NCBI GenBank assembly: GCA_031553315.1
Contig: JAVBLT010000007.1
Location: forward strand, 104,576-168,575
Direction of reading: 5' to 3'
Length of the DNA: 64,000 nt
From: Kiritimatiellia bacterium
GTDB taxonomy: Bacteria; Verrucomicrobiota; Kiritimatiellia; RFP12; DVOR01
In this document: positions 1 to 64,000 of the stretch, in pieces
Position numbering within the stretch: position 1 is the stretch's first letter
How the letters are laid out: every line of letters starts with the position of its first letter
Translations under genes and position numbers: made by a program
The notes under the pieces: generated by a model
Database searches by the model: none
What the model was told of the DNA's origin: nothing
The model's input: only the letters and a program-made list of their open reading frames with translations

Positions 1-90
1 AACACCCCGAACCCGCCCCCGAAGGGGAAATGACCCTGTAGCCCGCGCCCATCCCATTCCCGCCCTCGACCCGATGGCCGCGCTTTGCGC

Positions 91-128
91 TTGTTTCCGA
101 AGCCCGCTTTTTCTATAATAAGCGGGCT
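91..128 (+). promoter_or_regulatory. sigma70-like promoter for lepA (TTGTTT, 17-nt spacer, TATAAT) embedded in an 8-bp hairpin (AGCCCGCT...AGCGGGCT) that ends at the ATG, giving a near-leaderless mRNA
   Basis: -35 TTGTTT at 91-96, -10 TATAAT at 114-119, ATG at 129; inverted repeat 101-108 and 121-128 with the -10 in the loop. Confidence 0.45.
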
Positions 129-1943
<1,815 letters not shown>

Positions 1944-1945
1944 CC

Positions 1946-3127
1946 ATGAAACTCATTGCAGACGATATCGCCGCTTCCATTCAAAATTCCTCCTGGATCC
2001 GCCGCATGTTCGAAGCCGGCATCGAGCTCAAAAAGCAGCTCGGCCCCGAAAACGTCTTCGATTTCAGCCTCGGCAATCCCGACGTGGCCCCCCCCGCCAA
2101 AGCCAAGGCCTCCCTGGAGCGCATCGCCGAGCGCGCCGTGCAGCCTCTCGGCCTGGGGTATATGCCCAACGCCGGCCTTCCAGCGCTCCGCGAAGCGCTG
2201 GCCAAAAAGCTCACCCGCGAACAGGAAGCGCCGGTGGAAGCCAAGCATGTGGTCGTCTCCTGCGGCGCCGCGGGAGCCCTCACCAGCTTCTTCCGCGCCA
2301 CCCTCGAACCCGGCGACGAAGTCCTCGTTTCCGCCCCCTACTTCGTGGAATACGGCTCCTACTGCGGCCATTTCGGCGGAAAACTCGTCGCCGTGCCCTC
2401 CAAAAAACCCGATTTCGACCTCGATGTGGAGGCCCTCGCCGCCGCGATCACCGACAAGACCCGCGTGATCCTCGTCAACTCTCCCAACAATCCCACCGGC
2501 TGCATCTACCCCGAGGCTTCGCTTCGCGCCCTCGCCGCCGCCATCGAAAAGGCCAACGCCGGCCGCGAGCGCCCCATTTTCCTCCTCAGCGACGAGCCCT
2601 ACCGCCTCTTCGCGTTCGACGGCGCCGCCGTGCCCTCCATCCTGCCGCTTTCGCCCTTCGCCGTGGTGCTCGGCTCCTTCTCCAAGAGCCTCTCCCTCGC
2701 CGGCGAACGCATCGGTTACCTCGTGATCTCCCCGGCCATGCCCCGGGGCGAACAGCTCATCGGCGCGGTGACCCTCACCACCCGCACCCTGGGCTTCGTC
2801 AACGCCCCCGTCATCGGCCAGCTCCTTGCGCTCGACCTGCTCGAAGAACAGGTCGACCTCGCCGTTTACGCCGCCCGCCGCCGCCTCATGGCCCAGGTTC
2901 TGACCGAAGCGGGCATCGCCTTCACCCTCCCCCGCGGCGCCTTCTACTTTTTCCCCGAAGCGCCGGGGGGCGACGACCTGGCCTTCTCCCAAAAGCTCCT
3001 GGCCCAGGGCATTCTCGCCGTTCCCGGCCGCGGTTTCGGCATGTCGGGCTACATCCGCCTCTGCTGCGCGGTCGACGAATCCATCATCCGCCGCTCCGCC
3101 GAAGCCTTCAAGCGAGCCATGCAGTAA
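1946..3127 (+). CDS. PLP-dependent aminotransferase class I/II (aspartate/alanine aminotransferase-like)
   Basis: ATG 2 nt after lepA stop; SFSKSLSLAGERIGY PLP-lysine region, NSPNNPTG, 393 aa; the longer upstream start in the track is an Arg/Pro-rich shadow extension. Confidence 0.8.
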   Translation: MKLIADDIAASIQNSSWIRRMFEAGIELKKQLGPENVFDFSLGNPDVAPPAKAKASLERIAERAVQPLGLGYMPNAGLPALREALAKKLTREQEAPVEAKHVVVSCGAAGALTSFFRATLEPGDEVLVSAPYFVEYGSYCGHFGGKLVAVPSKKPDFDLDVEALAAAITDKTRVILVNSPNNPTGCIYPEASLRALAAAIEKANAGRERPIFLLSDEPYRLFAFDGAAVPSILPLSPFAVVLGSFSKSLSLAGERIGYLVISPAMPRGEQLIGAVTLTTRTLGFVNAPVIGQLLALDLLEEQVDLAVYAARRRLMAQVLTEAGIAFTLPRGAFYFFPEAPGGDDLAFSQKLLAQGILAVPGRGFGMSGYIRLCCAVDESIIRRSAEAFKRAMQ

Positions 3128-3152
3128 TGATTTAATCAGAAAGGTAAACATC

Positions 3153-3512
3153 ATGTCCAAGTCATTTGAAATCGAAGGAAGCATCCGTAAAATTTTTGAC
3201 GCGCAGTCGTTCCCCAGCGGCTTCACCAAGCGCGAATTCGTGGTCACGGAAGACGATGAACGCTACCCGCAGGATATCAAGTTCACCGTGACCAAAGAGC
3301 GCTGCGCCACCCTGGACAACTTCCGCGAAGGCCAGAAGGTCAAGGTCACCTTCTCCCTGCGCGGCAATGAATACAAGGAAAAATATTACGTGGATCTCAA
3401 CGCCTTCAAAGTGGAACAGCTCAACGACGACGGCGGCACCACCGAGTTTGACCCGCTGCCGCCCGGCGACGGCGTCGACATGATTCCCGAAGACGACCCC
3501 ATGCCCTTCTAA
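3153..3512 (+). CDS. DUF3127-like small OB-fold protein with acidic SSB-like C-terminal tail (…EDDPMPF)
   Basis: 119 aa, RBS-like aaggtaaaca upstream, KFTVTKERCATLDNFREGQKVKVTF core; function unknown. Confidence 0.55.
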   Translation: MSKSFEIEGSIRKIFDAQSFPSGFTKREFVVTEDDERYPQDIKFTVTKERCATLDNFREGQKVKVTFSLRGNEYKEKYYVDLNAFKVEQLNDDGGTTEFDPLPPGDGVDMIPEDDPMPF

Positions 3513-3524
3513 GGAAGCCTTGTC

Positions 3525-4397
3525 GTGGCCGAACCGCTCTCCGCCAGCCGCCTTCTCCGGGAATCCGCGCGGTACCTTGCCCGGCACAAGGTTCACGCCC
3601 CCGAAACCGTCAGCGAGCTCCTGCTGGCGCGCTTTCTGGATTGCCGCCGCATGGATCTGCTGCTGCGCCAGCAGGAACGCATGCCGGAGGCGGTGCTTGA
3701 AGCCATGCGCACAGGTTTGCGGCGCGTGGCGGGGGGCGAGCCGGTGCAGTATGTGCTCGGCAACTGGGATTTCCACGACATCACCCTCAAAGTCGATTCG
3801 CGCGCGCTCATTCCCCGCCCCGAAACGGAGCAGCTCGTGGAGCGGGTCTTGCGCTCGCCGGTCATCGCCGAGAGCAGACCCGTCACGATTATCGATGTGG
3901 GCACCGGCACGGGCGCCATCATTCTCGCCCTCGCCCACGCCCTGCGCGACCGCCCCGACACCGGTTTCCTCGCGGTCGACCTCTCGCCCGCCGCGCTCTC
4001 CCTCGCGCGCGAAAACGCCAGCGAGCTCGGCCTGATTGACCGCGTGGCCTTCATCAAAAGCAACGGCTGCGGCATCTTCGAGCCCGGCAGCATTGATCTC
4101 GTGGTCTCGAACCCGCCCTACATCGCCTCGGCGGCGGTCGATTCGCTCGAGCGCCACATCCGCGACCACGAACCGCGCATGGCGCTCGACGGCGGCCCCG
4201 ACGGTCTCGCCGTGCTCCGCCAGATCGTGCTCGATGCCGCGCTCATTCTCCGCCCCGGAGGCCGGATCTACTTTGAAATCGGCGACGACCAGGGCCCGGC
4301 CATGAGCCGCATGCTTGAATCCGCCGGCTTTTCGGGCGTGACGATTCACGCCGACGATGCCGGCAAAACCCGTTTCGCCGAGGGCGCCATCCAATGA
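3525..4397 (+). CDS. prmC: release factor glutamine N5-methyltransferase PrmC/HemK
   Basis: GTG start; SAM motif IDVGTGTGAI and catalytic NPPY (VSNPPYI); 290 aa. Confidence 0.85.
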   Translation: MAEPLSASRLLRESARYLARHKVHAPETVSELLLARFLDCRRMDLLLRQQERMPEAVLEAMRTGLRRVAGGEPVQYVLGNWDFHDITLKVDSRALIPRPETEQLVERVLRSPVIAESRPVTIIDVGTGTGAIILALAHALRDRPDTGFLAVDLSPAALSLARENASELGLIDRVAFIKSNGCGIFEPGSIDLVVSNPPYIASAAVDSLERHIRDHEPRMALDGGPDGLAVLRQIVLDAALILRPGGRIYFEIGDDQGPAMSRMLESAGFSGVTIHADDAGKTRFAEGAIQ

Positions 4398-5254
4398 CCA
4401 AGCCTCCGTGGATCCGTGTGAAAATCGGCCAGGGCGACGCTTTCTCCGCCACGCGGGACCGCCTGCGCGGGTTTCATCTTCACTCCGTCTGCGAAGAGGC
4501 GCTCTGCCCCAACCGCGGCCGCTGCTGGGCCAACGGCCGCGCCACCATCCTCATTCTCGGCGACCGCTGCACCCGCGGCTGCCGCTTCTGCAATGTGGAC
4601 AAGCGCGCCGTGCTCCCGCCCGACCCCCTGGAGCCGCAACGCGTGGCCGAAGCCGTCGCCGAAACAGGCCTCAGGGAAATCGTCCTCACCTCCGTCACCC
4701 GCGACGATTTGCCCGACGGCGGCGCCGCGCTCTGGGCCGAGACCGTCGGCGCCATTCGCGCCCGCTGCCCCGGCGTGCTCGTCGAAGTGCTCATCCCCGA
4801 TTTCGGCGGCGACCCCGCCGCGCTCGACGCCTTCCTCGAAAGCCGCCCCGATGTGCTGGGCCACAACCTCGAGACCGTCCCCCGCCTCTACCCCGCCGTC
4901 CGCCCCGAAGCCGACTATTCCCGCTCCCTCGCCGTGCTCCGCCGCGCCGCCGAAAAGGGCCTCGTCGCCAAAACCAGCCTCATGCTCGGCCTCGGGGAAA
5001 CCCGCGCCGAAATCAGCGCCGCCATGCGCGCCGCCCGCGCCGCCGGCTGCTCCATCTTCTACGCCGGCCAATACCTCCAGCCCAGCGCGCGCCACCTCCC
5101 CGTGACCGACTATGTGCCCCCCGAAGCCTTCGAGGAGATCCGCCTCGAAGCCCTCGCCCTCGGTTTCGGGTTCGCGGCCTGCGCGCCCCTCGTGCGATCC
5201 TCCTACCACGAAGAAGGCCAATCCGCCTTCGTCCGCGCGCGAGGCCGGGCGTGA
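4394..5254 (+). CDS. lipA: lipoyl synthase
   Basis: ATGA overlap with prmC stop; auxiliary cluster CEEALCPNRGRC and radical-SAM CTRGCRFC motifs; 286 aa. Confidence 0.9.
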   Translation: MTKPPWIRVKIGQGDAFSATRDRLRGFHLHSVCEEALCPNRGRCWANGRATILILGDRCTRGCRFCNVDKRAVLPPDPLEPQRVAEAVAETGLREIVLTSVTRDDLPDGGAALWAETVGAIRARCPGVLVEVLIPDFGGDPAALDAFLESRPDVLGHNLETVPRLYPAVRPEADYSRSLAVLRRAAEKGLVAKTSLMLGLGETRAEISAAMRAARAAGCSIFYAGQYLQPSARHLPVTDYVPPEAFEEIRLEALALGFGFAACAPLVRSSYHEEGQSAFVRARGRA

Positions 5255-6051
5255 ACGCCCTGCGCCACTGGCAGCAGAGCAACCTGCCCGCATTGCGCCG
5301 CCTCGCCTTCGCGCCCACGCCCCACACCGGCGTCACCCTCATCGCCTACACCTTTCCCGCCCCCGAAAACGAAGACCTCTGGTTCGCCTGGCTCGAAGCC
5401 GCCCTCCTTCAAAGCTGGCGGCAGCTCGGCCTCATGAAAACGGTGATCGTGGCCCACGCCCCCTTCCCCGCCGTGACCGCCTTCCGCGCCCGCTGGCCCC
5501 ACGTGGAGCTGCAAATCGAACCCACCCTCGTGCCGGGCGACATCTGGTCGATGAGCCTCGACTGCATCGCGCGCCTCGCCGACCGTTTCACCACCCCCCA
5601 TTGCCTCATCGTGCAGGACGACGGTTTCCCCATCGCCTCCAACCTTGCCGACTTCCTCCGCTGGGACTACATCGGCGCCCCCCTCGTCCGCGACATCCCC
5701 CGCCAGCGCCTCGCCGACCTCATCGGCTTCTCCGTGGGCATCGGCGGTTTTTCCCTCCGAAGCCGGCGCCTCTGCCTCTCCGCCGCCCGCCACTGGCGCC
5801 TCGGCTGGCGCCGCCTCTACCGGCGCGGCTCCTGGTGGTTCAGCGAAGACATCTTCTACGCCGTGACCCTCCGCCTCGCCTCCCCCCTCTACCGCCTCCG
5901 CCACCGCTTCCCGCCCGCCCGCCAGGCCGCCGCCTTCGCGATCGACGCCACCCTCGGCCGGAGCCCCGCCATCCGCCCCTTCGGCTTCCACGGCGCCGAA
6001 ACCTTCACCCTCCTCCAGGAGAAAGGCTGGCAGCCCGATGCCCCCGAATAA
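5251..6051 (+). CDS. hypothetical protein, DUF5672-like (putative glycosyltransferase-like fold)
   Basis: GTGA overlap with lipA stop; conserved-looking blocks CLIVQDDGF, WDYIGAP, GIGGFSLRSRR, FGFHGAETF; start codon uncertain (GTG 5251 or internal). Confidence 0.45.
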   Translation: MNALRHWQQSNLPALRRLAFAPTPHTGVTLIAYTFPAPENEDLWFAWLEAALLQSWRQLGLMKTVIVAHAPFPAVTAFRARWPHVELQIEPTLVPGDIWSMSLDCIARLADRFTTPHCLIVQDDGFPIASNLADFLRWDYIGAPLVRDIPRQRLADLIGFSVGIGGFSLRSRRLCLSAARHWRLGWRRLYRRGSWWFSEDIFYAVTLRLASPLYRLRHRFPPARQAAAFAIDATLGRSPAIRPFGFHGAETFTLLQEKGWQPDAPE

Positions 6052-7948
6052 ACTCGCCCTCCCCGGCCTCCTCATCCTTTTTCCGACCCTCATCGTCTGC
6101 GCCGCCATGCTCGGCCTCCTCCTGGGCATTCCCGTGACCCGCTGGATCGTTCCCACGGTTTTGTTCGGTCTCGCGGTCTTTTCACTTCTCACCCCAGCCG
6201 CTCGCCGCCCCTTCGGCGCCTTCCTCGGCATCCTCCTCGCGCTCTACGCCGCCAACCTCCTCAACCTCTGCGACTACGGGTGCGATTCCCACAGCTACCA
6301 CACCCCCGCCGCCATTCTCCTCGCCCACGGCTGGAACCCCTTCGCCGACCCCCAGGCCGCGGCCTTCCTCGAAGCCCACACCCTCGACCCCGCCAGCCTG
6401 CGCCTCTTCCCCGCCGTCAGCCAGCCCCTCTTCATTCCCCTTCTCGGCGCCACCCTCTACGCCGCCACCGGCCAGCTCAACGCCGCCGGATTCTTCGACC
6501 CCTACTGGGTCGTCGCCGCCTTTGCCTTCATCTGGGCCATCCTCCCCCGTTTCGAGCCCCGCCTCGCCGGCCGCGCCCTCCCGCGCGCCGCCATCGCCCT
6601 CCTCCTCAGCTGCCACCCCATCGAGCTACTCGTGGGCTTTTCAGGCCCGGCCGACATCCCCCGCTTCACCTTCGCCGCCATCTTCCTCGCCTCCCTCGAG
6701 CTCTTCCGGCGAACCGGCAAAAAAACCGACTTTCAGCTCGCCCTCCTCTGCGCCGGCATCCTCCTCGCCGTGAAGTTCAACGCCCTGCTCATCATCGCCG
6801 CCGCCGCCCTCCTCTACGCCTGGCCCCTCCTCAAAACACACCGCGCCGGGCTTCTGCGCACGGCCCTTCCCCTCCTTCCTATCCTCCTCCTCCTTTGCGC
6901 CTACCCCTACCTCCACAACGCCCTCCGCTACCGCGCGCCGCTCTACCCCATCCAGACCAACGCCCACACCCCCCCCGCCCAATCCCTCACCCCCGATTTC
7001 CACGTGATGAATGCCGACGCCGCCTCCATGAACCGCCTCCAGCGCCTCGCCCATGCCTACCTCTCCCCCGCCCTCCTCCCCCGCCTCAACCCCCGCTCTC
7101 AAGTGCTCAACGCCTTCGACGGCGCCGGCCCCTTCTTCCGCCTCCTCCTCCTCCTCAGCCTCCCGCTCCTCACCGCCCACGGCACCCTCCGCCTCCCCGC
7201 CGCCGCCATCCTCCTCGCCACCCTCGCCATCCCCACCCTCTACGCCGGCTACGCCCGCTACGCCCTCGAATTCACCCTCCTGCCCACCCTCCTCGCCCTC
7301 AACGCCCTCACAGCCCCCCAGCCCCCCTGGCGCCGCTGCCTCGCCCTCGCCATCCTCCTGCTTAGCCTCGCCTTCCTCCTCACCCGCCTCACCCTCATCC
7401 AGGGCGGCCGCGCCATCCGCCGGCAATTGGCCGACACCGCCGCCAGCCTCGCCCTCGGCGACCCCCGCACCCAAATCGATGCCCGCGCGGCCATCGACCC
7501 CGCCGCCTACCCCCTGCGCCCCTTCCCCGTGCCCCGCCACGAATGGCCCCCCGAAATGACGCTCCTCTACGCCGCCCAGCTCCTCGACTCCTTCACCCCG
7601 CCCCGCCCCCTGCGCGCCGTCCACTCCAGCTTCCCGGCCGACATCGACTCCCCCGCCCCCCATTCCCCCCTCGTTCTGCGCTGGCCCTGGGAAGGCTTCG
7701 CCTTCATCCCCCCTCCCCCCCTCCGCCGCACCCTCCGCACCCTTGCCGACGGCGCCACCCCCGATGCCCCCGGCACCCTCGCCGCCTTCCGCCGCCTCCT
7801 CGACCCCACCCTCCTGCGCGCCACCCTCGCCTTCGCCGCCGACCAGCGCCCCCTTCAGCTCCGCCGCGCCTGGACCGCCCCCATCCTCGACCGACCCTTT
7901 CCCTCCATCCCCCCCGTCAATCACGACCGGGAAATGAACCCCGATTGA
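6038..7948 (+). CDS. polytopic integral membrane protein (about 12 TM segments then Pro/Ala-rich C-terminal domain; GT-C-like topology)
   Basis: ATG overlaps end of upstream gene by 14 nt; consecutive hydrophobic helices through about aa 450; low-complexity proline-rich tail; 636 aa. Confidence 0.5.
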   Translation: MPPNKLALPGLLILFPTLIVCAAMLGLLLGIPVTRWIVPTVLFGLAVFSLLTPAARRPFGAFLGILLALYAANLLNLCDYGCDSHSYHTPAAILLAHGWNPFADPQAAAFLEAHTLDPASLRLFPAVSQPLFIPLLGATLYAATGQLNAAGFFDPYWVVAAFAFIWAILPRFEPRLAGRALPRAAIALLLSCHPIELLVGFSGPADIPRFTFAAIFLASLELFRRTGKKTDFQLALLCAGILLAVKFNALLIIAAAALLYAWPLLKTHRAGLLRTALPLLPILLLLCAYPYLHNALRYRAPLYPIQTNAHTPPAQSLTPDFHVMNADAASMNRLQRLAHAYLSPALLPRLNPRSQVLNAFDGAGPFFRLLLLLSLPLLTAHGTLRLPAAAILLATLAIPTLYAGYARYALEFTLLPTLLALNALTAPQPPWRRCLALAILLLSLAFLLTRLTLIQGGRAIRRQLADTAASLALGDPRTQIDARAAIDPAAYPLRPFPVPRHEWPPEMTLLYAAQLLDSFTPPRPLRAVHSSFPADIDSPAPHSPLVLRWPWEGFAFIPPPPLRRTLRTLADGATPDAPGTLAAFRRLLDPTLLRATLAFAADQRPLQLRRAWTAPILDRPFPSIPPVNHDREMNPD

Positions 7949-8013
7949 TCGGCCTTTCCTTAAGTGGATTTGTTTTTTGACACCGGATTCGTTTTTTCGC
8001 TATACTTCTCTCC

Positions 8014-11000
8014 ATGCAGGTGCGCGTTTTCCATGTTTTTTACACGCCTTCCGAAGAGGTGTTGCTGTGGGGTGAATCTCTTTCGGGCGAAACGCCGGAA
8101 AAGGGGCGCCACCCCTATGCTTCCAAGCCGGAGGCGTTGAGAGAGGCAATCGGGGCGCTCTTCAAAAACTGGCAGCCGGCGCCGGTCTTTGAGCAAACCG
8201 CCATTGAAGCGGCTTTGCCGGTCGCGGCCGATGGCGCTCCCCTGCCCTCGCGGGCCTTTCTTTCCAAAGCGTTGACCACGCTGCCGCCCGTGGCGGGTTT
8301 TGACACATTCACGGTGCCGGCGCTCCGAATCAAGGGCGCGCCGCTTTTTCTGCTGTTGCAGGCGGCGCACCGCCTCGATCGCTTCGGGCGCACGCTGCTG
8401 CCGGGGACCGACCTGATCCGGCTGGCGGAAATTTACCGCTTCGCGGCGATGTGCCTGGCAGACGGCCACTTCATTCCCTCGCTCACCCTGGAGGGCGATG
8501 CCGCGTTTTCACGCTGGCGGTCGGTGCTCACGCTCCCCGAGCGCGAACGGCTGGCCGGGCTTGCGAACCGCGTGCCGCCGGTGGTTTTTCCGGCGGCCGC
8601 CGACCGCACGCCCGCGCGGCGCCTGCGGCTCATGCACGCCTTCTTCGAAGACCTTTCCGATGCGCTCGTGCGCGTGAACGCCGTCACGCCGCTCAGCCGG
8701 GGCCACGCGGCGAAAAGTCATTTTTACAGCGCACACGACGCCTGGCTCGCCTCGCTCCGAAGCGATTCGCCCCAGCTGCGCTGGCCGCTCGAAACCGCTT
8801 CCCCCGAACAGGCCCAGACCGACCGCGCCCAGCTCGCCGACCTCGCCCGGACAGTCGCGCGCTGGCAGGCTCCGGCCACCGACAACGCGCTCGGCGCCAC
8901 GCTCCAGATCGAGCTGCGCCCGCCGCCAGGCGAAACGGGCGAATGGCACATCTCGGCCTCGCTCCCCGGCGCACCGGAAGGGGCGCTGCTCACACGCACG
9001 GGCCTCACGCTCCTCGGCCAGGCCTCGCTCCTCTGCCCGCAGCTCACGCCCGACCGCCCGCTCACCCCCGCCGATGCGCATACCTTCATCCAAAGCGCCG
9101 CGCCGGTGCTGCGCAGCGCGGGGTTCACGGTCGTGCTGCCGCCCGGCCTGGAACAAAACGACCTCGATTCGCCGCTGGAGCTCGTGGCCGGCGCGGCGCT
9201 CAAAGACCCCGATCAGAAAGCGCCGTTTGCGCCCGACACACCGGTCACGATCACCTGGCAGCCGCGCATCAACGGCATTGCGGTTTCACCCGCGGAGCTT
9301 CAGGCAATCGTCGACGCCGCCTCGCCGATCATCTACTTCCACGAACAATGGATCACAATCGACCTGAGCGCAGCCGCGGAAATGCTCCGCCACTGCCGCC
9401 AGGCGCCGGAAGAAGACGCCACGCTCGGCGCGACCCTTCGCGGAGCCTTCTCGGGGGGTTCCGCCATCCACACGGGGCTCATCCGGAGCGAAACCGTCGC
9501 CGAAGGCCCGCTCCGCCGCTTCCTCGCCACGCTCACCGGCGCCGCCGTGCCCGACCTCCCGCCCCTCCCCGCCGGGCTCAACGCCGAGCTGCGCCCCTAC
9601 CAGCTGCGCGGCTACGCCTGGCTCAGCCACCTCGCCGCCTGGCAATTCGGCGCATGCCTGGCCGACGACATGGGCCTTGGCAAAACCCTCCAAACCCTCG
9701 CCTTCCTCCTCGCCTGCCGCCAACGCGGCGAAACCCGCCCCGCGCTCATCGTAGCCCCCCTCTCCGTGCTCGCCAACTGGCTGCATGAAATCGAGACCTT
9801 CACCCCCGCCCTCCGCGCGCGCCTCCACCACGGCGCCGGGCGCGTCATCGGCAACACCTTTGCGGAAACCGCCGCCGAGACCCACATCGTGCTCACCGAT
9901 TATGCGCTCGTCTACCGCGATTTCGACGCGCTCCGCCGCGTGCCCTGGTCCACCCTCGTGCTCGACGAAGCCCAAAACATCAAAAACCCCTCCACCCGTC
10001 AATCCCGCGCCGCCCGCGCCCTCACCGCCGACCACCGCATCGCCCTCACCGGCACCCCCGTGGAAAACGCCCCCGGCGACCTCTGGTCGATTATGGATTT
10101 CCTCAACCCCGGCCTCTTGGGCGACTACGCCGCCTTCCGCAAACGCCTCCCCCCCGCACCCACCGGAACAGCCATCGACCCCACAGCCGGCAAACGCCTG
10201 CGCCGCCTGACAGCCCCCTTCATTCTGCGCCGGCTCAAAACCGATCCCGCCGTCATCGCCGACCTCCCGGAAAAAACCGTCAACCGAATCTACTGCCCCC
10301 TCGGCGCCGCGCAAAGCCAGGCCTACGACACCGCCCTGCGCGCCTTCTCCGCCGACCTTTCCAGCCTCGAGGGCTCCAGCCGCCGCGGCCGCATCCTCGC
10401 CGTGCTCACCCGCCTCAAGCAAATCTGCGACCACCCCGCCCTGCCCGGCCTCACCGCCGATCAAATCGACGACGCCATCCTCCAGCAGGTCTCCGGAAAA
10501 ATCAGCCGCCTCGAAGACATGCTCCGCGAGGTCGACGCCAACGGCGAAAGCGCCCTCATTTTCACCCAGTTTGCCCGCATGGGCGCACTCCTGCGCCAAC
10601 GCCTCGCCGAAACCTTCGCCCGCGACATCCCCTTCCTCCACGGCGGCCTCACCGCCGCCGCCCGCCAGCGCGAGATCGACGCCTTCAACCAGGCCGCCCT
10701 CCCCTCTTTCTTCGTGCTTTCACTCAAAGCCGGCGGCCTTGGCCTCAACCTCACCCGCGCCAGCCACGTCTTCCACTTCGACCGCTGGTGGAACCCCGCC
10801 GTCGAAAACCAGGCCACCGACCGCGCCCACCGCATCGGCCAGAAACGCCAGGTCTTCGTCCACACCTTCATCTGCCGCGGCACCCTCGAAGACCGCATCG
10901 ACGCGCTTCTTCTCGGCAAACAGCACCTCGCCGACGCCCTCGTCGACGCCAACGCCAACACCTTCCTCACCCGCCTGCCCGACGACGAACTCATCGCCAT

Positions 11001-11028
11001 GCTCCAGCGCACCTGCGAAGACGAATAA
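8014..11028 (+). CDS. SNF2-family helicase/ATPase with about 500-aa N-terminal SNF2-associated-like domain (YwqA/RapA-like)
   Basis: Helicase motifs GLGKT (I), LVLDEAQNIKN (II), ALTGTPVEN (III), C-terminal HELICc block QATDRAHRIGQ; 1004 aa. Confidence 0.85.
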   Translation: MQVRVFHVFYTPSEEVLLWGESLSGETPEKGRHPYASKPEALREAIGALFKNWQPAPVFEQTAIEAALPVAADGAPLPSRAFLSKALTTLPPVAGFDTFTVPALRIKGAPLFLLLQAAHRLDRFGRTLLPGTDLIRLAEIYRFAAMCLADGHFIPSLTLEGDAAFSRWRSVLTLPERERLAGLANRVPPVVFPAAADRTPARRLRLMHAFFEDLSDALVRVNAVTPLSRGHAAKSHFYSAHDAWLASLRSDSPQLRWPLETASPEQAQTDRAQLADLARTVARWQAPATDNALGATLQIELRPPPGETGEWHISASLPGAPEGALLTRTGLTLLGQASLLCPQLTPDRPLTPADAHTFIQSAAPVLRSAGFTVVLPPGLEQNDLDSPLELVAGAALKDPDQKAPFAPDTPVTITWQPRINGIAVSPAELQAIVDAASPIIYFHEQWITIDLSAAAEMLRHCRQAPEEDATLGATLRGAFSGGSAIHTGLIRSETVAEGPLRRFLATLTGAAVPDLPPLPAGLNAELRPYQLRGYAWLSHLAAWQFGACLADDMGLGKTLQTLAFLLACRQRGETRPALIVAPLSVLANWLHEIETFTPALRARLHHGAGRVIGNTFAETAAETHIVLTDYALVYRDFDALRRVPWSTLVLDEAQNIKNPSTRQSRAARALTADHRIALTGTPVENAPGDLWSIMDFLNPGLLGDYAAFRKRLPPAPTGTAIDPTAGKRLRRLTAPFILRRLKTDPAVIADLPEKTVNRIYCPLGAAQSQAYDTALRAFSADLSSLEGSSRRGRILAVLTRLKQICDHPALPGLTADQIDDAILQQVSGKISRLEDMLREVDANGESALIFTQFARMGALLRQRLAETFARDIPFLHGGLTAAARQREIDAFNQAALPSFFVLSLKAGGLGLNLTRASHVFHFDRWWNPAVENQATDRAHRIGQKRQVFVHTFICRGTLEDRIDALLLGKQHLADALVDANANTFLTRLPDDELIAMLQRTCEDE

Positions 11029-11118
11029 ATGGCATTCCGCCTGCGATTCACATGAATAACGCTTGCACGCGTGCCGGTTTCTGTGTATAGTGAAGGCATT
11101 GTAGAAAGGGGGTTGTTC

Positions 11119-11550
11119 ATGATTGACATGCATTGGGTCTGGCTGATTGTGGGCATTGCGCTCATTGGGCTTGAGATCATCGTTCCGGGGTTCGTCATCA
11201 TGTTCTTCGGTCTGGCCGCCGTGGCGGTGGGTGTATTGTGCTGGTTTTTTCCCGCCATGCCCGAAACCATTCAGCTCCTGCTCTTTTCGATCCTCTCCTT
11301 CCTGATGGTCTGGATCATGCGGAAAATGTTCAAAAAAACCTTCTCGGGCAAAAACGGCGCGCCCGAAGAGGTCGACGACGTTTTTACCGGCCAGCACGCC
11401 ACCGTGGCGCGCGCCATCGAGCCCGGGGCGCCCGGAAAAGTCACCTTCAACGGCACCGACTGGCAGGCCCAATCCGACCAGGCGCTGGCCGTGGGAACCC
11501 GCGTGCGCATCGTGCGCCGCGACAACATCACCCTCACCGTTCAGCCCTAG
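11119..11550 (+). CDS. NfeD-family membrane protein (stomatin operon partner)
   Basis: Two N-terminal TM helices then OB-fold tail (GKVTFNGTDWQAQSD…VRIVRRDNITLTV); RBS aaaggggg; immediately upstream of SPFH gene. Confidence 0.75.
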   Translation: MIDMHWVWLIVGIALIGLEIIVPGFVIMFFGLAAVAVGVLCWFFPAMPETIQLLLFSILSFLMVWIMRKMFKKTFSGKNGAPEEVDDVFTGQHATVARAIEPGAPGKVTFNGTDWQAQSDQALAVGTRVRIVRRDNITLTVQP

Positions 11551-11565
11551 AAAGGAACCGGCCCT

Positions 11566-12480
11566 ATGTTCATGTACTTCGTCATCGGCCTCGTCGTTTT
11601 CGCCGCCATCGTGCTGTTCAACGCCATCGTCATCGTCCCCCAGCGCTCGGCCTACATTGTGGAGCACCTCGGCAAATACCAGAAAACCCTCGAAGCGGGC
11701 TTCCACCTGATTATTCCCATGGTCGACCGCATCAGCTACCGCCGATCCCTCAAGGAGGTGGCGATCGACGTGCCCCCGCAGCACTGCATCACGAAGGACA
11801 ACATCACCGTGGATGTCGACGGCATCCTCTACCTTCAGGTCATGGATCCCGTGAAAGCCTCCTACGGCATCGACAATTACCTCTTCGCCTGCGTGCAGCT
11901 CGCCCAGACCACCATGCGCAGCGAAATCGGCAAGCTCGAGCTCGACCGAACCTTCGAAGAACGCGGCGCCATCAACAACGAAATCTGCGACGCGGTCGAC
12001 AAGGCCTCCGACCCTTGGGGCATCAAAATCACCCGCTATGAAATCAAATCCATCACGCCCCCCCGCACGATTCAAGACGCGATGGAAAAGCAAATGCGCG
12101 CCGAGCGCGAAAAACGCGCCATGATCGCCGAATCCGAAGGCGAACGCCAGGCCCGCATCAACCGCGCCGAAGGCGAGAAGCAGGAAGCGATCGCCAAATC
12201 CGAAGGCGAACGCGCCCGCCGCATCAATGAAGCCGACGGCAAGGCGAAGGAAATCACCCTCATCGCCACGGCCACCGCGCAGGGTTTGCACACCATCGCC
12301 GAAGCCATTACCGACAAAGGCGGCCAGGAGGCCGTGAACCTCCGCCTCGCGGAGCAATACATCGGCGAATTCGGCCGCCTCGCCAAAACCGGCAACACCA
12401 TGATCATCCCCAGCGACCTCTCCAACGTGGCGGGGTTCATCAAAGCCGCGAGCTCCGTGCTTGCCGCCCCGACCAAATAA
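11566..12480 (+). CDS. SPFH/band-7 (stomatin-like, QmcA-like) protein
   Basis: N-terminal TM helix, SPFH core (IVPQRSAYIVEHLGKY…TKDNITVDVDGILYLQV), C-terminal coiled-coil EGE-repeats; 304 aa. Confidence 0.85.
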   Translation: MFMYFVIGLVVFAAIVLFNAIVIVPQRSAYIVEHLGKYQKTLEAGFHLIIPMVDRISYRRSLKEVAIDVPPQHCITKDNITVDVDGILYLQVMDPVKASYGIDNYLFACVQLAQTTMRSEIGKLELDRTFEERGAINNEICDAVDKASDPWGIKITRYEIKSITPPRTIQDAMEKQMRAEREKRAMIAESEGERQARINRAEGEKQEAIAKSEGERARRINEADGKAKEITLIATATAQGLHTIAEAITDKGGQEAVNLRLAEQYIGEFGRLAKTGNTMIIPSDLSNVAGFIKAASSVLAAPTK

Positions 12481-12501
12481 TCCGGGTTGAATCATCGACG
12501 C

Positions 12502-12538
12502 AGGCGGCGGAGCATGGCTCCTGCCGCCTTGTTTTTTT
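12502..12538 (+). terminator. rho-independent terminator after SPFH gene
   Basis: GC-rich dyad AGGCGGCGGAGC…GCTCCTGCCGCCT (one bulge) followed by T7 run 12532-12538. Confidence 0.6.
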
Positions 12539-12552
12539 GAAAGGGTAAAAAA

Positions 12553-13020
12553 ATGAAGCTACTTCGCTGGATTGGCTATTCGATTCTTTTCATCATCGGT
12601 TTGTATTATGGCAGCGTGGCGCTCGGCTACATGCTCAACCCCCTCTTCCCCGCCACCTGCACGATTGACCGCGATTTCCGCGAGGTTCAACAAAAAATGG
12701 AAGAAATGGGAAAAGAACCGCAACATGAATTCATGAGAGGGCTGGTCGGTAATCAGACCAAATGGTTCAAGGTTCTGGAGGCTACCCCTGAAAAATCGCT
12801 TCAGGTTGAATTTGAAACGGTCTACAACATCGGCTATGGCTGGGAAACCGTCGGCATTACAATTTCATCCGAAGGCACGGCAAAAACAAATCTGGTCGTG
12901 GACTACTCCGAGTTTGGTTTTTATCCCTTTTTTCCGCCGTTCGCGGGCTACAACCCCGGATTCATCCGCGAGCGGCAATTGCGTAACCGGCTGAAAGAGA
13001 TTCTTTCGAAACGCACATAA
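12553..13020 (+). CDS. hypothetical membrane-anchored protein (lower GC than flanks)
   Basis: ATG with A-rich RBS; N-terminal TM helix; no recognisable family; 155 aa. Confidence 0.4.
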   Translation: MKLLRWIGYSILFIIGLYYGSVALGYMLNPLFPATCTIDRDFREVQQKMEEMGKEPQHEFMRGLVGNQTKWFKVLEATPEKSLQVEFETVYNIGYGWETVGITISSEGTAKTNLVVDYSEFGFYPFFPPFAGYNPGFIRERQLRNRLKEILSKRT

Positions 13021-13049
13021 TTTGCACTTGTTTTAAATGTGCAAATTAT
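13017..13049. promoter_or_regulatory. perfect 11-bp inverted repeat ATAATTTGCAC-N11-GTGCAAATTAT upstream of dinJ (candidate antitoxin operator and/or terminator of upstream gene)
   Basis: Arms 13017-13027 and 13039-13049; followed by tattatag (-10-like) and RBS aaggag at 13071-13076. Confidence 0.45.
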
Positions 13050-13078
13050 CTATTATAGGTGTGTTTTAATAAGGAGTC

Positions 13079-13360
13079 ATGATGTCTGCAACAACCACCA
13101 ATTTGACCATTCGCGTTGAAACCTCGCTGAAAAAGGAAGCGGATATGCTCTTTTCAGATTTGGGGATGAACCTCTCGATCGCTTTCAATATCTTTCTGCG
13201 CCAGGCGCTCCGCGTTCAGGGATTACCCTTTGAAGTGATGCGCGATACGCCCAACAAAGAAACGCTGGCCGCCATGCGTGAAGCCAAACGAATTGCCCGC
13301 GATCCCGATGTGAAAGGCTTCACGGATATGGAGAGCCTTTTGAACGATCTGAACGCATGA
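13079..13360 (+). CDS. dinJ: type II antitoxin, RelB/DinJ family
   Basis: 93 aa, ribbon-helix-helix-like N-terminus (TNLTIRVETSLKKEADMLF), stop overlaps start of toxin gene (ATGA). Confidence 0.7.
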   Translation: MMSATTTNLTIRVETSLKKEADMLFSDLGMNLSIAFNIFLRQALRVQGLPFEVMRDTPNKETLAAMREAKRIARDPDVKGFTDMESLLNDLNA

Positions 13361-13632
13361 CCTACGAAATCAAGCGGACGGGGCTTTTCAAAAAAGATTA
13401 CGAGAAAATGTTTAAACGCGGTGCGAACATGGCGCTCTTGCATGAGGCCATTGACCTGTTGCGACAAGGGTTGCCGCTTCCCGAACGCTTCCGTGACCAC
13501 ACGCTTTCAGGGGATTACGCCGGATACCGCGAATGCCATATCAACCCCGATTGGCTGTTGATTTACTACATTGAGACCGAGGTGCTTGTTTTAACGCTGC
13601 CCCGAACGGGAACCCATAGCGACCTTTTTTAA
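13357..13632 (+). CDS. yafQ: type II toxin, YafQ/RelE family mRNA interferase
   Basis: 91 aa; KKDYEKMFKRG…HTLSGDYAGYRECHINPDWLLIYYI matches YafQ family signature. Confidence 0.75.
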   Translation: MTYEIKRTGLFKKDYEKMFKRGANMALLHEAIDLLRQGLPLPERFRDHTLSGDYAGYRECHINPDWLLIYYIETEVLVLTLPRTGTHSDLF

Positions 13633-13656
13633 TGAATAGCGCCTTTGCATGAAAAT

Positions 13657-15612
13657 TTATTTCATGCTCGGCAGCACGATGCCGCGCATGATCACGCGCT
13701 GGCAGGCGAGGAAGACTGCGGCGGTGGGCACCGAGATCATCACGAAGCCGGCCATGACGACCCAGGGGCGGTCGGAGAATTGCTGGCTCATCTGGTACAT
13801 CCACACGGCGAGCGTCCAGTGCGATTGTTTTTGGCACACCAGAAGCGCCCATTCCCAGCCGCTGTAGGCGGAGATGAAGGCGTTGAGGGCGTTGACGGCG
13901 AGGATGGGAGTGGTCATGGGGAGGGTGATCTTGCGGAAGATCTGCCACTCGCCGGCGCCGTCGATGATGGCGGCTTCGTAGAGCTCGCGGGGGAGACCGT
14001 CGAAAAAGCCTTTGAGGATGAAGATGGAGAGGCCGTTGGCCACGGTGGGCAGCACGAGGGCGGCGAAGGTGTTGAGCAACCCGAGCTGACGGATTAAAAT
14101 GAAGCCGGGAATGGCGGTGACGGCCGCAGGGAAGGCCATGGTGGCCAGAAGGAAGAGGAGGATGCTCTCGGTGCGCCGCAGGCGGAAGCGCGAAAGGGCG
14201 TAGGCGGCGAGGGGGTTGACGGTGAGGGTGGCGCAGATGGTGAGGATCACGAGGATGAGGGTGTTGGTGAAGGCGCGGCCGCGAAGGAAGAGGTAATCGC
14301 AGACGTTGCGGTAATTGGCGGTCATGTCGGAGGCGAGCATTCGCAGGCCGCAGTTGGCGTAGGTCACGGCAAAGGCTTCGGCAAAGGGAAAGCGCGCCTG
14401 CTCAAAGGATGCAAGCTGCCAGCCGTAGGCTTCATTGAGCCCGGCAATGCTGTAGCGGGCGCGGAGGAAGGCCTGCCAATCGGCCTCGGGGGAATGGGGG
14501 GTGAGGGCGGCGAGAGGCACGCGGGAAACAAAGCCGCGCTCAAGGGCGGTGGCGGGGCGGGCGCTCAATGGAATCGCTTCAAGCGCGGCGGGAGCGGGGT
14601 CTCCGGTGAGGGCGGCGTAGTTTTCGGGGGTGCGGCAGGTTTCATGGAGGTATTCATGCCATGCCCGGGTCAGCCCGGGGGTGACGCTCAGGGTGAGGAG
14701 CCGCTTCGGCCAGGCGGTTTGCACGAAGGCGCCCCAGTGGGGCGAATCGGGCGCGGGAAAATGGGCGGGGGCGGGGCCGAGGCCGTTTTTCTTGAGGTAG
14801 GTTTCCCAGAGGGGGCGGATGAGGAAGGGGCGGGTGCGGGTGTAGGGGGCGTACCCGGAAACAAATTCGACAAAGCGCCCCCATTCGGCGCTTTCGGGGG
14901 GCACGGGCCATGTGGCGGAACCGCTCTCTTTTTTCCAGGCGCGCTCGGCGCCGGGATGGAAGGCGAGGTTGCGGTAGGCGGTTTTGAAGGCCTGATAGAG
15001 GTCGCTTTTGGGGTCGCCCTGGGGCCAGTCCCAATCGGGGTGGTGCATGGGCATGCGTTGCTGGGCGCGCATGCGGATGCCGAAGAAGGAGCTGTAGCGG
15101 ATCTTCCAGGCGACGTTGAGGCGGTCGAGGGTTCCAAAGGCGCGCTGGACGAAGGGCCCCACGTCGCGCTCATCGAAGAGGCAGATGGAGTTGCTCACGC
15201 TGTAGGTGGCGTTGAAGGCGGCGTAATCGGCGGCCATGCGCTGCCAGCGGGCGCGGGTGGAGGGATCGCGCAGACCCTCGAGCCAGGGTCGGGCGAAAGC
15301 GTCGATACCGGCGGTATCGCGCGCGACCACGGTCCAGCTGCCCCAATGGGCGGGGGCGGCGGGGTAGACTTCGCGGGGAAACATCGGGTGCACGGAGGCC
15401 ATCACGCGCATAAACCGGTCTTCGCCGTTGAAGAGGGAGCGGAGCACGGGAGAGTAGCGGTGATAATCGAAGCGGTTGGTGAGCGAACCGGTGAACATCA
15501 TGAGGAAGGGCCAGATCATGGTGAAGGCGCCGAGGGTGAGCACGGCGTAGACGAGCGCGATGATGAACCGCGCTTTGAATGATTTTCGCTCGATGGGAAG
15601 GATGACGGGCAT
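13657..15612 (-). CDS. ABC transporter permease (CUT1 MalG-like core) with about 380-aa periplasmic insertion after TM1
   Basis: C-terminal EAAIIDGAGEWQIFRKITLPMTTPIL EAA-loop signature; 651 aa; stop abuts upstream gene start (3-nt gap). Confidence 0.75.
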   Translation of the reverse strand: MPVILPIERKSFKARFIIALVYAVLTLGAFTMIWPFLMMFTGSLTNRFDYHRYSPVLRSLFNGEDRFMRVMASVHPMFPREVYPAAPAHWGSWTVVARDTAGIDAFARPWLEGLRDPSTRARWQRMAADYAAFNATYSVSNSICLFDERDVGPFVQRAFGTLDRLNVAWKIRYSSFFGIRMRAQQRMPMHHPDWDWPQGDPKSDLYQAFKTAYRNLAFHPGAERAWKKESGSATWPVPPESAEWGRFVEFVSGYAPYTRTRPFLIRPLWETYLKKNGLGPAPAHFPAPDSPHWGAFVQTAWPKRLLTLSVTPGLTRAWHEYLHETCRTPENYAALTGDPAPAALEAIPLSARPATALERGFVSRVPLAALTPHSPEADWQAFLRARYSIAGLNEAYGWQLASFEQARFPFAEAFAVTYANCGLRMLASDMTANYRNVCDYLFLRGRAFTNTLILVILTICATLTVNPLAAYALSRFRLRRTESILLFLLATMAFPAAVTAIPGFILIRQLGLLNTFAALVLPTVANGLSIFILKGFFDGLPRELYEAAIIDGAGEWQIFRKITLPMTTPILAVNALNAFISAYSGWEWALLVCQKQSHWTLAVWMYQMSQQFSDRPWVVMAGFVMISVPTAAVFLACQRVIMRGIVLPSMK

Positions 15613-15615
15613 GGC

Positions 15616-18126
15616 TTAATTCGTGTCGGCGCGGCGGAATTCGACCTTGCGCAGAATGCGGAATTGCAGGTAGGTGAAGCCGATGAGACCCACGCCGAGA
15701 AACCAGGCCATGGTGGTGGCGGTGCCCAGGCGCAGGTTGTTGTAGGCTTCTTTCCAAATGGCGAGGCTGAGGACGTTGGTGGCGTCGCCGGGGCCGCCGA
15801 AGGTGAGCAGGAAGATGGAGCCGATGCTCTGGAAGGCGGCGATGAAGGCGCCCACGAAGTTGATGACCATGAGGGGGAGGAGCTGGGGGAAGAGAATGTG
15901 GCGGATGCGGCTGCGGAACCCCGCGCCGTCGATGGCGGCGGCTTCGAAATAATCGGGCGGGAGCCCCTGGAGCGCGGCGATGTAGATGAGGCTCGAGATG
16001 CCCGCGCCCGCCCACACGCCCGGCAGCACGCAGCAGAACATGGCAAGGGCCGGATCCTGGAGCCAGGCCTGCGGGGCGAAACCGAAGAGGGCGAGGAGGC
16101 GGTTGAGCATACCGTTTTCGGTCGGGTCGTACATCATCTGCCACAGGAGGGTGACCACGAGGGTCGAGGTGAGGTGCGGCAGGAAGTAGATCATGCGGAA
16201 GAAGACCTTTCCGCGCGGGATTTCGGTGAGGAGCACGGCGAGGATAATCGGCGCGGTGAAACCGAAGAAGAGCGTGAGGCCCACGTATTTGAAGGTGCGC
16301 AGCGCGGCGGCCTGAAAGCCGGGATCCGTCGCCACGGTGATGAAGTTGTCGAGGCCGACCCAGGGGCTTTCGCCGACGATGCGGTAGTTGCGGAAGGCCA
16401 TCGCCACGCCTTGGAAGAGGGGGTAGTAGCTCCACAGCACAATCGAAAGAATCGCGGGGGCAAGCATCCACGCGGCATGGAAACGGCTCCGGCTCTCCAT
16501 GCCGCCGGCCTCCGGGGGCGCGGGCTTCTTTTTGCGCACGGTCAGCGCGGTGAGCCACGCAATCAGCGCGATCACGCCGCCGATCAGGGCGCGGGCGATG
16601 GGGCGGTAACGGTCGAGCTCGGCTTCGGGCACGGCGAACATGAGGCCGCGGTTGGCGTCGGCATTGATGCGGCGGAGGGCTTCGGCGGTATCGAAATCGC
16701 GCCCGGCTTCGGAGAGGACGATGCCGATGAGCCGGCGCTGGATGAGGTCGCTGACGCCTTGCCAGAAGCCGACGAAGGGCTCGGTTTTGGCTTCGATGGC
16801 GCCGGTGGCGAGGTCGTCGTAAAGGGCGCGGATCGTGGGGGGGATTTCGTCGAGATAAGCCTCGAGGCCGAGGCGTTTGAGGTCGGCGGGGTTGCACCAG
16901 CGGGCGTTGCCTTCGAGGACTTTTTCGCGGATGGCGGCATCGTTGAGGCTGGGGCTGGCGAGCTGCTCCACGCAGGCGAAGACGAGATCCTGCTCCTCTT
17001 TGGGGCGCCGCGCCACGCCTTCGCTGATGCCCCAGAAGTGTTTGTGCGCCTGGAGGAAGCGCGGCATGCCGGGCTTGAAGGCGGGAAAGGGCATGATGCC
17101 GATGAGGTCGGGGTCGAGGTTGGAGTTGGCGGTGATGCGCTCCATGACCTCGGTGCCGGCAAACATGGCGACCACTTCGCCGAGGACGAAGCGCTCGGTG
17201 TCGTTGAGCGGAAGCTGCCGGGCCACGCCGTAGATGACGCCGCCGGAAGGCGGGGTGTCGGGCGGGAGGTCGACGGGTTCCCCCGTTTCGGGATCCACTT
17301 TCCAGGGAGCCCAGGCGAGGCGCTGGAGGAACCGCGCGGCTTCGCCGGCGCCTTCGGAGTCGAAATTGGCGCGCCAGGTTCCGGGCGCGGCCGAGAGGTC
17401 TTCACCGGATTCGGTGACAACGAAACGCGTTTCCTCCATTGGAAACAGATGTTTTTTACCCGTTTTCGGTGATATTTTTTCCTGCACCACGGGCGATGCG
17501 CCGGCGGATTGCATCCAGGGGAGCCAGTTCCACGGCGCCACGGAGATGCCGAAGGCGCGCTGGCCTTTGTGCTGGCTGCCGGGCACGGCCATGTGGGGGC
17601 GGGTGAGCTTTTGGCACCAGCGGTAGAATTCATCCCAGGTCTGCGGGAGCGCTTCGGGGTCGAGGCCGGCGTTGCGCACAAGATCTTTGCGGTAGATGAT
17701 GCCGTAGTAGGCGATGGAGGACGAGGGGAGGCCGTAGACCTTGCCGTCTTGGGTGGCCACGCGGCGCCAGAGCTCGGGCACGGCATCCCAGCCGGACCAA
17801 TTTTCAAGCCAGGGGTCGAGAGGGAGGAGGAAACCGTTCTCAATGTCGTTGCGGATGATGTGGAACCAGCAGGTGTAGATGTCGGGGGCGTTTCCGCCGG
17901 CCATCGCGAGGAGGAGCGGGGCGCGGCCTCCGGCGCCGGGAAGGGTCAGCCCGCCCCATTTCACGGGGTAGAGCTCGGGCCGCTGCTCCGTGAAGGCAAG
18001 AATGCGCCGGGTGACGGCCCCCTCGGGGGAATCGGGATCATAGCCGCCCAGAAACGACACTTCAACAGGCCGCGCCGAAAGCAGGAGCGGAACGAGAAGC
18101 GCGGATAGAAAAAAACGGTGAAACAT
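15616..18126 (-). CDS. fusion protein: family-1 extracellular solute-binding domain (aa 1 to about 500) + MalF-like ABC permease domain (about aa 520-836)
   Basis: Signal peptide, SBP1-like AMAGGNAPDIY motif, linker TM (ALIGGVIALIAWLTALTV) then permease with EAAAIDGAGFRSRIRHILFP EAA-loop; 836 aa. Confidence 0.7.
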   Translation of the reverse strand: MFHRFFLSALLVPLLLSARPVEVSFLGGYDPDSPEGAVTRRILAFTEQRPELYPVKWGGLTLPGAGGRAPLLLAMAGGNAPDIYTCWFHIIRNDIENGFLLPLDPWLENWSGWDAVPELWRRVATQDGKVYGLPSSSIAYYGIIYRKDLVRNAGLDPEALPQTWDEFYRWCQKLTRPHMAVPGSQHKGQRAFGISVAPWNWLPWMQSAGASPVVQEKISPKTGKKHLFPMEETRFVVTESGEDLSAAPGTWRANFDSEGAGEAARFLQRLAWAPWKVDPETGEPVDLPPDTPPSGGVIYGVARQLPLNDTERFVLGEVVAMFAGTEVMERITANSNLDPDLIGIMPFPAFKPGMPRFLQAHKHFWGISEGVARRPKEEQDLVFACVEQLASPSLNDAAIREKVLEGNARWCNPADLKRLGLEAYLDEIPPTIRALYDDLATGAIEAKTEPFVGFWQGVSDLIQRRLIGIVLSEAGRDFDTAEALRRINADANRGLMFAVPEAELDRYRPIARALIGGVIALIAWLTALTVRKKKPAPPEAGGMESRSRFHAAWMLAPAILSIVLWSYYPLFQGVAMAFRNYRIVGESPWVGLDNFITVATDPGFQAAALRTFKYVGLTLFFGFTAPIILAVLLTEIPRGKVFFRMIYFLPHLTSTLVVTLLWQMMYDPTENGMLNRLLALFGFAPQAWLQDPALAMFCCVLPGVWAGAGISSLIYIAALQGLPPDYFEAAAIDGAGFRSRIRHILFPQLLPLMVINFVGAFIAAFQSIGSIFLLTFGGPGDATNVLSLAIWKEAYNNLRLGTATTMAWFLGVGLIGFTYLQFRILRKVEFRRADTN

Positions 18127-18231
18127 GGGCGGTATGGTAACACAGCGGAGGGGGCGGGGTCAATGGCGGGAACCGCCAACACCCGGCGATAAAAAAAGAG
18201 GCGCTCCTTTCGGGGCGCCTCTTTCGCGGGA

Positions 18232-21200
18232 TCAGGTGAAATCCGGCTCGACCACAACCGGGCGGACGATTCTCGGCTGGAAGGCCTTGACCGCCGGATC
18301 CGTTTGCGGGATCAGGGCCTGGCCGGCGCCGACCCAGGCGCCGCCGTCGGGAAGCTGGATGACGACGCCGCGATAGTTCACCATCACGGTGCGCAGCAGG
18401 GTGGTGTTGCGCGGGCCGGGCACTTCGGCATAGCCCCGGAAGGCGCCGCTGAAGAGGCCGTTGGCGAGGGTCACGCCCCAGGTGAGGCGGGCGGAGTTCT
18501 CGGCGGAGAAGTCGTAGCTGCCGTCGGGAAGCTTCACGGGGGAGGTGGATCTGGGGGCCACGAGGGCTGTACCGCGGGCATTGGGGGCGAGGAGGGTGCC
18601 GGCCTCGATGGAATCGAACCGCAGGTCGGTCAACGATTCGGTGGCGCGGGCTTCGAACCACGGAATGCTGTCGAGATAAGCGCCGAAGCGGTGTTCTTCA
18701 ACCACGGTCGCTTCGCGGCGGTAGGTGTAACCGATGGCCGCGAAGGCGGTGAGGGGGGTGCCGTTTTTCTCCCAGTGGAAGGGCCAGTCGTGATACGTGG
18801 TCACGCGGATGGCGCCGGCATCGCTTTCGGGCTCGGGGCTGAACCAGAGGAGGCCGCCGACGGAACCCTTCACGCTCATGGCGCGGTTGGCGATGCCGGA
18901 AGCGACTTTGGCGCTGAAGACCTTGAGGATGGGGGCTCCGGCCAGGAGACCTTCTTCCGTGTAGAGCTGAAGGGTATCGGCGCCGCTGAAGGTGGTGCCG
19001 TCGGGCAGGGCGCCGGAGTAGCGCATCGATCCGGCGGCGCTCACGGTGAGGGTGAGGTAACCGGAGGCGTACGAGCGGCGGCGGCCCAGGGGGGCGTCGT
19101 CATCCACGAAGGCGGCGGTGTAGGTGCCTTTGAGGCGGTTGAGGGCATCCATGGCCACGAAGTCGGACTTGTCTTTGAAACGGTTGCGGGAGCCGTCGAT
19201 TTCGAATTCCTCGCCGTCGGGCGACAGGGCGGTACCCCAGATGCGGCCGGAGCGGACGGCGATTTCGAGTGCCCAGCCGGTGCGGGAGGCGAAGGCGGCC
19301 CAGGGGGTGCCGTCGTCGTCAACCAGGCTCCAGGTTTTGGCGACGGGGAAGGTGATGCGGCCCGCGGGGGTGCCGAGCACGGCGGAGATTGAACCGCCGG
19401 TCGACACAGTCACCGTGAGGGTGGCGCCCACCTTCCAGTATTCGTCGGTTTCGCCGGTGGCTTCCACATAGGTGTGGATGAAGCCGTTGTAGATGCCGGC
19501 GGCAGACCAGGCGGGAGCCTCGGCGGGATCGTCGAAGGGCTTGGTGTATTCGCGCCACTGGGCGTAGTAACGGGTATCGGTCGCGCCGGCGAGGGCGGTT
19601 TCTTCAATCAAGTCGCCCGCCGGGGAGGCGCTCCAGCCGAGGAAGCGGAAGCCTTTGACCGGTTCGGGCGTGCCGAGCTGGTCGTAGAGCGAAACGCCGG
19701 TGACGAGGTTGTTGGTCACGCTGGTGACGACGCCTTCTTCGTTGGTCACGGTGTAAACGCCCCGCACAAGGTAGCTCGCTTCGAGCGTTATGGGCGAAAC
19801 GTCTAGCCCGGCCCAGGCGAAGGTGGCGTTGGTCACGGCAAACACACCGTTGGTCACGAAGCCTGTGAAGGGGCGCCCGGCGGCGTTGACGAGGTTGGTC
19901 GCGGTGAAGGTCTTTTCGGTGCCGTAGGGCAGGATAAAGGCGCCGGCGGGGTCGATCGCCCCGGTCGAGCTGATCTGCACGAAGGCGCCTTCGGCCGCGC
20001 CCATGTCGATGGAATCGCCCGCAAGGCGGGGGTTGCCGTAGAGGTCGATCCCGGTCACGGTCAGGCCGTTGGTGGTGCCTGCGTCGATGCAAGGCGAGCC
20101 GGGGAGGAGGCGGCAATCGCCGGTTACGGCGTTGATGAAAGCCGGTTCGGAGGCGATGTTGCCCTCGCCGGCGGCTCCGCCTTCAATGCAGGAGTAGGCG
20201 GCGGTTCCGCCGGAAACTTGCGTGATACCGCTGTTGCCCCAGACAATGGCGTTGAGCAGGGTGCACCCGTCGACGGCGGCTGCGTCGGCGCCCAGGTTTC
20301 CGAGCACCGTGCAGTTGGTCAGCAGGCTGTTTTTGACGGCGCAGGCGCCGGCGGTGGCGCTGTTTTGGAAAACCGCGCAGTTGGTCAGGCTGCTTTCCAA
20401 TGCGCCGCTGACGTCGGCGGCGGTGTTGTTCACGAGGCGGCAATTGATCAGCGTGCCGCCGAGCGCACCCCCGGCCAGGCCTGCCACGCCGCTGCCGTTG
20501 GGGGAGCCGTAGCGCAGGGTGAAGCCGATGAGTGCGGTGGCCTGATACGAGGTGCCGTTGGCCTCAAGGTCGGCATACTGGTCGTCGCTCATGAGCGACG
20601 CCGCGCGACCGCCGACGGCGCCTTGGATAAAGGTTTTTCCCGCGCCTTCCACGCTCTCAACGGTGATGGCCTTGTTGGCGGTGGCGATGAGGAAGTAGGT
20701 CCCGTTGGTGACGGTGACGGTATCGCCCTCCTCGGCGAGGTCGATGGCGGCCTGAATGGTTTTCTTGGCGGCGGCCCAGGTGAGGCCGTTGCCGGAATCA
20801 TCGGCGCTGGCGGCGTTCACGTACCACGTGGCGGGGGCCACGCTGAAGGCGCCCATGTTGATGACTCCGCCGGTGAAGAGTGTTTTGCCGTTCATATCGA
20901 GCAGAGGTTCGGCGGAGGCGGGGTCGCCGGCGCCGCGGCAGGGGGAATAGGGGGTGAGAAGGTAGTTGCCGGCGGCGGCATCGGCGAAAACGGGGTCAAC
21001 GAGGATGTTGCCCACGGGGGTTCGGCCGGAACCCTTGAGATCGGTGAGGGTGGTGCGGTAGCTGTTGGTGTTCACGCAGGAGTAGGCCACATCGCACAGG
21101 TTGATGTCGTTTTTGCCGTTGGCCTCGGAATGCGAAATGTTACCCCACACCACGGAATTGGTCACGGCGCACAGGCTCAGGCCGCCCGCCATTTCGTAGG

Positions 21201-22665
21201 CTTCGTTGTCCGCAACGGTGCAGTTGAAGAGAATGCTGTTTTCAGCGCCGCCACCGTACTCGCCGGCGTTGCCGACGATGAGGCAGCCGATGGCAGTGGC
21301 AAGCTCGATGCCGCCACCGTAATCGCCCCAGTTGTTGGTGACGACGCAGTTGACGATGGTGCCGCCGAGCGCGCCGCTGCCTTCGAAGCTGTCGCCGTTG
21401 GTGAGCGTGAACCCGACGAGCGTGCTGCCGGGGAAAGAAGCCACGGGAATGGCGTTGCTCCCCCAGTCGACGGCGTCATGATCGGCGGAAGCCATCAGCT
21501 TGGCGCAGCGCGTGGCGCATTCGGCGTCGATGATGGTCGCCTTGGCGCCTTCGACGCTCTGAATGGTGATGGCCTTGCCTTCGGTGACGATGGGCGCGTA
21601 GGTGCCGTTGGTGACGGTGACGGTGTCGCCGGCGAGGCAAAGGTCGATGGCGGCCTGGATGGTGGCCTTGGCGGTTTCCCAGGAGAGACCGTCGTTGGCG
21701 TCGGCGCCGGCGGCGGCGCTCACATAGTAGGCCACAGGGTCGCGAAGCGGAGGAGCGAAGGTGCCAAAGGCGCCCATGTTGACGCGGCCATTGGTGTAAA
21801 GCGAGTGGCCGTTGATGTCGACCGATTCGAGCGTCGTGGGGTCCCCGGTGCCGGCGCAGGGAGAAGCGGGCTGGAGGCGGTAATCACCCGATGCGGCATC
21901 CACAAAGAGCGGAGCGGCGGTGATGCAGGGCGGGGCGAGGCTGTCGGCGCCCCCTTCCACACAGGAAAACGTAACGACGCAGGCGGAAATCTGATAGGCG
22001 GGCGGAAGCATCGGCACGGAATTGCCGTAGACAATGCAGTTCTTCAGAACACAGCTTTGCGCGCCGCCGCCGATTGCGCTTAAGAATCCGCCCTGATTGT
22101 TGACGAGCGTGCAGTTGGTGAGGATGCAGCCGGCCGCGCCGATTGCCTGCGTGGATAGGGGGCCGATGGCGAAGTTGTCGGCAATCAGGCAGTTTTCCAA
22201 AACGGCATCAAGAGCGACGGCGCCCCCGCCAAGCGCGCAGTTGTCAACAATTCTGCAATTTTTCACGGTGCCGCCGTAAACGCCGGCGCCGGAGCCTGCC
22301 AAACCGTTTTGAAGCGTGAACCCCTTCAACACCGTGGCGACACCTCCGGTTACGGAGTCGAGCGTGGCGCAGGGAAGCATCGCGCCGCCGTCAATCGTCG
22401 TGGCCAGCGCGCCTTCCACGCTCTGAATGGTGATGGCTTTGTTGCCGCTGACGATGGGCGCGTAGGTGCCGTTGGTGACGGTGACGGTGTCGCCGGCGGA
22501 GGCGGCCACAATGGCGTCCTGAATGGTTTGCATGGCGGTGGCCCAGGAGGTGCCGTCGCCGCCGGGCGAAGCGGCAAAATTGACGTAATACGTTTCCGCC
22601 GAAGCGGTCAGACCAAGCCCCGTCGCGAAAATCGCGCCGAGCAACACAGAACGGAGTGAATTCAT
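18232..22665 (-). CDS. giant secreted protein: three tandem right-handed parallel beta-helix modules (each capped by GDYRL/NYLL…SPC…AGD motif) + about 550-aa C-terminal region
   Basis: Signal peptide MNSLRSVLLGAIFATGLGLTASA; three copies of GDTVTVTNGTYAPIV…AITIQSVEGA blocks; NC(T/A)xxxN beta-helix rungs; 1477 aa. Confidence 0.7.
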   Translation of the reverse strand: MNSLRSVLLGAIFATGLGLTASAETYYVNFAASPGGDGTSWATAMQTIQDAIVAASAGDTVTVTNGTYAPIVSGNKAITIQSVEGALATTIDGGAMLPCATLDSVTGGVATVLKGFTLQNGLAGSGAGVYGGTVKNCRIVDNCALGGGAVALDAVLENCLIADNFAIGPLSTQAIGAAGCILTNCTLVNNQGGFLSAIGGGAQSCVLKNCIVYGNSVPMLPPAYQISACVVTFSCVEGGADSLAPPCITAAPLFVDAASGDYRLQPASPCAGTGDPTTLESVDINGHSLYTNGRVNMGAFGTFAPPLRDPVAYYVSAAAGADANDGLSWETAKATIQAAIDLCLAGDTVTVTNGTYAPIVTEGKAITIQSVEGAKATIIDAECATRCAKLMASADHDAVDWGSNAIPVASFPGSTLVGFTLTNGDSFEGSGALGGTIVNCVVTNNWGDYGGGIELATAIGCLIVGNAGEYGGGAENSILFNCTVADNEAYEMAGGLSLCAVTNSVVWGNISHSEANGKNDINLCDVAYSCVNTNSYRTTLTDLKGSGRTPVGNILVDPVFADAAAGNYLLTPYSPCRGAGDPASAEPLLDMNGKTLFTGGVINMGAFSVAPATWYVNAASADDSGNGLTWAAAKKTIQAAIDLAEEGDTVTVTNGTYFLIATANKAITVESVEGAGKTFIQGAVGGRAASLMSDDQYADLEANGTSYQATALIGFTLRYGSPNGSGVAGLAGGALGGTLINCRLVNNTAADVSGALESSLTNCAVFQNSATAGACAVKNSLLTNCTVLGNLGADAAAVDGCTLLNAIVWGNSGITQVSGGTAAYSCIEGGAAGEGNIASEPAFINAVTGDCRLLPGSPCIDAGTTNGLTVTGIDLYGNPRLAGDSIDMGAAEGAFVQISSTGAIDPAGAFILPYGTEKTFTATNLVNAAGRPFTGFVTNGVFAVTNATFAWAGLDVSPITLEASYLVRGVYTVTNEEGVVTSVTNNLVTGVSLYDQLGTPEPVKGFRFLGWSASPAGDLIEETALAGATDTRYYAQWREYTKPFDDPAEAPAWSAAGIYNGFIHTYVEATGETDEYWKVGATLTVTVSTGGSISAVLGTPAGRITFPVAKTWSLVDDDGTPWAAFASRTGWALEIAVRSGRIWGTALSPDGEEFEIDGSRNRFKDKSDFVAMDALNRLKGTYTAAFVDDDAPLGRRRSYASGYLTLTVSAAGSMRYSGALPDGTTFSGADTLQLYTEEGLLAGAPILKVFSAKVASGIANRAMSVKGSVGGLLWFSPEPESDAGAIRVTTYHDWPFHWEKNGTPLTAFAAIGYTYRREATVVEEHRFGAYLDSIPWFEARATESLTDLRFDSIEAGTLLAPNARGTALVAPRSTSPVKLPDGSYDFSAENSARLTWGVTLANGLFSGAFRGYAEVPGPRNTTLLRTVMVNYRGVVIQLPDGGAWVGAGQALIPQTDPAVKAFQPRIVRPVVVEPDFT
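19968..22596 (-). repeat. three tandem intragenic direct repeats (about 0.87-0.9 kb each) encoding the beta-helix modules
   Basis: Near-identical DNA stretch of about 90 nt (…tccacgctctgaatggtgatggc…gacgatgggcgcgtaggtgccgttggtgacggtgacggtgtcgccggcg) at about 22420-22497 and about 21556-21634; diverged third copy at about 20645-20730. Confidence 0.7.
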
Positions 22666-23134
22666 TTGTTTATTTTTCCTTAATTAGTAAGTAAAAACGT
22701 ACACAACGTGCACGGGTAAGAAGGATATCAGAGACGCGCTTTTTTGGGAAGCGGATTTTTTAAAATTTTATTGACGCATCCCATACTAAAATTTTACCCG
22801 AATTCCCTCCGCCCAAATGAAACGGAACGGGAGGTGAAAATCATTTTTAAACGCATCGAAAATAAACAATAACAGTAAAATTCACAATCGATTATTCCAA
22901 AAATAATTCGAATTTCACAATTCAACTCAACCTTTCTCTATCGATAAGAAAATATCGGTTTGAAAAAAATGACGTGCCGTTTTCAGTTGACGTTTTTCCC
23001 CTCGGCCGCGCCATCCGAAACACATGCGGCCGGAATCGGGCAAGATCCGTTTTTCTCCCTGTTTGACTTTTCGGCGGGTTTACGCTATCATGCCCGGTTT
23101 ATGTGTTGAAGCACACAGGAAACAGGAAACCCAT
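22666..23134. promoter_or_regulatory. 469-bp AT-rich divergent intergenic region (promoters for the beta-helix gene and the carboxyltransferase gene)
   Basis: GC drops to about 35-40% versus about 69% in flanks; several TTGACg/TAnnnT-like elements; no ORF with coding signal. Confidence 0.5.
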
Positions 23135-24976
23135 ATGACCGATAAACCCGCCTCCGCCAGCACCAAACAGGTTCGTTTCACCGACACCACCTTGCGCGAT
23201 GCGCACCAGTCGCTCTGGGCCACCCGCATGCGCACGGCCGACATCATGGGCATCGTTGAAACCATCGACCAGGCCGGCTACTACTCCCTCGAATGCTGGG
23301 GCGGCGCGACGTTCGACGTAAGCATGCGTTTCCTCCGCGAAGACCCCTGGGAGCGCCTCCGCCAGATCAAAAAAATCTGCTCCACGCCCCTTCAGATGCT
23401 CCTGCGCGGCCAAAACGTGCTCGGCTACCGCCATTACCCCGACGACGTGCTCGAGCGTTCCATCGCCCTCGCCTGCGAAAACGGCATGGATATCTTCCGC
23501 ATTTTCGACGCCCTCAACGACAACCGCAACCTCGAGGCCGCCATCCGCGCCGTGAAGAAATACGGCGGCCACGCCCAAGGCACCATCTGCTACACCGTCA
23601 GCCCCGTGCACACCGCCGCCAAATTCGTGGAAATCGCCCGCGAACAGGTCCAGATGGGCATCGACACCCTCTGCATTAAAGACATGGCCGGCATCCTCAC
23701 CCCCGCCGCCGCCCGCGAGCTCGTGGCCGCCCTCCGCGCCGCCCTCCCCGAGCTGCCCATCCAGGTGCACTCGCACATGACCAGCGGCATGGCCCCCGCC
23801 ACCTACCTCGCCGCCGTCGAAGCCGGCGCCGGCGCCATCGACTGCTGCATCGCCACGCTCTCGGGCATCTCCTCCCAGCCCGCCGTGGGCACCATGAAAG
23901 CCATCTTCGAAGACCTCGGCTACGCAACCGGCCTCAAGGTCGACAAACTCAACGCCGTCAACGACTACTTCCGCAAAGTCAAACCCGGTCGCGAGCCCGC
24001 CTCCAGCGGCGCCGTGGAAGTGGTCGACGTGCAAGTCCTCCAGCACCACATCCCCGGCGGCATGATCTCCAACCTCCGCTCCCAGCTCGCCCAGCAAGAC
24101 GCGCTCGACCGCCTCCAGGAAGTGATGGACGAGCTCCCCCGCACCCGCAAAGACATGGGCTACCCCCCCCTCGTGACCCCCACCAGCCAGATCGTCGGCG
24201 TGCAGGCCGTGCTCAACGTGCTCTCCGGCAAACGCTACGAAATGGTCACCCAGGAAACCCGCGATTACGTGCGCGGCCTCTACGGCGCCTCCCCCGCCCC
24301 CGTGGATCCCGCGCTGGCCGCCCAGATCCTCGGCGGCGAAGCGCCCATCACCTGCCGCCCCGCCGACCTCCTCGAGCCCGGCCTCGCCAAAGCCGCCGCC
24401 GAGCTCGACCCCGCCCTCATCCAGAGCGAGGAAGACATTCTTTCCTACTGCATGTTCCCCGAAGTGGCCCTCGGCTACTTCAAATGGCGCGCCAAGCCCG
24501 AAGCCGAGCGCGACGCGATCCCCGCCGACACCGAGCGCGCCCCCAAAGCCGCCCCCGCCGCCGAAGCCCCCGCCGCGCCCGCGCCCGCCGCCGAAGCCGC
24601 CCGCTTTGAAGCCATCGGCAAAATGGTCGCCGGCATCTTCGCCCACCTCGGCGGCGTGCCCGCCGGCGCCCTGCCCGAATTCACAGCCCCCGAGGCCCCC
24701 AAAGCCGCCGAAGCCGCGCCCGCCCCCAAGGCCGAAGCCCCCAAAGACGTGCTCTGCGCCACCCTCGCGGGCACCTTCTACCGCTCCGATTCCCCCTCCA
24801 AGCCCGCCCTCGCGGAAGAAGGCGCCCACGTCAAAGCCGGCGCCCCCGTGTGCGTGCTCGAAGCGATGAAGCTCTTCAACCCCCTCAAGGCCGTGAAAGA
24901 CTGCACCATCATCCGCTTCCTCGTCAAACCCGGTGAAAACGTCGCCAAAGGCCAGCCCATCGCGGAAATCGCTTAA
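23135..24976 (+). CDS. biotin-dependent carboxyltransferase 5S subunit with C-terminal biotinyl domain (oxaloacetate decarboxylase alpha / pyruvate carboxylase subunit B family)
   Basis: RBS aggaaacaggaaac; VRFTDTTLRDAHQSL pyruvate-carboxyltransferase motif; Ala/Pro-rich linker; biotinylation site EAMKLFNP near the C-terminus; 613 aa. Confidence 0.8.
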   Translation: MTDKPASASTKQVRFTDTTLRDAHQSLWATRMRTADIMGIVETIDQAGYYSLECWGGATFDVSMRFLREDPWERLRQIKKICSTPLQMLLRGQNVLGYRHYPDDVLERSIALACENGMDIFRIFDALNDNRNLEAAIRAVKKYGGHAQGTICYTVSPVHTAAKFVEIAREQVQMGIDTLCIKDMAGILTPAAARELVAALRAALPELPIQVHSHMTSGMAPATYLAAVEAGAGAIDCCIATLSGISSQPAVGTMKAIFEDLGYATGLKVDKLNAVNDYFRKVKPGREPASSGAVEVVDVQVLQHHIPGGMISNLRSQLAQQDALDRLQEVMDELPRTRKDMGYPPLVTPTSQIVGVQAVLNVLSGKRYEMVTQETRDYVRGLYGASPAPVDPALAAQILGGEAPITCRPADLLEPGLAKAAAELDPALIQSEEDILSYCMFPEVALGYFKWRAKPEAERDAIPADTERAPKAAPAAEAPAAPAPAAEAARFEAIGKMVAGIFAHLGGVPAGALPEFTAPEAPKAAEAAPAPKAEAPKDVLCATLAGTFYRSDSPSKPALAEEGAHVKAGAPVCVLEAMKLFNPLKAVKDCTIIRFLVKPGENVAKGQPIAEIA

Positions 24977-24999
24977 ATCAAACAGGAGAGAACCCCATC

Positions 25000-26208
25000 A
25001 TGACCCAAAAACCCGTCAAACGCGTCGCCTTCCTCACCGCCGGCGGCCTCGCCCCCTGCCTCAGCTCGGCCCTGGGCTTCCTCATCGCCGAGTATACCCG
25101 CGCGGCGCCGGAAATCGAGCTCATCGGCTACGTCAACGGCTACAAAGGCCTCCTCGCCGGCGAATACCTCGCGGTGACCCCCGAAGTGCGCCGGCACGCC
25201 CTCTGGCTCACCGAGCACGGCGGAAGCCCCATCGGCAACAGCCGCGTGAAGCTCACCAACGTGAAAGACTGCGTGAAGCGCGGCCTCGTGAAAGAAGGCG
25301 AAGACCCCCAGAAAGTGGCCGCGGATCAGCTCGTCAAAGACGGGGTCGACGTGCTCCACACCATCGGCGGAGACGACACGAACACCGCCGCGGCCGACCT
25401 CGCCGCCTTCCTCGCCGCCAACGGCTACGACCTCACCGTCGTCGGCCTGCCCAAAACCATTGATAACGACGTCTACCCCATCGCCCAGAGCCTCGGCGCC
25501 TGGACCGCCGCCGAAGAAGGCGCCAGATACTTCGCCAACGTCGTCAAAGAAAACACCGCCAACCCCCGCATGCTCATCATCCACGAAGTGATGGGCCGCC
25601 ACTGCGGCTGGCTCACCGCCCAGACCGCCATCGAATACCGCAAGCTCCTCGACCAGACCCATTACCTGCCCGAATTCGGCCTCACCCGCGAGCGCGAAGA
25701 CCTCCACGCCGTCTACATCCCCGAAACCGAGTTCAACGTCAACGCCGAAGCCGCCCGCCTCGTCAAAATCATGAACGAGAACGACAGCGTCAACATCTTC
25801 ATCTCCGAAGGCGCCTGCGTCGACACCATCATCGAAGAAATGGAAGCCCGCGGCGAAGAAGTCCCGCGCGACGCCTTCGGCCACCCCCGCCTCGACAAAG
25901 TCAACGTCGGCGCCTGGTTCGCCCGGCAATTCGCCGACATGCTCCGCGCCGAAAAAGTCCTCATCCAGAAGAGCGGCTACTACAGCCGCGCCGCCCGCCC
26001 CAACCCGCGCGACCTCGAGCTCATCCGCACCTGCGCCGAAAAAGCCGTCGAATGCGCCCTCGCCCGCCAGGGCGGCGTCGTCGGCCACGACGAAGACCGC
26101 GGCGGCCAGCTCCGCGCCTGCGAATTTCCCCGCATCAAAGGCGGCAAGCCCTTCAACCCGGCCAACGCCGAGTTTCAGAGCCTCCTCGCCGCCATCGGCC
26201 AGAAATAA
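25000..26208 (+). CDS. pfp: pyrophosphate-dependent 6-phosphofructokinase
   Basis: RBS aggagag; LTAGGLAPCLSS, HTIGGDDTN, GLPKTIDNDV PFK motifs; 402 aa. Confidence 0.85.
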   Translation: MTQKPVKRVAFLTAGGLAPCLSSALGFLIAEYTRAAPEIELIGYVNGYKGLLAGEYLAVTPEVRRHALWLTEHGGSPIGNSRVKLTNVKDCVKRGLVKEGEDPQKVAADQLVKDGVDVLHTIGGDDTNTAAADLAAFLAANGYDLTVVGLPKTIDNDVYPIAQSLGAWTAAEEGARYFANVVKENTANPRMLIIHEVMGRHCGWLTAQTAIEYRKLLDQTHYLPEFGLTREREDLHAVYIPETEFNVNAEAARLVKIMNENDSVNIFISEGACVDTIIEEMEARGEEVPRDAFGHPRLDKVNVGAWFARQFADMLRAEKVLIQKSGYYSRAARPNPRDLELIRTCAEKAVECALARQGGVVGHDEDRGGQLRACEFPRIKGGKPFNPANAEFQSLLAAIGQK

Positions 26209-26210
26209 TC

Positions 26211-28124
26211 ATGGTCACCCGCGAATGGTTCGATAAAGAATACACCGCCAAAGAAGCCTACGGGCGCCTTTGGCGGTACGCCCGGCGCTACCGCCACCTC
26301 CTCATCGTCGGCATACTCGCCGGCATGGTCGTCGGCGGCGCCTGGCTCCCCATCTTCAAAACCGTTCAGCCCGCCCTCCTCTACATGAGCGGCTCCGCGG
26401 CAACCGCCGAGCCCCACCCGAAGGCCCAGACCCAAAGCACCGGCGAGACCATCCAGACCGCCATGGAAAAGACCGAAAGCGCCCTCGGCAAAGTAGGCCT
26501 CGCCCTTCCGGGCTGGATCAAAGACTCCTTCGCCATCTTCCTCATGAGCATCCTCGGCGCCGCATTCGCGATCAAGCTCGTCGCCGAATACTTCAACCAC
26601 TACTGCCTGCGCAAAGCCGGAGTCCGCGTCGTCCGCGACCTGCGCAACGACCTCTTCGACCACCTCCAGGATCAATCCCTCGGCTTCTACGGCCAGGGCG
26701 ACGTCGGCCGCCTCATCAGCCGCTGCACCACAGACCCCGGCGTCGTCGAAAACGTCGTATCCGTCACCATCTCCGAAATCTGCCAGGCCCCCTTCGAAAT
26801 CGCGGCAGCCCTCAGCTTCGTCATCGTCTACGCCATCCAGGCCGACATGATGTCCCTCCTCGTCACCGCCCTCATCCTCTACCCCGTCTGCCTCTTTCCC
26901 CTCATCAAGCTCGGCCGGCGCATCCGCAAATGGTCCCACGCCAACCTTCAGCGCAGCGCAGGCGTCGTCTCCGTCATCCACGAAAACCTCACCTGCATCC
27001 GCGTCGTCAAAGCCTACCACACGGAAGACCAGGAAAAGCGCAAATTCGCCACCTACATCCAGAGCGTCCTCAAAAGCGTCATGCGCACCGTCCGCATCGA
27101 GTTGCTCATCGGCCCCGTCACCCAGGCCATCGCGGTCATGCTCCTCATCGCCTTCATGTTTTACAGCCTCTACCGCGGCAAAAACCTCTTCGACATCGCC
27201 CCCCTTCTCCCCCCCTTCCTCATGCTCTACAAACCCTTCAAACAGCTCGGCAAAATCCAGGCCTCCATCGAAAAAGGCCGAGCCGCCCTCATCCGCATCT
27301 TCTCCCTGCTCGACGTCGACACCGCCCTCCCCGATCCCCCCGATCCCATCCCCCACCCCACCTTCGAGGGCACCATCCGCTTCGACCGCGTCAGCTTCCG
27401 CTACCAGGCCGCCGGCGACCCCGTCATTACCGACGCCAACCTCGAAATCCGCCGCGGCCAGATGTTCGCCGTCGTCGGCTCCACCGGCAGCGGCAAATCG
27501 ACCCTCGCCAACCTCCTCGCCCGCTTCTACGACCCCACCCAAGGCACCGTCAGCATCGACGGCATCGACCTGCGCCACCTCTCCATCGCCAACGTCCGCC
27601 GCCTCATCGGCGTCGTCACCCAGGAAACCATCCTCTTCAACCTCACCATCGCCGAAAACATCGCCTACGGCACCCCCGGCGCCACCCCCGAACAAATCAT
27701 CCACGCCGCCACCCTCGCCAACGCCCACACCTTCATCACCGCCCACCCCGAAGGCTACGGCCGCAACGTCGGCGAAAAAGGCTTCGTCCTCAGCGGCGGC
27801 GAGCGCCAGCGCATCGCCATCGCCCGCGCCATCCTCAAAAACCCCCCCATCCTCATCCTCGACGAAGCCACCTCCGCCCTCGACACCGTCACCGAGCAGC
27901 AAGTCCAGGAAGCCCTCACCCAGCTCATGCGCAACCGCACCGTCTTCGCCATCGCCCACCGCCTCAGCACCATCCGCAAAGCCGACCAGATCCTCGTCAT
28001 GGACAAAGGCGCCATCGTCGAGCGCGGCACCCACGACCAGCTCTACCGCGCCCACGGCATCTACCGCCACCTGTGCGACATCCAGCACAGCCAAGACAAC
28101 CCCGAGGCCACCCCCCATGCTTAA
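26211..28124 (+). CDS. ABC exporter, fused TMD-NBD (MsbA/lipid-A-exporter-like) with about 60-aa hydrophilic insertion in first extracytoplasmic loop
   Basis: Walker A GSTGSGKST, signature LSGGERQR, Walker B ILILDEATSALD, H-loop AIAHRL; 637 aa. Confidence 0.85.
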   Translation: MVTREWFDKEYTAKEAYGRLWRYARRYRHLLIVGILAGMVVGGAWLPIFKTVQPALLYMSGSAATAEPHPKAQTQSTGETIQTAMEKTESALGKVGLALPGWIKDSFAIFLMSILGAAFAIKLVAEYFNHYCLRKAGVRVVRDLRNDLFDHLQDQSLGFYGQGDVGRLISRCTTDPGVVENVVSVTISEICQAPFEIAAALSFVIVYAIQADMMSLLVTALILYPVCLFPLIKLGRRIRKWSHANLQRSAGVVSVIHENLTCIRVVKAYHTEDQEKRKFATYIQSVLKSVMRTVRIELLIGPVTQAIAVMLLIAFMFYSLYRGKNLFDIAPLLPPFLMLYKPFKQLGKIQASIEKGRAALIRIFSLLDVDTALPDPPDPIPHPTFEGTIRFDRVSFRYQAAGDPVITDANLEIRRGQMFAVVGSTGSGKSTLANLLARFYDPTQGTVSIDGIDLRHLSIANVRRLIGVVTQETILFNLTIAENIAYGTPGATPEQIIHAATLANAHTFITAHPEGYGRNVGEKGFVLSGGERQRIAIARAILKNPPILILDEATSALDTVTEQQVQEALTQLMRNRTVFAIAHRLSTIRKADQILVMDKGAIVERGTHDQLYRAHGIYRHLCDIQHSQDNPEATPHA

Positions 28125-31100
28125 AACCCTCCTTCCCCTCCTCCTCATCCTCCCCGCCGCCCTCCCCGCCCAGCGCCAACCCACCCCCGGCGAAATCTAC
28201 CTCGGCTCCCGACCCGCCATCCTCCCCGACGGCCGGCGCTTCATCTTCGAATGGGCCGACGCCATCTGGATCGCCCCCACAACCGGCGGCGACGCCACCG
28301 TCCTGCAAACCTCCGCCGGAAAAGACGTCTGGCCCATCATCTCCCCCAACGGCAAAACCTTCGCCTTCCAATCCAACCGCAACGGCGGCCCCTACCAGGT
28401 CTTCACCGCCAACATCGACGACCCCTCCCCCCCCACCCAAGTCACCCACCACAGCGAAGGCGCCCGCCCCTACGCCTTCACACACGACTCCACCCACCTC
28501 CTCTGCACCGTCTACCGCGACCACGACATCACCCTCAACGCCCCCCGCGCCGCCCTCATCCCCATCACCACCCGCGGCCCCGAAACCATCCTCTTCAACG
28601 CCCCCGCCGACAACCCCGCCCTCGACCCCGCCGCCACCCGGCTCCTCTTTACACGCGAGGGCGACGACATCTACCGCAAACGCCTCCGCAGCCAGCAAGC
28701 CTCGCAAATCTGGCACTACTCCCTCACCAACCAGACCTTCACCCCCCTCGTAAAAGAAGACACCCACGCCCGCAGCCCCCTCTGGGCCCCCGGCAGCCAA
28801 TCCTTCTACTACACCTCCGGCCGCACCGGAACCGAAAACCTCTACCGCCGCGACCTCGCCACAGGCGCCGACACCCAAATCACCTTCCACACCCACGACT
28901 CCGTCATGCAGCCCACCCTCAGCGCCGACGGCAAAACCCTCATCTACCGCCACCTCTTCCACTTCTACCGCATCGACCCCACCCAGGAAAAACCCACCCC
29001 CACCCTCATCCCCCTGCGCCCCATCTGGACCATCGGCACCCCCCTGCCCACCGAGCGCCGCCGCTACTACACCAACTGCTGGAACAACGACCAAGACGGC
29101 GACGCCACCTTCACCCACAACGGCACCGAAATCGCCTTCACCGCCGGCGGCGACCTCTACACCATGGACACCATCCTCCGCCAGCCCCGCCTCATCCACG
29201 GCGACACCCGCACCCACGAACGCGAATGCACCTTCTCCGCCGACGGCTCCACCCTCTACTACCTCTCCGACCACGGAGACCGCGTCGACCTCCTCAAAGC
29301 CACACCCCACGACCCCACCCAATACTGGTGGCAAAACACCCAATTCAACATCCAAACCCTCATCGCCGACGGCGCCACCCGCCAATCCCTCACCCTCTCC
29401 CCCACCGGCGACCGCCTCGCCTGGACCCAACCCGGCTGGGACATCATCATCGCCGACCTCAACGGCAAAGAAATCACCCGCCTCGCCCAAAAATCAACCG
29501 AAGCCCCCCACTACGACTGGTCCCCCTGCGGAAAATACATCGCCGCCGCCCTCGCCGACAGCTACGGCAACGTCGACATCTGGATCCTCTCCACCGACAA
29601 CGCCACCCCCCCCTACAACCTCACCCGCCACTTCAACTGGGACGGCAACCCCCGCTGGTCCCCCGACGGCAAACTCCTCGCCTTCCTCGGCAACCGCCCC
29701 GACACCGGCACCGGCCTCTTCTACGTCTGGCTCAACAAAAAAGACCAAGACCACCTCCGCGACAAAACCTACGACGACGCCCTCGACCACATGCGCAAAG
29801 AAGCCCCCCAAAAAACCGCCCCCCAGGAAAAACCAAAAGACGACAAAGCCCCCGAAGAAAAAATCCAAACCACCATCGACTTCGACAACCTCCACACCCG
29901 CATCCGCCACGCCAACCTCCACGGCGCCAAACCCTCCAACATCTACTTCTCCCACGATTCCCGCACCCTCATCTTCCACACCACCCACAACAACCGCACC
30001 GGCACCCACAAAATCAAGCTCCCCGACCAGACCAACCCCCAATTCCTCACCCCCCGCCGCGGCACCCCCATCCAATGGCTCAAAAAAGGCGACAAACTCC
30101 TCTGGCTCACCGACCGCCTCCCCGCCCAGTTCGAAACCACCTACCCCTTCACCACCCGCCAGCAAACCAACATCCCCGACTACCAGGAGCTCGCCTACCT
30201 CACCGCCTGGCGCAAAATCCGCGACAACTACTACGACCCCGCCTTCCACGGCGCCGACTGGCCCGCCATCCGCGAAAAATACCGCCACGCCGCCCGCCAC
30301 GCCCCCTCCCCCTCCATCTTCACCCGCATCATCCACATGATGCACGGCGAGCTCAACTCCTCCCACCTCGGCTACTACATGACCGACAACTCCCGCCGAG
30401 AATGGGAGCGCACCGCCAGCTACCAGGCCTGGCAGCCCGAAACCAACCACCTCGGCCTGCGCTTCGACCCCACCCACACCGGCCCCGGCTGGCGCATCGC
30501 CCAAATCATCCCCGGCGGCCCCGCCGACCTCGGCACCCTCCACATCACCCCCGGCGACATCGTCCTCGAGATCGACGGCACCCCCCTCACCCCCCGCCTC
30601 GACCCCACCCTCATCCTCAACGCCCCCGCCGAAACCACCTTCACCCTCACCCTCCAAACCCACCGGGAGCCCCCCCGGACCCTCACCGTCAAAGGCACCA
30701 GCTACACAGCCATCCGCGACCTCCTCAACACCCACAACCGCCGGACCGCCCGCCAAACCGTCGAAACCCTCTCCAACGGAACCATCGGCTACCTCACCAT
30801 CGACAAAATGGCCAACGACGAATACTACCGCTTCGAGCAGGACATCTTCTCCAACGGCTTCGGCAAAGACGGCCTCATCATCGACGTCCGCAACAACACC
30901 GGCGGCTTCACCGCCGACCGCATCCTCTCCATCCTCTGCGGCGCCGCCCACTCCATCGCCATCGCCCGCTACGGCCAGCCCGCCTACCTCGCCGGCTACT
31001 GGGGCCGACCCGTGTGGGACAAACCCATCGTCATCCTCTGCAGCCAAGTCACCGTCTCCAACGGCGAAATCTTCACCCACGCCATCAAAAACCTCAAACG

Positions 31101-31386
31101 CGGCCGCATCATCGGCGTCCAGACCGCAGGCGGCGTCATCGCCACCCGCGACGTCCCCCTCCTCGACCTGGGCAACGTCCGCGAGCCCGGCCGCGGTTGG
31201 TTCCAGCCCGACGGCACCGACATGGAAACCATCGGCGCCATCCCCGACATCACCGTCTGGAACACCCCCCAGGACAACATCCTCGGCCACGACCGCCAGC
31301 TCCACACCGCCATCCGCGCCCTTCAGGAAGACATCGCCGCCTGGAAAGCCGCCCAAGCCCCCGCCACCCTCCACTACGCCCGATAA
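28117..31386 (+). CDS. tricorn protease homologue (beta-propellers + PDZ + S41 peptidase domain)
   Basis: ATG overlaps MsbA-like stop by 8 nt; signal peptide; TolB-like repeats (SPNGKTFAFQSNRNGG, SPDGKLLAF); C-terminal S41 block GIIIDVRNNTGG…VTVSNGEIF; 1089 aa. Confidence 0.75.
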   Translation: MLKTLLPLLLILPAALPAQRQPTPGEIYLGSRPAILPDGRRFIFEWADAIWIAPTTGGDATVLQTSAGKDVWPIISPNGKTFAFQSNRNGGPYQVFTANIDDPSPPTQVTHHSEGARPYAFTHDSTHLLCTVYRDHDITLNAPRAALIPITTRGPETILFNAPADNPALDPAATRLLFTREGDDIYRKRLRSQQASQIWHYSLTNQTFTPLVKEDTHARSPLWAPGSQSFYYTSGRTGTENLYRRDLATGADTQITFHTHDSVMQPTLSADGKTLIYRHLFHFYRIDPTQEKPTPTLIPLRPIWTIGTPLPTERRRYYTNCWNNDQDGDATFTHNGTEIAFTAGGDLYTMDTILRQPRLIHGDTRTHERECTFSADGSTLYYLSDHGDRVDLLKATPHDPTQYWWQNTQFNIQTLIADGATRQSLTLSPTGDRLAWTQPGWDIIIADLNGKEITRLAQKSTEAPHYDWSPCGKYIAAALADSYGNVDIWILSTDNATPPYNLTRHFNWDGNPRWSPDGKLLAFLGNRPDTGTGLFYVWLNKKDQDHLRDKTYDDALDHMRKEAPQKTAPQEKPKDDKAPEEKIQTTIDFDNLHTRIRHANLHGAKPSNIYFSHDSRTLIFHTTHNNRTGTHKIKLPDQTNPQFLTPRRGTPIQWLKKGDKLLWLTDRLPAQFETTYPFTTRQQTNIPDYQELAYLTAWRKIRDNYYDPAFHGADWPAIREKYRHAARHAPSPSIFTRIIHMMHGELNSSHLGYYMTDNSRREWERTASYQAWQPETNHLGLRFDPTHTGPGWRIAQIIPGGPADLGTLHITPGDIVLEIDGTPLTPRLDPTLILNAPAETTFTLTLQTHREPPRTLTVKGTSYTAIRDLLNTHNRRTARQTVETLSNGTIGYLTIDKMANDEYYRFEQDIFSNGFGKDGLIIDVRNNTGGFTADRILSILCGAAHSIAIARYGQPAYLAGYWGRPVWDKPIVILCSQVTVSNGEIFTHAIKNLKRGRIIGVQTAGGVIATRDVPLLDLGNVREPGRGWFQPDGTDMETIGAIPDITVWNTPQDNILGHDRQLHTAIRALQEDIAAWKAAQAPATLHYAR

Positions 31387-31415
31387 AACGAAGAGCCCCC
31401 ACCCTCCACCGCCTT

Positions 31416-31775
31416 ATGACCTCCACCCTCCTCAAAGCCAAGCTTCACCACATCCGCGTGACCCAGGCCGACCTCAACTACCAAGGCAGCCTCACCCTCG
31501 ACCAGAATTTCATCGACGCCGCCCGCCTCCACCCCTACGAAAAAATCCTCGTGGCAGACATGGAAAACGGCAACCGCTTCGAGACCTACATCATCCCCGG
31601 CGCCCCCGGCAGCCGCATCTGCTGCCTCAACGGCGCCGTCGCCCACCTCAGCGCCCCCGGCCACCGCCTCATCGTCATGATCTTCTGCGAGCTCACCCCC
31701 GAAGAGATCCCCGGCCACCGCCCCACCACCCTCCGCTTCGACGCCAACAACACCATCATCGCCGAAGCCTACTGA
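31416..31775 (+). CDS. panD: aspartate 1-decarboxylase
   Basis: MTSTLLKAKLHHIRVTQADLNYQGSLTLDQ…CLNGAVAH matches PanD (self-cleavage G-S, pyruvoyl enzyme); 119 aa. Confidence 0.85.
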   Translation: MTSTLLKAKLHHIRVTQADLNYQGSLTLDQNFIDAARLHPYEKILVADMENGNRFETYIIPGAPGSRICCLNGAVAHLSAPGHRLIVMIFCELTPEEIPGHRPTTLRFDANNTIIAEAY

Positions 31776-31943
31776 AACAGCCTCCACGGCTTCACACCCG
31801 CCGTAAACAATCTGCAAATCAAATCGACAGCGCCGCAGGAATCGGGTATACTTTTCCGTCACGATTTGATGGAAGCCTCTTTCTCTTCGCCCGCCCGGCG
31901 CGCGATCCGGCCGGCGTGGACCCCTCAACAATACACAGGGAGC

Positions 31944-32609
31944 ATGGTCATGAAACGTTTCATGTTGATTCCGGCATTGGTTTTCGCCTGCGTTTGCGGC
32001 GCGCAATCGGTCTCGCTCGTGGAGCTCACCGACATGTACGGCAACGAAGAGGTCTCGCTCATGGCCGCCGACGAGCTGCGCGCGCTCAAAGGCGAAATCC
32101 AGGCCGAAACGGCCGCCTTTCCCAAAGCCTTTTCCGCGGTGAAAAAGGAGTGGGAGGCACAGGCCAAAGCCAGCGAAGCGAAAGATTACCCCAAGTTTGC
32201 CGATCCCAAAATGTCGCCCCGCACGATCAAGACCAAAGGCCCGTTCAGCCAGAAACAGGGCGAAACGGAGCTCGAGAAGAAAAAAATCCGAATCGAGCGC
32301 GAGCACGCCGCCCGGGCCGAAGCCGAGAAGGAAAAAACCAAAGCCGCCAAAGCAAAGATCACCTCCGCCGCAACCGATAACAAAAAGGATAAAATGCAGG
32401 CGAAGGACGACATGCGCGAAGCCGTCAAAAAGCGCATCGGGGATATGATTGAGGCCGAAATGGAAAAGATGCTGGAGCGGCCCGTGCCCAAAATTTTCAT
32501 CGTCAACGCCGCCGCGGGCATGAGCGAAGAGCAGCAGAAGGAAAAAGAGAAGCAAGACGCCAGGCTCCAGGCCGCGCGCGACAAGGATAAGAATAAAGAC
32601 AGGAAGTAG
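31944..32609 (+). CDS. secreted Lys/Glu-rich coiled-coil protein of unknown function
   Basis: RBS acaggga; signal peptide MKRFMLIPALVFACVCGAQS; highly charged KE-rich low-complexity body; start 31944 or 31950. Confidence 0.45.
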   Translation: MVMKRFMLIPALVFACVCGAQSVSLVELTDMYGNEEVSLMAADELRALKGEIQAETAAFPKAFSAVKKEWEAQAKASEAKDYPKFADPKMSPRTIKTKGPFSQKQGETELEKKKIRIEREHAARAEAEKEKTKAAKAKITSAATDNKKDKMQAKDDMREAVKKRIGDMIEAEMEKMLERPVPKIFIVNAAAGMSEEQQKEKEKQDARLQAARDKDKNKDRK

Positions 32610-32617
32610 GAGTTTTC

Positions 32618-33925
32618 ATGGACGCACACATTCGCATTGCCTCCTGGTCGGCGAACCGCCCGGTTGCCGCCGTTGAGGAATTTCTCGCCCGCCCCGCCTT
32701 TGACCCCGCCGCCGAAAAGGCCGCCGCAACCGTGCTGGCCGATATCCGCGCGCGCGGCAACGCCGCCGTGATTGAAGCCGCCAAACGCTTCGACGCCGCC
32801 GACCTCGCCGCCGAATCGCTCAACGTTTCCCCCGAAACCCTCGCCGCCGCCGAAGCCGCCGTCTCCCCCAAAGTGCGCCGCGCCGTGGAACAGGCCTGCG
32901 AGCAGGTCAGGCGCTTTTCGGAAGCCGCCCTCCGCCCCGACTGGTCCATGGACACGCCCCACGGCGGCAAAATGGGCGAACGCTTTCTGCCGATGGACCG
33001 CGTCGGCGTCTACGTGCCCGGCGGCACCGCGCCGCTGGCCTCCACCGCGATCATGACGGTGGTCCTCGCCAAGGCCGCCGGCGTGCGGGAGATTGTGGCC
33101 TGCTCCCCCAGCCGCGAAGGGCGCGACGTGGATGCCGCCCTCCTCTTTGCCCTCAAGCTTGCCGGCGCCACCGAAGTGTACCGCGTGGGCGGCATTCAAA
33201 GCATCGGCCTCATGGCCTTCGGCACAGAGACCGTGCGCCCCGTGCAGCTCATCGCCGGCCCCGGCAACGCCTACGTGACCGCCGCCAAGCGCCAGGTCTA
33301 CGGCTTTACGGCCATCGACCAAGTGGCGGGCCCCAGCGAAATCGCCGTGCTGGCCGACGATTCCGCAAACCCCGAATGGGTCGCCGCCGACCTGCTTTCG
33401 CAGGCCGAACACGGCAGCGGCCACGAAAAATCCCTCCTGGTCACCACCTCCGCCGCATTGGCCGAAGGCGTGAAAGCCGCCGTGCTGCGGCAGATCCCGC
33501 ACCGTTCGCGCCGCGCGATCATCGAGCGGATGATCGCCGCCGGGGGCATGCTCTTCGCGGTCGTGCCGGATATGGATGCCGGCGTGGCGCTCTGCAACCG
33601 TTTTGCCGCCGAGCACCTGGAGCTGCATGTCGACGCGCCCAGCGCCATCCTCCAGCGCATCACCGCCGCCGGAGCCGTTTTCGTGGGCCCGTGGACGCCC
33701 GAATCGGCGGGCGATTTCGTGGCCGGCCCCAGCCATGTGCTCCCCACCGGAGGAGCCGCCAAAATGTTCTCCGGCCTCACGCCCGACACCTTCCGCCGCC
33801 GCAGCAGCTTTGTGGCCTTCACCCGCGAAGACCTCGCCGCCACCCGCGAAGCCATTGAAACCTTCGGCGAACTCGAAGGGCTCGACGCCCACGGCTATGC
33901 CGCGACCGTCCGCTTCGAGCGCTGA
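32618..33925 (+). CDS. hisD: histidinol dehydrogenase
   Basis: RBS aggaagtaggag; SQAEHGSGHEKS, GPGNAYV, FVGPWTPES HisD motifs; 435 aa. Confidence 0.9.
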   Translation: MDAHIRIASWSANRPVAAVEEFLARPAFDPAAEKAAATVLADIRARGNAAVIEAAKRFDAADLAAESLNVSPETLAAAEAAVSPKVRRAVEQACEQVRRFSEAALRPDWSMDTPHGGKMGERFLPMDRVGVYVPGGTAPLASTAIMTVVLAKAAGVREIVACSPSREGRDVDAALLFALKLAGATEVYRVGGIQSIGLMAFGTETVRPVQLIAGPGNAYVTAAKRQVYGFTAIDQVAGPSEIAVLADDSANPEWVAADLLSQAEHGSGHEKSLLVTTSAALAEGVKAAVLRQIPHRSRRAIIERMIAAGGMLFAVVPDMDAGVALCNRFAAEHLELHVDAPSAILQRITAAGAVFVGPWTPESAGDFVAGPSHVLPTGGAAKMFSGLTPDTFRRRSSFVAFTREDLAATREAIETFGELEGLDAHGYAATVRFER

Positions 33926-33933
33926 TTCCCGCC

Positions 33934-35694
33934 ATGCCCGCCTTTCCCGCGTATCACTGGCAGACCGTTGCGCAGCCCCCCGGGGCGGCGGTTGAACGCG
34001 TTGCCGCGCGCTTTGCGCTGTCACGCCCGGCGGCGGCGATTCTGCTGACCCGCGCGGGATCCGAAGAGGCGTGCGAGGCCTTTCTTTCGCCGGCGCTCTC
34101 GCGGCTGACAAGCCCCCGCGCGCTTCCGGGGGTCGACGCGGCCGCAGTCCGCATCGTGGCGGCGCTCCTGCGCAAGGAAACCATCACCGTCTTCGGCGAT
34201 TACGACGCCGACGGCGTGACCGCGACCGCGCTGATGGTCTCCGTGCTCAAACAGCTTGGCGCGACCGTCTTTCCCTTCATTCCCGACCGCGTGACCGAAG
34301 GCTACGGCCTGAGCGAAGCCGCCCTGGCGCGCTGCATCGCCAATACCCGCCCCCGCCTCCTCGTCACCGTCGATTGCGGCATCACCTCCGCCGAAACCTG
34401 CCGCGCTCTCGCCGCCAAAGGCATCGACGTCGTCCTCACCGACCACCACATGCCGGGCGAAACCCTCCCCGAAGCCTGCGCGCTCGTGAACCCCCGCGTG
34501 GCGGCCTCGCCCGGCGCCGAAGCGCTGTGCGGGTGCGGCGTGGCCTTCAAAGTGGCCTACGCGGTCGTGCGCTTCGCCGCCCTGGCGGGCATGGAAGCCG
34601 CCCGAAACATCCGCCTGCGATCAATGCTCGACCTCGTGGCCCTCGCAACCGTGGCCGACGTCGTGGAACTGACCGGTGAAAACCGCATCCTTGTGGCCGA
34701 AGGGCTCCGCCTCCTGAACCCGCCCGCCCGCCCCGGCTTCAAAGCCCTCGCCCGCCGCTGCTGCAAACCCGGCGGCGACGTGTCCAGCACCAGCCTCGCT
34801 TTCGGCCTCGGCCCCCGCCTCAACGCCGCCGGCCGCATGGGCCAGATCCGCACCGCCTACCGGCTACTCATCACAGAATCGCCCGAACAGGCCGAGGCCG
34901 ACGCCGAGGCCCTCGAAACCCACAACGCCGACCGCCGCGCCGTGGAGCAGCGCATGTTTGAACAGATCTGCGCCGAACACGCCCTCACCTCAGCCGCCTC
35001 CTGGGAAAAAGCCGCCATCGTCGCCGGCGGTCACGATTTCCACCCCGGCGTGGTCGGCGTGGTCGCCGCCAGGCTCATGGAGCGCGCCGGCGTGCCCGCC
35101 GCCGTCATCGTGCGCGACGCCCACGGCGGCGGCCACGGCTCCATGCGCGCCTTCGCCCCCTACCACGCCGTGGAAGCGCTCGAAGCCTGCCGCGAACTGC
35201 TCGAAGGCTTCGGCGGCCACCCCGCCGCCGCCGGCTTCACCATCAAAGCCGGCGGCTTCACCGCCTTTTGCGAAGCCCTCTGCGCCGCCTTCGCCCGCCA
35301 GACCGGCGCCGCCCCCCGCCCTTCCCCCGCCCTCATGGTCGACGCATGGCTCGACCCCAGCGACGTCTCCTGCTCGCTCTGCCGCGAGCTCCTCCGCCTC
35401 GAACCCTTCGGCGAAGGCAACCGCCGCCCCGTGCTCGCCCTGCGCGGCGTGGAAGTCGGCCACGCCCGCGCCGTCGGCGCCGAAGGGCGCCATGCCCAGC
35501 TTCGCTTCAACCTCGCCAACGGCGAAAGCGTGAAAGCCATCTGGTTCTCCGCCGCCGACCACCTGCCCGCCCTGCAAAACGGAGGACGCTTCGATGTGGC
35601 CTTTCACCTGGAAGAAGACGCCTTCACCGGCGAACCCGTGCCCTCGCTGTCTGTCAGCGCTCTCCGCGCCACCCCCGGAGAAACGCATGATTGA
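33934..35694 (+). CDS. recJ: single-stranded-DNA-specific exonuclease RecJ
   Basis: DHH motifs VFGDYDADGVTATAL, VTVDCGI, TDHH; DHHA1 GGGH; 586 aa. Confidence 0.9.
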   Translation: MPAFPAYHWQTVAQPPGAAVERVAARFALSRPAAAILLTRAGSEEACEAFLSPALSRLTSPRALPGVDAAAVRIVAALLRKETITVFGDYDADGVTATALMVSVLKQLGATVFPFIPDRVTEGYGLSEAALARCIANTRPRLLVTVDCGITSAETCRALAAKGIDVVLTDHHMPGETLPEACALVNPRVAASPGAEALCGCGVAFKVAYAVVRFAALAGMEAARNIRLRSMLDLVALATVADVVELTGENRILVAEGLRLLNPPARPGFKALARRCCKPGGDVSSTSLAFGLGPRLNAAGRMGQIRTAYRLLITESPEQAEADAEALETHNADRRAVEQRMFEQICAEHALTSAASWEKAAIVAGGHDFHPGVVGVVAARLMERAGVPAAVIVRDAHGGGHGSMRAFAPYHAVEALEACRELLEGFGGHPAAAGFTIKAGGFTAFCEALCAAFARQTGAAPRPSPALMVDAWLDPSDVSCSLCRELLRLEPFGEGNRRPVLALRGVEVGHARAVGAEGRHAQLRFNLANGESVKAIWFSAADHLPALQNGGRFDVAFHLEEDAFTGEPVPSLSVSALRATPGETHD

Positions 35695-36376
35695 CCGCGA
35701 CCTCGAACTCCTCCTCGGCCACATCTTCACCGACGCCTCCCTCCTCTCCGCCGCCCTCACCATGCCCTCCTGGCGCATGGATCACCCCGAAGCCAAAAGC
35801 GACAACCAGCGCCTCGAGTTCCTGGGCGACGCCGTGGTCGGCCTCCTCGCCGGCCAGCGCCTTTTCGAGCTTTACCCCGCCGCCTCCGAAGGCTGGCTCA
35901 CCCAAATGCGCAGCCGCCTCACCTCCGGCGACGCCCTGGGCGCGTGCGGCCAGGCGCTCAAGCTCGAGCGCTGGCTCCTGCGCGGCCGCGGCGAAGTGAT
36001 CGGCGGCCTGCGCCGAAAAGCCTTGGCCGACGCCGTCGAAGCCCTCTTCGCCGCCCTCTATCTCGATGGAGGCCTCGAAGCCGCCCGCGCGTTTTTCAAC
36101 ACCGTCTACCCCCCCGATCGCCTTGCCGGCCTTCTGCGCGAGCCCGAGGCCGCGCTCAACCCCAAAGGCGAGCTCATCCAATGGGCGCAAAGCCGCGCCC
36201 TGCCCCTGCCGGTCTACGAGCTCCTCGCCGTCGACGGAGCCCGGCACGCCCCCCGCTTCGAAGTCAAAGTGACCCTCGGCGCCGGCCTCGCCGAAAACGG
36301 CGAAGGCCCCTCCCGCCGCGCCGCCGAAGCCGAAGCCGCCGCCAAACTGCTCACCCGCATCAAGGAAACCCCATGA
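35687..36376 (+). CDS. rnc: ribonuclease III
   Basis: Overlaps recJ stop by 8 nt; RNase III signature [10 protein letters not shown]; C-terminal dsRBD; 229 aa. Confidence 0.9.
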
Positions 36377-37257
36377 ACCCCGACGCCTCCCCCACCGATT
36401 ATGCCTTGCTCGACAGCGGCGACGGCGCGAAACTCGAGCGTTTCGGCCGCTATGTGCTCAGCCGCCCCTGCGCCCAGGCCGTTTGGCGCCCCCAGCGCAA
36501 CCCCGAATTCTGGCGCCAGGCCCATGCCGCCTTCGACCGCGAAGAAGGCAACCGCTGGCACGGCCGCGCCCGCCTGCCCGAAACGTGGGAAATCCAGGTC
36601 GAAGGCATCCGTTTCAACCTCTCGGGGACCGACTTCGGCCACCTGGGCCTATTCCCCGAACAGCGCGCCCAATGGGCCTGGATTCAAAAGACCATCGGCG
36701 CCGCCCGCGCGAAAAACCGCCCCGTGCGCGTGCTCAACCTCTTCGCCTACTCCGGCGGCTCCACGCTCGCCTCGGCCCTCGCCGGCGCCGAAGTGTGCCA
36801 TGTCGACGCTTCCAAAGGCATGATCCAGTGGGCCCGCGACAACGCCGCCGCCAACGGCCTCGCCGATCACCCCATCCGCTGGATCGTCGACGACGCTCAC
36901 CAGTTCATGAACCGCGAGCTCCGCCGCGACAAACGCTACGACGGCATCATCCTCGACCCCCCCACCTTCGGCCGCGGCCGCCAGGGCGAGCTCTATAAAA
37001 TCGAGCGCGACCTCCCCGAAACCCTCCGCCTCTGCCGCGCCCTCCTCACCGATTCACCCCTCTTCATGCTCCTGAGCGCCCACACCCCCGGCTACTCCCC
37101 CGTGGTCATGGAAAACGTGCTCAGGCAAGGCCTCGCCGGCCTCGGCGGCGCCTTCACCCCCGGCGAAATGCTCCTCACCGGCGATCCCGATGCGTTCCCC
37201 CTCCCCAGCGGCGCCTTCGTGCGCTGGGAAAAAGAAAAAGGAAACGGCCATGGCTAA
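36373..37257 (+). CDS. class I SAM-dependent RNA methyltransferase (RlmI/RlmK-like)
   Basis: ATGA overlap with rnc; [19 protein letters not shown]-binding, ILDPPTF catalytic motif; 294 aa. Confidence 0.7.
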
Positions 37258-37873
37258 CCCACCCCTGCGCCTGGGCGTGCTCGGATCCGGCAGCGGATCC
37301 AACATGCAGGCCATCGTCGAAGCCATCCAAAACGGCTCACTCAACGCGACCATCGAGCTTGTGCTCACCGATGTGCCCGGCGCCGGCATCCTCGACCGCG
37401 CCGCGCGCCACGGCATCAAAGCCCAATGGATCGATTGCGCCCCCTTCCGCACCAAGCTCGACGGCGAGGCCGAAACCCGCTGCATCGACCTGCTGCGCCA
37501 ACACGGGGTCGACGCCATCGCGCTGGCCGGCTTCATGCGCATCGTCAAGCCCGGCCTCCTTGCCGCCTTCCCCGACCGCGTGCTCAACATCCACCCCGCC
37601 CTCCTGCCCGCCTTCCCCGGCGTAGCCGCCTGGAAGCAGGCCCTGGCCTACGGAGCCAAAATCGCCGGCTGCACCGTACACTTTGTCGACGCGGGAACCG
37701 ATACCGGCCCCATCATCATCCAGCGCCCCGTGCCCGTGCTGGAGGGCGACTCCCCCGAAACCCTCCACGCCCGCATTCAGGCCGAAGAGCACCTCGCCTA
37801 TCCCGAAGCCCTGCGGCTGTTGGCCGCCGGCCGCCTCCGAGTGGAGGGGCGGGTTGTGAAAATTAAAAAATGA
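37250..37873 (+). CDS. purN: phosphoribosylglycinamide formyltransferase
   Basis: Overlaps upstream gene by 8 nt; [28 protein letters not shown] PurN motifs; 207 aa. Confidence 0.9.
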
Positions 37874-37984
37874 AAAACATGCTTACAAATAACAAGGTTT
37901 TTCTTGTCACTTTTTTATGAGATGTGTTATTTTGTCTCCAGTAGGAAACTGGTTTAGCGAATAAAATTCAACCGAGGTGTTCAA

Positions 37985-40900
37985 ATGACACGAAACCGAA
38001 CAAAAAACCGGGCCTTGAGCCCGTTCGCATTGATTTTAACAGGGTGCCTTTCGCCTGTCTTCGCCGCCGACGCTCCCCTTGTGCTTGACAACGGCATCCC
38101 CGCCCACTCGAACTACACAGCGATCGATTCCGGCGCCGTCAACCGCGGAGCCGTCTCCGCCGCCGAAAACGTGTGGGTCAACTTCACCGGCGAAGGCGAG
38201 ATCAGCGGCGCCATCACAGCCGCCGACGCGGAGACCCGCTACCATGTGAAGCTGACGGCGGGCACGATGACCGGCAACGACGGCGCCACCTTTGCCGTGA
38301 ACAACGCCTGGCAGGCGCAGATCAGGCAACCCGTCACCGCCGCGTCGCTTTGGATTCACAACGGCCGCGTTCCCCTAAAATCGAAAACCGCCCTGGACAC
38401 TGTCGGCACCGTGTACGTGGCCGGCGGCCAGCTTTGGTTCGACGGCGACGGCGCCGACGCCGCCATCAACGCCATCGTCGTGGGAACCTCCAACTATTCC
38501 GGCGACAGCGCCAACAATTACAACAAAGCCGCCATCCGCATGGATGCCAACGCCTCCGTGACCGGCCTCACCTCCGTGATTTCCCCCGCCAGGTTTACAT
38601 TTTCCAACGGCAAGACCCTGACCCTCGCCTCGCTCGGCGGCAGCGGCGATTTGGAGCTTAAAAACTACACGCAGAGCAAAACGGGCGGGTTTCTCAAAAT
38701 CAACGCCAGTTCCGAATATACCGGCACAATCACCATTCAAAACAACGGCCTGGAATTCGGCGGCGCCGTAACCGGCCTCCCCCGGCTGATCATGGCGCAA
38801 GACCCGGCCATGCCCGAGAAAACCGTCACCCTCAAGCTCAACGCCCCCGCCACGCTGGCCCCCGGCACCGCCTTCAACTCCGGCATCATCGATCTCAGCG
38901 CCGCGCCGCTCTCCGACACCGCCGCCGCGATCACAATCCCCGACGCCACAGTGACCTTCGCGCACGGGCTCACGATCAACCTCGGCACAGGCCGCCCCGC
39001 CAACGCCACGTTTCGCGTGTTCGGCGTCGCCGACGGCGCCGATTACGCCGCCGCGTTCGAGAAGATCAACGTCACCCTCAACGGGCGCAGCGCCTTCATC
39101 AACCCCGCCGGCTACGTGACCGGATATCCCGACATCCGCTCCGCCAACAGCTTCGAGACCCAGGTCGTACACACCGGCCAGGATCTCTGGGTCAACGTTT
39201 CCGTGAACGGCGGCGCAATCAAGGCCGGCATCGACGCCGCCGGGCACAATCTGAAAATCACCAGCGGCACCCTCACGGGAACCCCGCCCGATCCCTCCAC
39301 GTATTCCCCCCAAAACGGGTCGACCAAACTGCTCAACGGCCCCATCTCCGCCGCCTCGCTTTCCATCGAAAGCGGCCGCCTCTCGCCCAACGCCACCGGC
39401 CTCCTCGCCAACGCCGGCACCGTTTACCTCAACGGCGGCCACATCTACCCCGCCGGAGGCGAAACCTTCGCCAACGATTTCGTCTTCAACACAGCGAGCT
39501 ACACCGAAGGCAACTCCTACGGCGGCTCTGTGTACCGCGTGGACTCCGCCACCGCCTTCAACGGCTCCGCCACCATCCGCACCGGCTCCGAGTTTTGCTT
39601 TGGCGGCAGCGGCATGCTGAGCTTCGCCAACCTGCGCGGAGCGGGCAACGTGATCCTTGATCTCTATGGCGGCACAGGTCATATCCTCACCGTCGACAAT
39701 ACCGACGACTACACCGGCACGATCCTGATGAACAACGCCCAGATCTCGCTCAAGCTTGCCGCCGGCCGCGCCGCCGCCCCCAGGTTCACCCTCACCGCCG
39801 GTTCCTTCATCCCTCAGATGCCCGTGACCCTGCGCGCGGGAACAGCCCTCACCTCCGGCACGGTCGATTTCAGCGGCGTGACGCTGAACGCCGCCACCCC
39901 CGCCATGACCATTCCCGCCGGAGCCGCCGTTTCAGTCGGAGCGGGCGTCGCCTTCCAAATGGGTGCGAACTATTCATTCCCCGTGACTCTGAAACTGTTT
40001 GAGGGCCCCGCTCCCGCCGGGTGGAATCCCCAGACCGCCACCGTGCTGATGGGAGCGGTGGCGCCCACGGCCCGCACCGTCAATGCCGACGGCTCCATCA
40101 CCTTCGACATCGAGCTCCAGCCCATCGCCTTCACCACCCCCTCCGCCGACTGGGAGGCCAAAACCTTCCCCGCGGGAACGCTTGAATCCATTGTCCCCGC
40201 CGGCGCATCCGTGGGCTTCGGCACGCAGCCGGCGTTTGTGCAGACGCTCGGCGGCAAAGCGTCGACCGTCGTCAACGTCACCGGCGGCGGCGATTCCGCG
40301 GCCAACATCTACGGGATGTACGGCCGCGCCACACCCCCCGCCGCCTTTGAAAGAGATGTGTGGCTCGCCGTGACCGGCGGCACCTTCCTGCGCGTGGTCG
40401 GCGGCGCTGAAAGCGAGTGGACGAGCAACGCCTCGGGCTCCATCACGGGCGATATCCTTGTGGAAATGCGCGGAACCTCCAAAGCCGGCGCCCTTATCGG
40501 CGGTTTTCAGGAAAGCGCCTTCGCCACCCGCTTCATCACCGGCAATATCGGCGTGGTGCTGGGCGAGGAGGCCCTCGTTTCCGGTTCCGTCATCGGGTTC
40601 GCGAACAGCGCCCACAGCCAGACCTCCACGCTGAACGGCAATACCGCCGTGCTCGTTAAAAACGTGCAGAGCGACACCAATTACGCCTCCGCCACCGCCC
40701 CCGCCAACACCGCCGCCGGCTGGATCGTCGGCGGAGGCATGTGGAGCACCGCCAATGCGGGCTCGGGCGCCGTCGTCAACGGCAACACGGCTGTGGCGGT
40801 CGATATTCCCGAAGGAAAAACCGGCATATTCCGCAAAGCGCTCGTGGGCGGCAGCCACTCGGTCAACCTCGGCGCCGCGCCCTTCACGGTCAGCGGCTCC

Positions 40901-42175
40901 ACCGGCGTCAGCATCACCGCGCCCGAAACCGTCCGCTTCCTGGATCCGGTCGTCGGCGGCGGTTACACCACCGGCAATGCACCGGCCACGGCCGGCTCTT
41001 CCAGCGTCACGCTCAACGGCGGAACCTTCCTCGCCGAAGTGGTCGCGGGCGGCAGCGGCGCCCAAGCCTCGGTCGCGGGCGACGCCGTGCTCAACGTCAA
41101 CGGCGGCGTGCTGGCCAATACCGTGCTCCGCGGCTCCTCCGCAGCCTCGACCGTCGGCGGCCTCAAACGCCTGCGCGTGAGCGGCGAGCGCGCCATTGAC
41201 CTCACCGGAACCACCGTGATCGATTTCAACGCCGTCGAAGCGACCGGCGGCGCCACGCTCACCCTCGGCCAGGCCACGCAGGTCGATGCCGCCACCGCCG
41301 CAAACGGCGGCAAGCTCGTCATCGCCGGCAAAACCTCCGCCCAAGCCCTTGACTCGGCGGCATTCCGCCACATCCGCCTCACGGTCGCCGACTGGCCCCG
41401 CTCCAACCCCAACGGCAACCTCGGCAACCATTCCAACACCGGTGTGGCCATCGGCGAATTCCGCCTGACCAGCGGCGGCGAACCCGTCTCCTGGGGCACA
41501 GGCGCCTCCATCGCCGGCATTCCCGCGGGAAGTGGAAACGAAGGCGTCGCCTCGATGATCGACGGCAACCCCAACACCAAGTTTTTCACCGCCCCGGGAA
41601 CCGAGCCCGCCTATCAGTTCACCGTAACGCGCGGAGCCGACGCCCCCGCATTCGACGGCTATCAGATTCTCGGATCCGATCAGGCCGGCCGCAGCCCGCG
41701 GGTCTGGACGCTTTCCGCCAGCGTCGACGGCGCCAGCTGGGTTGTTCTCGACCAGCAGGCGCTCACCTACGCTTCACTCGCCGGGTGGAACTACGGCGTG
41801 GTCAAATCCTTCACCTGCGCCCGCACCGGCGTGGCCTCCGCCATCGGCGCCGTCACCGTGGCCGAAGGCGGCACACTCACCGGCTCCGGGCGGCTGATCG
41901 GCAACCTCGCCTTCGAAGCCGGCTCCACCCTGCTCAAAACCTCGACCGACCCCGCCGAAGCGCCCTGGGTGGAAGGAACCGTCTCAGGCGGCGCGACCGT
42001 CGTCGGCCCCGATCTTGAGTTCACGTCCGCCACCCGGCAATATCTGCTGACCGGCCCCGGAGCCGTCGCCGCCGATGCCTCCGCATTCCAGGCGGCCGAA
42101 GGCCTCGTTGTCCGCAACGACGATACCGGCCTTTACCTGACCCGGCAATCCGGCATCATGATCATGCTCTTCTGA
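37985..42175 (+). CDS. large secreted surface protein: repeated beta-strand/autotransporter-associated-like repeats + C-terminal F5/8 type C (discoidin/CBM32-like) domain
   Basis: AT-rich promoter region 37874-37984, RBS gaggtg; signal peptide; two about 330-aa internal repeats; MIDGNPNTKFF…RVWTLSASVDGASW discoidin signature near the C-terminus; 1396 aa. Confidence 0.65.
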   Translation: MTRNRTKNRALSPFALILTGCLSPVFAADAPLVLDNGIPAHSNYTAIDSGAVNRGAVSAAENVWVNFTGEGEISGAITAADAETRYHVKLTAGTMTGNDGATFAVNNAWQAQIRQPVTAASLWIHNGRVPLKSKTALDTVGTVYVAGGQLWFDGDGADAAINAIVVGTSNYSGDSANNYNKAAIRMDANASVTGLTSVISPARFTFSNGKTLTLASLGGSGDLELKNYTQSKTGGFLKINASSEYTGTITIQNNGLEFGGAVTGLPRLIMAQDPAMPEKTVTLKLNAPATLAPGTAFNSGIIDLSAAPLSDTAAAITIPDATVTFAHGLTINLGTGRPANATFRVFGVADGADYAAAFEKINVTLNGRSAFINPAGYVTGYPDIRSANSFETQVVHTGQDLWVNVSVNGGAIKAGIDAAGHNLKITSGTLTGTPPDPSTYSPQNGSTKLLNGPISAASLSIESGRLSPNATGLLANAGTVYLNGGHIYPAGGETFANDFVFNTASYTEGNSYGGSVYRVDSATAFNGSATIRTGSEFCFGGSGMLSFANLRGAGNVILDLYGGTGHILTVDNTDDYTGTILMNNAQISLKLAAGRAAAPRFTLTAGSFIPQMPVTLRAGTALTSGTVDFSGVTLNAATPAMTIPAGAAVSVGAGVAFQMGANYSFPVTLKLFEGPAPAGWNPQTATVLMGAVAPTARTVNADGSITFDIELQPIAFTTPSADWEAKTFPAGTLESIVPAGASVGFGTQPAFVQTLGGKASTVVNVTGGGDSAANIYGMYGRATPPAAFERDVWLAVTGGTFLRVVGGAESEWTSNASGSITGDILVEMRGTSKAGALIGGFQESAFATRFITGNIGVVLGEEALVSGSVIGFANSAHSQTSTLNGNTAVLVKNVQSDTNYASATAPANTAAGWIVGGGMWSTANAGSGAVVNGNTAVAVDIPEGKTGIFRKALVGGSHSVNLGAAPFTVSGSTGVSITAPETVRFLDPVVGGGYTTGNAPATAGSSSVTLNGGTFLAEVVAGGSGAQASVAGDAVLNVNGGVLANTVLRGSSAASTVGGLKRLRVSGERAIDLTGTTVIDFNAVEATGGATLTLGQATQVDAATAANGGKLVIAGKTSAQALDSAAFRHIRLTVADWPRSNPNGNLGNHSNTGVAIGEFRLTSGGEPVSWGTGASIAGIPAGSGNEGVASMIDGNPNTKFFTAPGTEPAYQFTVTRGADAPAFDGYQILGSDQAGRSPRVWTLSASVDGASWVVLDQQALTYASLAGWNYGVVKSFTCARTGVASAIGAVTVAEGGTLTGSGRLIGNLAFEAGSTLLKTSTDPAEAPWVEGTVSGGATVVGPDLEFTSATRQYLLTGPGAVAADASAFQAAEGLVVRNDDTGLYLTRQSGIMIMLF

Positions 42176-42188
42176 TCGCCTTGATCAA

Positions 42189-42227
42189 ACAAACGCCGCC
42201 CCTTGCCGGGCGGCGTTTGTTTTTGTT
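42189..42227 (+). terminator. strong rho-independent terminator after the 1396-aa surface protein gene
   Basis: 13-bp perfect stem ACAAACGCCGCCC/GGGCGGCGTTTGT, 6-nt loop, followed by TTTTGTT. Confidence 0.75.
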
Positions 42228-42280
42228 GCGTTGACGAATCCCCGTTTTTCAGCTACTTTATCCCCGAAAGGAATTCTGGA

Positions 42281-44404
42281 ATGAAACACCGTTGGATCGT
42301 TGCATGGGGAGTGCTGTGCGCGGCTTTCGCGCAGGCCGGTACAATCAAAGTGGCGTGCATCGGCGACAGCATCACCTGGGGAACCGGTCTGGAAGACCGC
42401 GCCACCGAAAGCTATCCCGCCCGCCTTCAGGCCCTGCTCGGCAATGCCTATACCGTGCGCAACTTCGGCGCCCCCGGCCGCGGCGCCTACCGCGACAATG
42501 CCTACAGCGCCACCCCCGAACATGCCGCCGCCCTCGCCTGGCAGCCCGACATCGTGATCTCCAACCTCGGCATCAACGACGCCGAAGCCTACGACGCCTC
42601 CCCCCGCTTCGCCGCCGATTACTGCACCCTCCTGCAAACCTACGCCGGCCTTCCCTCCAAACCCAAGCTCTATCTCTGGACCAAGCTCGCCCCCCTCACC
42701 GAAAAACACCGCCTCTACCGCAGCCCCGCCCCCTTCCTCATGCAGCGCGATCTGGAAATCGTGGCCGACCGCATCGGCGCCGCCCGAATCGACATGCAAT
42801 ACCCCTTCGAGACCATCGCGCTCCAGACCATGCCCGACGGCATCCACCCCAACGCCAAAGGCATGGCCCGCATCGCCGAAATCACAGCCAAGGCGATGAC
42901 GCCCCCCGCCGCCCTCACCCTGCCCTACTATTTCGGCCACGCCATGGTCCTCCCCGCCGAGACCGCCTTCACCATCCGCGGAACCGCCAAACCCGGCGTC
43001 GCCGTCACCTGCGGCGCCCTTTCCGCAGTGGCCGACCGGCGCGGCGAGTGGAGCATGATCCACCCCGCCACCCCGCCCTCCGCCGAAGGCATCACCCTCG
43101 CCTTCAAAGCCGGAGACGAAACCCGCGAATTCTTCAACGTGCTCTTCGGCGACCTCTGGGTCTGCGCCGGCCAATCCAACATGGATTTCGCCGTGACCTC
43201 CAGCGCCAACGCCCGCGAAATCCGCGCCGCCGCGACCAACGCCAACCTCCGCGTGCTCCGCTGGGGCAGCCTGCTCCCCGTTTGGGGCGAAGGCTGGAAC
43301 GAAACCCAGCTTGAGCGCAGCAAAACCCCGGGCCTTTTCGGCGGCGCCTGGCGCGCGGTCGATTCCCCCGGCGCCGCCAGCGACCTTTCCGCGATCGGCG
43401 TGATGTTCGGCCAGGGCCTGCTCGCCGCCCGCCCCGGCATACCCGTCGGCATCATCCAGATTGCCGTGGGCGGCGCGCCGGTCGAAGCGTTTCTGCCCAA
43501 GTGGCGCATGGCCGCCCATGCGCCGCTGGTTCCGCTCGTCACCGCCCGCGGCCCCTGGTATCATACCGTCGGCTTCGTCCTCGAAGCGCACGCCGCCCAG
43601 GCCCGCAAAGCGTTCAAATACGCCCTCCCGCGCTACGACCTTTCCGAAATGATGCACCCCCTTGGCCCCGAAACGATTTGGCGCTGCGCCTTCGAGCCGC
43701 TCTTCTTCGCGCGGGGAAGCGGCGAGGCGTTCCCCGTGAAGGGCGTGGTCTGGTACCAGGGCGAATCCAACGCCGTGGCCCCCAAAAACACCCGCTACCC
43801 CGCCGACCCGGCCTACATGCGCGCGGGGATCGATTCTCTGATCGAGGCGCTGCGAAGCGAAAGCCGCAACGCGGATCTCCCCGTGATCATGGTGCAGCTG
43901 CCCAAGTTCAACCAGCCCTGGATGCTCTTCCGCGAGGCGCAAAGCCAGGCCGCGAAAGCCTTTCCCCGCACCGGCCTCGTGGTTTCCACCGACACGGGCG
44001 ATATGAAAGACATTCACCCGCGCGACAAGAAACCCATCGCCGACCGCTGCCTCGCCGAAGCCCTCCGCCTGGCCTACGGCAATGCCGGCGCCCCCGCCTT
44101 CACCTTCGCCGAAAGCGCCGCGCGCGAAGGAGATTCCGTGATCGTGACCTTCAGCGGCCCCGCGCTGGCTCAAACCGTTTCCCCCGCAGGCGTGGAACTC
44201 TCGGCCGACGGCGAAACCTTCCTCCCCGCGATGAGCGTGACCCGGCTCGATGATTCGCGGATGCGCGCGCAGGGAATCTCAGAGCCCGCCGCCATCCGTT
44301 ACAACTGGGCCCCCGATCCCCCCGGCCGGCTCCTCAACGCCGCCGGGCTGCCCATCGCCCCCTTTCGCTGGAATCAGGATCAGAACCGCGAGGGCGGCCA
44401 TTAA
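42281..44404 (+). CDS. two-domain carbohydrate esterase: N-terminal SGNH/GDSL hydrolase + C-terminal sialate-O-acetylesterase-like (SASA) domain
   Basis: Signal peptide; GDSL block VACIGDSITWGTG and DGIHPN; SASA hallmarks CAGQSNM and VWYQGESN; 707 aa; 3' end overlaps convergent LysE gene by about 125 nt. Confidence 0.7.
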   Translation: MKHRWIVAWGVLCAAFAQAGTIKVACIGDSITWGTGLEDRATESYPARLQALLGNAYTVRNFGAPGRGAYRDNAYSATPEHAAALAWQPDIVISNLGINDAEAYDASPRFAADYCTLLQTYAGLPSKPKLYLWTKLAPLTEKHRLYRSPAPFLMQRDLEIVADRIGAARIDMQYPFETIALQTMPDGIHPNAKGMARIAEITAKAMTPPAALTLPYYFGHAMVLPAETAFTIRGTAKPGVAVTCGALSAVADRRGEWSMIHPATPPSAEGITLAFKAGDETREFFNVLFGDLWVCAGQSNMDFAVTSSANAREIRAAATNANLRVLRWGSLLPVWGEGWNETQLERSKTPGLFGGAWRAVDSPGAASDLSAIGVMFGQGLLAARPGIPVGIIQIAVGGAPVEAFLPKWRMAAHAPLVPLVTARGPWYHTVGFVLEAHAAQARKAFKYALPRYDLSEMMHPLGPETIWRCAFEPLFFARGSGEAFPVKGVVWYQGESNAVAPKNTRYPADPAYMRAGIDSLIEALRSESRNADLPVIMVQLPKFNQPWMLFREAQSQAAKAFPRTGLVVSTDTGDMKDIHPRDKKPIADRCLAEALRLAYGNAGAPAFTFAESAAREGDSVIVTFSGPALAQTVSPAGVELSADGETFLPAMSVTRLDDSRMRAQGISEPAAIRYNWAPDPPGRLLNAAGLPIAPFRWNQDQNREGGH

Positions 44405-44980
44405 AAGCGCCGCCGCCGCGAGCGCCGCCGAGTAGATGCGCGGGCGGCGCCGAAGCAGGTTGCCCAGGCTCCCCCCCGCGCAGGCCACGGCGGAAAACAC
44501 AATCAGCGTGGCCAGAATGAAGAGCGCGCCCAGAACAACGATCTGCGGGAGGAGCGGCGCCTCGGCCCGCCACACAAACTGCGGCAGAAACGCCAGAAAG
44601 AAAATCGAGACCTTCGGGTTGCAGAGGTTCATCACAATCCCCCGGCGGTAGAGCTGCCAGCCCGCAAGCTCCGGCGCCTGCGCAAACCGCGCCTCCCTCC
44701 GCGCGGCGGAAAACATCCCCCACGCCATGTAGAGCAGATAGGCCGCCCCCGCCCAGCGCAGCAGGTTGAAGGCCGCGGGCGAATGCTGGAAAAAGGCCGC
44801 CACGCCCAGCGCCACCGCCGCCGTGTGCGCGAAAAGGCCGCTGCACAGCCCCAGCGTCACGCACAGCCCCTTCTTCGGGCCGTAGGCGAGCGATTGCGCC
44901 AGCACGAAGAGATTATCCGGCCCCGGCGCAAGCCCCAGCAGGAGCGCCGTGCCGAAAAATCCCAGAAGGTGGGCGGTCAT
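44279..44980 (-). CDS. LysE/RhtB-family amino-acid exporter
   Basis: Six TM helices, family motif LGLAPGPDN near N-terminus; 233 aa (about 25-aa C-terminal extension relative to typical family members). Confidence 0.8.
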   Translation of the reverse strand: MTAHLLGFFGTALLLGLAPGPDNLFVLAQSLAYGPKKGLCVTLGLCSGLFAHTAAVALGVAAFFQHSPAAFNLLRWAGAAYLLYMAWGMFSAARREARFAQAPELAGWQLYRRGIVMNLCNPKVSIFFLAFLPQFVWRAEAPLLPQIVVLGALFILATLIVFSAVACAGGSLGNLLRRRPRIYSAALAAAALLMAALAVLILIPAKGGDGQPGGVEEPAGGIGGPVVTDGGGL

Positions 44981-45543
44981 GGAAGAATCCCGTTGGCGGC
45001 GAGCCAGTCGCCCAGCGCATGGCGGGGCAGCCCCACGATGTTGGAGCGCGAGCCCGAATACCCGGCGATGATGAGGTCGGGATGGAGGTCGATGTCGTAA
45101 GCGCCGGCGCGGTCATAGGGCTGCGCGAGATCGAGATAGCGGGCAATGGTTTCCTCGGAGAGCGCCTTGAACCGCGCCGATGCCGCCTCCACGCGCGATT
45201 CCGGCTCCGCCGCCCCCGGCAGCCCCAGCGCAAGGGCGGTGAAAACCGTCTGCGCGCGCCCCGAAAAGAACCGCAGAAACGCCTTTGCTTCCTCCCGGTC
45301 GGCGGGTTTTCCGATCAGGCGCCCTTCGCACAGCACCAGGGTATCGGCGGCGATGATACAGGCTCCGGGGTGTTTTTCCCGCACGGCCAGCCATTTGATG
45401 CGGGCATTGTGAACCACCGTGGCCACCGGGTCGGCGGGATCGCAGATTTCATCGGCCTCGGGAGCGGCGACGGTGAACGCATAGCCCATTTCCGAGAGAA
45501 TCCGCCTGCGCCGGGGCGAGGCCGAAGCCAAAACAATGCGCAT
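44977..45543 (-). CDS. maf: Maf-like nucleoside triphosphate pyrophosphatase
   Basis: MRIVLASASPRRRRIL N-terminus, Maf fold blocks; 188 aa; start overlaps LysE gene by 4 nt. Confidence 0.85.
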   Translation of the reverse strand: MRIVLASASPRRRRILSEMGYAFTVAAPEADEICDPADPVATVVHNARIKWLAVREKHPGACIIAADTLVLCEGRLIGKPADREEAKAFLRFFSGRAQTVFTALALGLPGAAEPESRVEAASARFKALSEETIARYLDLAQPYDRAGAYDIDLHPDLIIAGYSGSRSNIVGLPRHALGDWLAANGILP

Positions 45544-45553
45544 GAGCCATTCC

Positions 45554-46939
45554 TTATTTGCGGGGAGGGGGAAGGTTGAGGCAGCTGCCCGAGGCGGCGG
45601 CCGCGGCTTCCCTCATGACCTCGGCGTGGGTGGGGTGGGCGTGGAGGGTTTCGGCCCAGGCGTGCGCGGTGATGCCCGCCGCCATCGCCACCGAGGCTTC
45701 GTTGATGAGATCCGAGGCGCAGGGTCCGATCATGTGCACGCCTAAAATGCGGTCGCTTTCAGGATCGGCCAGCACCTTCACAAACCCTTCCGCATGGCCC
45801 GAGGCCAGGGCGCGGCCATTGGCCGTGAAGGGGTATTTGCCGATGGCCACGGCGCCTTTTTCCTTGGCCTGCGCTTCGGTGAGGCCGATCCAGCCGGCCT
45901 CGGGGAACCCGTAGATGCAGCCGGGCACGGCGGCGCGGTCGAAGCGGGCGTCGCCCCCGAGGGCGTTGACGGCGGCGACTTCGCCCATCTTGTCGGCGGC
46001 ATGGGCGAGCATGGAAAGGCCGTTGATGTCGCCGGGCGCGAACAGGCCGGGAATGGAGGTTTCCATACGGTCGTTTACGACCGCGAAGCCGCGGTTTTTC
46101 TCCACGGGCAGCTCGCCGAAAAGGCGGGTATCGGGGCGGCGGCCGGTGGCGATGAGCACCCGTTCGGCGGGAATGGCCGAACCGTCGGCCAGGCGCACGG
46201 TGAGGGCGGCGGGCGCGGCGTCGATCCCCGCGACCTGCGCGCCGAGGTGAAAGGCTATGCCGCGCCTGGCGAGCGAGAGGCGCAGCGTGCGGCTGAGCTC
46301 GGCATCCATAAACGGCGCGATGGTTTCCATGGCCTCGACCAGCGTGACCTGCGTGCCGTAGGCGTGAAACACCTGCGCGAGCTCCAGCCCGATCACGCCC
46401 GCCCCCACAATCACCAGCGATTGGGGCAGCACGGTCAAATCCAGAATTTCATCCGAGGTCATCACGCGCGGGTCGTCCGCGCCCGGGATCGGCGGCCGCG
46501 CCGGAACCGAGCCGCCCGCCGCAATCACCGCCTTGGCGGCCTTCAGCACCTGGTCGCCGCACCGGGCCTCAAGCGGCCCCGTGAGCACGGCTTCGCCCTC
46601 GACGAGCTCCACCTTGGAGGCTTTGAGCAGCGAACGGATGCCGTTGACGAGCTTGCCTACGACCGCGTTTTTCTCGGCGACCGCCTTTTCGAGATCGACC
46701 CGGAAGGCGGTATCGGCCAGGAGAATGCCGCGCGAGGCCGCCTGGGCGACGGCGCTCACAATTTCGGCGCCGCGGAGAAACGTTTTGGCCGGAATGCACC
46801 CCCGGTTCAGGCAGGTGCCGCCGACCTGGCGCGCTTCCACAAGGCGCACGGTGGCTCCGAGGCGGGCGGCCTTGAGCGCGGCAATATAACCGGCGGGGCC
46901 GCCGCCAATCACGAGAATATCGGTTGCGTCCATACACAC
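45554..46939 (-). CDS. lpdA: dihydrolipoyl dehydrogenase
   Basis: FAD/redox-disulfide motif GGTCLNRGCIPAK, NAD-binding VIVGAGVIGLE, C-terminal HAHPT dimer-interface motif; 461 aa. Confidence 0.85.
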   Translation of the reverse strand: MCMDATDILVIGGGPAGYIAALKAARLGATVRLVEARQVGGTCLNRGCIPAKTFLRGAEIVSAVAQAASRGILLADTAFRVDLEKAVAEKNAVVGKLVNGIRSLLKASKVELVEGEAVLTGPLEARCGDQVLKAAKAVIAAGGSVPARPPIPGADDPRVMTSDEILDLTVLPQSLVIVGAGVIGLELAQVFHAYGTQVTLVEAMETIAPFMDAELSRTLRLSLARRGIAFHLGAQVAGIDAAPAALTVRLADGSAIPAERVLIATGRRPDTRLFGELPVEKNRGFAVVNDRMETSIPGLFAPGDINGLSMLAHAADKMGEVAAVNALGGDARFDRAAVPGCIYGFPEAGWIGLTEAQAKEKGAVAIGKYPFTANGRALASGHAEGFVKVLADPESDRILGVHMIGPCASDLINEASVAMAAGITAHAWAETLHAHPTHAEVMREAAAAASGSCLNLPPPRK

Positions 46940-46956
46940 CTCCGGGGGGAAACAGC

Positions 46957-46980
46957 AAAGGGAGCCTTTCGGCTCCCTTT
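46957..46980 (-). promoter_or_regulatory. stable 10-bp hairpin (AAAGGGAGCC-TTTC-GGCTCCCTTT) between the small hypothetical gene and lpdA; weak U-tract (possible attenuator/processing site)
   Basis: Perfect palindrome 46957-46980 in the 49-nt intergenic gap. Confidence 0.35.
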
Positions 46981-46988
46981 ATCAGCAT

Positions 46989-47240
46989 TTAGCGAGCCGG
47001 AGGGGTGGGGTTTTTCTGAAGCACGCCCGCGTCGATGAGCTTGTCGATGAGCTGCTGCATCGAGTTGAAGGCGGCGAGAAAGCCGTTGGGGGGCATGATG
47101 ATGCGGAAGGTGCTTTCGGGCACGGGGGCGCCGCCTTCTTCGCCGGGTTGGAGCGTCATGAAATCAAAACGCGCCATGCCGCCGGCGAAGTGAACCTGAC
47201 CGATACCGTCTGCGTAAATTTCTTTTTTAACCTGAGCCAT
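46989..47240 (-). CDS. small hypothetical protein (DUF3467-like)
   Basis: 83 aa, RBS-like aaggag upstream on minus strand (ctcctt at 47248-47253), MAQVKKEIYADGIGQVHFAGGMARFDF. Confidence 0.4.
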   Translation of the reverse strand: MAQVKKEIYADGIGQVHFAGGMARFDFMTLQPGEEGGAPVPESTFRIIMPPNGFLAAFNSMQQLIDKLIDAGVLQKNPTPPAR

Positions 47241-47459
47241 TGTCCTACTCCTTAGTAAACGTGTTGAAGATGCGATAAACTATATCAAAGAAGCGGGAGA
47301 ATCGCAAATCGAAAGCCGCATTACTTCAAAAAGTCTTCGCGAACGGGGGTGAAACCATCGATTAACGCCCCTTTTTCGAGGCCAGGCACCCCGTGGGGCG
47401 CATGTGGGTGCGCCAGCCGCCGCCGGCGGCGGCTTCGATCCGAAGCGAAAACAGCCCGC

Positions 47460-48317
47460 TTACCCCATCACCCGCATGAGGCGGGGCATCACATCGGTGA
47501 GGGATCGGGAGCCGCCGAGGATTTCTTCCGAGCGGGGGCCGAAGGCTACGAGCGGCACGGGGTTGCAGGTGTGGCCGCGGGTGGAGAGGTCTTCGATGTT
47601 GCCGTGGTCGCTGGTGAGGATGAAGAGCAGGTCGGCCTCGCGGGCGGCGGGCACGAGGCGGGTGAGGAAAGCGTCGAGCAGGCCGAGGATGCGGGAGGCC
47701 TGGTCGTGGTTTTGGGAGTGGCCGGCGAGGTCGGTGAGGAAATATTCGAAGAGGGTGAAATCGTTGCAGAGGGCGATGTCGATCAGCTGGGCCGCGGAGG
47801 TTTCGGGTGTGACGAGGGGGCCGGTGTAGCCTTTGCCGACGATGGCCTGGCGGGTGAGGTCGTGGAGCACGGCCTGGCCGGCGAGCATGTCGTTCTGAAA
47901 GCGGAGCACTTCGGGGCAGGTGAGCGACATCACGGTGGTGACGGATTTGAAGCGGCGGCTTTCGAGCTCTTCGGGGGCATCGCAGAAATACGCGTCGGCG
48001 AAGCAGGCGCGCAGGCCTTTGCGCTTGAGCGCCATGAAGATGTTGTCCTGCTGAAGCAGGCGGCAGAGCGTGGGGCCGGGGAAGCCTTCTTTGTGGCGGC
48101 CCATGTATTGCGCGGCGTTGACGCCGGTATAGAGGGTGGCCTGCCCCGTGGCGCTTTGCGGGAGACCGGGCACGCCCAGGCAGGCGTCGATGGCGATGCC
48201 TTGCCGGTGCATCAGGCTGAAAAGCGTGGGGCAAACGCGTTCATTCACGGGGTTCGCATCCGATTTCGGTGCAAAACCCACGCCGTCGACAAACACGTAG
48301 AGAACCTTCACTTTCAT
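47460..48317 (-). CDS. metalloenzyme-superfamily protein (alkaline-phosphatase/iPGM-like core)
   Basis: MKVKVLYVFVDGVGF metal-site start, TSDHGN motif near C-terminus; ATG at 48317 preferred over TTG at 48356. Confidence 0.55.
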   Translation of the reverse strand: MKVKVLYVFVDGVGFAPKSDANPVNERVCPTLFSLMHRQGIAIDACLGVPGLPQSATGQATLYTGVNAAQYMGRHKEGFPGPTLCRLLQQDNIFMALKRKGLRACFADAYFCDAPEELESRRFKSVTTVMSLTCPEVLRFQNDMLAGQAVLHDLTRQAIVGKGYTGPLVTPETSAAQLIDIALCNDFTLFEYFLTDLAGHSQNHDQASRILGLLDAFLTRLVPAAREADLLFILTSDHGNIEDLSTRGHTCNPVPLVAFGPRSEEILGGSRSLTDVMPRLMRVMG

Positions 48318-48353
48318 GTTATCGTTGTAACCCAAATGCCTTCGGAGTGCAAG

Positions 48354-48393
48354 CAAAAAGAAAGCGGGGCAAGCGCTTTTGCATCTGCCCCGC
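48354..48393 (-). terminator. intrinsic terminator (minus strand) downstream of PEP-CTERM gene 1
   Basis: 8-bp stem GCGGGGCA/TGCCCCGC with 14-nt loop; on minus strand followed by TTTCTTTTTG. Confidence 0.5.
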
Positions 48394-48429
48394 CTGGATC
48401 CTTCCTCATTTTCACTAAAAGCGGCGGGG

Positions 48430-48801
48430 TCAGCCCCTCCGCCGCCTCAAGGCAGCCAAGGCGAAGCCAAGCAGGCCGAGCATTGCCGAGGCGGGCTCGG
48501 GGACGGCGCCGGGATCGGGGATGTCGTCGTCGGGCGGGGGGCCGATCCAGGTGCCGTCGTCATCGGAGTCGTCTTCGGAAAAGGTGCGGAAGGAGGTCGA
48601 AGGGGAAACGGGCAGGAGCAGAGGGCGCGGCGAACGGGCTCCCAGCGAGGCGGCGAGCGCGTGGTCGGGTTGCAGAAGAAGGGCTGCCGGCGCGCTGTGG
48701 GAGATTGCGCCGGCGGGCTCAGGCGCGGCAAGCGCCACGGCGTGCGCGGAACTTGGGCCAATGAGGAAAACCCCGGCGACGAGCGTGTAAAACGGCTTCA
48801 T
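48430..48801 (-). CDS. small secreted PEP-CTERM sorting-domain protein
   Basis: Signal peptide MKPFYTLVAGVFLIGPSSAHA; acidic DDSDDDG stretch; C-terminal VPEPASAMLGLLGFALAALRRRRG (PEP motif + TM + basic tail). Confidence 0.7.
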   Translation of the reverse strand: MKPFYTLVAGVFLIGPSSAHAVALAAPEPAGAISHSAPAALLLQPDHALAASLGARSPRPLLLPVSPSTSFRTFSEDDSDDDGTWIGPPPDDDIPDPGAVPEPASAMLGLLGFALAALRRRRG

Positions 48802-48964
48802 GAAAAGCTCCTGTTTTTGGCGTGGTACAGAATCTGGAGAAGGAGGCGGAATTTTTCATAAAGGGAAAGAAGAGTCAATTAAAAAAAGTGTTTTTTTGAA
48901 ATTTCGCCATATCAATGATGAAGTTAGGTCTTTTTGTTATTATTTTTTAACAAACTCAGGGCAT

Positions 48965-49002
48965 AAAAAAATCGGTTCGGGCGCCTAAGCGCCCGAACCG
49001 AT
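48965..49002 (-). terminator. strong rho-independent terminator (minus strand) after PEP-CTERM gene 2
   Basis: Perfect 14-bp stem ATCGGTTCGGGCGC/GCGCCCGAACCGAT, 4-nt loop CTAA; A6 on plus strand = U6 tract after hairpin on minus strand. Confidence 0.8.
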
Positions 49003-49023
49003 TCTGTCAACGGGGAGAAGGAA

Positions 49024-49584
49024 TCAGAACCCCTGGCGGCGGCGTAGCGCCACAAGCGCGAAGCCGAGCATTCCAAGCAGGGCGGAGGCGGGCTCGGGAA
49101 CAACGGTGTTTTCCGTTTTCATCCATCCGGAGGAAAACCAGTTGCCCGCGGAGCCTTCCCACATGGCGCCGTTGCCTTGCTGCGATGACGTGATGTAGGA
49201 ATTTGAGGCGATGTATTCGGCGTCGTCCGCCGTCAGGAAGACAACGCTCGTTCTGAGGGTATCTAAAACAATTTTGATTTCGGGATCCGGCTCCACTTTC
49301 GTCGCCACAATCATCATGGGAGACCACATTCCTTCGCCGCGAGTGGCGACCGTGATGGCGCTATCCAGAGCCTGGCGGGTTATTTTCCCGTCGGAATCGC
49401 CGAAGGCGGAGTCGAACGTGACGAGCTTGATGCTCTGGATGTCGTTGATGTTGACGCCGCTGGGGAGGGCCGAGGCATAGAGCATGACCATGACCGAGTC
49501 GACACTGAGTACGACAGCCTGCGCAGAGGCGCAAAGAAGAAACGCAACATAAAATGTCAACTGTTTCATCATACGTTTTATCAT
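49024..49584 (-). CDS. secreted PEP-CTERM sorting-domain protein (lower GC, about 50%)
   Basis: ATG at 49584 with RBS gaaagg; signal peptide MKQLTFYVAFLLCASAQA; C-terminal VVPEPASALLGMLGFALVALRRRQGF. Confidence 0.7.
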   Translation of the reverse strand: MIKRMMKQLTFYVAFLLCASAQAVVLSVDSVMVMLYASALPSGVNINDIQSIKLVTFDSAFGDSDGKITRQALDSAITVATRGEGMWSPMMIVATKVEPDPEIKIVLDTLRTSVVFLTADDAEYIASNSYITSSQQGNGAMWEGSAGNWFSSGWMKTENTVVPEPASALLGMLGFALVALRRRQGF

Positions 49585-49860
49585 CCTTTCTTCGTTCGTT
49601 TTTTCAGAAATGAACGCAACCTCATTTCCGCGAACGCGTGTTTTCATGCCGATTTTAAGCCGTAAAGGTAAACACATAACAAACAATCCGGCTTTTTTCT
49701 GTGGCTTGAAAACGAGGCGTATTATAGAAAAAAGGTGTCTGATTTGTCAACCGCATTTCGGTGATTTTTTCTTTTTACTGGTTTTCTCCCGCCGGTTATG
49801 CCATACTGCCTCACAGTGGCGATTGAGATTAGGTTGAAAATTTCACTGCACGAGGGTTTC

Positions 49861-51858
49861 ATGATGCGGAAACACAACAGTTTATTTTTCAAGGGGGCGT
49901 TGCTTGGCGCGCTCTTCCTCATGCCTGCCTTCGCGCGCGCTCAGGATAAACCCACAGAGATTACCTTCCGAAATGAGCAGCCGGCGAAGCTCGACTCGAA
50001 GGGCCGGAAAATCGAAACGATCGAGACTGACCGTAAAATCACGCTCGGTGAAGACGGCCTGCTCTCCTCCAAAGAGTATCGCGAGAAGCTCGCCGAGGAT
50101 GAACGCCTGCGCAAGCTGGCCAAGGAGTGCGGCGAGTGGTTCGAGCGGGTGCAGCTTTTAGACGCGAAAAAGCCCGGCGGCATGCTGGCCTACATCGAGG
50201 CGATGCGCATCTTCAAGGTGAGCGACGCGGTGAGGCGCGAAGAGGGCCGGGCGGCCTCGCAGCTCAAGGCCTCGCTCGACGAAATGCTGCGCCGGCGCGG
50301 CGGCGAGATCATGGTCGGCCCCGGGCACGGCGTCTCCATCGACGACCCGATGGAGCTGCTCCTGCTGCGCTATCAGAGCAACCTGGCGCAAAGCACGCCC
50401 GTGAAGGAGCTCAAGCCCGCGAAATCGGCCGACTTGTGGCCGGGCCCCGTGGCGAAAGAGGCGCAGCGCGTCACCAAAAAAGTTTACCTCAACTCGGCCG
50501 TGGGCGGTTGGCTCAGCACAGGGCTCTATGCGCCTCCCGGCGAAGTGATCCGCATCAGGGCGCTGACGCTGGGCGGGGGCGACAACCTGCGCGTGCAGAT
50601 CGGCTGCCATTCCGACAAGCTCGACCCGCAGATCATGGCGCTCAAGGAGGGCGGCGGCGTGGATAAAGAGGCGCCCATCAACCTCATGGCCGTGAAGATG
50701 GGCTGGCAGGAGATCACCGACAACCGCTCCCTCTGGCGCTGGCCCGATTGCGTGCGCTCGTTTAAAATCACCAAACGCAAGGCCGAGGTGGGCTTCGCCC
50801 TGGGCGGCATGCTTTATTTTCAGTATAGCGCGGGCAAGAGCGGCAAGATCATGGAGGTGGAGGTTTCGGGGTGCGTGGAAGCGCCGCGCTTCCGCCTGGG
50901 AATCGACACCAACGACGATTGGAACACCCGCCTCAGCAAGCTCCCCGCCCCCTGGGGCGAGCTGGAAACCAAAAACGTGATTCTCACCTTCCCCTCCAAT
51001 GCCGCCCGCAACGTGACCAACATGCTGGAGGTCGCCCAGTGGTGGGGCAAAGCCACCGCCATGCAATACCGCCTCTCCGGGCGCAAGCTCGCGACCGACT
51101 TCGGCAAAGACCACCTGCCCCGCCCCGAACGCCTGGTCGACGACACCCAGATCTCCATCGGCGCCGGCCACTCCGGCTACCCCATCATGCACATGGGCTG
51201 GAGCGGCGGCATGCTGAACCTGCGTTCGCTCAAAGCCGCCGGCAACTGGGGCTCCATGCACGAAATCGGGCACAACATGGGCCAAGGCGCCAACGGCGTC
51301 TACACCATTCCGGGCAACATCGAAGTCATCTGCAACTTCTACGGCACCTTCGTCATGAACAAGCTCAACGGCACCTCCCTGCGCCGCATCCACGCCGAAT
51401 CCTGGAAAAACGTCGCCGCAAAAATCAACGGCTCCGCCTACGGCTGGGCCCAGGCGCAAGTCTTCGAGCGCCTCGTCTTCTACATGACCCTGGCCGATTA
51501 TTTCGGCTGGGATCCCTTCCTCGAAGCCGTGAACGACACCGACAAAATCCCCAAAGAGTGCGACCAGCCCGTCGACCCCCTCCTCGTGCGCCTCTCCAAA
51601 TCGACCGGGCGCGACCTCACCCCTTATTTCGACATGTGGAAGCTGCGCTACTCCAAAGGCGCCGCCCGCTTCACCTCCAAATTCCCCCCATGGCCCGTTG
51701 AAGAAGAAAAAGCCAAACTCTTCGAAGACGACCCCTACGCCCACCTCGACGGCGAATCCTCCGAAGTCCGCGCCCCCTCCGACCCGTGCGACGTGAAGAC
51801 CAAACGCCAGCTCCGCAACTCCGGCAGCATGAACGCCCACACCGATCTCAATCACTAA
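49861..51858 (+). CDS. secreted zinc metallopeptidase, M60-like (enhancin-like) gluzincin
   Basis: Signal peptide; N-terminal coiled-coil; HEIGHN zinc motif with downstream Glu (…GNIE) about 20 aa later; 665 aa; RBS cgaggg. Confidence 0.55.
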   Translation: MMRKHNSLFFKGALLGALFLMPAFARAQDKPTEITFRNEQPAKLDSKGRKIETIETDRKITLGEDGLLSSKEYREKLAEDERLRKLAKECGEWFERVQLLDAKKPGGMLAYIEAMRIFKVSDAVRREEGRAASQLKASLDEMLRRRGGEIMVGPGHGVSIDDPMELLLLRYQSNLAQSTPVKELKPAKSADLWPGPVAKEAQRVTKKVYLNSAVGGWLSTGLYAPPGEVIRIRALTLGGGDNLRVQIGCHSDKLDPQIMALKEGGGVDKEAPINLMAVKMGWQEITDNRSLWRWPDCVRSFKITKRKAEVGFALGGMLYFQYSAGKSGKIMEVEVSGCVEAPRFRLGIDTNDDWNTRLSKLPAPWGELETKNVILTFPSNAARNVTNMLEVAQWWGKATAMQYRLSGRKLATDFGKDHLPRPERLVDDTQISIGAGHSGYPIMHMGWSGGMLNLRSLKAAGNWGSMHEIGHNMGQGANGVYTIPGNIEVICNFYGTFVMNKLNGTSLRRIHAESWKNVAAKINGSAYGWAQAQVFERLVFYMTLADYFGWDPFLEAVNDTDKIPKECDQPVDPLLVRLSKSTGRDLTPYFDMWKLRYSKGAARFTSKFPPWPVEEEKAKLFEDDPYAHLDGESSEVRAPSDPCDVKTKRQLRNSGSMNAHTDLNH

Positions 51859-51867
51859 GGAAACATC

Positions 51868-54800
51868 ATGAACCGCCACACCCTCCTCGCCGCCCTCACC
51901 CTCGCCGGCGCCGCCCTCACTGCGGCCGAGCCCGGAAGAGCAATCAGAATGATTCCCCAAAGCGGCATCTCCAAAACCTTTAAAATCGTCACCGATACCG
52001 ACATCGAGCTGAGCGTGCAATTCTTCCGGGCCGACGTGTTCCGCATCCTCGCCGCGCCCGGCGGCCACTATGCCGACCCCAAAAACAACCCCGAAAAAGC
52101 CCAGATCCTCGCCGACGCAACCGAAGACGCCTCCCGCGTGACCTTCGCCGACACCCCCGAGCACGCCACCTTCACCACCACCGCCCTCACCCTCACCCTC
52201 GACAAAGCCACCTGCCGCTTCACCCTCCTGCGCCCCGACGGCACCCCCATCTGGCAAGAGCTCGCCCCCCTCAACCTCACCTCCAACCTCACCACCCAGA
52301 CCCTCTCCTCAGCCCCCGCCGAATACTACTACGGCGGCGGCCAGCAAAACGGCCACTTCTCCCACAAAGGCACCCGAATCGACATCCGCGCCGACGGCAA
52401 ATGGGATGAAGGCGGCCACCCCAACCCCGCCCCCTTCTACATGAGCAACGCCGGCTACGGCACCCTCCGCCACACCTTCTCCCCCGGCGCCTACGACTTC
52501 ACCGACAATTCCCGCATCACCCTCCAACACAACGAAAACCGCTTCGACGCCCTCTACTTCGTGGCCCCCACCTTCAACCGCATCATCGACCTCTACACCC
52601 AGTTTACCGGCCGCCCCAATTTCCTCCCCATCTGGGGGCTCGAGCTCGGCGACGCCGACGCGTATATGACCCGCGACAAAGAAACCAAAGCCCCCAAACA
52701 GCGCGACGACGGCACCTACGTGGAAATCACCCCCGACGCCATCCCCGTGGCCCAATCCTACCGTGAACACGACATGCCCGGCGGCTGGATCCTCGTGAAC
52801 GACGGCTACGGCTGCGGCCACCTCCAGCTCCCCTACACCGTCAAAGCCCTCGCCTCCCTCGGCTTCCACACCGGCCTCTGGACCGAAGGCGCCCTCGACC
52901 TCACCGCCTGGGAAGTCGGCACCGCCGGCACCCGCGTCCAAAAGCTCGACGTGGCCTGGACCGGCCCCGCCTACCAGCACGCCCTCGAATGCAACCGCAT
53001 CGCCCACACCTCCCTCGAAACCAACTCCGACAGCCGGGGCTTCGTCTGGACCGTCCAGGGCTGGGCCGGCACCCAGCGCTACGGCATCTGCTGGACCGGC
53101 GACCAATACGGATCCTGGGACCTCATCCGCTACCACATCCCCACCCTCACCGGATCCGGCCTCTCCGGCCAGGCCTACGCCACAACCGACGTCGACGGCA
53201 TCTTCGGCGGCTCCCCCGAAACCTACACCCGCGACCTCCAGTGGAAATGCTTCACTCCCGCCCTCTACGTGATGAACGGCTGGAGCAACCTCAACAAATC
53301 ACCCTGGGCCTACCCCGAACCCTACCGCAGCATCAACCGCGATTACCTCAAGCTCAAGATGCGCCTCACCCCCCTCCTCTACACCTACTGCCGCCAGGCC
53401 TACGACACCGGCGCACCCATCGTCCGCCCCCTCCTCTGGAACTACCCCCAAGACCCCAAAACCTGGGACAACACCACCCAATACCAATTCATGCTCGGCA
53501 GCGAGCTCCTCATCGCCCCCGTCTACACCAGCATGAAAGTCAACCGAGGCTGGCGCAAAAACATCTACCTCCCCCAAGGCGCCTGGGTCGATTATCACGA
53601 CGGCCGCCTTACCACCGGCCCCGCCACCCTCGAAGCCTACCCCGTCACCCTCGAAAAGCTCCCCGTCTTCGTCCGCGCCGGCGCCATCATCCCCATGTAC
53701 CCCGAAATGCTCTACAACAACCAGCGCCCCAAAGACCCCCTCACCTTCGACGTCTACCCCCACGGCCGCACCGCCTTCACCCTGTATGAAGACGACGGCC
53801 TCACCCGCGCCTACAAAACCGGCGCCTACACCACCCAGACCATCACCTGCGCCGCCCCTGAAGACGGCCTCCCCGGCGACATCCTCATCACCCTCGCCCC
53901 CCCCTCCGGCGACTACCAGGGCAAGCCCCACACCCGCGCCTACACCTTCCAGATCCACACCCGCGCCGCCCCCCGCCACATCATGCTCGGCGACCAGGAG
54001 CTCCTGCGCCTGACCGCCACCAACAACCTCCAGACCGCCTACGACAACGCCCTCCAAACCTGGTACCACGACCCCGCCGACCGCCACGGCATCCTCCACA
54101 TCAAGCTCGCCCCCCGCCCCACCGGCCAGCCCCTCACCCTTCACATCGCCCACAACCCCGCCGCCGAAATCGCACCCACACCGCCCTACCCCGTCCCTGA
54201 AATCACCCACGAGCTCGACAAAACCGAATTCACCCTCACCTGCGATTCCGAGCAAGGCGGCTCCGGCATCAACAACGCCTTCGACGGTTCCCCCGAAACC
54301 ATCTGGCACTCCAACTACGGCAAAAAAGACCCCGAACACACCCACCCCTACACCATCACCATCGACCTCGGCCGCCTCGCCGCCGTCAACGGCCTCGGCT
54401 ACCTTCCCCGCCAGAACTTCGGCAACGGCTCCATCAAAGGCTACGAAATCTACCTCAGCCGCCACCCCGGCACATTCGGCGCCCCCGTTGCCAAAGGCGA
54501 ATTTCAAAGAGAATACCTCGACCCCGCCGCCGAAAAGAAAGAACCCAAATACCAGACCGTCGGCTTTACCCCCACCTGGGCCCGCCACATGCAAATCAAA
54601 GTGCTCAGCTCCCTCGGAGGCGACCGCTTCGGCTCCGCAGCCGAGTTCGACATCCTCCAAGACCTCGACCAGCCCCCCCTCCCCGATGAAAACCTGTATC
54701 TGGCCGACCTCAAACCCCTCCGCGCCACCGGCCCCTACGCCAACGACAAAGGCCTCAAAGCACCCGCCATCCGCGTCGACGACACCCCCTGGGCCCGCGG

Positions 54801-55110
54801 CACCACCGTCCGGGCCGGCACCGAGCTCACCTACCCCCTCGACGGCACCTACGACCGCCTCATGGGCCATGTCGGCATGGAAGACGCGCAGGGCGACGGC
54901 GGCCTCGTCACCTTCCGCGTCTTCGCCGACGACCAGATGATCTTCGAACGCCTCGGCATGTACGGCGCCCAAGTCAAACAACTTCTCGACGTAAACATCC
55001 CCCCCGCCGCCAAAGAACTCCGCCTCACCCTCACCCCCGAGCCCGGCGGCTCCCCCGCCGACACCGGCGTGTGGGTCGATACCCGCCTCGTGCGCAAAGG
55101 CAGTGAATAG
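51868..55110 (+). CDS. glycoside hydrolase family 31 with C-terminal F5/8 type C (CBM32-like) and NPCBM domains
   Basis: 9-nt gap after peptidase gene; GH31 catalytic blocks GWILVNDGYG and YGICWTGDQYGSWD; CBM32 block NNAFDGSPETIWHSNY…GYEIYLS; NPCBM block LYLADLKPL…VTFRVFADD; 1080 aa. Confidence 0.8.
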   Translation: MNRHTLLAALTLAGAALTAAEPGRAIRMIPQSGISKTFKIVTDTDIELSVQFFRADVFRILAAPGGHYADPKNNPEKAQILADATEDASRVTFADTPEHATFTTTALTLTLDKATCRFTLLRPDGTPIWQELAPLNLTSNLTTQTLSSAPAEYYYGGGQQNGHFSHKGTRIDIRADGKWDEGGHPNPAPFYMSNAGYGTLRHTFSPGAYDFTDNSRITLQHNENRFDALYFVAPTFNRIIDLYTQFTGRPNFLPIWGLELGDADAYMTRDKETKAPKQRDDGTYVEITPDAIPVAQSYREHDMPGGWILVNDGYGCGHLQLPYTVKALASLGFHTGLWTEGALDLTAWEVGTAGTRVQKLDVAWTGPAYQHALECNRIAHTSLETNSDSRGFVWTVQGWAGTQRYGICWTGDQYGSWDLIRYHIPTLTGSGLSGQAYATTDVDGIFGGSPETYTRDLQWKCFTPALYVMNGWSNLNKSPWAYPEPYRSINRDYLKLKMRLTPLLYTYCRQAYDTGAPIVRPLLWNYPQDPKTWDNTTQYQFMLGSELLIAPVYTSMKVNRGWRKNIYLPQGAWVDYHDGRLTTGPATLEAYPVTLEKLPVFVRAGAIIPMYPEMLYNNQRPKDPLTFDVYPHGRTAFTLYEDDGLTRAYKTGAYTTQTITCAAPEDGLPGDILITLAPPSGDYQGKPHTRAYTFQIHTRAAPRHIMLGDQELLRLTATNNLQTAYDNALQTWYHDPADRHGILHIKLAPRPTGQPLTLHIAHNPAAEIAPTPPYPVPEITHELDKTEFTLTCDSEQGGSGINNAFDGSPETIWHSNYGKKDPEHTHPYTITIDLGRLAAVNGLGYLPRQNFGNGSIKGYEIYLSRHPGTFGAPVAKGEFQREYLDPAAEKKEPKYQTVGFTPTWARHMQIKVLSSLGGDRFGSAAEFDILQDLDQPPLPDENLYLADLKPLRATGPYANDKGLKAPAIRVDDTPWARGTTVRAGTELTYPLDGTYDRLMGHVGMEDAQGDGGLVTFRVFADDQMIFERLGMYGAQVKQLLDVNIPPAAKELRLTLTPEPGGSPADTGVWVDTRLVRKGSE

Positions 55111-55125
55111 ACCGACCCCCTTGAA

Positions 55126-55554
55126 ATGACACAAGCCGTTTTAGCGCTCGGCTCCAACATGGGCGACCGCGCCCGGTGGCTCCGCTTTGCCCGGCGGGAA
55201 ATCGCCGCCCTGCCCGAAACCCGCCTGCTGAAAACCGCCAGTGATTACGACACCGCCCCGGTCGGCGTGCCTGAAGCCTTTCAAGGCCGGCGCTTCCTCA
55301 ACAGCGCCGTCCTCATCGAAACCGCGCTTTCCCCCCACGCCCTTCTCGCGGCCTGCCATGAAATCGAGCGCAACGCGGGCCGCGTCCGCACCATCCCAAA
55401 CGGCCCTCGCCCGCTCGATATCGACATCATCCTCTACGGCGATCTCCGCCTCGCCGCCCCCGAGCTCACCCTGCCGCACCCCCGCGCCCGCGAGCGTGAA
55501 TTCGTTTTGGCGCCCTTGCGCGAACTCTTCCCCGAAGGCCTCCCTCCGCTCTGA
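55126..55554 (+). CDS. folK: 2-amino-4-hydroxy-6-hydroxymethyldihydropteridine pyrophosphokinase
   Basis: LALGSNMGDR N-terminus, PRPLDIDIILYGD, LPHPRAREREFVLAPL motifs; 142 aa. Confidence 0.85.
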   Translation: MTQAVLALGSNMGDRARWLRFARREIAALPETRLLKTASDYDTAPVGVPEAFQGRRFLNSAVLIETALSPHALLAACHEIERNAGRVRTIPNGPRPLDIDIILYGDLRLAAPELTLPHPRAREREFVLAPLRELFPEGLPPL

Positions 55555-55558
55555 AATG

Positions 55559-55600
55559 AAAAAACCCGATCCGGGCCGAGTTGAGTCGGCCTGAATCGGG
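55559..55600 (-). terminator. intrinsic terminator for minus-strand cysE-metXW transcript (between convergent folK and cysE)
   Basis: Nested dyad CCCGAT…GGCCGA-gttgag-TCGGCC…ATCGGG followed on the minus strand by U6 (plus-strand A6 at 55559-55564). Confidence 0.55.
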
Positions 55601-55615
55601 TTGAATCGAAAAAAT

Positions 55616-56524
55616 CTACGCCTTGCCGTTTTTGATGACCGGCGCGGGATCCTGGTTGTAGACCTTGCTGCCGGGAGGCACCGAGTGAATGAGCCAGACG
55701 TTGCCCCCGATCACCGAATCGCGGCCGATGGTGGTATCGCCGCCCAGAATCGTGGCGCCGGCGTAGATGACCACATGGTCTTCCACATTCGGGTGGCGCT
55801 TGATGTCTTTCACGAGGCGGCCCTTCTCGTCTTTCGCGAAGCTGAGCGCGCCGAGGGTGACGCCCTGGTAGAGCTTCACCCGGCGGCCGATCGAGCAGGT
55901 CTCGCCGATCACCACCCCGGTGCCGTGGTCGATGAAAAAGCCCGGACCGATGGTCGCGCCGGGGTGGATGTCGATCCCCGTGCGGGAATGGGCGTGTTCG
56001 CTCATCACGCGGGGGAGGAGGTGCACGCCGTGGCGGTAGAGCTCGTGGGCGATGCGGTGCACGGCCACCGCGTAGAGCCCGGGGTACGACATCACGATTT
56101 CCATCGTGGAGTGCGCCGCGGGGTCGCCTTCATACGCGGCCTCGATGTCTTCCCCCAGCATCCGCTTGATTTCGGGAAAGGCCGCGAGCAGGCAGGCGAC
56201 CACGTTTTCCGCGCGGTCTGTGCAGGCCGCGCAGGTGGCGCAGGTGCCGGTCGAGCAGGTGTAAGCGTCGACCCGCGCGATCTGATCTGTCAGGCGCTCG
56301 GCGATGGAGGTGATTTCGCGCTCGAAATAGTCCGCGTCGGGGGTGACGGGGCCATGGCCGAGGCAGCCGGGAAAAAGCACCCCCAGCATGGCCTCAAGCA
56401 CCTCCACCACGGCTTCCCGCCCGGGCAGGTTCACCTCGCGGGCGGTGTTGACGCCGGAACAGTTGCGGCAGGGAGAAAATGCGGCTGAAAGCTGACGGAT
56501 CTGTTCGGCGATGCGCTCATTCAT
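55616..56524 (-). CDS. cysE: serine O-acetyltransferase
   Basis: SATase N-terminal helical domain + hexapeptide-repeat region ([28 protein letters not shown]); 302 aa. Confidence 0.85.
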
Positions 56525-58439
56525 GCGGTGAACCGTTTCCTTTTTTTTCCTGTGTGAGGCGAATCAACACCCGGTCGGCGCCGAGGTTGCGGTGGCAGAA
56601 GAAGATCAGAAAGCGCCCGATGCGGCTCGCGGAATGCGTCGCCACGATTTTGGCCTTGATCCCGGCCGTTTTGCAGGCAATGAGAAAATCATCGAGCGTG
56701 CAGAGGTGAATGTTGGGCGTGTCGTACCACTCATACGGGAGCGCCTTCGCCTTGGGCATGCGCCCCTTGAAAAGCAGATACAGCCGAACCGGCAGATAAC
56801 CGAAATTGGGAAACGAGACCACCGCCTCCCTGCCCACGCGCAACAGCTGCTCCAGCACGCGGTCGGGGCGTTTCACCACCTGAATGGTGTAGCTGAGCAC
56901 GGCGGTATCGAACGAATCATCGGGGATGATGCTCAGCTCGTCTTCCATATCCTCCATGATCACATCGAGCCCCGCGTGCAGGCTCAGGAGCACCTGGTCG
57001 AGGCGGATCTCAACGCCGATGCACGAAGCCTGCTTCATGATCGCCAGGCGTTTGAGCAGAGCGCCGTCGCCGCAGCCCAAATCGAGCACGCGGGCGCCCT
57101 GAGGCACAAGGTTGAGGAAATCGCGGTAAAAGGGATGGGAATCGCGGGAAACGGGGATCTCGTCTTCCATCTTCAGCGCCGTGAGAAAGGCGCGGATGAC
57201 CTGCTTGAGCTCCGTGATGTGGGTGAGAAACGCGTCGTGCCCCGCCGGCGCGTCGAGGTGGCAATAAGAAACATGCCTGCGCTGGCGCAGCAGCGCGCTC
57301 ACCATCGTCTGCGCCTGATCGGGCGTGAACAGCCAATCGCCGCTGAGCGACACAATCAGAATGCGCGCCTTGACCTTCGCGAACGCATCTTCCAGCGAGC
57401 CGTAGCGCTCGCCGAGGTCAAATGAATCCATCGCCCGCGTAATCTGCAAATAGGAATTGGCGTCGAAGCGCTGCACGAACTTCTCGCCTTGATATTCGAG
57501 ATAACTCTCGATTTGGAAATAGGTTTTGAAGTCTCGCCTGGCCCTGTCGTGATAGTCGCTTTCATCGTTCATCCAATCGGGGCGCTTCACGCGGCCAAAC
57601 TTATCCTCCATCATCTCCTGCGAAAGATAGGTGATGTGCGCCAGCTTGCGCGCGCTCGCCAACCCCTGGTTCGGTTTCAGCGGCGAGGAATAATAATCGC
57701 CCTGCTGCCAGTTGGGATCCTGCACAATCGCATGGCGGCCCACAATGTCAAACGCCAGCGCCTGCGTATTGAGGCTCGCCGCCGACGCCACCACCACGCA
57801 GTGATCCATATCGTCGGGATACTGCACCGCCCACTCCAGCACCTGCATTCCCCCGAAGCTGCCGCCCACCACCGCCGCCAGGCGCCTGAAACCCAGCTGC
57901 CGAACCAGCATCCGGTGCACCGTCACAATATCGCCCACCGTCGTTTCCGGAAAGGCCGAGCCGTAGTGCCGCCCCGTGGCCGGATTGATCGAAGCCGGCC
58001 CCGTGGTGCCCTTGCACCCGCCCAGGATATTCGCGCAAATCACATAATAGCGATCCGTGTCGATCCCCTTGCCCGGGCCGATCATCCCCTCCCACCAGCC
58101 CGAAGGCTTTTCGGAAGCCACGTTTTCCCCCGGCCTGAACCCCGCCACATGCGCATCTCCCGTGAGCGCATGGCAGACAAAGACCACATTGTCCTGCTTC
58201 TCATTCAGCGCTCCAAACGCCTCGTAGCGGACAATCACCTCCCGCAGCGCCCCGCCCTTTTCCAGCGGGAACCCCCCGGCCGGAAGCTCCAGCCGCAAAT
58301 CATGCGGTTCCACCACCCCCACAGGGTGGCGCGAAGGCTGCCGTTTATGCTCAAAATCAGTAGTCATCAGGCAAATATTCCCGCGGTTGGCTTCAATGCA
58401 ATGGAAATTCATCAGCTCGACGGTGTAGTTTACGGACAA
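56517..58439 (-). CDS. metX: fused homoserine O-acetyltransferase (MetX) + MetW methyltransferase-like domain
   Basis: MetX alpha/beta-hydrolase nucleophile elbow VVGGSFGG and N-terminal [11 protein letters not shown]; C-terminal SAM-MT-like block [12 protein letters not shown]; 640 aa; true start probably one of the internal Met (aa 10 or 25). Confidence 0.8.
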
Positions 58440-58572
58440 AACCCCACCGGGTCAAGGTCGATTCGCGAAAAGGCCCGCGCAATTTACAATTAGCGTGTTT
58501 TTCATTTTTACTGCTTGCCTTCAACGCCTTTTCAGTGCATGATACCACACTCATTCAAGGAGTGGAAAAGAG

Positions 58573-59157
58573 ATGAATAAGAACCGCCTTTTAAAAATCA
58601 GCGGCCTGAACCTCGCCGCAATCGCCGCAATCGCAATAACAGCAATCACCGCATGCCGTTCGGACGACACTCTCAAGCCTCTCAACCGCCGCATGACCTC
58701 CGACGGCACCGTCATGCGCTGGACCGAGCGCTGGTTCGGCGAACAGGCCCGCGCCCTCATCATCCCCGGATCCCCCATCTTCGAAGTCGTCTACGGCGAC
58801 ACCAGCGTCGGCTTCGTCTACCGGACCGACGAAGTCCCCCCCGCCGTCAAAGGCAAACGCGGCGAAATCAGCGTGTTGGTCGGGGTCGATTTTGAGAAAA
58901 ACCTCAAAGGCGTCAACCCCGTCAAATGGAGCGAAGACGCCAAATACTTCGAGAAAATCACCCCCGAATTCATCGAGACCTTCATCGGCTACAACGCCCT
59001 CGACAACCCCCGCGTGCCCGACGCCGTCACCGGAGCCACCCTTTCCTCCACCGCGATCATTCAAGACGTCATCCTCTCCATCGACCCCGTCTTCGAGCGC
59101 GACGAAGTCAAAACCATCCTTCAAAAAGCCCACCTCCACGCCCAATTGGAAGATTAA
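58573..59157 (+). CDS. FMN-binding-domain lipoprotein
   Basis: Lipoprotein-like signal (…AITACRSDD); C-terminal FMN_bind signature VTGATLSSTAI; 194 aa. Confidence 0.6.
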   Translation: MNKNRLLKISGLNLAAIAAIAITAITACRSDDTLKPLNRRMTSDGTVMRWTERWFGEQARALIIPGSPIFEVVYGDTSVGFVYRTDEVPPAVKGKRGEISVLVGVDFEKNLKGVNPVKWSEDAKYFEKITPEFIETFIGYNALDNPRVPDAVTGATLSSTAIIQDVILSIDPVFERDEVKTILQKAHLHAQLED

Positions 59158-59161
59158 TACC

Positions 59162-60034
59162 ATGCTTAAACTCCAAGGCACCTTCAGCGCCCTCGTCACC
59201 CCCTTCAACCGCGATGGAACCGTCGACTACGGCCGCCTCCATGAACTCGTGCGCTGGCAGCTCCACGAAGGCGTGACCGGGCTCGTCCCCGTCGGCACCA
59301 CCGGCGAATCGCCCACCCTCGACGAACGCGAGCACATCCGCGTGATCGAAGCCACCGCCGCCGCCGCCGAAGGCCGAGGCGCCATCATCGCCGGAACCGG
59401 CGCCAACTCCACCGCCGAAGCCCTCCGCCTCACGCGCGACGCCCTCTCGATCGGCGTCGACGCCACCCTTCAGGTGACCCCCTACTACAACAAGCCCAAC
59501 GCCGAAGGCCTCTACCGCCACTTCTCCCAAGTGGCCGACCTGGGCCTGCCCGTGGTGCTGTACAACGTCCCCGGCCGATCCGCCAAAGAAATACCCCTCC
59601 CCGTGATCCAGCGCCTCGCCGCGCACCCCCAAATCGTCGCCGTCAAAGAAGCCGCCGGCAGCGTCGACCGCGTCAGCGCCATCCGCAACTGCTGCGACCT
59701 CACCGTGCTTTCCGGCGACGACAGCCTCACCCTCCCCATGATTGCCGTCGGCGCCACCGGCGTCATCAGCGTCTGCTCCAACGTCATCCCCCGCGAAATG
59801 TCGGACCTCGTCGCCCTCGCGCTGGAGGGCGACTTCGCCGCCGCCCGCCGCATCCACGACCGCTGCTACCCCCTCTTCCGCGACATGTTCTGCGACACCA
59901 ACCCCATCCCCGTCAAAGCCGCCCTCGCCATGATGGGCAAGCTCGACCTCACCTACCGCCTTCCCCTCTGCGAGCCCGACGAACCCACCGCCCAGCGCAT
60001 CCGCGCCACCCTCGCCGCCCTGGGCATCATTTAA
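59162..60034 (+). CDS. dapA: 4-hydroxy-tetrahydrodipicolinate synthase
   Basis: GLVPVGTTGESPTL, YNKP, YNVPGRS and active-site Lys block IVAVKEA; 290 aa. Confidence 0.9.
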   Translation: MLKLQGTFSALVTPFNRDGTVDYGRLHELVRWQLHEGVTGLVPVGTTGESPTLDEREHIRVIEATAAAAEGRGAIIAGTGANSTAEALRLTRDALSIGVDATLQVTPYYNKPNAEGLYRHFSQVADLGLPVVLYNVPGRSAKEIPLPVIQRLAAHPQIVAVKEAAGSVDRVSAIRNCCDLTVLSGDDSLTLPMIAVGATGVISVCSNVIPREMSDLVALALEGDFAAARRIHDRCYPLFRDMFCDTNPIPVKAALAMMGKLDLTYRLPLCEPDEPTAQRIRATLAALGII

Positions 60035-60046
60035 GGATTTTCCGCC

Positions 60047-60841
60047 ATGACCAAAATCGCCATCCTCGGAGCCGGAGGCCGCATGGGCCGCATGCTCCTC
60101 GCCTGCGCCGCCGGGCTCCCCGTTGAAATCGTCGCCGCCACCGAAATCCCCGGTTCCCCCCTCCTCGGCCAACCCGTCGGCCCCGTCACCGGCCTCGACC
60201 TGCCCAAAGACCTCGCCTTCACAGCCCAATGGCCCGAAGAAGCCCGGGTGATTATCGACTTCACCTTCCACACCGCCGTCGCCGGCAACATGGCCCAGGC
60301 CGCCGCCCGCCGCCAGGCCTACGTCCTGGGCACCACCGGCCTCACCCCCGAAGAGCAAGCCGCCGTTGACGCCGCCGCCCAAACGATCGCCATCCTCCAG
60401 GCCCCCAACATGAGCCTGGGCGTCAACCTCCTCTTCGAGCTCGTCCGCCGCGCCGCCGCCGTTCTCGACGACAGCTACGACACCGAAATCACCGAAATGC
60501 ACCACCGCCATAAGAAAGACGCCCCCAGCGGCACCGCCCTCGGCCTCGCCGAAGCCTGGGCCGACGGCCGCCGCGTCTCCCTCGCCGAGACCGCCGTCTA
60601 CGGCCGCCACGGCATCACCGGCGAGCGCCCCCTCGGCGAAATCGGCATCCACGCCCTCCGCGGCGGCTCCGTCGTCGGCGACCACACCGTCATCTTCGCC
60701 GCCGACGAGGAACGCCTTGAGCTCACCCACAAAGCCTCCAGCCGCGCCGCCTTCGCCAAAGGCGCCCTCAAAGCCGCCCTCTGGCTCCCCGCCCAAAAGC
60801 CCGGCGTCTACACCATGCGCCACGTCCTGGGCTTCGCCTGA
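60047..60841 (+). CDS. dapB: 4-hydroxy-tetrahydrodipicolinate reductase
   Basis: N-terminal NAD(P)-binding KIAILGAGGRMGR; EITEMHHRHKKDAPSGTA catalytic block; 264 aa. Confidence 0.9.
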   Translation: MTKIAILGAGGRMGRMLLACAAGLPVEIVAATEIPGSPLLGQPVGPVTGLDLPKDLAFTAQWPEEARVIIDFTFHTAVAGNMAQAAARRQAYVLGTTGLTPEEQAAVDAAAQTIAILQAPNMSLGVNLLFELVRRAAAVLDDSYDTEITEMHHRHKKDAPSGTALGLAEAWADGRRVSLAETAVYGRHGITGERPLGEIGIHALRGGSVVGDHTVIFAADEERLELTHKASSRAAFAKGALKAALWLPAQKPGVYTMRHVLGFA

Positions 60842-60900
60842 AAACAGACCCGCGATTTGACCCTCCGGTTTCCCCCGCCGCGAAAACGGGCGATTTTCGA

Positions 60901-60929
60901 TTGACTTTTCGGAGCCAACCCCGTATAAT
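60901..60929 (+). promoter_or_regulatory. consensus-like sigma70 promoter upstream of nusA-infB
   Basis: TTGACT (60901-60906), exact 17-nt spacer, TATAAT (60924-60929). Confidence 0.6.
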
Positions 60930-60955
60930 ACGCCCCGTTTTACATTTCATAAGGG

Positions 60956-60988
60956 AAAAAGAGTGGGACATTCCTGCTCTTTTTTATT
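60956..60988 (+). promoter_or_regulatory. hairpin + U-tract in the nusA 5' leader (possible attenuator)
   Basis: AAAAAGAG (60956-60963) / CTCTTTTT (60977-60984) dyad, 13-nt loop, followed by TTATT; lies between promoter and nusA RBS (aaggcagg). Confidence 0.35.
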
Positions 60989-61023
60989 GAACGAAAGCAA
61001 TTTACCGGGAAAGGCAGGTAAAA

Positions 61024-62280
61024 ATGAGCAACGAATTGGTGTCCATTATCAGTTACCTCGAGCGGGACCGCGGCGTTAACCGCGAAGTCATCATCCAGGC
61101 AATTGAAACAGCCATTCAGCAGGCCGCCCGGAAGAACCTCAACACCTCCAACGATTTCAAAGTAACCATCGACCGCAAGAATTTCCGCATCAGCGCCCAC
61201 GACATCTACGCCGTTTCCGACGAAGAGCACGGCCCCGGCATCCTCACCGTGCGCCAGGCCCGCCGCTACGACCCCACTGTGAAAGAAGGCGACACCGTGC
61301 GCGTGCCCATGCAGCCCGAAGCCCTCGGCCGCATCGCCGCCCAGACCGCCAAGCAGACCATCCTCCAGAAAATCCGCGAAGCCGAGCGCAAAAACGTCTT
61401 CGAAGAATACAAAGACCGCGTGGGCGACATCGTCACCGGCACCGTCAAGCTCATCGCCCACCGCGACCTCATCGTGGAGCTGGGCAAGACCGAAGCCATG
61501 CTCCCCGCCAAAGAGCGCATCCCCACCGAAGAATACAACGTGGGCGACTGCGTGCGGGCCTACGTGCAGCGCGTGCAGAACAACACCTCCGGCCCCGCCA
61601 TCCAGCTCTCCCGCGCCTGCCCCGAATTTGTGAAAGCCCTCTTCCGCCTTGAAGTGTCGGAAATCGCCGACGGCATTGTCGAAGTGATGGGCGTTTCGCG
61701 CGACCCGGGCTTCCGCGCCAAAATCGCCGTGAAAACCCTCGACCCGATGGTCGACCCCGTCGGAGCCTGCGTGGGGATGCGCGGAGCCCGCGTCCGCAAC
61801 ATCGTCCGCGAGCTCAACGGCGAAAAGATCGACATCGTCCGCTGGAACCCCGACATCCGCATTTACCTGGCCCAGGCCCTCGCGCCCGCCAAGCTCGAAA
61901 CCATCGAAGTCGACGAACGCAACCACGCCGTCCACGCCACCGTGGCGCCCGACCAGCTCTCGCTGGCCATCGGCAAACGCGGCCAAAACGTCCGCCTCGC
62001 CACCCGCCTCACCGGCTGGCGCGTGTCCATCGACAAAAGCGCCGAAGACGAATCCTTCGCCCAACAGCGCGAATCCGTGGAGCAGAGCCTCGTCGACCTG
62101 CTCGACATCACCCCCCGCCAGGCCGCCGTTCTCGTTGAAAACGGCTTCCTGACCCCCGAAGGCATCGTCGCCAGCGAAATGAGCTACCTCCAGGAAGTCA
62201 CCGGCCTTGGCGAAGACGAAACGAAATTGATTTGGCTGACAGCGCAGGAAATTGTCACATCAGGAGAGGACGGCGAATAA
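61024..62280 (+). CDS. nusA: transcription termination/antitermination factor NusA
   Basis: NusA N-terminal domain, S1 (GDIVTGTVK), two KH domains ([10 protein letters not shown]), C-terminal acidic region; 418 aa. Confidence 0.9.
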
Positions 62281-62282
62281 GC

Positions 62283-64000
62283 ATGAGAGTTACAGACCTG
62301 GCAAAAACAATGAACATCCCCGCCGCCGCGGTCCTCAAAAAGGCCCAGGCACTCGGCATCGAAGCCTACTCCACCCTCTCCGCGATCGACGCCGACGATC
62401 TGCCGCAGCTTAAAAGCGCCCTCGAAACAATGAGCGCCCAGGAAGCCGCCGCACCCTCCGAAGCCGCCGCCCAAAAGCGCGAAAAGGAAGCCGCCCTCGC
62501 CAGACAGGCCGCCGAAAGCAACCGCGCCGCCCTGGACGAAAGCCGCGCCCGCGCCCAGGCCGCCGAAGCCGGCACCCGCAGCGAAAGCGCCCCCGGCCCC
62601 GCCCCTGCGCCCGCCGCGCCGGCCCCCGAACCCGAACCCGCCCCCGCCCCCGTCGCAGTCCAAACGCCCGCGCCCGCCCCCGAACCCGCCCCCGAGCCCG
62701 TTATTGCCGAGGAGCCCCCCAAAGCCGAACCCGCCCCCGCCCCCAAAGCACCCGCAAAACCCGCCAAACCCGGCAAACCCGCTTACTACACCGAGGGCGA
62801 CGAAGAAGACGAACCCCAGGACAAATACGCCGCCATCAGCGTCCACGGAGCCAAAGACCGCGACCGCGCCCCCACCAAACCCCACGGCGCCGCCCGCGAC
62901 CGCGACGGCCGCCCCCAGCAGCAGCCCGGCCGCAACGGCGCCCGCCCCGGCCAGCACCCCGGCCCAAGACCCCCCTTCAACGCCCCCGCCGCCCCCGCCC
63001 CCTCCGCCGCCCAGACCATCCAGCTCCGCGGCCCCGCGACCGTGAAAGAGCTCGCCGAGTACATGGATGTGCGCCCCAACAAACTCATCGCAGACCTCAT
63101 GCAGTTCAACATCCTCGCCTCCATCAACCAGCGCCTCGAGCTGCCCATCGCCGAAAAAATCGCCCGGAAATACGGCTTCGAAATCGAGCTGGAAAAGGCC
63201 AAACGCTCCACCGAGCGCCGCCCCGTCCTCCGCAGCGAAGACGCCGACGACGATATCCCCGACGACACCCCCGAGACCATGGAGCTCCGCCCCCCCGTCG
63301 TCACCTTCCTCGGCCACGTCGACCACGGCAAAACCTCGCTCATGGACTATGTGCGCAAAGCCAAAGTCGCCGCCGGCGAAGCAGGCGGCATCACCCAGCA
63401 CATCGGCGCCTATACGGTCGACATACAGGGCCGCAAAATCACCTTCATCGACACCCCCGGCCACGCCGCCTTCTCCGCCATGCGCGCCCGCGGCGCCAAC
63501 CTGACCGACATCGCCGTCATCGTCGTCGCCGCCGACGACGGCGTCATGCCCCAGACCCGCGAAGCCATCGGCCACGCCCGCCAGGCCGGCGTGCAGATCC
63601 TCGTCGCCATCAACAAATGCGACAAACCCGAAGCCAAGCCCGACCGCGTCCGCCAGATGCTCCAGGGCGAAGGCCTCACCCCCGAAGAATGGGGCGGCGA
63701 CATCGTCTGCTGCGAAGTCAGCGCCCTCACCGGCATGGGCATCGACAACATGCTCGAAATGATCCTCCTCCAGGCCGACGTGCTCGAGCTCACCGCCAAC
63801 CCCAACCGCCGCGCCGACGGCGCCGTAATCGAAGCCCAGCTCGAACAAGGCCTCGGCCCCACCGCCACCCTCCTCGTGACCGGAGGCACCCTCAACATCG
63901 GCGACATCGTCTTCTGCGACAAATACTTCGGCAAAATCCGCGCCCTGATCGACGAACGCGGCCGCCGCGTGAAATCCGCCGGCCCCTCCATCGCCGTAAA
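62283..64000 (+). CDS. infB: translation initiation factor IF-2, 5' portion (runs off window end)
   Basis: ATG 2 nt after nusA stop; Ala/Pro-rich N-terminal linker then G-domain [30 protein letters not shown]; open frame to window end (not in ORF track because no stop). Confidence 0.9.

Follow-up and report, generated by a model that had tools for sequence, protein, structure and literature searches.

A DUF5672-family gene and a gene for a predicted GT-C membrane protein downstream of lipA in a Kiritimatiellia bacterium: a lineage-specific arrangement

ArnT, the undecaprenyl-phosphate-L-Ara4N:lipid A transferase of family GT83 (PDB 5f15), belongs, along with ALG12, AftA and Pmt4, to the GT-C enzymes. 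A conserved acidic residue in the first extracytoplasmic loop, in the form of DxD or a modified version of this motif, serves as a criterion for GT-C glycosyltransferases (PMC8035078), and several multi-component transmembrane glycosylation systems have been described, namely, GtrA/GtrB/GtrC, CsbB-GtcA-YfhO and GacI/J-GacK-GacL (PMC8035078, PMC11127046). Here we describe a locus within a 64-kb stretch of DNA from a Kiritimatiellia bacterium (hereinafter the window) in which, similarly to the GtrABC-type systems, a gene for a protein with a predicted GT-C fold (gene B) adjoins the gene for a predicted cytoplasmic enzyme (gene A). Unlike in those systems, however, the neighbour of gene B is a member of the DUF5672 family rather than a GT2 glycosyltransferase, no flippase gene of the GtrA, Wzx or MATE type is found at the locus, and the pairing is not conserved; it is the distant relatives of gene B that resemble the GtrABC-type systems in being paired with GtrB/ArnC-like GT2 genes. 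Taken individually, genes A and B are of known kinds and would not surprise a glycobiologist.

All features for which coordinates are given below are located on the + strand, with positions counted along the window. The lipA gene for lipoyl synthase (4394..5254; Pfam Radical_SAM and LIAS_N) concludes an upstream housekeeping string that consists of lepA, an aminotransferase gene, a DUF3127 gene, prmC and lipA itself, and genes for an SNF2 helicase, an NfeD protein and an SPFH protein are also among the neighbours. Gene A (5251..6051, 266 aa) starts with a GTG located within the lipA stop (GTGA), an overlap of 4 nt, and the ATG of gene B (6038..7948, 636 aa) is positioned 14 nt ahead of the gene A stop (overlap at 6038..6051), so that both overlaps claimed in the original prediction are confirmed. 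The overlap between prmC and lipA is also 4 nt, and lipA is the third of four genes linked by short overlaps. A Shine-Dalgarno-like run, GGAGAAAGG, precedes the gene B start and, together with the 14-nt overlap, probably permits translational coupling of gene B. The reading of this locus that we favour, with a probability of about 0.55, is that gene B encodes a GT-C transferase and gene A a cytoplasmic, probable glycan enzyme, the two being co-transcribed in a lineage-specific arrangement, without comprising a dedicated pair and without a tie to lipA.

The membrane domain of gene B (residues 1-470, 6038..7447) adopts, in an alignment-based structural model, the GT-C glycosyltransferase fold, as indicated by structural similarity to solved GT-C enzymes, which upholds the GT-C-like topology originally proposed; the single-sequence AlphaFold version of the model was unusable (pLDDT 45). 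The structural similarity is accompanied by sequence identity of only 7-13 % to ArnT (5f15), ALG12, AftA and Pmt4. The multi-TM character of the N-terminal part also stands, whereas the count of 12 TM helices confined to the N-terminal half does not: hydropathy and the helices of the model place approximately 13 TM helices over residues 7-470, that is, over roughly 470 of the 636 residues, which fits the GT-C range of roughly 8-13. Nor was a large soluble Pro-rich domain found. The C-terminal tail (residues 471-636, 7448..7948) comprises only 166 aa, is 18 % Pro, shows pLDDT values below 50 at residues 486-581 and contains one confident helix, 590-613, at its end; being mostly predicted disordered, it does not represent a large folded soluble domain, in which respect gene B differs from ArnT and other GT-C enzymes with their folded periplasmic domain. 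The remote relatives of gene B align to the membrane domain only (approximately residues 5-460), and the tail is a lineage-specific part of the protein, predicted to be periplasmic.

Gene A, as originally guessed, belongs to DUF5672: it matches the Pfam model (PF18922) with 66.7 bits, against a gathering cut-off of 24.4 (E=2.5e-18), and is a full member of the family that possesses all the conserved motifs and shows no difference in kind. The match spans residues 113-247 only, and the subfamily of gene A is distinguished by approximately 110 additional N-terminal residues that lie outside the Pfam model. Homologues are plentiful (n=126), with numerous relatives at 35-63 % identity. The DDGF and GIGGFSLR blocks noticed in the original prediction are present, at residues 123-126 and 163-170, respectively, and correspond to the conserved core of the family, including the invariant D124, G125, G165, G166, F167 and R170. 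The family-wide motifs are Q-x-D-G, NGGFSLRS, ED and FGFHG, and gene A contains the corresponding D124, D139, G165-S171, D200 and H247. Two alignments of the family (A1 and A7), together with a translation check, locate the QDDGF motif at residues 122-126 (5614..5628) and the GGFSLR motif, invariant in the family, at residues 165-170 (5743..5760). Within QDDGF, the wide family shares D124 without exception; Q122 shows no variation in A1 and very little in A7, G125 is invariant in A1, and conservation of D123 is limited to the close subfamily. A search of gene A for a hydrophobic or TM segment gave none, so the protein is predicted to be cytoplasmic. In metagenomic loci, the large multi-TM proteins encoded near DUF5672 genes mostly have no Pfam match; one of them is an MFS transporter and another has a weak MatE match, so that no consistent multi-TM partner emerged. 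Neither gene A nor gene B has a match in NCBIfam or PHROGs; for DUF5672 (PF18922), the literature search turned up a stray mention outside the main text only and no characterised member, and no biochemical characterisation of either DUF5672 or the gene B family was found.

The original prediction suggested that the two genes may form a functional pair co-expressed with lipoyl synthase. Conservation of such a pair, the lack of which the prediction itself counted as a refutation, did not survive comparison with other genomes. Outside the window, the order lipA-A-B recurs in a single close relative (L001) and nowhere else; the nearest DUF5672 relative outside this lineage, at 63 % identity, has another gene upstream. 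With conservation of the pair defined as adjacency within 8 kb, and with a five-sequence alignment subset as the query for loci of gene B relatives, a DUF5672 gene was present at 0 of the 36 loci that harbour distant gene B relatives; conversely, the approximately 90 (12 + 80) other DUF5672 loci contained no clear relative of gene B and a single weak match (L129). The distant relatives of gene B instead have a SurA-like gene on one side and lnt on the other, or are located beside a GtrB/ArnC-like GT2 gene; in 7-8 of the 36 loci, the gene B relative is directly abutted by the gene for a GT2 that carries two TM helices at its C-terminus and is similar to AglJ, dolichyl-phosphate hexose transferase, PpgS and ArnC. 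Genes A and B thus do not make up a dedicated pair conserved in evolution, and their arrangement is lineage-specific; as neighbours in this lineage only, they appear to be an unremarkable pair of genes, probably for cell-envelope glycans, and not a conserved system of a new type. A functional tie to lipA is likewise rejected, the linkage being kept in the closest relative only and missing in the next one, and the adjacency to the lipoyl synthase gene looks like operon packing within a housekeeping string. The evidence does not uphold the specific claim that would have been of interest, namely, that of a new pair of enzymes that is conserved and linked to lipoyl synthase.

The principal alternative to this reading is a dedicated transmembrane glycosylation module in which the DUF5672 protein loads a sugar onto undecaprenyl phosphate, in place of a GtrB/ArnC-type GT2, and gene B performs the transfer in the periplasm. 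In other lineages, the position beside this GT-C family is held by a polyprenyl-phosphate glycosyltransferase-like GT2, and the 64-kb window contains no GtrB-like GT2; in view of this absence and of the conservation of the 14-nt overlap in L001, genuine functional coupling within this lineage is conceivable. Furthermore, a DUF5672 gene is found near a large multi-TM protein in two other lineages, namely, in L004, where a YfhO-like protein (a weak PF09586 match, below the cut-off) is encoded two genes away, and in L129, where the neighbour is the protein with the weak match to the gene B GT-C profile; and a cytoplasmic GT-A enzyme without TM helices can act with a small membrane partner, as GacI does with GacJ (PMC8035078). 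The distribution of the two families described above nevertheless argues against such a module, as do the lack of detectable GT2 similarity in DUF5672, the lack of a membrane anchor in gene A and the absence from the operon of a flippase or a small membrane partner; moreover, the pair recurs in L001 alone, and in so close a relative the gene order would be expected to be shared in any case. We consider a dedicated module to be possible but rather unlikely. The more general proposition, that DUF5672 comprises cytoplasmic enzymes of a type not recognised so far, which activate sugars or prime glycan synthesis and can stand in for the GtrB/ArnC-type GT2 alongside GT-C transferases, appears distinctly doubtful; if it were true, the window would exemplify a previously undescribed form of transmembrane glycosylation system in PVC bacteria that consists of two genes.

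A second alternative takes the adjacency of the two genes to be devoid of functional meaning and DUF5672 to be something other than a glycosyltransferase, e.g. a modifying enzyme or a hydrolase whose gene simply became part of a tightly spaced operon. Indeed, none of the sequence methods supported the likeness of DUF5672 to glycosyltransferases that the original prediction suggested. Comparison of DUF5672 with the E. coli GT8 enzymes (WaaJ/WaaO) and two GT2 sets using hhalign gave a probability of at most 1 %, a weak negative obtained with small template alignments, so that the idea, derived from motif spacing, that the family is GT8-like or GT2-like received no support; no Pfam GT-A cross-matches were detected among 98 (55 + 43) DUF5672 members; and a PDB sequence search with the two family profiles (A1 and A7) yielded no relative. 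The DxD motif of GT-A enzymes has a possible counterpart in the QDDGF of gene A, but the wide family, with its consensus Q-x-D-G, keeps the second Asp (D124) only. Some of the DUF5672 genes are located outside glycan clusters, as in L044, beside rpsB, tsf and pyrH, and the surroundings of the present locus are themselves of the housekeeping kind. On the other side are the genomic contexts in which DUF5672 relatives recur, amid genes for GT4, GT2 and GT17 glycosyltransferases, epimerases, LpxB and LpxI, and the conserved D124, D139, E199/D200 and H247, which would suit a metal-dependent transferase. The recurrence of DUF5672 members in LPS and polysaccharide clusters suggests that gene A is probably a cytoplasmic glycan-biosynthesis enzyme, and we consider a function outside glycosyl transfer, with meaningless adjacency, to be unlikely.

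It can also be asked whether gene B, despite its GT-C fold, transfers sugar at all: it might instead lack catalytic activity and serve as a scaffold, as does PIG-U, a subunit of the GPI transamidase, or it might be an enzyme with a different lipid-linked substrate. The best structural matches of the model are active transferases, and the candidate catalytic residue D83 (6284..6286), which is embedded in DYGCDSHSYHTPAAILLAHGWNP within the first predicted periplasmic loop, following the third helix, does not vary among 60 sequences, with conservation of at least 90 % in another 61, in agreement with the loop-1 acidic residue expected of GT-C enzymes; the periplasmic side of D83, as well as that of the tail, was assigned from hydropathy and the positive-inside rule. 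A second aspartate, D206 (6653..6655), shows no variation in two alignments (A2 and A4) and is conserved to at least 90 % in a third (A3), and the invariant lysine K246 (6773..6775) may, by analogy with ArnT, bind the phosphate of the lipid-linked donor. Across the 60 sequences, W99, P101 and P290 are invariant along with these three residues. Such strict conservation of the loop-1 Asp, the second Asp and the Lys over very divergent sequences, the matches to active transferases and the presence of polyprenyl-phosphate glycosyltransferase-like GT2 genes adjoining distant relatives make a protein without sugar transferase activity very unlikely.

Word-indexed searches with gene B retrieved only the protein itself and one relative, or five proteins when a profile was used, and exhaustive HMMER searching was needed; at E <1e-3, the family comprises approximately 270 cluster representatives, the majority of which come from PVC bacteria; in the whole-library HMMER search, only one relative exceeded 31 % identity. 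Gene B showed no match to the GT-C models of Pfam and NCBIfam, and a PDB sequence search with its profile (A2) gave nothing meaningful. Limited likeness to known families is found among the relatives, 12 of the 121 matching Pfam PMT_2 (PF13231) at E <=0.1, mostly weakly, and one of the 121 matching the TMEM260-like family (PF11028), and hhalign comparison with a PMT_2 protein gave a probability of 97.4 %. By contrast, gene B itself, which has no PMT_2 match at E <=1, and most of the family score against neither model, and the family possesses a motif set of its own (D-x4-H-x-P...GWNP, KF-x-G, SPY-x-TNW...PFYP and GYARY). This family is unnamed and is confined mainly to the PVC bacteria (Kiritimatiellae, Lentisphaerae, Victivallales, Verrucomicrobia and Planctomycetes).

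That the two reading frames are real genes is evident from their homologues, the high GC3 and the dN/dS values. In comparison with L001, a relative at 70-77 % identity, dN/dS is 0.17 for gene A, 0.38 for the membrane domain of gene B and 0.47 for its C-terminal tail (61 % identical), and public gene calls match both the 266-aa and the 636-aa products. Although the region, with approximately 70 % GC, contains many long spurious ORFs in other frames, the possibility that one or both are chance open frames in GC-rich DNA is refuted, its likelihood being practically nil, by dN/dS well under 1 for both genes, the GC3 of 0.90 of gene B, the hundreds of homologues, the Pfam match and the high-confidence predicted fold.

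Under the favoured reading of a GT-C transferase and a cytoplasmic glycan enzyme that share an operon in one lineage, genes A and B would share a transcript, with probable translational coupling between them, as the last two genes of the prmC-lipA-A-B series. By analogy with ArnT and PMT, gene B would most likely act on the periplasmic side, where it would move a sugar from a polyprenyl-phosphate-sugar donor, with Asp83 as the putative catalytic residue, to an acceptor in the envelope, be it a glycan, a lipid or a protein. The type of donor is suggested indirectly, by the ArnC-like GT2 genes that abut some of the distant relatives, and the gene for the enzyme that makes the lipid-linked donor itself probably lies in another part of the genome.

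DUF5672 is a widespread family, and its repeated placement in glycan clusters provides a testable lead on its function. Gene B is a structurally well-supported, unnamed addition to the GT-C superfamily that is covered by neither a Pfam nor an NCBIfam model. The family that it represents would mark an uncharacterised step of glycosylation in the periplasm of Kiritimatiellae and related bacteria, whose envelopes have received little study.

Gene A (5251-6051) and gene B (6038-7948) lie in an unbroken string of plus-strand genes that runs from lepA (129-1943) through an aminotransferase gene (ending at 3127), a DUF3127 gene (3153-3512), prmC (3525-4397), lipA (4394-5254) and the two genes themselves to an SNF2 helicase gene (8014-11028), followed by NfeD and SPFH genes. 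Around A and B, the genes of this string overlap by 4, 4 and 14 nt; the GTG start codon of gene A lies within the lipA stop (GTGA), and the ATG of gene B, with GGAGAAAGG just upstream, is located 14 nt before the stop of gene A. The public gene calls yield the same products of 266 and 636 amino acids, and the close metagenomic relative L001 (77% identity for gene A, 70% for gene B) shares both the lipA-A-B gene order and the lengths of the two overlaps (4 and 14 nt). Given this agreement, the codon-level dN/dS values against L001 (0.17 for gene A, 0.38 for the membrane domain of gene B, residues 1-470, and 0.47 for its Pro-rich C-terminal tail, residues 471-636) and the GC3 of 0.90 in gene B, both are real genes, and the open reading frames and overlaps of the original prediction stand; we infer that A and B are co-transcribed and translationally coupled. 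GC skew takes very strongly negative values (-0.45 to -0.50) across gene B (6000-8000), probably owing to the C-rich codons of a Leu/Ala/Pro-rich composition.

Two further features of the window are worth recording. At 12500-13650, GC content drops to 0.49-0.53, against 0.6-0.7 around it; this stretch, with three small plus-strand ORFs (12553-13020, which has no Pfam match, 13079-13360 and 13357-13632), may be a small foreign insertion. A 95-nt tRNA-Gln called by ARAGORN on the minus strand (26077-26171) is probably a false positive; Rfam detected neither a tRNA nor any other RNA family at the gathering score in the whole 64-kb window, which would thus contain no detectable structured RNA gene.

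The product of gene A is an ordinary member of DUF5672 (Pfam score 66.7 bits, threshold 24.4), with many relatives at 35-63% identity, and the DDGF and GIGGFSLR blocks that had suggested this assignment turn out to be the core of the family. Among 55 relatives, D104, Q122, D124, G125, G165, G166, F167, R170, D200 and H247 are invariant, and D124, D139, G165-S171 and D200 remain so when distant metagenomic members are added to the alignment. Only the second aspartate of the 'DD' is conserved family-wide, so the motif is not a canonical DxD. The protein contains no hydrophobic segment and is accordingly predicted to be cytoplasmic. The proposed resemblance to glycosyltransferases could not be demonstrated: DUF5672 members have no Pfam cross-matches to any other family, sequence searches detected no related solved structure, and hhalign comparisons with GT8 (E. 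coli WaaJ/WaaO) and two GT2 sets gave probabilities of at most 1%; a literature search on the family found nothing. Genomic context provides indirect support for a glycan role. Relatives are found among GT4, GT-D-like, GT17, LpxB and LpxI genes (locus L046), GT4 and sugar-nucleotide epimerase/dehydratase genes (L047), and GT2 and epimerase genes together with a second DUF5672 copy (L049), while others, such as that in L044, have housekeeping surroundings. The family also includes tandem-duplicated, two-domain proteins of 459-466 aa (P0006-P0015; L047, 7001-8386) and two adjacent, overlapping genes in L044 (7001-7789 and 7786-8589). A 264-aa protein without a Pfam match recurs beside DUF5672 genes in glycan clusters (L004, 7199-7993; L049, 4144-4938; 44% identity between the two copies).

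Gene B matches nothing in Pfam or NCBIfam, and a word-indexed search retrieved a single close relative. Exhaustive scanning with HMMER yielded 266 representatives (E <=1e-3, 23-34% identity), which align only over residues ~5-460, that is, the membrane domain. The family alignments show invariant residues (D83, W99, P101, D206, K246 and P290) and a characteristic motif set; 12 of 121 relatives reach PMT_2 and one each reaches TMEM260-like and DUF2142, and hhalign against a PMT_2 protein gave a probability of 97.4%. The GT-C-like reading of gene B holds: the modelled protein has a GT-C fold, and acidic and basic residues form a conserved signature. The hydropathy profile and the placement of Arg and Lys point to ~13 helices and a cytoplasmic N-terminus, which would put both D83 and the tail on the periplasmic side. 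The tail (166 residues, 18% Pro) is mostly disordered in the predicted structure and is conserved in L001 (61% identity).

The original prediction that A and B form a conserved pair is contradicted from both sides. In 36 loci from Kiritimatiellae, Lentisphaerae, Victivallales, Pirellulales and Verrucomicrobia MAGs that encode distant relatives of gene B (24-30% identity), there is not a single DUF5672 gene within 8 kb. Conversely, the gene B family is absent from 8 further DUF5672 contexts (found by exact look-up) and 80 metagenomic loci, save for a weak match (E=1e-8) in L129. There, a GC-rich metagenomic cluster (976-8148) encodes a WcaJ-like sugar transferase (976-3198), a 409-aa protein, the weakly matching 13-TM protein (4444-5847) and, after it, a 760-aa fusion in which DUF5672 is combined with a SEC-C motif, TPR repeats and a C-terminal domain without assignment. 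A YfhO-like protein (weak PF09586 match) is encoded two genes upstream of DUF5672 in L004-L007. That DUF5672 recurs near assorted large multi-TM proteins, as here and in L129, offers a weak hint. The closest outside DUF5672 relative (L003, 63%) is neither preceded by lipA nor followed by gene B. DUF5672 relatives at 35-63% identity are numerous, but the HMMER scan found none of gene B between 31% and 70% identity. The pair is present in the window and L001 only, and because L001 is so close, the shared gene order is uninformative. We conclude that the pairing is lineage-specific and that the locus is not a conserved new pair.

The distant relatives of gene B have a different neighborhood. A SurA-like PPIase gene is directly upstream in 27 of the 36 loci, and lnt with a TPR/BamD-like region is present in 26, usually 0.7-1.9 kb downstream (in L032, SurA-like 5925-7802, GT-C 7806-9917, lnt and TPR 10627-15435). 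This fixed arrangement was seen in L009-L035 and L040, from Kiritimatiellae and Lentisphaerae MAGs; it points to a glycosylation step connected with the envelope or with lipoproteins and is reminiscent of the mycobacterial Lnt-Ppm1 fusion with Pmt. In another 7-8 loci (L008, L030, L036, L037, L038, L039, for example, ~9740-10695, L042 and, weakly, L041), the relative is abutted by a GT2 that carries two TM helices at its C-terminus and resembles AglJ, dolichyl-phosphate hexose transferase, PpgS and ArnC. These loci look like the classical pair of donor synthase and GT-C enzyme, such a GT2 being the classic donor-making partner in three-component systems (PMC8035078; PMC11127046).

By analogy with ArnT- and PMT-type enzymes, with which it shares a superfamily by fold, gene B, a member of none of the named sequence families, would take a sugar from a polyprenyl-phosphate donor and pass it to an acceptor in the periplasm, and the gene A protein would serve a glycan pathway from within the cytoplasm. 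There is no GtrB-like GT2 within the 64-kb window and no flippase gene near A and B, so the locus differs from a Gtr-like multi-component system. Conceivably, DUF5672 itself supplies the donor, a scenario that retains some plausibility because a cytoplasmic GT-A enzyme with a separate membrane partner is known from GacI/GacJ (PMC8035078); we prefer the view that the donor-making enzyme and the flippase are encoded elsewhere in the genome. Although uncharacterised GT-C and DUF genes abound, the PVC-specific GT-C family with its fixed SurA-X-Lnt neighborhood may merit a separate look.

What the first reader, a model, noticed from the sequence alone, without database searches (positions are those of the whole stretch)
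13657..22665. Atypical ABC importer (SBP fused to permease, second permease with about 380-aa periplasmic insert, no ATPase) downstream of a triple-beta-helix giant secreted protein
Three co-directional minus-strand genes are driven from a 469-bp AT-rich promoter region. The first is a 1477-aa protein with three tandem complete beta-helix modules. The second has a family-1 solute-binding domain covalently tethered to its MalF-like permease. The third is a MalG-like permease with a very large periplasmic domain. No nucleotide-binding subunit is encoded nearby, so a shared MsiK-like ATPase would be needed. Tethered-SBP carbohydrate ABC transporters are rare. Linkage to a secreted lyase/adhesin-like beta-helix protein suggests a dedicated capture-and-import system for an unknown polymer.
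Basis: partly seen in the sequence, partly recalled or inferred. Interest (0 to 1): 0.6.

Follow-up and report, generated by a model that had tools for sequence, protein, structure and literature searches.

The report
Tethered-binding-protein sugar importer of Kiritimatiellia
Two adjacent genes encode an unusual but widely conserved sugar-uptake pump of Kiritimatiellia bacteria, with the sugar-catching protein fused to one membrane subunit and a large new periplasmic domain on the other; the giant beta-helix protein next door is an unrelated neighbour.

Summary
The three minus-strand ORFs exist as described. They are a 1477-aa secreted protein with three tandem ~290-aa beta-helix modules, an 836-aa solute-binding protein (SBP) fused to a UgpA/MalF-like permease, and a 651-aa MalG/UgpE-like permease with a 412-aa periplasmic insert. 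No importer ATPase lies in the 64-kb window.

The fusion is real. More than 120 protein clusters and at least 194 species genomes, almost all Kiritimatiellia and relatives, keep it full length at 52-90% identity. The insert is equally conserved. AlphaFold models it confidently (pLDDT 93) as a mainly helical fold with no significant match among solved structures. It occurs only after TM1 of such permeases.

Two relatives carry a UgpC/MalK-type ATPase directly beside the pair, so this is an ordinary ATP-driven CUT1-type importer. Its genes are usually scattered: the second permease directly follows the fusion in only 9 of 63 judgeable loci.

The proposed link to the giant protein fails:
- An intrinsic terminator-like hairpin plus a promoter-like site lie between the giant gene and the transporter genes.
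- No ortholog sits next to the fusion in 80 relatives.
- The closest relative has the same locus without the giant gene.

Verdict: a new, uncharacterised variant of a known transporter kind, of moderate interest.

The parts
15616..18126 (-). Gene for the 836-aa fusion protein. Order along the protein: signal peptide or N-terminal helix (aa 1-19), family-1 oligosaccharide-type SBP (aa ~20-500), extra TM anchor helix (aa ~508-531) followed by RKKK, a short cytoplasmic linker, then a six-TM UgpA/MalF-like permease (aa ~546-836) with an EAA motif at aa 728-747.
   Evidence: Domain hits; hydropathy; AlphaFold model; Foldseek TM-score 0.69-0.79 (normalised to the target) to oligosaccharide SBPs; PDB sequence hits; EAA motif; conservation.
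16627..18069 (-). SBP domain of the fusion (aa ~20-500). It has a complete MalE-like two-lobe fold and many invariant Trp residues.
16534..16605 (-). Extra transmembrane anchor helix (aa 508-531). It returns the chain from the periplasm to the cytoplasm ahead of permease TM1.
13657..15612 (-). Gene for the 651-aa MalG/UgpE-like permease. It has TM1 (aa 12-34), a 412-aa periplasmic insert and TM2-TM6 (aa 447-651), with an EAA motif at aa 546-565. Its start lies 3 nt after the fusion gene's stop codon.
14275..15510 (-). Periplasmic insert domain (aa 35-446). It is mainly helical, with four short strand-helix-helix units. It has no Pfam family and no significant match among solved structures.
18134..18163 (-). 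Promoter-like site for the transporter genes: TTGACC, 18 nt with TG, TACCAT. It ends 7 nt before the ATG at 18126, and no Shine-Dalgarno sequence is present. TACCAT with the same 7-nt spacing is found in the closest relative L088.
18191..18224 (-). Intrinsic terminator-like hairpin of the giant gene: AAAGAGGCGC, loop, GCGCCUCUUU, continuing into a U tract. It begins 8 nt after the stop codon.
   Evidence: Folding energy -25.4 kcal/mol for the 49-nt stretch, z -4.0, 0 of 200 shuffles as stable; sequence.
18232..22665 (-). Neighbouring 1477-aa secreted or surface protein, not part of the transporter. It has a signal peptide, three tandem right-handed beta-helix-type modules (aa ~21-308, 309-612, 613-905) and a 572-aa C-terminal region with no family match.
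22666..23131 (.). AT-rich (GC about 0.40) divergent intergenic region between the giant gene and the carboxylase gene. It contains promoter-like sites for the giant gene.

Best explanation
Genes 15616-18126 and 13657-15612 encode the two membrane subunits of a type I (CUT1-like) ATP-binding-cassette importer for a di- or oligosaccharide.

Proposed anatomy and mechanism:
- One subunit carries its own MalE-like binding protein. An extra transmembrane helix tethers that domain to a six-helix UgpA-like permease.
- The partner, a MalG/UgpE-like permease, carries a conserved 412-aa helical periplasmic domain between TM1 and TM2.
- I infer that this domain is the docking or guiding platform for the tethered binding domain, the role the MalF P2 loop plays for MalE. 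This is inference, not shown.
- Both subunits keep the EAA coupling motif. They are therefore driven by a UgpC/MalK/MsiK-type ATPase dimer, whose gene lies elsewhere in this genome.

The system is a lineage-wide trait of Kiritimatiellia and neighbouring Verrucomicrobiota/Lentisphaerae lineages. Its genes have mostly become dispersed.

The upstream 1477-aa triple beta-helix protein is an independent, fast-evolving surface protein in its own transcription unit.

Shown here: architecture, conservation, an ATPase partner in relatives, and lack of linkage to the giant gene. Inferred: import direction, sugar substrate, and the role of the insert.
For: Architecture:
- Pfam and NCBIfam domains.
- Topology from hydropathy and the positive-inside rule.
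- AlphaFold model of the fusion.
- EAA motifs in both subunits.

The SBP is a complete oligosaccharide-type fold:
- phmmer hits to manno-, chito- and arabino-oligosaccharide binding proteins, best E 1.5e-14.
- Foldseek TM-score 0.69-0.79 (normalised to the target) to CbpB, GacH, TMBP, Lmo0181 and AbnE.

Conservation:
- The best 120 listed fusion clusters are all full length with both domains, 58-100% identical; 546 proteins reached E <= 1e-5.
- 194 species genomes encode a relative.
- There are hundreds of invariant columns.
- Second-permease homologs are 46-63% identical over their full length, insert included.
- In every locus where the two genes are adjacent, the partner carries the insert.

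ATPase:
- L061 has ATPase-fusion-permease with a 4-nt overlap between ATPase and fusion. L068 has fusion-permease-ATPase.
- Both ATPases pass the NCBIfam UgpC subfamily cut-off, 505 and 466 bits against 432.

Glycan context in relatives with complete operons: GH127, melibiase-like, GH38, GH35/42 and GH20 genes.

Independence from the giant gene:
- Terminator-like hairpin and promoter-like site between the genes.
- 0 of 80 loci have an ortholog next to the fusion.
- L088 lacks the gene at the same locus.
- The giant protein has no close ortholog.
Against: - No ATPase gene is found in the 64-kb window, and the rest of the genome could not be searched, so the energising subunit in this organism is assumed.
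- No substrate can be named. The best NCBIfam matches for the permeases and ATPases are Ugp-type, and the structural neighbours include UgpB and a dinucleotide-binding protein, so a non-sugar ligand is possible.
- The transmembrane part of the fusion model has low confidence, pLDDT 40-60.
- The terminator and promoter are sequence predictions; read-through transcription from the giant gene is not excluded.
- The role of the insert is pure inference. No complex model could be built.
Confidence: 0.75

Rival explanations
1. One reading: the secreted triple beta-helix protein captures or cleaves an unknown polymer, and the adjacent tethered-SBP transporter imports the products. The three genes form one dedicated, co-transcribed system.
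For: The three genes are co-directional and adjacent, with only 105 bp between the giant gene and the fusion gene. Large surface proteins also lie near fusion or permease homologs in some other loci, for example an LRR/Flg_new_2 protein in L001 and an FGE-sulfatase protein in L003.
Against: - A terminator-like hairpin plus a separate promoter-like site lie in the 105-bp gap.
- None of 80 related loci has an ortholog of the giant protein beside the fusion.
- The closest relative, L088, has the same locus with the carboxylase gene directly upstream and no giant gene.
- The giant protein has no ortholog above 44% identity, whereas the transporter proteins are 60-90% conserved.
- No lyase family matches it.
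- Giant multi-domain surface proteins are abundant in these genomes, so adjacency is expected by chance.
Confidence: 0.05
2. The system is the same ABC importer, but for a non-carbohydrate housekeeping solute such as a glycerophosphodiester, a nucleotide-derived compound or a cell-envelope recycling product. That would explain its class-wide, near-housekeeping conservation.
For: - The best NCBIfam matches are UgpA, UgpE and UgpC.
- Structural neighbours include M. tuberculosis UgpB and a dinucleotide-binding protein.
- In most Kiritimatiellia the genes sit among housekeeping genes, not glycoside hydrolases.
- Sequence conservation is very high.
Against: - The top sequence hits and most structural hits are oligosaccharide binders.
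- The UgpB model matches only weakly and locally, E 5e-4 and far below its cut-off.
- Relatives with complete operons sit in glycoside-hydrolase clusters.
- The many invariant tryptophans are typical of sugar stacking.
Confidence: 0.12
3. The 412-aa insert is not a passive docking platform. It is a glycan-binding or catalytic (glycosidase-derived) module that trims or feeds oligosaccharides to the tethered SBP, making this a processing importer.
For: - Distant family members give weak Pfam Glyco_hydro_42 hits in the insert, profile positions 147-207.
- The insert has many invariant aromatic and acidic residues.
Against: - Only about 127 of 412 residues align, with rmsd above 10 A.
- Foldseek finds nothing significant.
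- The model has only four 3-residue strands, so there is no (beta/alpha)8 barrel.
- The GH42 similarity is confined to a helical hairpin segment of the profile, not the whole catalytic domain.
- The window protein itself gives no Pfam hit even at E 10.
Confidence: 0.08
4. The fusion or the insert is an assembly or sequencing artefact: a frameshift joining an SBP gene to a permease gene, or a chimeric insertion.
For: None found.
Against: The identical architecture occurs in independent assemblies from NCBI, ENA, JGI and Logan, in more than 120 clusters and 194 species genomes. The junction helix and linker are conserved.
Confidence: 0

Closest known systems
Maltose/maltodextrin importer MalEFGK2 and other CUT1 (TC 3.A.1.1) sugar importers such as UgpBAEC and MsiK-dependent systems
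   Same: - A family-1 MalE-like SBP.
- Two different BPD_transp_1 permeases with EAA motifs, one UgpA/MalF-like and one UgpE/MalG-like.
- In relatives, a UgpC/MalK-type ATPase.
- An ATPase gene unlinked from the permease genes, as in MsiK-type shared-ATPase systems (the MsiK comparison is from my own knowledge).
   Different: - The SBP is covalently fused to the N-terminus of the UgpA-like subunit through an additional TM helix.
- The MalG-like subunit has a 412-aa periplasmic domain between TM1 and TM2. In MalFGK2 the large periplasmic loop is P2 of MalF, about 180 aa and between TM3 and TM4 (own knowledge).
- In most genomes even the two permease genes are unlinked.
ABC importers with fused substrate-binding domains (OpuA of the OTCN family; GlnPQ of the PAAT family)
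   Same: The principle is the same: the binding domain is tethered to the translocator, which gives fixed stoichiometry and a high local concentration (own knowledge: van der Heide and Poolman 2002).
   Different: - Different transporter and SBP families. Here the domains are SBP_bac_1 and a CUT1-type permease, not glycine-betaine or amino-acid type domains.
- The complex is a heterodimer with one tethered SBP, not a homodimer with two or four.
- An extra TM helix is needed because the fusion is at the cytoplasmic N-terminus of the permease.
Choice-of-anchor Q / DUF5123 / NosD-like right-handed parallel beta-helix surface proteins of Kiritimatiellia and Lentisphaerae (for the giant neighbour)
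   Same: Tandem beta-helix modules with a choice-of-anchor Q match (50.5 bits, cut-off 25) and a DUF5123 match (40.3 bits, cut-off 35). Hundreds of multi-domain relatives share these modules.
   Different: The specific three-module plus 572-aa C-terminal arrangement has no close ortholog; the best homolog is 44% identical over 59% of the length. The C-terminal region matches no family.

Membership tests
Type I ABC importer, CUT1-like (TC 3.A.1.1) | Two integral-membrane subunits of the BPD_transp_1 family carrying the EAA coupling motif | tested here: met
   Pfam BPD_transp_1 matched in both proteins. NCBIfam UgpA/MalF and MalG/UgpE models gave sub-threshold but full-length core matches. EAA-X3-G-X9-I-X-LP lies at aa 728-747 of the fusion and 546-565 of the second permease.
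Type I ABC importer, CUT1-like (TC 3.A.1.1) | A family-1 (MalE-like) extracytoplasmic solute-binding protein | tested here: met
   SBP_bac_1 66 bits and SBP_bac_8 46 bits. PDB sequence hits to oligosaccharide SBPs. Foldseek TM-score 0.69-0.79, normalised to the target.
Type I ABC importer, CUT1-like (TC 3.A.1.1) | A MalK/UgpC/MsiK-type ATPase subunit | tested here: inconclusive
   Absent from the 64-kb window. Present directly adjacent in relatives L061 and L068, where it passes the UgpC subfamily cut-off. The rest of this genome could not be searched.
Type I ABC importer, CUT1-like (TC 3.A.1.1) | ATP-dependent, SBP-dependent uptake of a sugar | not testable with these tools
   Requires a transport assay or ligand binding.
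SBD-fused ABC importers of the OTCN/PAAT type (OpuA, GlnPQ) | A binding domain of the OpuAC or SBP_bac_3 type fused to a homodimeric permease | tested here: not met
   The binding domain is SBP_bac_1/SBP_bac_8 and the permease is UgpA-like, with a distinct MalG-like partner. Only the fusion principle is shared.
Dedicated capture-and-import locus (surface glycan-binding or degrading protein co-transcribed and co-conserved with its transporter) | Conserved co-localisation of the surface protein gene with the transporter genes | tested here: not met
   0 of 80 related loci have an ortholog beside the fusion. The closest relative, L088, lacks the gene at the same locus.
Dedicated capture-and-import locus (surface glycan-binding or degrading protein co-transcribed and co-conserved with its transporter) | A single transcription unit | tested here: not met
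   A predicted intrinsic terminator at 18191-18224 and a promoter-like site at 18134-18163 lie between the genes. This is a prediction only; there are no RNA data.
Polysaccharide/pectate lyase (for the beta-helix protein) | A match to a lyase catalytic family | tested here: not met
   Pfam and NCBIfam at E <= 0.01 gave only DUF5123, choice-of-anchor Q and a weak NosD N-terminal match. No PDB sequence hit.
GH42-type glycoside hydrolase (for the permease insert) | A complete (beta/alpha)8 catalytic barrel | tested here: not met

The most novel reading that the evidence does not exclude
This dispersed-gene, tethered-SBP importer with a new-fold 412-aa periplasmic domain is the principal, class-wide oligosaccharide gateway of Kiritimatiellia. 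These bacteria were reported to lack TonB-dependent SusCD-type uptake genes (PMC5148204). In this reading the insert is a functional glycan-handling module (binding, gating or trimming) rather than a passive scaffold, which would define a new mechanistic subclass of type I ABC importers.
Probability: 0.2. Interest if true: 0.65.

Novelty: new variant of a known kind. Interest (0 to 1): 0.4.

Why it matters
Binding-protein fusions are textbook features of amino-acid and osmolyte ABC importers, not of CUT1 sugar importers. This family adds three things:
- an extra membrane anchor;
- a confidently modelled 412-aa periplasmic domain with no significant match among solved structures;
- an unusual genomic dispersal of subunit genes that must still assemble into one complex.

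The family is strongly conserved across an abundant but poorly studied group of gut, rumen and sediment glycan degraders. It is therefore a good structural and biochemical target, and a possible marker for how Kiritimatiellia take up sugars.

The finding also corrects an attractive but unsupported capture-and-import story.

Tried and rejected
- Frameshift or artefact origin of the fusion: rejected by conservation.
- Linkage to the giant protein: tested by tblastn over 80 loci, by terminator and promoter inspection and by the closest relative's locus. Rejected.
- Lyase identity of the beta-helix modules: no family or PDB sequence match.
- Identity of the insert:
  - No PDB sequence hit.
  - No Pfam hit even at E 10.
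  - Foldseek gave nothing.
  - The AFDB library was unavailable.
- Riboswitch or other RNA in the intergenic regions: Rfam found only one chance-level hit.
- Flanking repeats that might mark the giant gene as a mobile insertion: only the internal module repeats were found.
- A possible relation between the 155-aa ORF at 12553-13020 and the conserved 157-aa ORF that precedes the fusion in relatives: only a marginal local match, a 37-aa segment at E 2e-4.
- Literature searches for this architecture or for Kiritimatiellia ABC sugar transporters: nothing specific found.

Full report
**1. What is in the sequence**

The window is about 65% G+C, with a strong third-position GC bias that identifies the real reading frames. 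Three minus-strand ORFs occupy 13657-22665: 18232-22665 (1477 aa), 15616-18126 (836 aa) and 13657-15612 (651 aa).

The flanking genes are unrelated housekeeping genes:
- On one side: an SNF2 helicase, NfeD, an SPFH protein, a 155-aa ORF and a RelB/YafQ toxin-antitoxin pair.
- On the other side: a biotin-dependent carboxylase subunit, phosphofructokinase, an MsbA-like ABC exporter and a tricorn-like protease.

No importer-type ATPase is present in the 64 kb. A tblastn search with a MalK-type ATPase hits only the MsbA-like exporter, at 26% identity.

**2. The giant protein**

- It has a Sec-type signal peptide.
- It has three tandem ~290-aa modules that are 38-42% identical to each other (E 1e-42 to 1e-53). 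These are also visible as three DNA repeat copies about 900 bp apart.
- The modules match DUF5123, the choice-of-anchor Q domain and, weakly, the NosD N-terminus. These are right-handed beta-helix-type proteins.
- No lyase family and no PDB sequence matches.
- The 572-aa C-terminal part matches nothing.
- Its best homolog is only 44% identical over 59% of the length. Its relatives are a large, domain-shuffled set of surface proteins of Kiritimatiellia and Lentisphaerae.

**3. The fusion protein**

- Residues 63-240 match SBP_bac_1 and SBP_bac_8, and residues 637-826 match BPD_transp_1. The permease part is UgpA/MalF-like.
- Hydropathy shows an N-terminal signal and a strongly hydrophobic helix at 510-528 followed by RKKK. 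The permease helices follow.
- This gives a consistent topology: SBP outside, anchor helix running out-to-in, a cytoplasmic linker, then the usual N-in permease.
- AlphaFold2, using 40 homologs, models the SBP at pLDDT 85-95 and a long helix at 501-531. The membrane part is helical but low in confidence.
- Foldseek shows a complete MalE-like fold. The TM-score normalised to the target is 0.69-0.79 for cello-oligosaccharide, acarbose/maltodextrin, trehalose/maltose, cycloalternan and arabino-oligosaccharide binding proteins.
- phmmer against PDB sequences gives manno-, chito- and arabino-oligosaccharide binders, best E 1.5e-14.

**4. The second permease**

- TM1 (aa 12-34) is separated from TM2 (about aa 447) by 412 residues. 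The core at 447-646 is MalG/UgpE-like.
- Both subunits keep a canonical EAA motif, so both should contact an ATPase.
- With 64 homologs, the insert is modelled at pLDDT 93.2 and pTM 0.92. It is a mainly helical domain with four short strand-helix-helix units.
- It has no PDB sequence relative and no Pfam family even at E 10.
- Foldseek finds no match below E 2.4.
- Distant family members give weak Pfam GH42 hits confined to profile positions 147-207. The resemblance is therefore a local helical-hairpin motif, not a catalytic barrel.
- An exhaustive phmmer of the insert against 1.84 billion representatives found only 71 clusters. Most matches to its N-terminal part begin at about residue 35 of the target, and every member checked also carries BPD_transp_1. 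The domain therefore seems to exist only inside this kind of permease.

**5. Conservation and distribution**

- The best 120 listed fusion clusters are all full length, with both domains, and 58-100% identical to the query. In all, 546 proteins reached E <= 1e-5.
- An alignment of 40 homologs has hundreds of invariant columns in both halves.
- A scan of GTDB species genomes found relatives in 194 species. The best 80 are nearly all Kiritimatiellia MAGs from guts, rumens, sediments and bioreactors, together with more distant Lentisphaerae- and Verrucomicrobiota-labelled bins at 52-55% identity.
- Homologs of the second permease are likewise 46-63% identical over their full length, with a near-invariant membrane core.
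- The two proteins repeatedly occur on the same contigs. Matching contig lengths of 232474, 53615, 256226, 125699 and 51143 appear in both lists.
- The fusion is therefore real, and it is a lineage trait.

**6. Gene context in relatives**

- Of 63 loci with at least 2.5 kb downstream of the fusion, only 9 have the insert-bearing permease directly downstream. Seven of these 9 are in the most distant group.
- Of 27 loci with at least 8 kb on both sides, 23 have no second permease at all.
- Solo second-permease genes lie among housekeeping genes. In L006 the gene sits next to NfeD and SPFH, as in the window.
- Two relatives have a complete operon. L061 has ATPase-fusion-permease with a 4-nt overlap, and L068 has fusion-permease-ATPase. 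Both ATPases pass the NCBIfam UgpC subfamily cut-off.
- Relatives with linked genes sit among glycoside hydrolases: GH127, melibiase-like, GH38, GH35/42 and GH20.
- This supports a conventional ATP-driven sugar importer whose genes have been scattered in most Kiritimatiellia.

**7. The proposed link to the giant protein**

- Immediately after the giant gene's stop codon lies a perfect 10-bp GC-rich hairpin followed by a U tract (18191-18224). The 49-nt stretch folds at -25.4 kcal/mol, z -4.0.
- Then comes a promoter-like TTGACC-18-TACCAT that ends 7 nt before the fusion ATG, with no Shine-Dalgarno sequence.
- None of the 80 related loci has an ortholog of the giant protein beside the fusion.
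- The closest relative found is L088, with the fusion 90% identical, the second permease 81% identical, and the two genes adjacent. There the divergent carboxylase gene lies directly upstream of the fusion (89% DNA identity to window 23052-23310), with no giant gene between them. TACCAT sits at the same 7-nt distance from the ATG.
- The giant gene is thus a lineage-specific indel and a separate transcription unit. The capture-and-import reading is not supported.

**8. Mechanism**

Shown:
- The architecture and topology.
- The EAA motifs.
- The complete oligosaccharide-type SBP fold.
- A UgpC/MalK-type partner in relatives.

Inferred:
- The tethered SBP binds a di- or oligosaccharide in the periplasm and docks on the heterodimeric permease.
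- The 412-aa insert of the MalG-like subunit provides the docking or guiding surface. It would replace the MalF P2 loop, which the six-helix UgpA-like partner lacks.
- A UgpC/MsiK-like ATPase encoded elsewhere powers transport.

The substrate is unknown, and a non-sugar Ugp-like ligand is the main rival.

**9. Novelty**

Database names are generic ("extracellular solute-binding protein", "carbohydrate ABC transporter permease"). No paper found describes this architecture.

It is a new variant of a known kind. It is moderately interesting for ABC-transporter structure and mechanism and for Kiritimatiellia physiology, but it is not a new category of system.

Noticed in passing
window 13082-13632 (+): A RelB antitoxin / YafQ-ParE toxin pair lies convergent with the second permease gene, and its end is only about 24 bp from that gene's stop codon. 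The Pfam calls come from the Logan copy of the locus (L004).
   Followed up: partly
L001 3893-10001; also L008-L018, L031, L032, L049: In 16 of the closest relatives the fusion gene is the last gene of a GspK/secretin (type II secretion or pilus-like) cluster. It is preceded by a conserved 157-aa ORF; in L001 and L002 that ORF's stop overlaps the fusion ATG. This hints at coupled expression of secretion and uptake. The arrangement is absent from the window.
   Followed up: partly
window 18126-18139; L088 ~600-623: A -10-like TACCAT sits exactly 7 nt upstream of the fusion ATG in both genomes, with no Shine-Dalgarno sequence. The mRNA may be leaderless.
   Followed up: partly
window 37985-42175 (+): A second giant ORF (1396 aa) has a lipobox-like LTGC signal and no Pfam match. 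It shows no similarity to the triple beta-helix protein.
   Followed up: partly
window 42203-55110: A cluster of glycan-degrading genes: a GDSL/SASA sialate-O-acetylesterase-like protein, an M60-like peptidase, and a GH31 enzyme with F5/8 type C and NPCBM domains. This suggests a host-mucin-degrading lifestyle.
   Followed up: no
whole window: Coding strands are strongly C-rich. GC skew is -0.2 to -0.49 over plus-strand genes and +0.15 to +0.32 over the minus-strand block at 14-22 kb. The skew tracks gene orientation rather than a replication arm.
   Followed up: no
protein P0286 (1155 aa): A distant family member combines the insert-bearing permease N-terminus with a GH43 glycoside hydrolase domain. 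It could be a true fusion or a gene-calling or assembly artefact.
   Followed up: no
window 6038-7948 (+) and 12553-13020 (+): These are 636-aa and 155-aa ORFs in GC3-supported frames with no Pfam match.
   Followed up: no

Follow-up and report, generated by a model that had tools for sequence, protein, structure and literature searches.

An exported glycan-binding beta-helix protein and a NanS-type O-acetylesterase are probably encoded by adjacent, separately transcribed genes

Our analysis of a 64-kb window (the whole stretch of DNA that was analysed) indicates that the region probably encodes an adjacent but separately transcribed exported pair, namely a barrel-less, glycan-binding beta-helix protein (ORF A, 37985..42175) and a NanS-type sialate O-acetylesterase (ORF B, 42281..44404). 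All features described here lie on the + strand. Judged from its sequence, ORF B is predicted to be a NanS-type serine esterase that is exported by the Sec route and has two active sites, both complete. Its most likely role, by analogy with its relatives, would be to de-O-acetylate the sialic acids of host-type glycans. ORF A is most likely a surface-exposed or secreted glycan-binding protein with adhesin-like character.

A two-module esterase and its likely substrate

Translation and Pfam matches describe ORF B as an exported two-module O-acetylesterase of 707 aa, and an identical 707-aa protein is present in NCBI (P0001). The putative signal peptide (42281..42337), read by eye from its hydrophobic core and AQA/G motif, is MKHRWIVAWGVLCAAFAQA followed by G; that of the orthologue reads MRLWQSVVFGVFFAAFAQA followed by E. 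Module 1 (aa 26-196; 42356..42868) is a classical SGNH/GDSL hydrolase that matches PF13472 above the gathering threshold (E 1.9e-21) as well as PF00657 (E 2.9e-10). Its predicted catalytic residues are Ser30 (GDS), Gly63, Asn99 (GIND) and Asp186-x-x-His189, and all four blocks are kept in 26/26 aligned homologues. We divided the remaining, CE20-like half according to the domain layout of CE20 (PMC12313940). [quoted passage not shown] Between them lies module 2, a SASA/CE20-like SGNH domain (aa 291-600; 43151..44080) that matches PF03629 above the gathering threshold (E 8.3e-19). Among solved structures, it comes closest to CE20 carbohydrate esterases and sialate O-acetylesterases, with E values from 7e-43 to 1e-11 (9h4u, 7e-43; 7kmm, 8e-39; 9ega, 2e-32; 8f9o-r, ~1e-11). 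The predicted catalytic residues of module 2 are Gln298-Ser299, Gly397-Gly398, Tyr492-Gln-Gly-Glu-Ser-Asn497 and Asp577-x-His579, and the motifs GQSNM (aa 297-301) and WYQGESN (aa 491-497) were invariant in 30/30 sequences. ORF B thus matches both SASA-defining blocks, GQSN and (H)QGE (PMC9487903), and the DxH motif of CE20 block V (PMC12313940). The sequence-only reading had already proposed a secreted SGNH plus SASA enzyme carrying GQSNM and WYQGESN, and both Pfam modules and both motifs bear this out. An assignment to lipase-type esterases, the outcome that would have spoken against that reading, did not emerge; both modules relate to carbohydrate de-O-acetylases.

More than 1,063 homologues of ORF B were found, and nearly all among the matches listed have the same Pfam pair; many Bacteroidota homologues with this SGNH plus SASA combination bear the name sialate O-acetylesterase. 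The enzyme most similar in design is NanS of T. forsythia, reportedly described by Phansopa in 2015 and Albers in 2021 as a sialate 7,9-O-acetylesterase made of SGNH/GDSL and SASA. Like ORF B, it is a single exported polypeptide of ~700 aa with two esterase modules, and ORF B homologues occur in nan clusters. As relayed in passages of PMC8319020 and PMC13043746, Albers 2021 found its two catalytic modules to be O7- and O9-specific for sialic acid, and the two modules of ORF B would likewise serve these different positions. The likeness is one of described architecture; identity between ORF B and the Bacteroidota and nan-linked homologues is no more than ~31-39%. ORF B also differs in coming from a high-GC (~65%) organism, probably a member of the PVC group, and in lying outside any nan cluster within 64 kb. 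With CE20 enzymes (XacXaeA, 7kmm; Fl8CE20_II, 9h4u; PpCE20_II; the eukaryotic 8f9o-r), ORF B shares the beta-sandwich/SGNH/beta-sandwich order, blocks I (GQSNM) and V (DxH), and the Asp/Asn found at the "anchor" position (D577, which is D or N in 28/30 homologues), but it has an additional N-terminal SGNH module. With E. coli NanS, SASA (PF03629) and CE6, it shares the Gln that adjoins the nucleophilic Ser as well as block III, (H)QGE (PMC9487903), in keeping with its Pfam membership. E. coli NanS is a single-domain enzyme, in contrast to the two-module ORF B, and the EcNanS and CE6 structures (3pt5, 1zmb, 2apj) gave no phmmer match to ORF B at E<=0.01, whereas CE20 members did.

The proposed specificity of ORF B for sialic acids is drawn from its homologues because a tblastn search of the 64-kb window for sialidase, NanA, NanM, epimerase and ROK genes found none. 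The two-module architecture lies within sialic-acid utilisation clusters in five of the seven homologue contexts, where identity to ORF B is 33-39%: in four of these (L003-L006) the homologues adjoin genes for sialidase, NanA-type lyase, NanM-SSF and GlcNAc 2-epimerase or ROK, and in the fifth (L008) the esterase homologue adjoins the epimerase. The remaining two contexts share only a matching regulator type. A further homologue of ORF B (P0102) is fused to the mutarotase NanM. We considered that ORF B could instead deacetylate polysaccharides of plants or microbes, such as acetylated xylan, xyloglucan or pectin, and regard this as unlikely. The solved structures nearest to module 2 are the xylan enzyme Fl8CE20_II and the xyloglucan enzyme XacXaeA, acetylxylan esterases occur among SASA/CE6 members (PMC9487903), and the lack of nan genes in the window would also fit such a substrate. 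Among curated models, module 1 comes closest to the SGNH part of the acetylxylan esterase AxeA1 (NCBIfam), but this match is partial and far under the cutoff (103.8 versus 700 bits). The bacterial CE20 enzymes for xylan and xyloglucan carry an inserted ancillary (X448) beta-sandwich that shapes the active site, forms a water-mediated triad and is defining for plant-polysaccharide CE20. ORF B has no such inserted domain, with ~54 residues between the two matched stretches versus ~190 in the CE20 structures, and is in this respect like the sialic acid esterases of eukaryotes (8f9o-r). The full-length homologue contexts and the mucin-type CAZymes neighbouring ORF B in the window also argue against a polysaccharide substrate. 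We therefore favor sialic acids as the target, and the earlier proposal that this tandem esterase acts on sialic acids or acetylated glycans agrees with the CE20 and sialate O-acetylesterase relatives, the partial AxeA1 match and the nan-cluster homologues.

Gene layout and transcription signals

ORF A and ORF B are separate transcription units that are still neighbours in a related organism. The gap between them contains a terminator, a promoter-like element and a ribosome-binding site, all of which are kept in the orthologous locus (L001). The terminator (42187..42222) is an intrinsic hairpin with a 15-bp stem, a 6-nt loop and a T-rich tract after it, and it was overlooked by a simple consensus scan because the stem runs into the T run. 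The strong terminator reported earlier is real: its fold (dG -29.2 kcal/mol, z -5.4) was equalled by 0/200 shuffles, and both arms have changed in compensation in the orthologous locus, from GCCGCCC/GGGCGGC to GCCACCC/GGGTGGC. A predicted promoter for ORF B, read from the sequence as TTGACG-17 nt-TACTTT (42231..42259), has two hexamers identical in the orthologous locus and a diverged spacer. The ribosome-binding site GAAAGGAATT (42266..42275) is kept there at 10/10 positions, with the ATG 5 nt downstream. We place the start of ORF B at this ATG (42281), in frame with the listed ORF 42203..44404 and giving 707 aa; the TTG at 42203 was rejected as a start, since it sits within the terminator hairpin. 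Upstream of ORF A, a consensus scan detected a putative sigma-70-like promoter, TTGTCA-18-TATTTT with a TG extension (37904..37933), whose elements CTTGnC...TGTGnTATTTT are kept in the orthologous locus amid divergent flanking sequence. The gene neighbours in the window are housekeeping genes.

The gene order purN - ORF A - esterase is also found in the orthologous locus, and this synteny of ORF A and the esterase is seen in one relative only, possibly a close one. It is quite improbable that the two proteins form a functional pair, in which ORF A, through its CBM32-like module, would anchor the cell or enzyme to sialylated or galactosylated mucin and the esterase would unmask sialic acids. 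The unrelated purN is syntenic too, so the conserved order may reflect close relatedness alone, and an ORF A-like neighbour occurs in 0/7 other esterase contexts. Co-expression is likewise disfavoured because ORF B follows a strong terminator and has its own predicted promoter.

The beta-helix protein

The secreted repeat protein of 1396 aa noted earlier was recovered on translation of ORF A at 37985..42175 (+), and an identical protein is annotated in an NCBI record (a 232,474-bp contig). One orthologue was found (P0150, 55% identity), and a search of Pfam and NCBIfam gave no family match at E<=0.01. The putative signal peptide (37985..38065), read by eye, is MTRNRTKNRALSPFALILTGCLSPVFA followed by ADA, with a basic N-region, a hydrophobic core and a VFA/A cleavage motif; in the alignment with orthologues, conservation starts exactly at A28. 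The putative peptide also contains a lipobox-like LTGC (Cys21), so processing may be by signal peptidase I or II.

ORF A is predicted to form a right-handed beta-helix like that of type Va passengers, with a duplicated N-terminal module, an autochaperone-like cap and no membrane beta-barrel. Beta-helix module 1 (aa 28-400; 38066..39184) is followed by module 2 (aa ~395-730; 39167..40174), which alignment and local phmmer identify as an internal duplicate (29% identity over ~330 aa) and which also appears as a second HSP against the orthologue. The next region (aa 731-1076; 40175..41212) matches aa 380-773 of an A. muciniphila protein (P0170, 1831 aa, with a PF03797 barrel) at 28% identity over 403 columns (E 6e-30) and is thus homologous to an Akkermansia autotransporter passenger. 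ORF A also shares its passenger fold and autochaperone-like C-terminal cap (aa 1283-1389; 41831..42151) with type Va autotransporters (Akkermansia proteins of 1831-1855 aa; Pet, IcsA, Ssp and pertactin). We nevertheless conclude that ORF A is no autotransporter, because the PF03797 beta-barrel translocator is absent and the protein has a conserved short-tail ending. About 115 aa follow the CBM32-like domain, and the protein closes with a hydrophobic tail of 7 residues, GIMIMLF (42152..42172), which an alignment of four C-termini shows to be conserved as the family pattern D-x-x-G-[LI]-[FY]-L-x4-G-x5-[FY] at the extreme C-terminus; the ending without a barrel is also kept in P0150, P0273 and P0279. 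The tail has a pLDDT of ~67 and is thus unpacked in the structure model, it matched no NCBIfam or Pfam sorting-signal model, and no other ORF of the window ends in a tail of this type.

A discoidin/F5/8 type C/CBM32-like beta-sandwich (aa ~1127-1280; 41363..41824) would sit inserted between beta-helix rungs near the C-terminus. Remote evidence supports its discoidin identity. At the Pfam threshold the whole of ORF A matches 0 families, and the excised segment scores 16.2 bits against PF00754 (threshold 28.2). The F5/8 type C domain of the sequence-only reading therefore stands on remote evidence under the Pfam threshold; its terminal position does not, with ~115 residues following. The domain is too divergent for PF00754, in contrast to the modules of mucin- and glycan-active enzymes with which we compared it (C. 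perfringens GH31 CBM32-3, 4lks; NanJ CBM32, 2v72; ZmpB, 7jnb), and it showed no similarity to the F5/8 domain that the downstream GH31 carries. Members of its subfamily typically lie between rungs in giant beta-helix proteins, some of which have multiple copies. An enzymatic role for ORF A in place of binding or adhesion, as a polysaccharide lyase, glycosidase or depolymerase with a beta-helix fold, is very unlikely, as Pfam and NCBIfam found no catalytic family, its sequence-level relatives are only autotransporter passengers and similar giant repeat proteins, and structural likeness between beta-helices is generic.

Downstream context

Pfam places an M60-like peptidase (49798-51858) and then a GH31 with F5/8 type C and NPCBM modules (51868-55110) downstream on the + strand (49798..55110). 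The GH31/M60 pair described earlier is thus present; its order is M60 then GH31, and it lies 5.4 kb, not 6 kb, downstream of ORF B. Among solved structures, the GH31 comes closest to a GH31 of E. faecalis, an alpha-N-acetylgalactosaminidase (E 5e-113; next match 2e-52), and the M60-like peptidase to an AcfD/SslE-like lipoprotein (E 6e-15). An alpha-N-acetylgalactosaminidase-type GH31 after an M60-like peptidase strengthens the glycan-foraging context proposed from the sequence. De-O-acetylation by ORF B would leave sialic acids open to sialidase cleavage, and ORF A and ORF B are an ordinary glycan-foraging toolkit rather than a new system.

The two genes and the stretch between them

Given that the G+C content of the window is ~65%, long shadow ORFs are common in it; despite these, the two ORFs considered here are real genes. 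The first, ORF A (37985-42175, forward strand), encodes a 1396-aa exported beta-helix protein, is annotated with the same ends in the NCBI record of the 232,474-bp contig, and has a single clear orthologue (P0150, 55% identity). The second, ORF B (42281-44404, forward strand), encodes an esterase of two modules. Its true start is the ATG at 42281, which yields 707 aa (MKHRWIV...) and has GAAAGGAATT just upstream; the ribosome-binding site and the start are both kept in the orthologous locus of a related organism (L001), and NCBI holds the protein in the same 707-aa form (P0001). A start at the listed TTG at 42203 was rejected because this codon sits within a terminator hairpin.

That hairpin is the strong terminator that the sequence-only reading had placed between the two genes. 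It is an intrinsic terminator with a 15-bp G+C-rich stem (42187-42222) followed by a T-rich tract, has a dG of -29.2 kcal/mol (z = -5.4), and is retained in L001 through compensatory changes in both arms. A consensus scan missed it because the stem runs into the T run. Directly downstream lies a promoter-like element of ORF B (TTGACG-17-TACTTT, 42231-42259), whose hexamers are the same in L001 while the spacer has diverged. Since ORF B has its own promoter-like element beyond the terminator, the two genes are separate transcription units, and an operon of the two was rejected.

Two irregularities in the gene models were also seen. At positions 350-440 of L001, the only orthologous contig, a frame break separates the signal-peptide region from the rest of the ORF A orthologue, so that the gene caller began this orthologue at an internal Met (aa 95 by the numbering of ORF A); the break may stem from misassembly or be a genuine frameshift. 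In the window, the 3' end of the ORF B gene overlaps a convergent LysE-family ORF (44279-44980, reverse strand) by 126 nt (44279-44404), with no terminator separating them. The LysE tail in this overlap (GGDGQPGGVEEPAGGIGG...) falls beyond what Pfam matches as LysE and has the look of low-complexity read-through.

The two-module esterase and its probable substrate

ORF B had been described as a dual SGNH and sialate-O-acetylesterase-like (SASA) enzyme with GQSNM and WYQGESN motifs, and this description holds: both Pfam modules score above threshold and all catalytic blocks are kept. The N-terminal module (aa 26-196) matches PF13472 Lipase_GDSL_2 (E 1.9e-21, 77.8 bits against a threshold of 32.9) and PF00657 (41.1 bits against a gathering threshold of 23.6), and the C-terminal half matches SASA PF03629 (E 8.3e-19, 68.5 bits against a gathering threshold of 24.8). 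We read the catalytic blocks from an alignment of 30 ORF B homologues. In module 1, SGNH blocks I (GDS), II (G), III (GxND) and V (DxxH) are all present, and Ser30 (GDS), Gly63, Asn99 (GIND) and Asp186-x-x-His189 are conserved in 26/26 aligned homologues. Module 2 keeps Gly297-Gln-Ser-Asn300, Gly397-Gly398, Tyr492-Gln-Gly-Glu-Ser-Asn497 and Asp577-x-His579, with G297-Q-S-N300 and Y492-Q-G-E495 unchanged in all 30 sequences. SASA is defined by GQSN in block I, with Gln next to the nucleophile, and by (H)QGE in block III (PMC9487903), so the two motifs singled out earlier were the right ones. By its motifs, ORF B thus has a full set of catalytic residues in each of its two esterase modules, within one polypeptide whose signal peptide, as read from the sequence, predicts export. 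The best curated match of module 1 is partial, to the SGNH part of the acetylxylan esterase AxeA1 (NCBIfam NF042968); membership of that equivalog was rejected, given that the score was 103.8 bits against a 700-bit cutoff and covered profile positions 270-458 only.

The SGNH plus SASA make-up is that of Tannerella forsythia NanS, which, as ORF B appears to do, joins two complete esterase modules in a single exported chain. This architecture is widespread: there are >1063 ORF B homologues, and nearly all of those listed have the same Pfam pair and a length of ~690-730 aa. They are named sialate O-acetylesterase or GDSL-type esterase and occur in Prevotella/Hoylesella, Capnocytophaga, Lentisphaeraceae and Akkermansiaceae. 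When ORF B is compared with solved structures, its aa 209-697 align end to end, apart from an insert, with CE20 esterases (Fl8CE20_II 9h4u, E 7.1e-43; XacXaeA 7kmm, E 7.7e-39; 9ega, E 2e-32). The match to entries 8f9o-r, named "sialic acid acetylesterase" and in our reading the eukaryotic sialic acid esterases of PMC12313940, is weaker. In CE20 enzymes, an SGNH domain stands between two beta-sandwiches (PMC12313940), and ORF B probably belongs with them, given this three-domain layout and its similarity to the founding member XacXaeA. In the bacterial CE20 enzymes acting on xylan or xyloglucan, an ancillary (X448) beta-sandwich is inserted in the SGNH domain and leads to a water-mediated triad; the eukaryotic members are without this insert (PMC12313940). 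Where CE20 structures have ~190 residues, ORF B has ~54 (aa 407-460) and therefore lacks the ancillary insert, unlike the bacterial xylan/xyloglucan enzymes and like the eukaryotic sialic acid esterases. ORF B is a new member of a known NanS-type, CE20-like family.

The earlier proposal that the enzyme acts on sialic acids or acetylated glycans draws support from the gene neighborhoods of its homologues. We examined seven genomic contexts of homologues 33-41% identical to ORF B. In four (L003-L006) the esterase adjoins a BNR sialidase and a DHDPS-family (NanA-type) lyase; L003-L005 additionally have a NanM-SSF mutarotase/transporter fusion and a GlcNAc 2-epimerase, in place of which L006 has a ROK kinase. 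An epimerase adjoins the esterase in L008, and the other two contexts, on short contigs, hold only regulators of the same types. One homologue (P0102) is a NanM-esterase fusion. Such linkage to nan genes, present for the homologues in L003-L006 and L008, is absent for ORF B: tblastn with sialidase, NanA, NanM-SSF, epimerase and ROK queries gave no match in the 64-kb window, and the immediate neighbors are the housekeeping genes hisD, recJ, rnc, purN, LysE, Maf and Lpd. A plant polysaccharide in place of sialic acid is a live, if rather unlikely, alternative for the substrate. The homologue contexts, the homologue names and the NanM-esterase fusion point to sialate de-O-acetylation as the most likely function of ORF B; given that the window is without nan genes, this specificity is one that we infer.

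The beta-helix protein and its discoidin-like module

ORF A matched no Pfam or NCBIfam family at E<=0.01. Its N-terminus, as read from the sequence, has a basic region, a hydrophobic core and a VFA/A site, and conservation with its relatives starts exactly at A28. The LTGC at Cys21 fits the lipobox [LVI][ASTVI][GAS]C, with the signal peptidase I site VFA/A coming after it; one relative, P0151, is without the lipobox.

An F5/8 type C domain had been placed at the end of ORF A. The identity of the domain stands, by way of its relatives and a profile; its position does not, given that it occupies aa ~1127-1280, set between beta-helix rungs rather than at the protein end. The direct Pfam test fails, since PF00754 scored 16.2 bits on the excised segment, below its threshold of 28.2, and gave no match on full-length ORF A. 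A phmmer search with aa 1118-1285 against 1.84 billion representatives returned 456 relatives, 68 of them at E<=1e-10; several copies frequently stand in tandem, and PF00754 was above threshold in 9 of the 10 relatives sampled. A profile built from 22 such segments matched solved CBM32 modules (7nsn, E 8e-26; 4a42, E 7.8e-5; 5zu6, E 1.4e-3), and aa 1127-1280 are predicted to adopt a galactose-binding-domain-like beta-sandwich fold. These three independent lines support a discoidin/F5/8 type C/CBM32-like assignment. Among the relatives of the segment (P0270-P0418), a divergent discoidin subtype shows the pattern R-Y/H-[VI]-R-L ... G-x-A-I-x-E-F ... D-G-x-x-x-T-K ... G-R-[ND]-P-x-x-W. It is found mostly within beta-helix proteins of 1000-4900 aa, at an N-terminal, internal or near-C-terminal position and sometimes in up to six copies, and is a recurrent cassette of giant surface proteins.

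Residues 731-1076 of ORF A are 28% identical to the passenger part of A. muciniphila autotransporters 1831-1855 aa long (E 6e-30), and ORF A shares with type Va autotransporters a beta-helix passenger with an autochaperone region. The Akkermansia autotransporters have a PF03797 barrel, whereas Pfam found no match to this C-terminal 12-stranded beta-barrel translocator in ORF A, which stops at aa 1396, directly after the autochaperone-like cap; without a barrel, ORF A was rejected as an autotransporter. A truncated pseudogene was likewise rejected. The ending D-x-x-G-L-[FY]-L-x4-G-x5-[FY] is common to ORF A, P0150, P0273 (2105 aa) and P0279 (1276 aa), which shows that lacking the barrel is a conserved trait. 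This ending was found in no other ORF of the window, the tail matched no Pfam or NCBIfam sorting-signal model even at E<=10, and a word-indexed protein search with the last 115 aa gave no match. Given that the curated models were unmatched, PEP-CTERM or another known sorting tag was rejected; a true PEP-CTERM protein in the same window (49024-49686) is detected by Pfam. That small exported protein is encoded on the reverse strand, directly upstream of and divergent from an M60 gene, and its motif (PF07589, ...VPEPASALLGMLGFALVALRRRQGF) implies an exosortase system in the genome.

Scanning species-representative genomes with ORF A and its orthologue returned only Akkermansia glycaniphila, over the N-terminal module at 33%, and a JGI metagenome scan gave no match. 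The homologue search lacked an ORF A self-match because of the representative of its 90%-identity cluster (P0433/P0434, locus L012), an unrelated AT-rich 50-aa TARA scaffold fragment (28.8% GC) without blastn similarity to the window; this is a clustering artefact, not biology. ORF A is a further uncharacterized beta-helix surface protein with a CBM32-like module, one more passenger-like protein without a barrel. Its conserved C-terminal tail is the sole hint, and a mild one, of anything mechanistically unexplored. On a very speculative reading, to which we give little credence, the family would comprise barrel-less autotransporter-passenger-like giants, probably of the PVC group, in which the cap and the aromatic-terminated hydrophobic tail act as a new outer-membrane targeting or attachment signal and the CBM32-like module tethers the cell to mucin-type glycans beside a conserved partner esterase.

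Glycan context in the window

A GH31/M60 pair had been noted 6 kb downstream. The pair is present, with the order being M60 then GH31 and the distance from ORF B 5.4 kb: 9 bp after an M60-like peptidase (M60-like_N domain) comes a GH31 of 1080 aa that carries F5/8 type C and NPCBM modules (49798-55110 for the pair, forward strand). A shared origin of this F5/8 domain and the CBM32-like domain of ORF A was rejected on comparison. The nearest solved relative of the GH31 is an Enterococcus faecalis GH31 alpha-N-acetylgalactosaminidase (E 5e-113; the next is at 2e-52), which points to mucin-type O-glycans and thus upholds the proposed host-glycan foraging. The two genes look like a mucin O-glycan core-degrading pair. 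The nearest named relatives are Akkermansia, Akkermansiaceae, Lentisphaeraceae and Sulfuriroseicoccus; these, and the PEP-CTERM protein of the window, hint at an origin in the PVC group.

The order purN, ORF A, terminator, esterase is kept in L001, which could suggest that ORF A and ORF B are functional partners, but this synteny may reflect relatedness only, because purN is conserved there too, and none of the seven other esterase contexts has an ORF A-like neighbor; a partnership is thus quite improbable.

Several other features of the window were observed. An exported protein of 1477 aa that matches DUF5123 (18232-22665, reverse strand) is encoded upstream of two genes for ABC sugar transport; one of these genes (15616-18126) appears to fuse solute-binding and permease domains, and 13657-22665 (reverse strand) may be a second glycan-uptake locus. 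A single 640-aa ORF (56517-58439, reverse strand) joins MetW to an alpha/beta-hydrolase domain (MetX-like homoserine acetyltransferase) and adjoins a serine acetyltransferase-like gene (55616-56524, reverse strand). ARAGORN called a 95-nt tRNA-Gln (anticodon TTG; 26077-26171, reverse strand) that overlaps the start of an ABC-transporter ORF; Rfam at gathering score found no tRNA or other family in the whole window, and the call is probably a false positive.

In summary, what the sequence-only reading observed is confirmed once three points are put right: where ORF B starts, where the discoidin domain lies and how readily it is detected, and which of M60 and GH31 comes first. Its interpretation is supported. 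Nothing here is surprising to a specialist. ORF B extends the NanS-type two-module sialate O-acetylesterases to a high-GC, probably PVC-group organism, in which the esterase is uncoupled from a nan cluster yet lies near an M60-like peptidase and an alpha-GalNAc-ase-type GH31, a setting that is useful for the annotation of mucin or host-glycan foragers. As a natural CE20-like enzyme without the ancillary domain, ORF B also bears on the recent proposal that this domain is required for the water-mediated triad.

Follow-up and report, generated by a model that had tools for sequence, protein, structure and literature searches.

Adjacent genes for a predicted M60-like O-glycopeptidase and a predicted GH31 α-N-acetylgalactosaminidase in a Kiritimatiellia bacterium

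In Bacteroides thetaiotaomicron, the characterized PUL BT4240-50 sets an M60-like peptidase beside an α-GalNAcase of family GH109 (PMC11992087). The logic of that system is sequential: the backbone of the O-glycopeptide is cut, and the core GalNAc is then taken off (PMC11992087). The PVC bacterium Akkermansia produces a characterized GH31_18 α-GalNAcase, Amuc_1008, which has extra C-terminal modules that include a CBM32 (PMC11790493) and which acts on peptide-linked core GalNAc (PMC11790493). GH31_18 so far consists of α-GalNAcases only (PMC13096917), and the GalNAc-recognition residues are stated to be conserved in the Akkermansia supplement. An M60-like protein of Akkermansia muciniphila, AM0627, is represented by solved structures 7sci and 7yx8, both of which are among the fold matches described below. 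Here we analyze a 64-kb stretch of Kiritimatiellia DNA (‘the window’), the proteins of which find their best matches in Kiritimatiellia, Lentisphaerae and other PVC groups. Within it, genes for an M60-like peptidase and a GH31 glycosidase lie side by side:

49687–49860, no strand: divergent, AT-rich intergenic region (GC profile) 5′ of the M60 gene
49861–51858, plus strand: M60-like zinc metallopeptidase gene (665 aa)
51859–51867, plus strand: M60–GH31 spacer of 9 nt, TAAGGAAACATCATG
51868–55110, plus strand: GH31 glycoside hydrolase gene (1080 aa; predicted α-N-acetylgalactosaminidase, GH31_18-like)
55126–55554, plus strand: folK (HPPK; TIGR01498, 128 bits, above the cut-off)
55563–55582, no strand: hairpin between the convergent folK and cysE-like genes (terminator-like stem-loop, 7 pairs)
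55616–56524, minus strand: cysE-like gene, convergent with folK (Hexapep and SATase_N domains)

The arrangement has a counterpart in BT4244/BT4243, where an M60-like peptidase gene likewise adjoins the gene of an α-GalNAc-releasing glycosidase, and we propose the same order of events for the window pair. The two systems differ in several respects. The GalNAcase of the B. thetaiotaomicron locus, BT4243, belongs to GH109, whereas that of the window belongs to GH31; the GH31 GalNAcase of B. thetaiotaomicron, BT3169, is encoded elsewhere. BT4240-50 is a PUL of the SusC/D type that also encodes a GalNAc kinase, a GH2 and a transporter, whereas the window locus consists of the two genes alone and lacks a transporter, kinase or regulator. 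Finally, BT4244 is a lipoprotein that carries BACON and CBM32 domains, whereas in the window the CBMs sit on the glycosidase and the peptidase has none.

The GH31 protein begins with an SPI-type Sec signal peptide (aa 1 to about 20), as do Amuc_1008 and EfGH31. A preliminary description of this DNA had assigned discoidin (CBM32) and NPCBM modules to the 1080-aa enzyme, and a Pfam search recovered all of the proposed domains, each above its gathering cut-off:

52009–52497, plus strand: N-terminal β-sandwich, Gal_mutarotas_2 (aa 48–210; PF13802, 53 bits)
52615–53385, plus strand: catalytic (β/α)8 TIM barrel (about aa 250–506; PF01055)
52948–52950, plus strand: predicted nucleophile D361, in motif KLDVAW
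53101–53103, plus strand: predicted acid/base D412, in motif WTGDQ
53410–53961, plus strand: proximal and distal C-terminal β-sandwiches (the next two Pfam domains)
within 53410–53961, plus strand: GH31_3rd, proximal (aa 515–608; PF21365, 82 bits)
within 53410–53961, plus strand: DUF5110, distal (aa 624–698; PF17137, 66 bits)
54238–54648, plus strand: CBM32, F5_F8_type_C (aa 791–927; PF00754, 55 bits)
54694–55089, plus strand: NPCBM/NEW2, CBM51-type module (aa 943–1074; PF08305, 68 bits)

The GH31 core domains are common to the window enzyme, Amuc_1008 and EfGH31/Nag31 (Enterococcus faecalis; 6m76, 7f7q, 7f7r). As in EfGH31, the two catalytic Asp residues are present, and so are the KxDVAW and WTGDQ motifs: D361 aligns with the EfGH31 residue that is mutated in PDB 7f7r (D455N), D412 aligns with EfGH31 D508 (numbering offset +21), and both are invariant in our alignment of homologues (A2). 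The N-terminal β-sandwich aligns with EfGH31 residues 48–292. EfGH31 is LPXTG-anchored and lacks CBM32 and NPCBM modules, whereas the window enzyme carries both; in its extra C-terminal modules, CBM32 among them, it is like Amuc_1008 as that enzyme is described (PMC11790493).

Among solved structures, the best relative of the window enzyme is the EfGH31 α-GalNAcase (6m76, E = 5e-113, 382 bits; about 37% identity over aa 36–719), and the match spans the N-terminal, catalytic and C-terminal domains. This score is about twice that of any other solved GH31: the next, FjDex31A, reaches 181 bits (E = 2e-52), and solved α-glucosidases and α-xylosidases reach at most 143 bits. The four EfGH31 entries are also the top four fold matches, obtained with an AF2 model (18-sequence alignment) of low confidence in the catalytic barrel (aa 337–477, pLDDT < 50). 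An Akkermansiaceae protein of identical architecture is 58% identical to the window enzyme over its full length. The CBM32 has as its nearest solved relatives galactose oxidase (2e-19), a sialidase of M. viridifaciens and then CBM32s of C. perfringens, including those of a GH89 (4a41/4aax, 7e-12) and of a GH31 (4lks, 3e-10); all of these are Gal/GalNAc-binding CBM32s. The NPCBM module resembles the C. perfringens CBM51 structures 2vmg/2vmh only weakly (E = 2e-3).

The genomic surroundings of GH31 relatives point in the same direction. We collected 80 metagenome loci that contain homologues 40–49% identical to the window enzyme, nearly all of them full-length and of the same architecture. GalNAc-catabolism genes lie nearby in 42 of these loci, with an AgaS-like SIS protein in 38, GatZ/KbaZ in 36 and a ROK kinase in 39; GH109 is present in 32 and a TonB-dependent receptor in 33. 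No GalNAc-catabolism genes were found within the 64-kb window itself.

These observations bear on the possibility that the enzyme cleaves an α-glycoside other than α-GalNAc (α-Gal, α-Glc or α-Xyl). Homologues of the window GH31 are annotated as ‘alpha-glucosidase’ or ‘alpha-xylosidase’ in public records, and the protein itself makes weak matches to the NCBIfam models for these activities; however, the matches score 95–132 bits against cut-offs of 553–800 and cover just the C-terminal half of the barrel, which is common to GH31, and against them stand the EfGH31 match across three domains, the Gal/GalNAc type of the CBMs and the co-localization of homologues with Aga-pathway genes and GH109. 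We therefore regard such a specificity as very improbable. The best reading, close to that of the preliminary description, is that the window GH31 is a predicted α-N-acetylgalactosaminidase: it is closest by far to EfGH31 and keeps the catalytic Asp pair.

The peptidase had been described as a secreted, M60-like zincin with a HEIGH motif, and this assignment stands both by profile and by fold. Peptidase_M60 (PF13402) scores 178 bits, well over its cut-off of 25.8, with full coverage of the profile (positions 1–275). The M60-like_N match likewise clears its own cut-off by a wide margin, and an N-terminal Sec signal peptide (aa 1 to about 27, no lipobox Cys) precedes the following features:

50458–50682, plus strand: M60-like_N β-sandwich domain (aa 200–274; PF17291, 60 bits)
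50869–51642, plus strand: M60 catalytic domain (aa 337–594; PF13402, full profile)
51259–51324, plus strand: gluzincin zinc-binding motif H467-E468-I-G-H471 ... E488 (from alignment)

One public annotation begins the gene at an upstream ATG, 49798 (686 aa). The start at 49861 is preferred because it results in a canonical signal peptide (MMRKHNSLFFKGALLGALFLMPAFARA), matches the N-termini of M60 homologues in the alignment and has a GAGGG Shine-Dalgarno-like motif just 5′ of its ATG. H467, E468, H471 and E488 are invariant in a 24-sequence alignment of homologues (A1), and they align with the HEVGH...E residues of E. coli SslE and with the B. anthracis protein 4fca. The AF2 model (pLDDT 80) was compared with the PDB using Foldseek, and all 24 fold matches at E ≤ 1e-3 belong to M60-like proteins. 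These comprise IMPa, AM0627, ZmpA/B/C and BT4244, which are O-glycopeptidases and several of which were solved with O-glycopeptides, and one uncharacterized B. anthracis protein. Identity to the characterized O-glycopeptidases is just 14–18% in these fold comparisons. On this basis the best reading is that the protein is a predicted O-glycopeptidase, its model matching solely M60-like proteins, most of them characterized O-glycopeptidases.

The M60 fold, the M60-like_N domain and the HExxH...E zinc site are shared by IMPa, ZmpA/B/C, AM0627, BT4244, SslE and the window protein, for which E. coli SslE is the nearest characterized relative by sequence. What sets the window protein apart from the characterized O-glycopeptidases and SslE is a clade-specific N-terminal region, about 170 residues long and mostly helical, together with a C-terminal tail conserved as K-T-[KR]-R-Q-L-R and the lack of an appended CBM; it is also missing two insertions that are found in every close relative aligned. 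About 56 homologues at 47–56% identity were found, one cluster of which is named Kiritimatiellia M60 peptidase, and the close relatives are animal-gut MAGs, including those from roe deer cecum and yak rectum.

Close relatives of the peptidase occupy a conserved context of their own, in the order exbB, exbD-like, tonB-like, M60, radical SAM and comEC, which is kept in at least five genomes; in these relatives, the stop codon of the tonB-like gene and the M60 start overlap. Family searches with the exbD-like and tonB-like neighbors, a 1396-aa protein and others gave no match. This context hints at a role that is not tied to GH31, and it raises the alternative that the clade, limited to Kiritimatiellia and Lentisphaerae and marked by its helical N-terminal region and C-terminal KTRRQLR motif, serves TonB-dependent uptake or envelope protein processing instead of host-mucin degradation; the targets could then be O-glycosylated proteins of the cell itself or of its environment, for example PEP-CTERM proteins. 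The conserved gene order and the stop/start overlap would fit this alternative, as would the PEP-CTERM gene that is divergently upstream of M60 in the window, the low identity to characterized O-glycopeptidases and the frequency of GH31 homologues in marine and other environmental PVC bacteria (Rubritalea, Anaerohalosphaera). On the other hand, the structural neighbors of known function are all O-glycopeptidases, a TonB linkage fits equally well with the import of glycopeptides after surface cleavage (cf. the Sus-like systems of Bacteroides; PMC11992087), and an endogenous substrate has no direct evidence. We consider this alternative distinctly unlikely, and retain O-glycopeptidase as the predicted activity.

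The spacing of the two genes invites a model of joint action. ORF analysis places the M60 and GH31 genes where the preliminary description had put them, including the 9-nt gap. An AAGGAA ribosome-binding (Shine-Dalgarno) motif overlaps the M60 stop codon, and no terminator-like hairpin occurs between M60, GH31 and folK. The GC content is 0.56 in 48001–50000 and about 0.65 elsewhere in the window. The sole strong sigma-70 match in 49687–49860 is on the minus strand (49750–49721) and serves the PEP-CTERM protein gene that lies divergently upstream of M60. No convincing plus-strand promoter was found in this interval, in which the promoter of M60-GH31-folK is presumably located. The hairpin at 55563–55582 is likely the end of the transcription unit. 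Horizontal transfer of the M60–GH31 pair was considered and is unsupported, the GC of both genes (0.63–0.66) being similar to the value for the remainder of the window.

We hypothesize that the two genes encode a lineage-specific, probably co-transcribed and Sec-exported pair that acts sequentially on mucin-type (O-GalNAc) glycoproteins, a reading to which we give somewhat better than even credence. In the proposed sequence, the M60-like gluzincin would cut the peptide backbone beside O-glycosylated Ser/Thr, and the GH31, as a putative retaining α-N-acetylgalactosaminidase of GH31_18 type (nucleophile D361, acid/base D412), would take the core α-GalNAc off the already trimmed glycopeptides left by M60; its CBM32 and CBM51 modules may bind Gal/GalNAc and so keep it on the substrate, and folK would share the transcript by position only. 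The close match to EfGH31, the GalNAc-gene context of its homologues and the exclusively M60-like fold matches together make an O-glycoprotein-cleaving, core-GalNAc-stripping secreted pair the best reading. The analysis shows directly to which families the enzymes belong, that their catalytic motifs are intact and signal peptides present, how the genes are spaced and that GH31 homologues occur in a GalNAc-catabolic context; which substrates are attacked, in what order and where (periplasm or surface), and whether the genes are co-transcribed, we infer.

Another key observation is that the adjacency itself was not seen in relatives. An α-GalNAcase-like GH31 is present in none of 82 loci anchored on M60 relatives, and an M60 domain in none of 80 loci anchored on GH31 relatives, 59 of which extend upstream for 2.5 kb or more. 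Apparent M60 matches in the GH31-anchored loci were discarded, since all of them paired the NPCBM of P0190 with the GH31's own NPCBM. The M60–GH31 adjacency thus looks specific to this genome; evolution lends functional coupling no support, and the ‘operon’ of the preliminary description, consistent with the short spacing and the lack of a terminator, rests on spacing in one genome only.

It is accordingly possible, though on balance unlikely, that a genome rearrangement brought the two genes together and that no functional coupling exists: the GH31 would be a dispersed α-GalNAcase, a frequent situation for CAZyme genes of PVC bacteria, and the M60 would retain a role from its ancestral exbB-exbD-tonB context. 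This would account for the absence of adjacency from all 162 related loci and for the different synteny of the M60 clade. It would also suit the position of the GH31 orthologue in a relative, where nusA-infB-rbfA-truB-ribF lie upstream and purA downstream, so that, as in the window, GH31 is found among housekeeping genes near nusA; an unrelated folK directly 3′ of GH31 in the window adds to this picture. The window NusA is 62% identical to that of one relative. Coupling, however, is suggested by the common strand, the 9-nt gap, the well-placed Shine-Dalgarno motif, the absence of a terminator, which imply shared transcription, and the signal peptides on both proteins; in addition, chance adjacency in a genome of several thousand genes would be expected at about 1/1000 (a rough estimate), both predicted activities are directed at one class of substrate, and in B. 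thetaiotaomicron an analogous pair, M60L and GH109, cooperates (PMC11992087). As for folK, its start is 15 nt from the GH31 stop and not 16 nt as first reported, and its presence, earlier seen as an odd functional mixture, is unremarkable given the housekeeping neighbors of the relative's GH31 orthologue; it is probably co-transcribed as a passenger, with no functional part in the M60–GH31 pair.

A further reading, which we put forward as improbable, joins these strands: the peptidases would form an M60 subfamily of their own, confined to Kiritimatiellia and Lentisphaerae, that ancestrally took part in TonB-energized glycopeptide harvesting and was here re-wired onto GH31. If so, translation of the ancestral M60 would have been coupled to that of a tonB-like gene within an exbB-exbD-tonB operon, and the peptidase would have been part of a TonB-energized glycopeptide-harvesting device unlike the Sus systems of Bacteroides, and M60 plus GH31 would here constitute a minimal two-enzyme module that finishes O-glycoproteins.

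In a search of literature on Kiritimatiellota and mucin, or on operons of M60-like and GH31 genes, no report of such an arrangement was found. The novelty suggested earlier, that the pairing is uncharacterized in high-GC PVC bacteria, is nevertheless narrow, both families having been characterized in Akkermansia and an M60-like peptidase beside an α-GalNAcase (GH109) in B. thetaiotaomicron. M60 and GH31 are ordinary members of known mucin-degrading families; the side-by-side arrangement alone is unusual, because it was not seen in relatives. No new mechanism is implied; experiments in Akkermansia and Bacteroides have already established the enzyme families and the logic of their pairing. Should the prediction hold, a little-studied, gut-associated PVC lineage would supply a compact, easily cloned peptidase and glycosidase set with which mucin-type O-glycoproteins could be stripped.

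Three closely packed plus-strand genes form a trio whose ORFs, domains and gaps are, with one correction, those that the preliminary description had reported.

Genes of the trio (window coordinates)
49861-51858, plus strand: M60, an M60-like zinc peptidase of 665 aa with Pfam Peptidase_M60 and M60-like_N domains
51868-55110, plus strand: GH31, a glycosidase of 1080 aa with Pfam GH31 core, F5_F8_type_C and NPCBM domains
55126-55554, plus strand: folK

The M60 stop, which is overlapped by an AAGGAA motif, is separated from the GH31 start by 9 nt; the tight spacing claimed for folK also holds, its start lying 15 rather than 16 nt past the GH31 stop. We found no terminator-like hairpin between M60, GH31 and folK. 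One does occur directly 3' of folK, facing the convergent cysE-like gene that borders the trio downstream; the upstream border is an AT-rich divergent intergenic region. The gene spacing suggests that M60 and GH31 are co-transcribed. The gene divergent from M60 encodes a small PEP-CTERM protein (49024-49750, minus strand), and ahead of it stands a perfect sigma-70 consensus (TTGACA, 18 nt, TATAAT; 49750-49721).

The glycosidase has four GH31 core domains, a CBM32 (F5_F8_type_C, aa 791-927) and an NPCBM (aa 943-1074), all scoring above curated cut-offs. Among all solved structures its best match is EfGH31, the Enterococcus faecalis GH31 alpha-N-acetylgalactosaminidase (alpha-GalNAcase; PDB: 6m76; E 5e-113, 382 bits, aa 36-719, ~37% identity). 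Second is a Flavobacterium dextranase at 181 bits, while alpha-glucosidases and alpha-xylosidases reach at most 143 bits; the NCBIfam models for the latter two activities score 95-132 bits against cut-offs of 553-800. An AF2 model, uncertain in the barrel, has the four EfGH31 entries as its top four fold matches. Alignment to the EfGH31 D455N mutant (PDB: 7f7r) assigns D361 (KLDVAW) as nucleophile and D412 (WTGDQ) as acid/base, both invariant across 18 homologues. The CBM32 is nearest to Gal/GalNAc-binding CBM32s, including that of the C. perfringens GH31, and the NPCBM matches CBM51 weakly. The family is large and PVC-wide (2706 matches at E <= 1e-20; Phycisphaerae, Kiritimatiellia, Rubritalea and Anaerohalosphaera are among the hosts), and an Akkermansiaceae protein of identical architecture is 58% identical over the full length. 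The members of GH31_18 so far are alpha-GalNAcases only (PMC13096917); one of them, Amuc_1008 of Akkermansia, has a CBM32 among its additional C-terminal modules and releases core GalNAc that is linked to peptide (PMC11790493). We predict that the window glycosidase is a further alpha-GalNAcase of the GH31_18 type. Separately, the M60 peptidase P0190 bears an N-terminal NPCBM/CBM51 domain that is 30-39% identical to the GH31-family NPCBM, which points to a binding module common to both enzyme classes.

The peptidase belongs to the M60-like family, as one of its divergent members. It scores 178 bits against Peptidase_M60 and 60 bits against M60-like_N, and its zinc site (H467-E-I-G-H471 plus E488) is invariant in 24 homologues. 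Identity to characterised M60-like enzymes is only 14-18%, E. coli SslE being the nearest of them by sequence. All 24 PDB entries matched by its AF2 model (pLDDT 80) at E <= 1e-3 are M60-like; they include a B. anthracis protein of uncharacterised function (PDB: 4fca, 5ev7), the others being the O-glycopeptidases IMPa, AM0627, ZmpA/B/C and BT4244, several of which were solved with O-glycopeptides. Public annotations differ as to the start (NCBI, 686 aa from 49798; Logan, 665 aa from 49861). We prefer 49861 to the ATG at 49798, because only the 665-aa form has a signal peptide, of typical Sec type, and matches the homologue N-termini, and because a GAGGG motif precedes this start.

The functional reading put forward in the preliminary description, O-glycoprotein degradation, is reasonable: the glycosidase is nearest to EfGH31 rather than to an alpha-glucosidase or alpha-xylosidase, and the peptidase is M60 by profile. 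We infer a substrate, order of action and cellular location as follows: both enzymes would be exported via Sec; M60 would cut the backbone of O-glycosylated proteins; the CBM32 and CBM51 modules would keep GH31 on Gal/GalNAc-bearing substrate; and GH31 would hydrolyse the core GalNAc-alpha-Ser/Thr linkage by a retaining double displacement using D361 and D412. The novelty originally claimed for this pairing shrinks to a modest one, since alpha-GalNAcases of the same GH31_18 type are already characterised in Akkermansia, itself a PVC bacterium (PMC11790493), and an M60-like peptidase adjoining an alpha-GalNAcase is likewise known from the B. thetaiotaomicron PUL BT4240-50. In that locus, however, the glycosidase is a GH109, and SusC/D and a GalNAc kinase are present (PMC11992087). 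No description of an M60-GH31 gene pair turned up in our literature searches.

As a recurring unit, the proposed operon does not stand; the arrangement is that of a single genome. No alpha-GalNAcase-like GH31 lies near M60 relatives within the available flanks of 82 loci (38 of 80 M60-anchored genome-scan loci have at least 4 kb on each side), nor does an M60 domain occur near GH31 relatives in 80 loci, 59 of which extend 2.5 kb or more upstream. The GH31 orthologue P0114, which comes from a related assembly and is 53% identical, has housekeeping genes around it, with nusA-infB a few kb away, and appears to share its contig with the M60 P0134; in the window, GH31 is ~6 kb from nusA. The two NusA proteins are 62% identical, so the genomes are only distantly related. 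On the simplest account, this lineage alone saw an M60 gene relocate to a position ahead of a GH31 that was already there, and the folK neighbour, previously called odd, is explained by a GH31 gene that ordinarily lies amid housekeeping genes in these genomes.

Gene context gives independent evidence on what the glycosidase is: GalNAc-catabolism genes adjoin the GH31 homologue in 42 of the 80 GH31-anchored metagenome loci, where the homologues are GH31+CBM32+NPCBM proteins 40-49% identical to the window protein, nearly all over its full span. Found near the homologue were a ROK kinase (39 of 80 loci), an AgaS-like SIS isomerase (38), a GatZ/KbaZ aldolase subunit (36), a TonB-dependent receptor (33) and a GH109 alpha-GalNAcase (32); examples within L091-L140 are L105:6174-9678 and 13284-16361, and L134:6186-7628. 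The contigs of these GalNAc-utilisation loci are of very high GC and probably proteobacterial.

Elsewhere in the window, at 37985-44404 (plus strand), a 1396-aa protein that matched nothing in Pfam, NCBIfam or PDB sequences is encoded directly ahead of an esterase with two domains (GDSL lipase plus SASA sialate O-acetylesterase-like). Both genes, which lie ~5 kb from the M60-GH31 pair on its upstream side, may also act in glycan processing. A single 640-aa ORF (56517-58439, minus strand) fuses MetX (homoserine O-acetyltransferase) to MetW. An 836-aa ORF (15616-18126, minus strand) joins an extracellular solute-binding domain (SBP_bac_1) to an ABC permease domain (BPD_transp_1); its neighbours are a second permease (13657-15612) and a 1477-aa DUF5123/choice-of-anchor Q surface protein (18232-22665).

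The M60 clade is small (~56 clusters at 47-56% identity, with one annotated Kiritimatiellia M60), its hosts being Kiritimatiellae, Lentisphaeraceae and Spyradenecus MAGs, with roe deer cecum and yak rectum among the sources. Its members share an N-terminal region of ~170 residues that is mostly helical, and a C-terminal motif, NPED-x-KTRRQLR, that is conserved and predicted to be helical; the motif reads SDPCDVKTKRQLR in the window (~51775-51815, aa ~640-652) and might act in sorting or anchoring. Every close homologue in the 24-sequence M60 alignment (~750 aa each) has two insertions that are missing from the window protein: an acidic, Gly-rich one of ~30 aa in the N-terminal region (columns ~245-305), and one of ~85-110 aa just ahead of a DDTQIS..HSGYP motif (columns ~690-815). 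Distant M60s likewise have neither, so the window M60 may be an early-branching or a secondarily trimmed member of the clade. In six close-relative loci (L002-L007) the gene order, wherever the fetched DNA extends to the genes, is CxxCxxCC protein, exbB, exbD-like (177 aa, single TM helix), tonB-like (210 aa, TM helix and Pro-rich linker), M60, radical SAM, comEC; none of these neighbours was found in the window. This conserved exbB/exbD-like/tonB-like order, together with the overlap of the M60 start and tonB-like stop in L002 (order spanning 7770-15102), suggests that a TonB system is the usual partner of this M60 subfamily. A clade-specific M60 subfamily with conserved exbB-exbD-tonB coupling in its relatives is, to us, the most interesting loose end.
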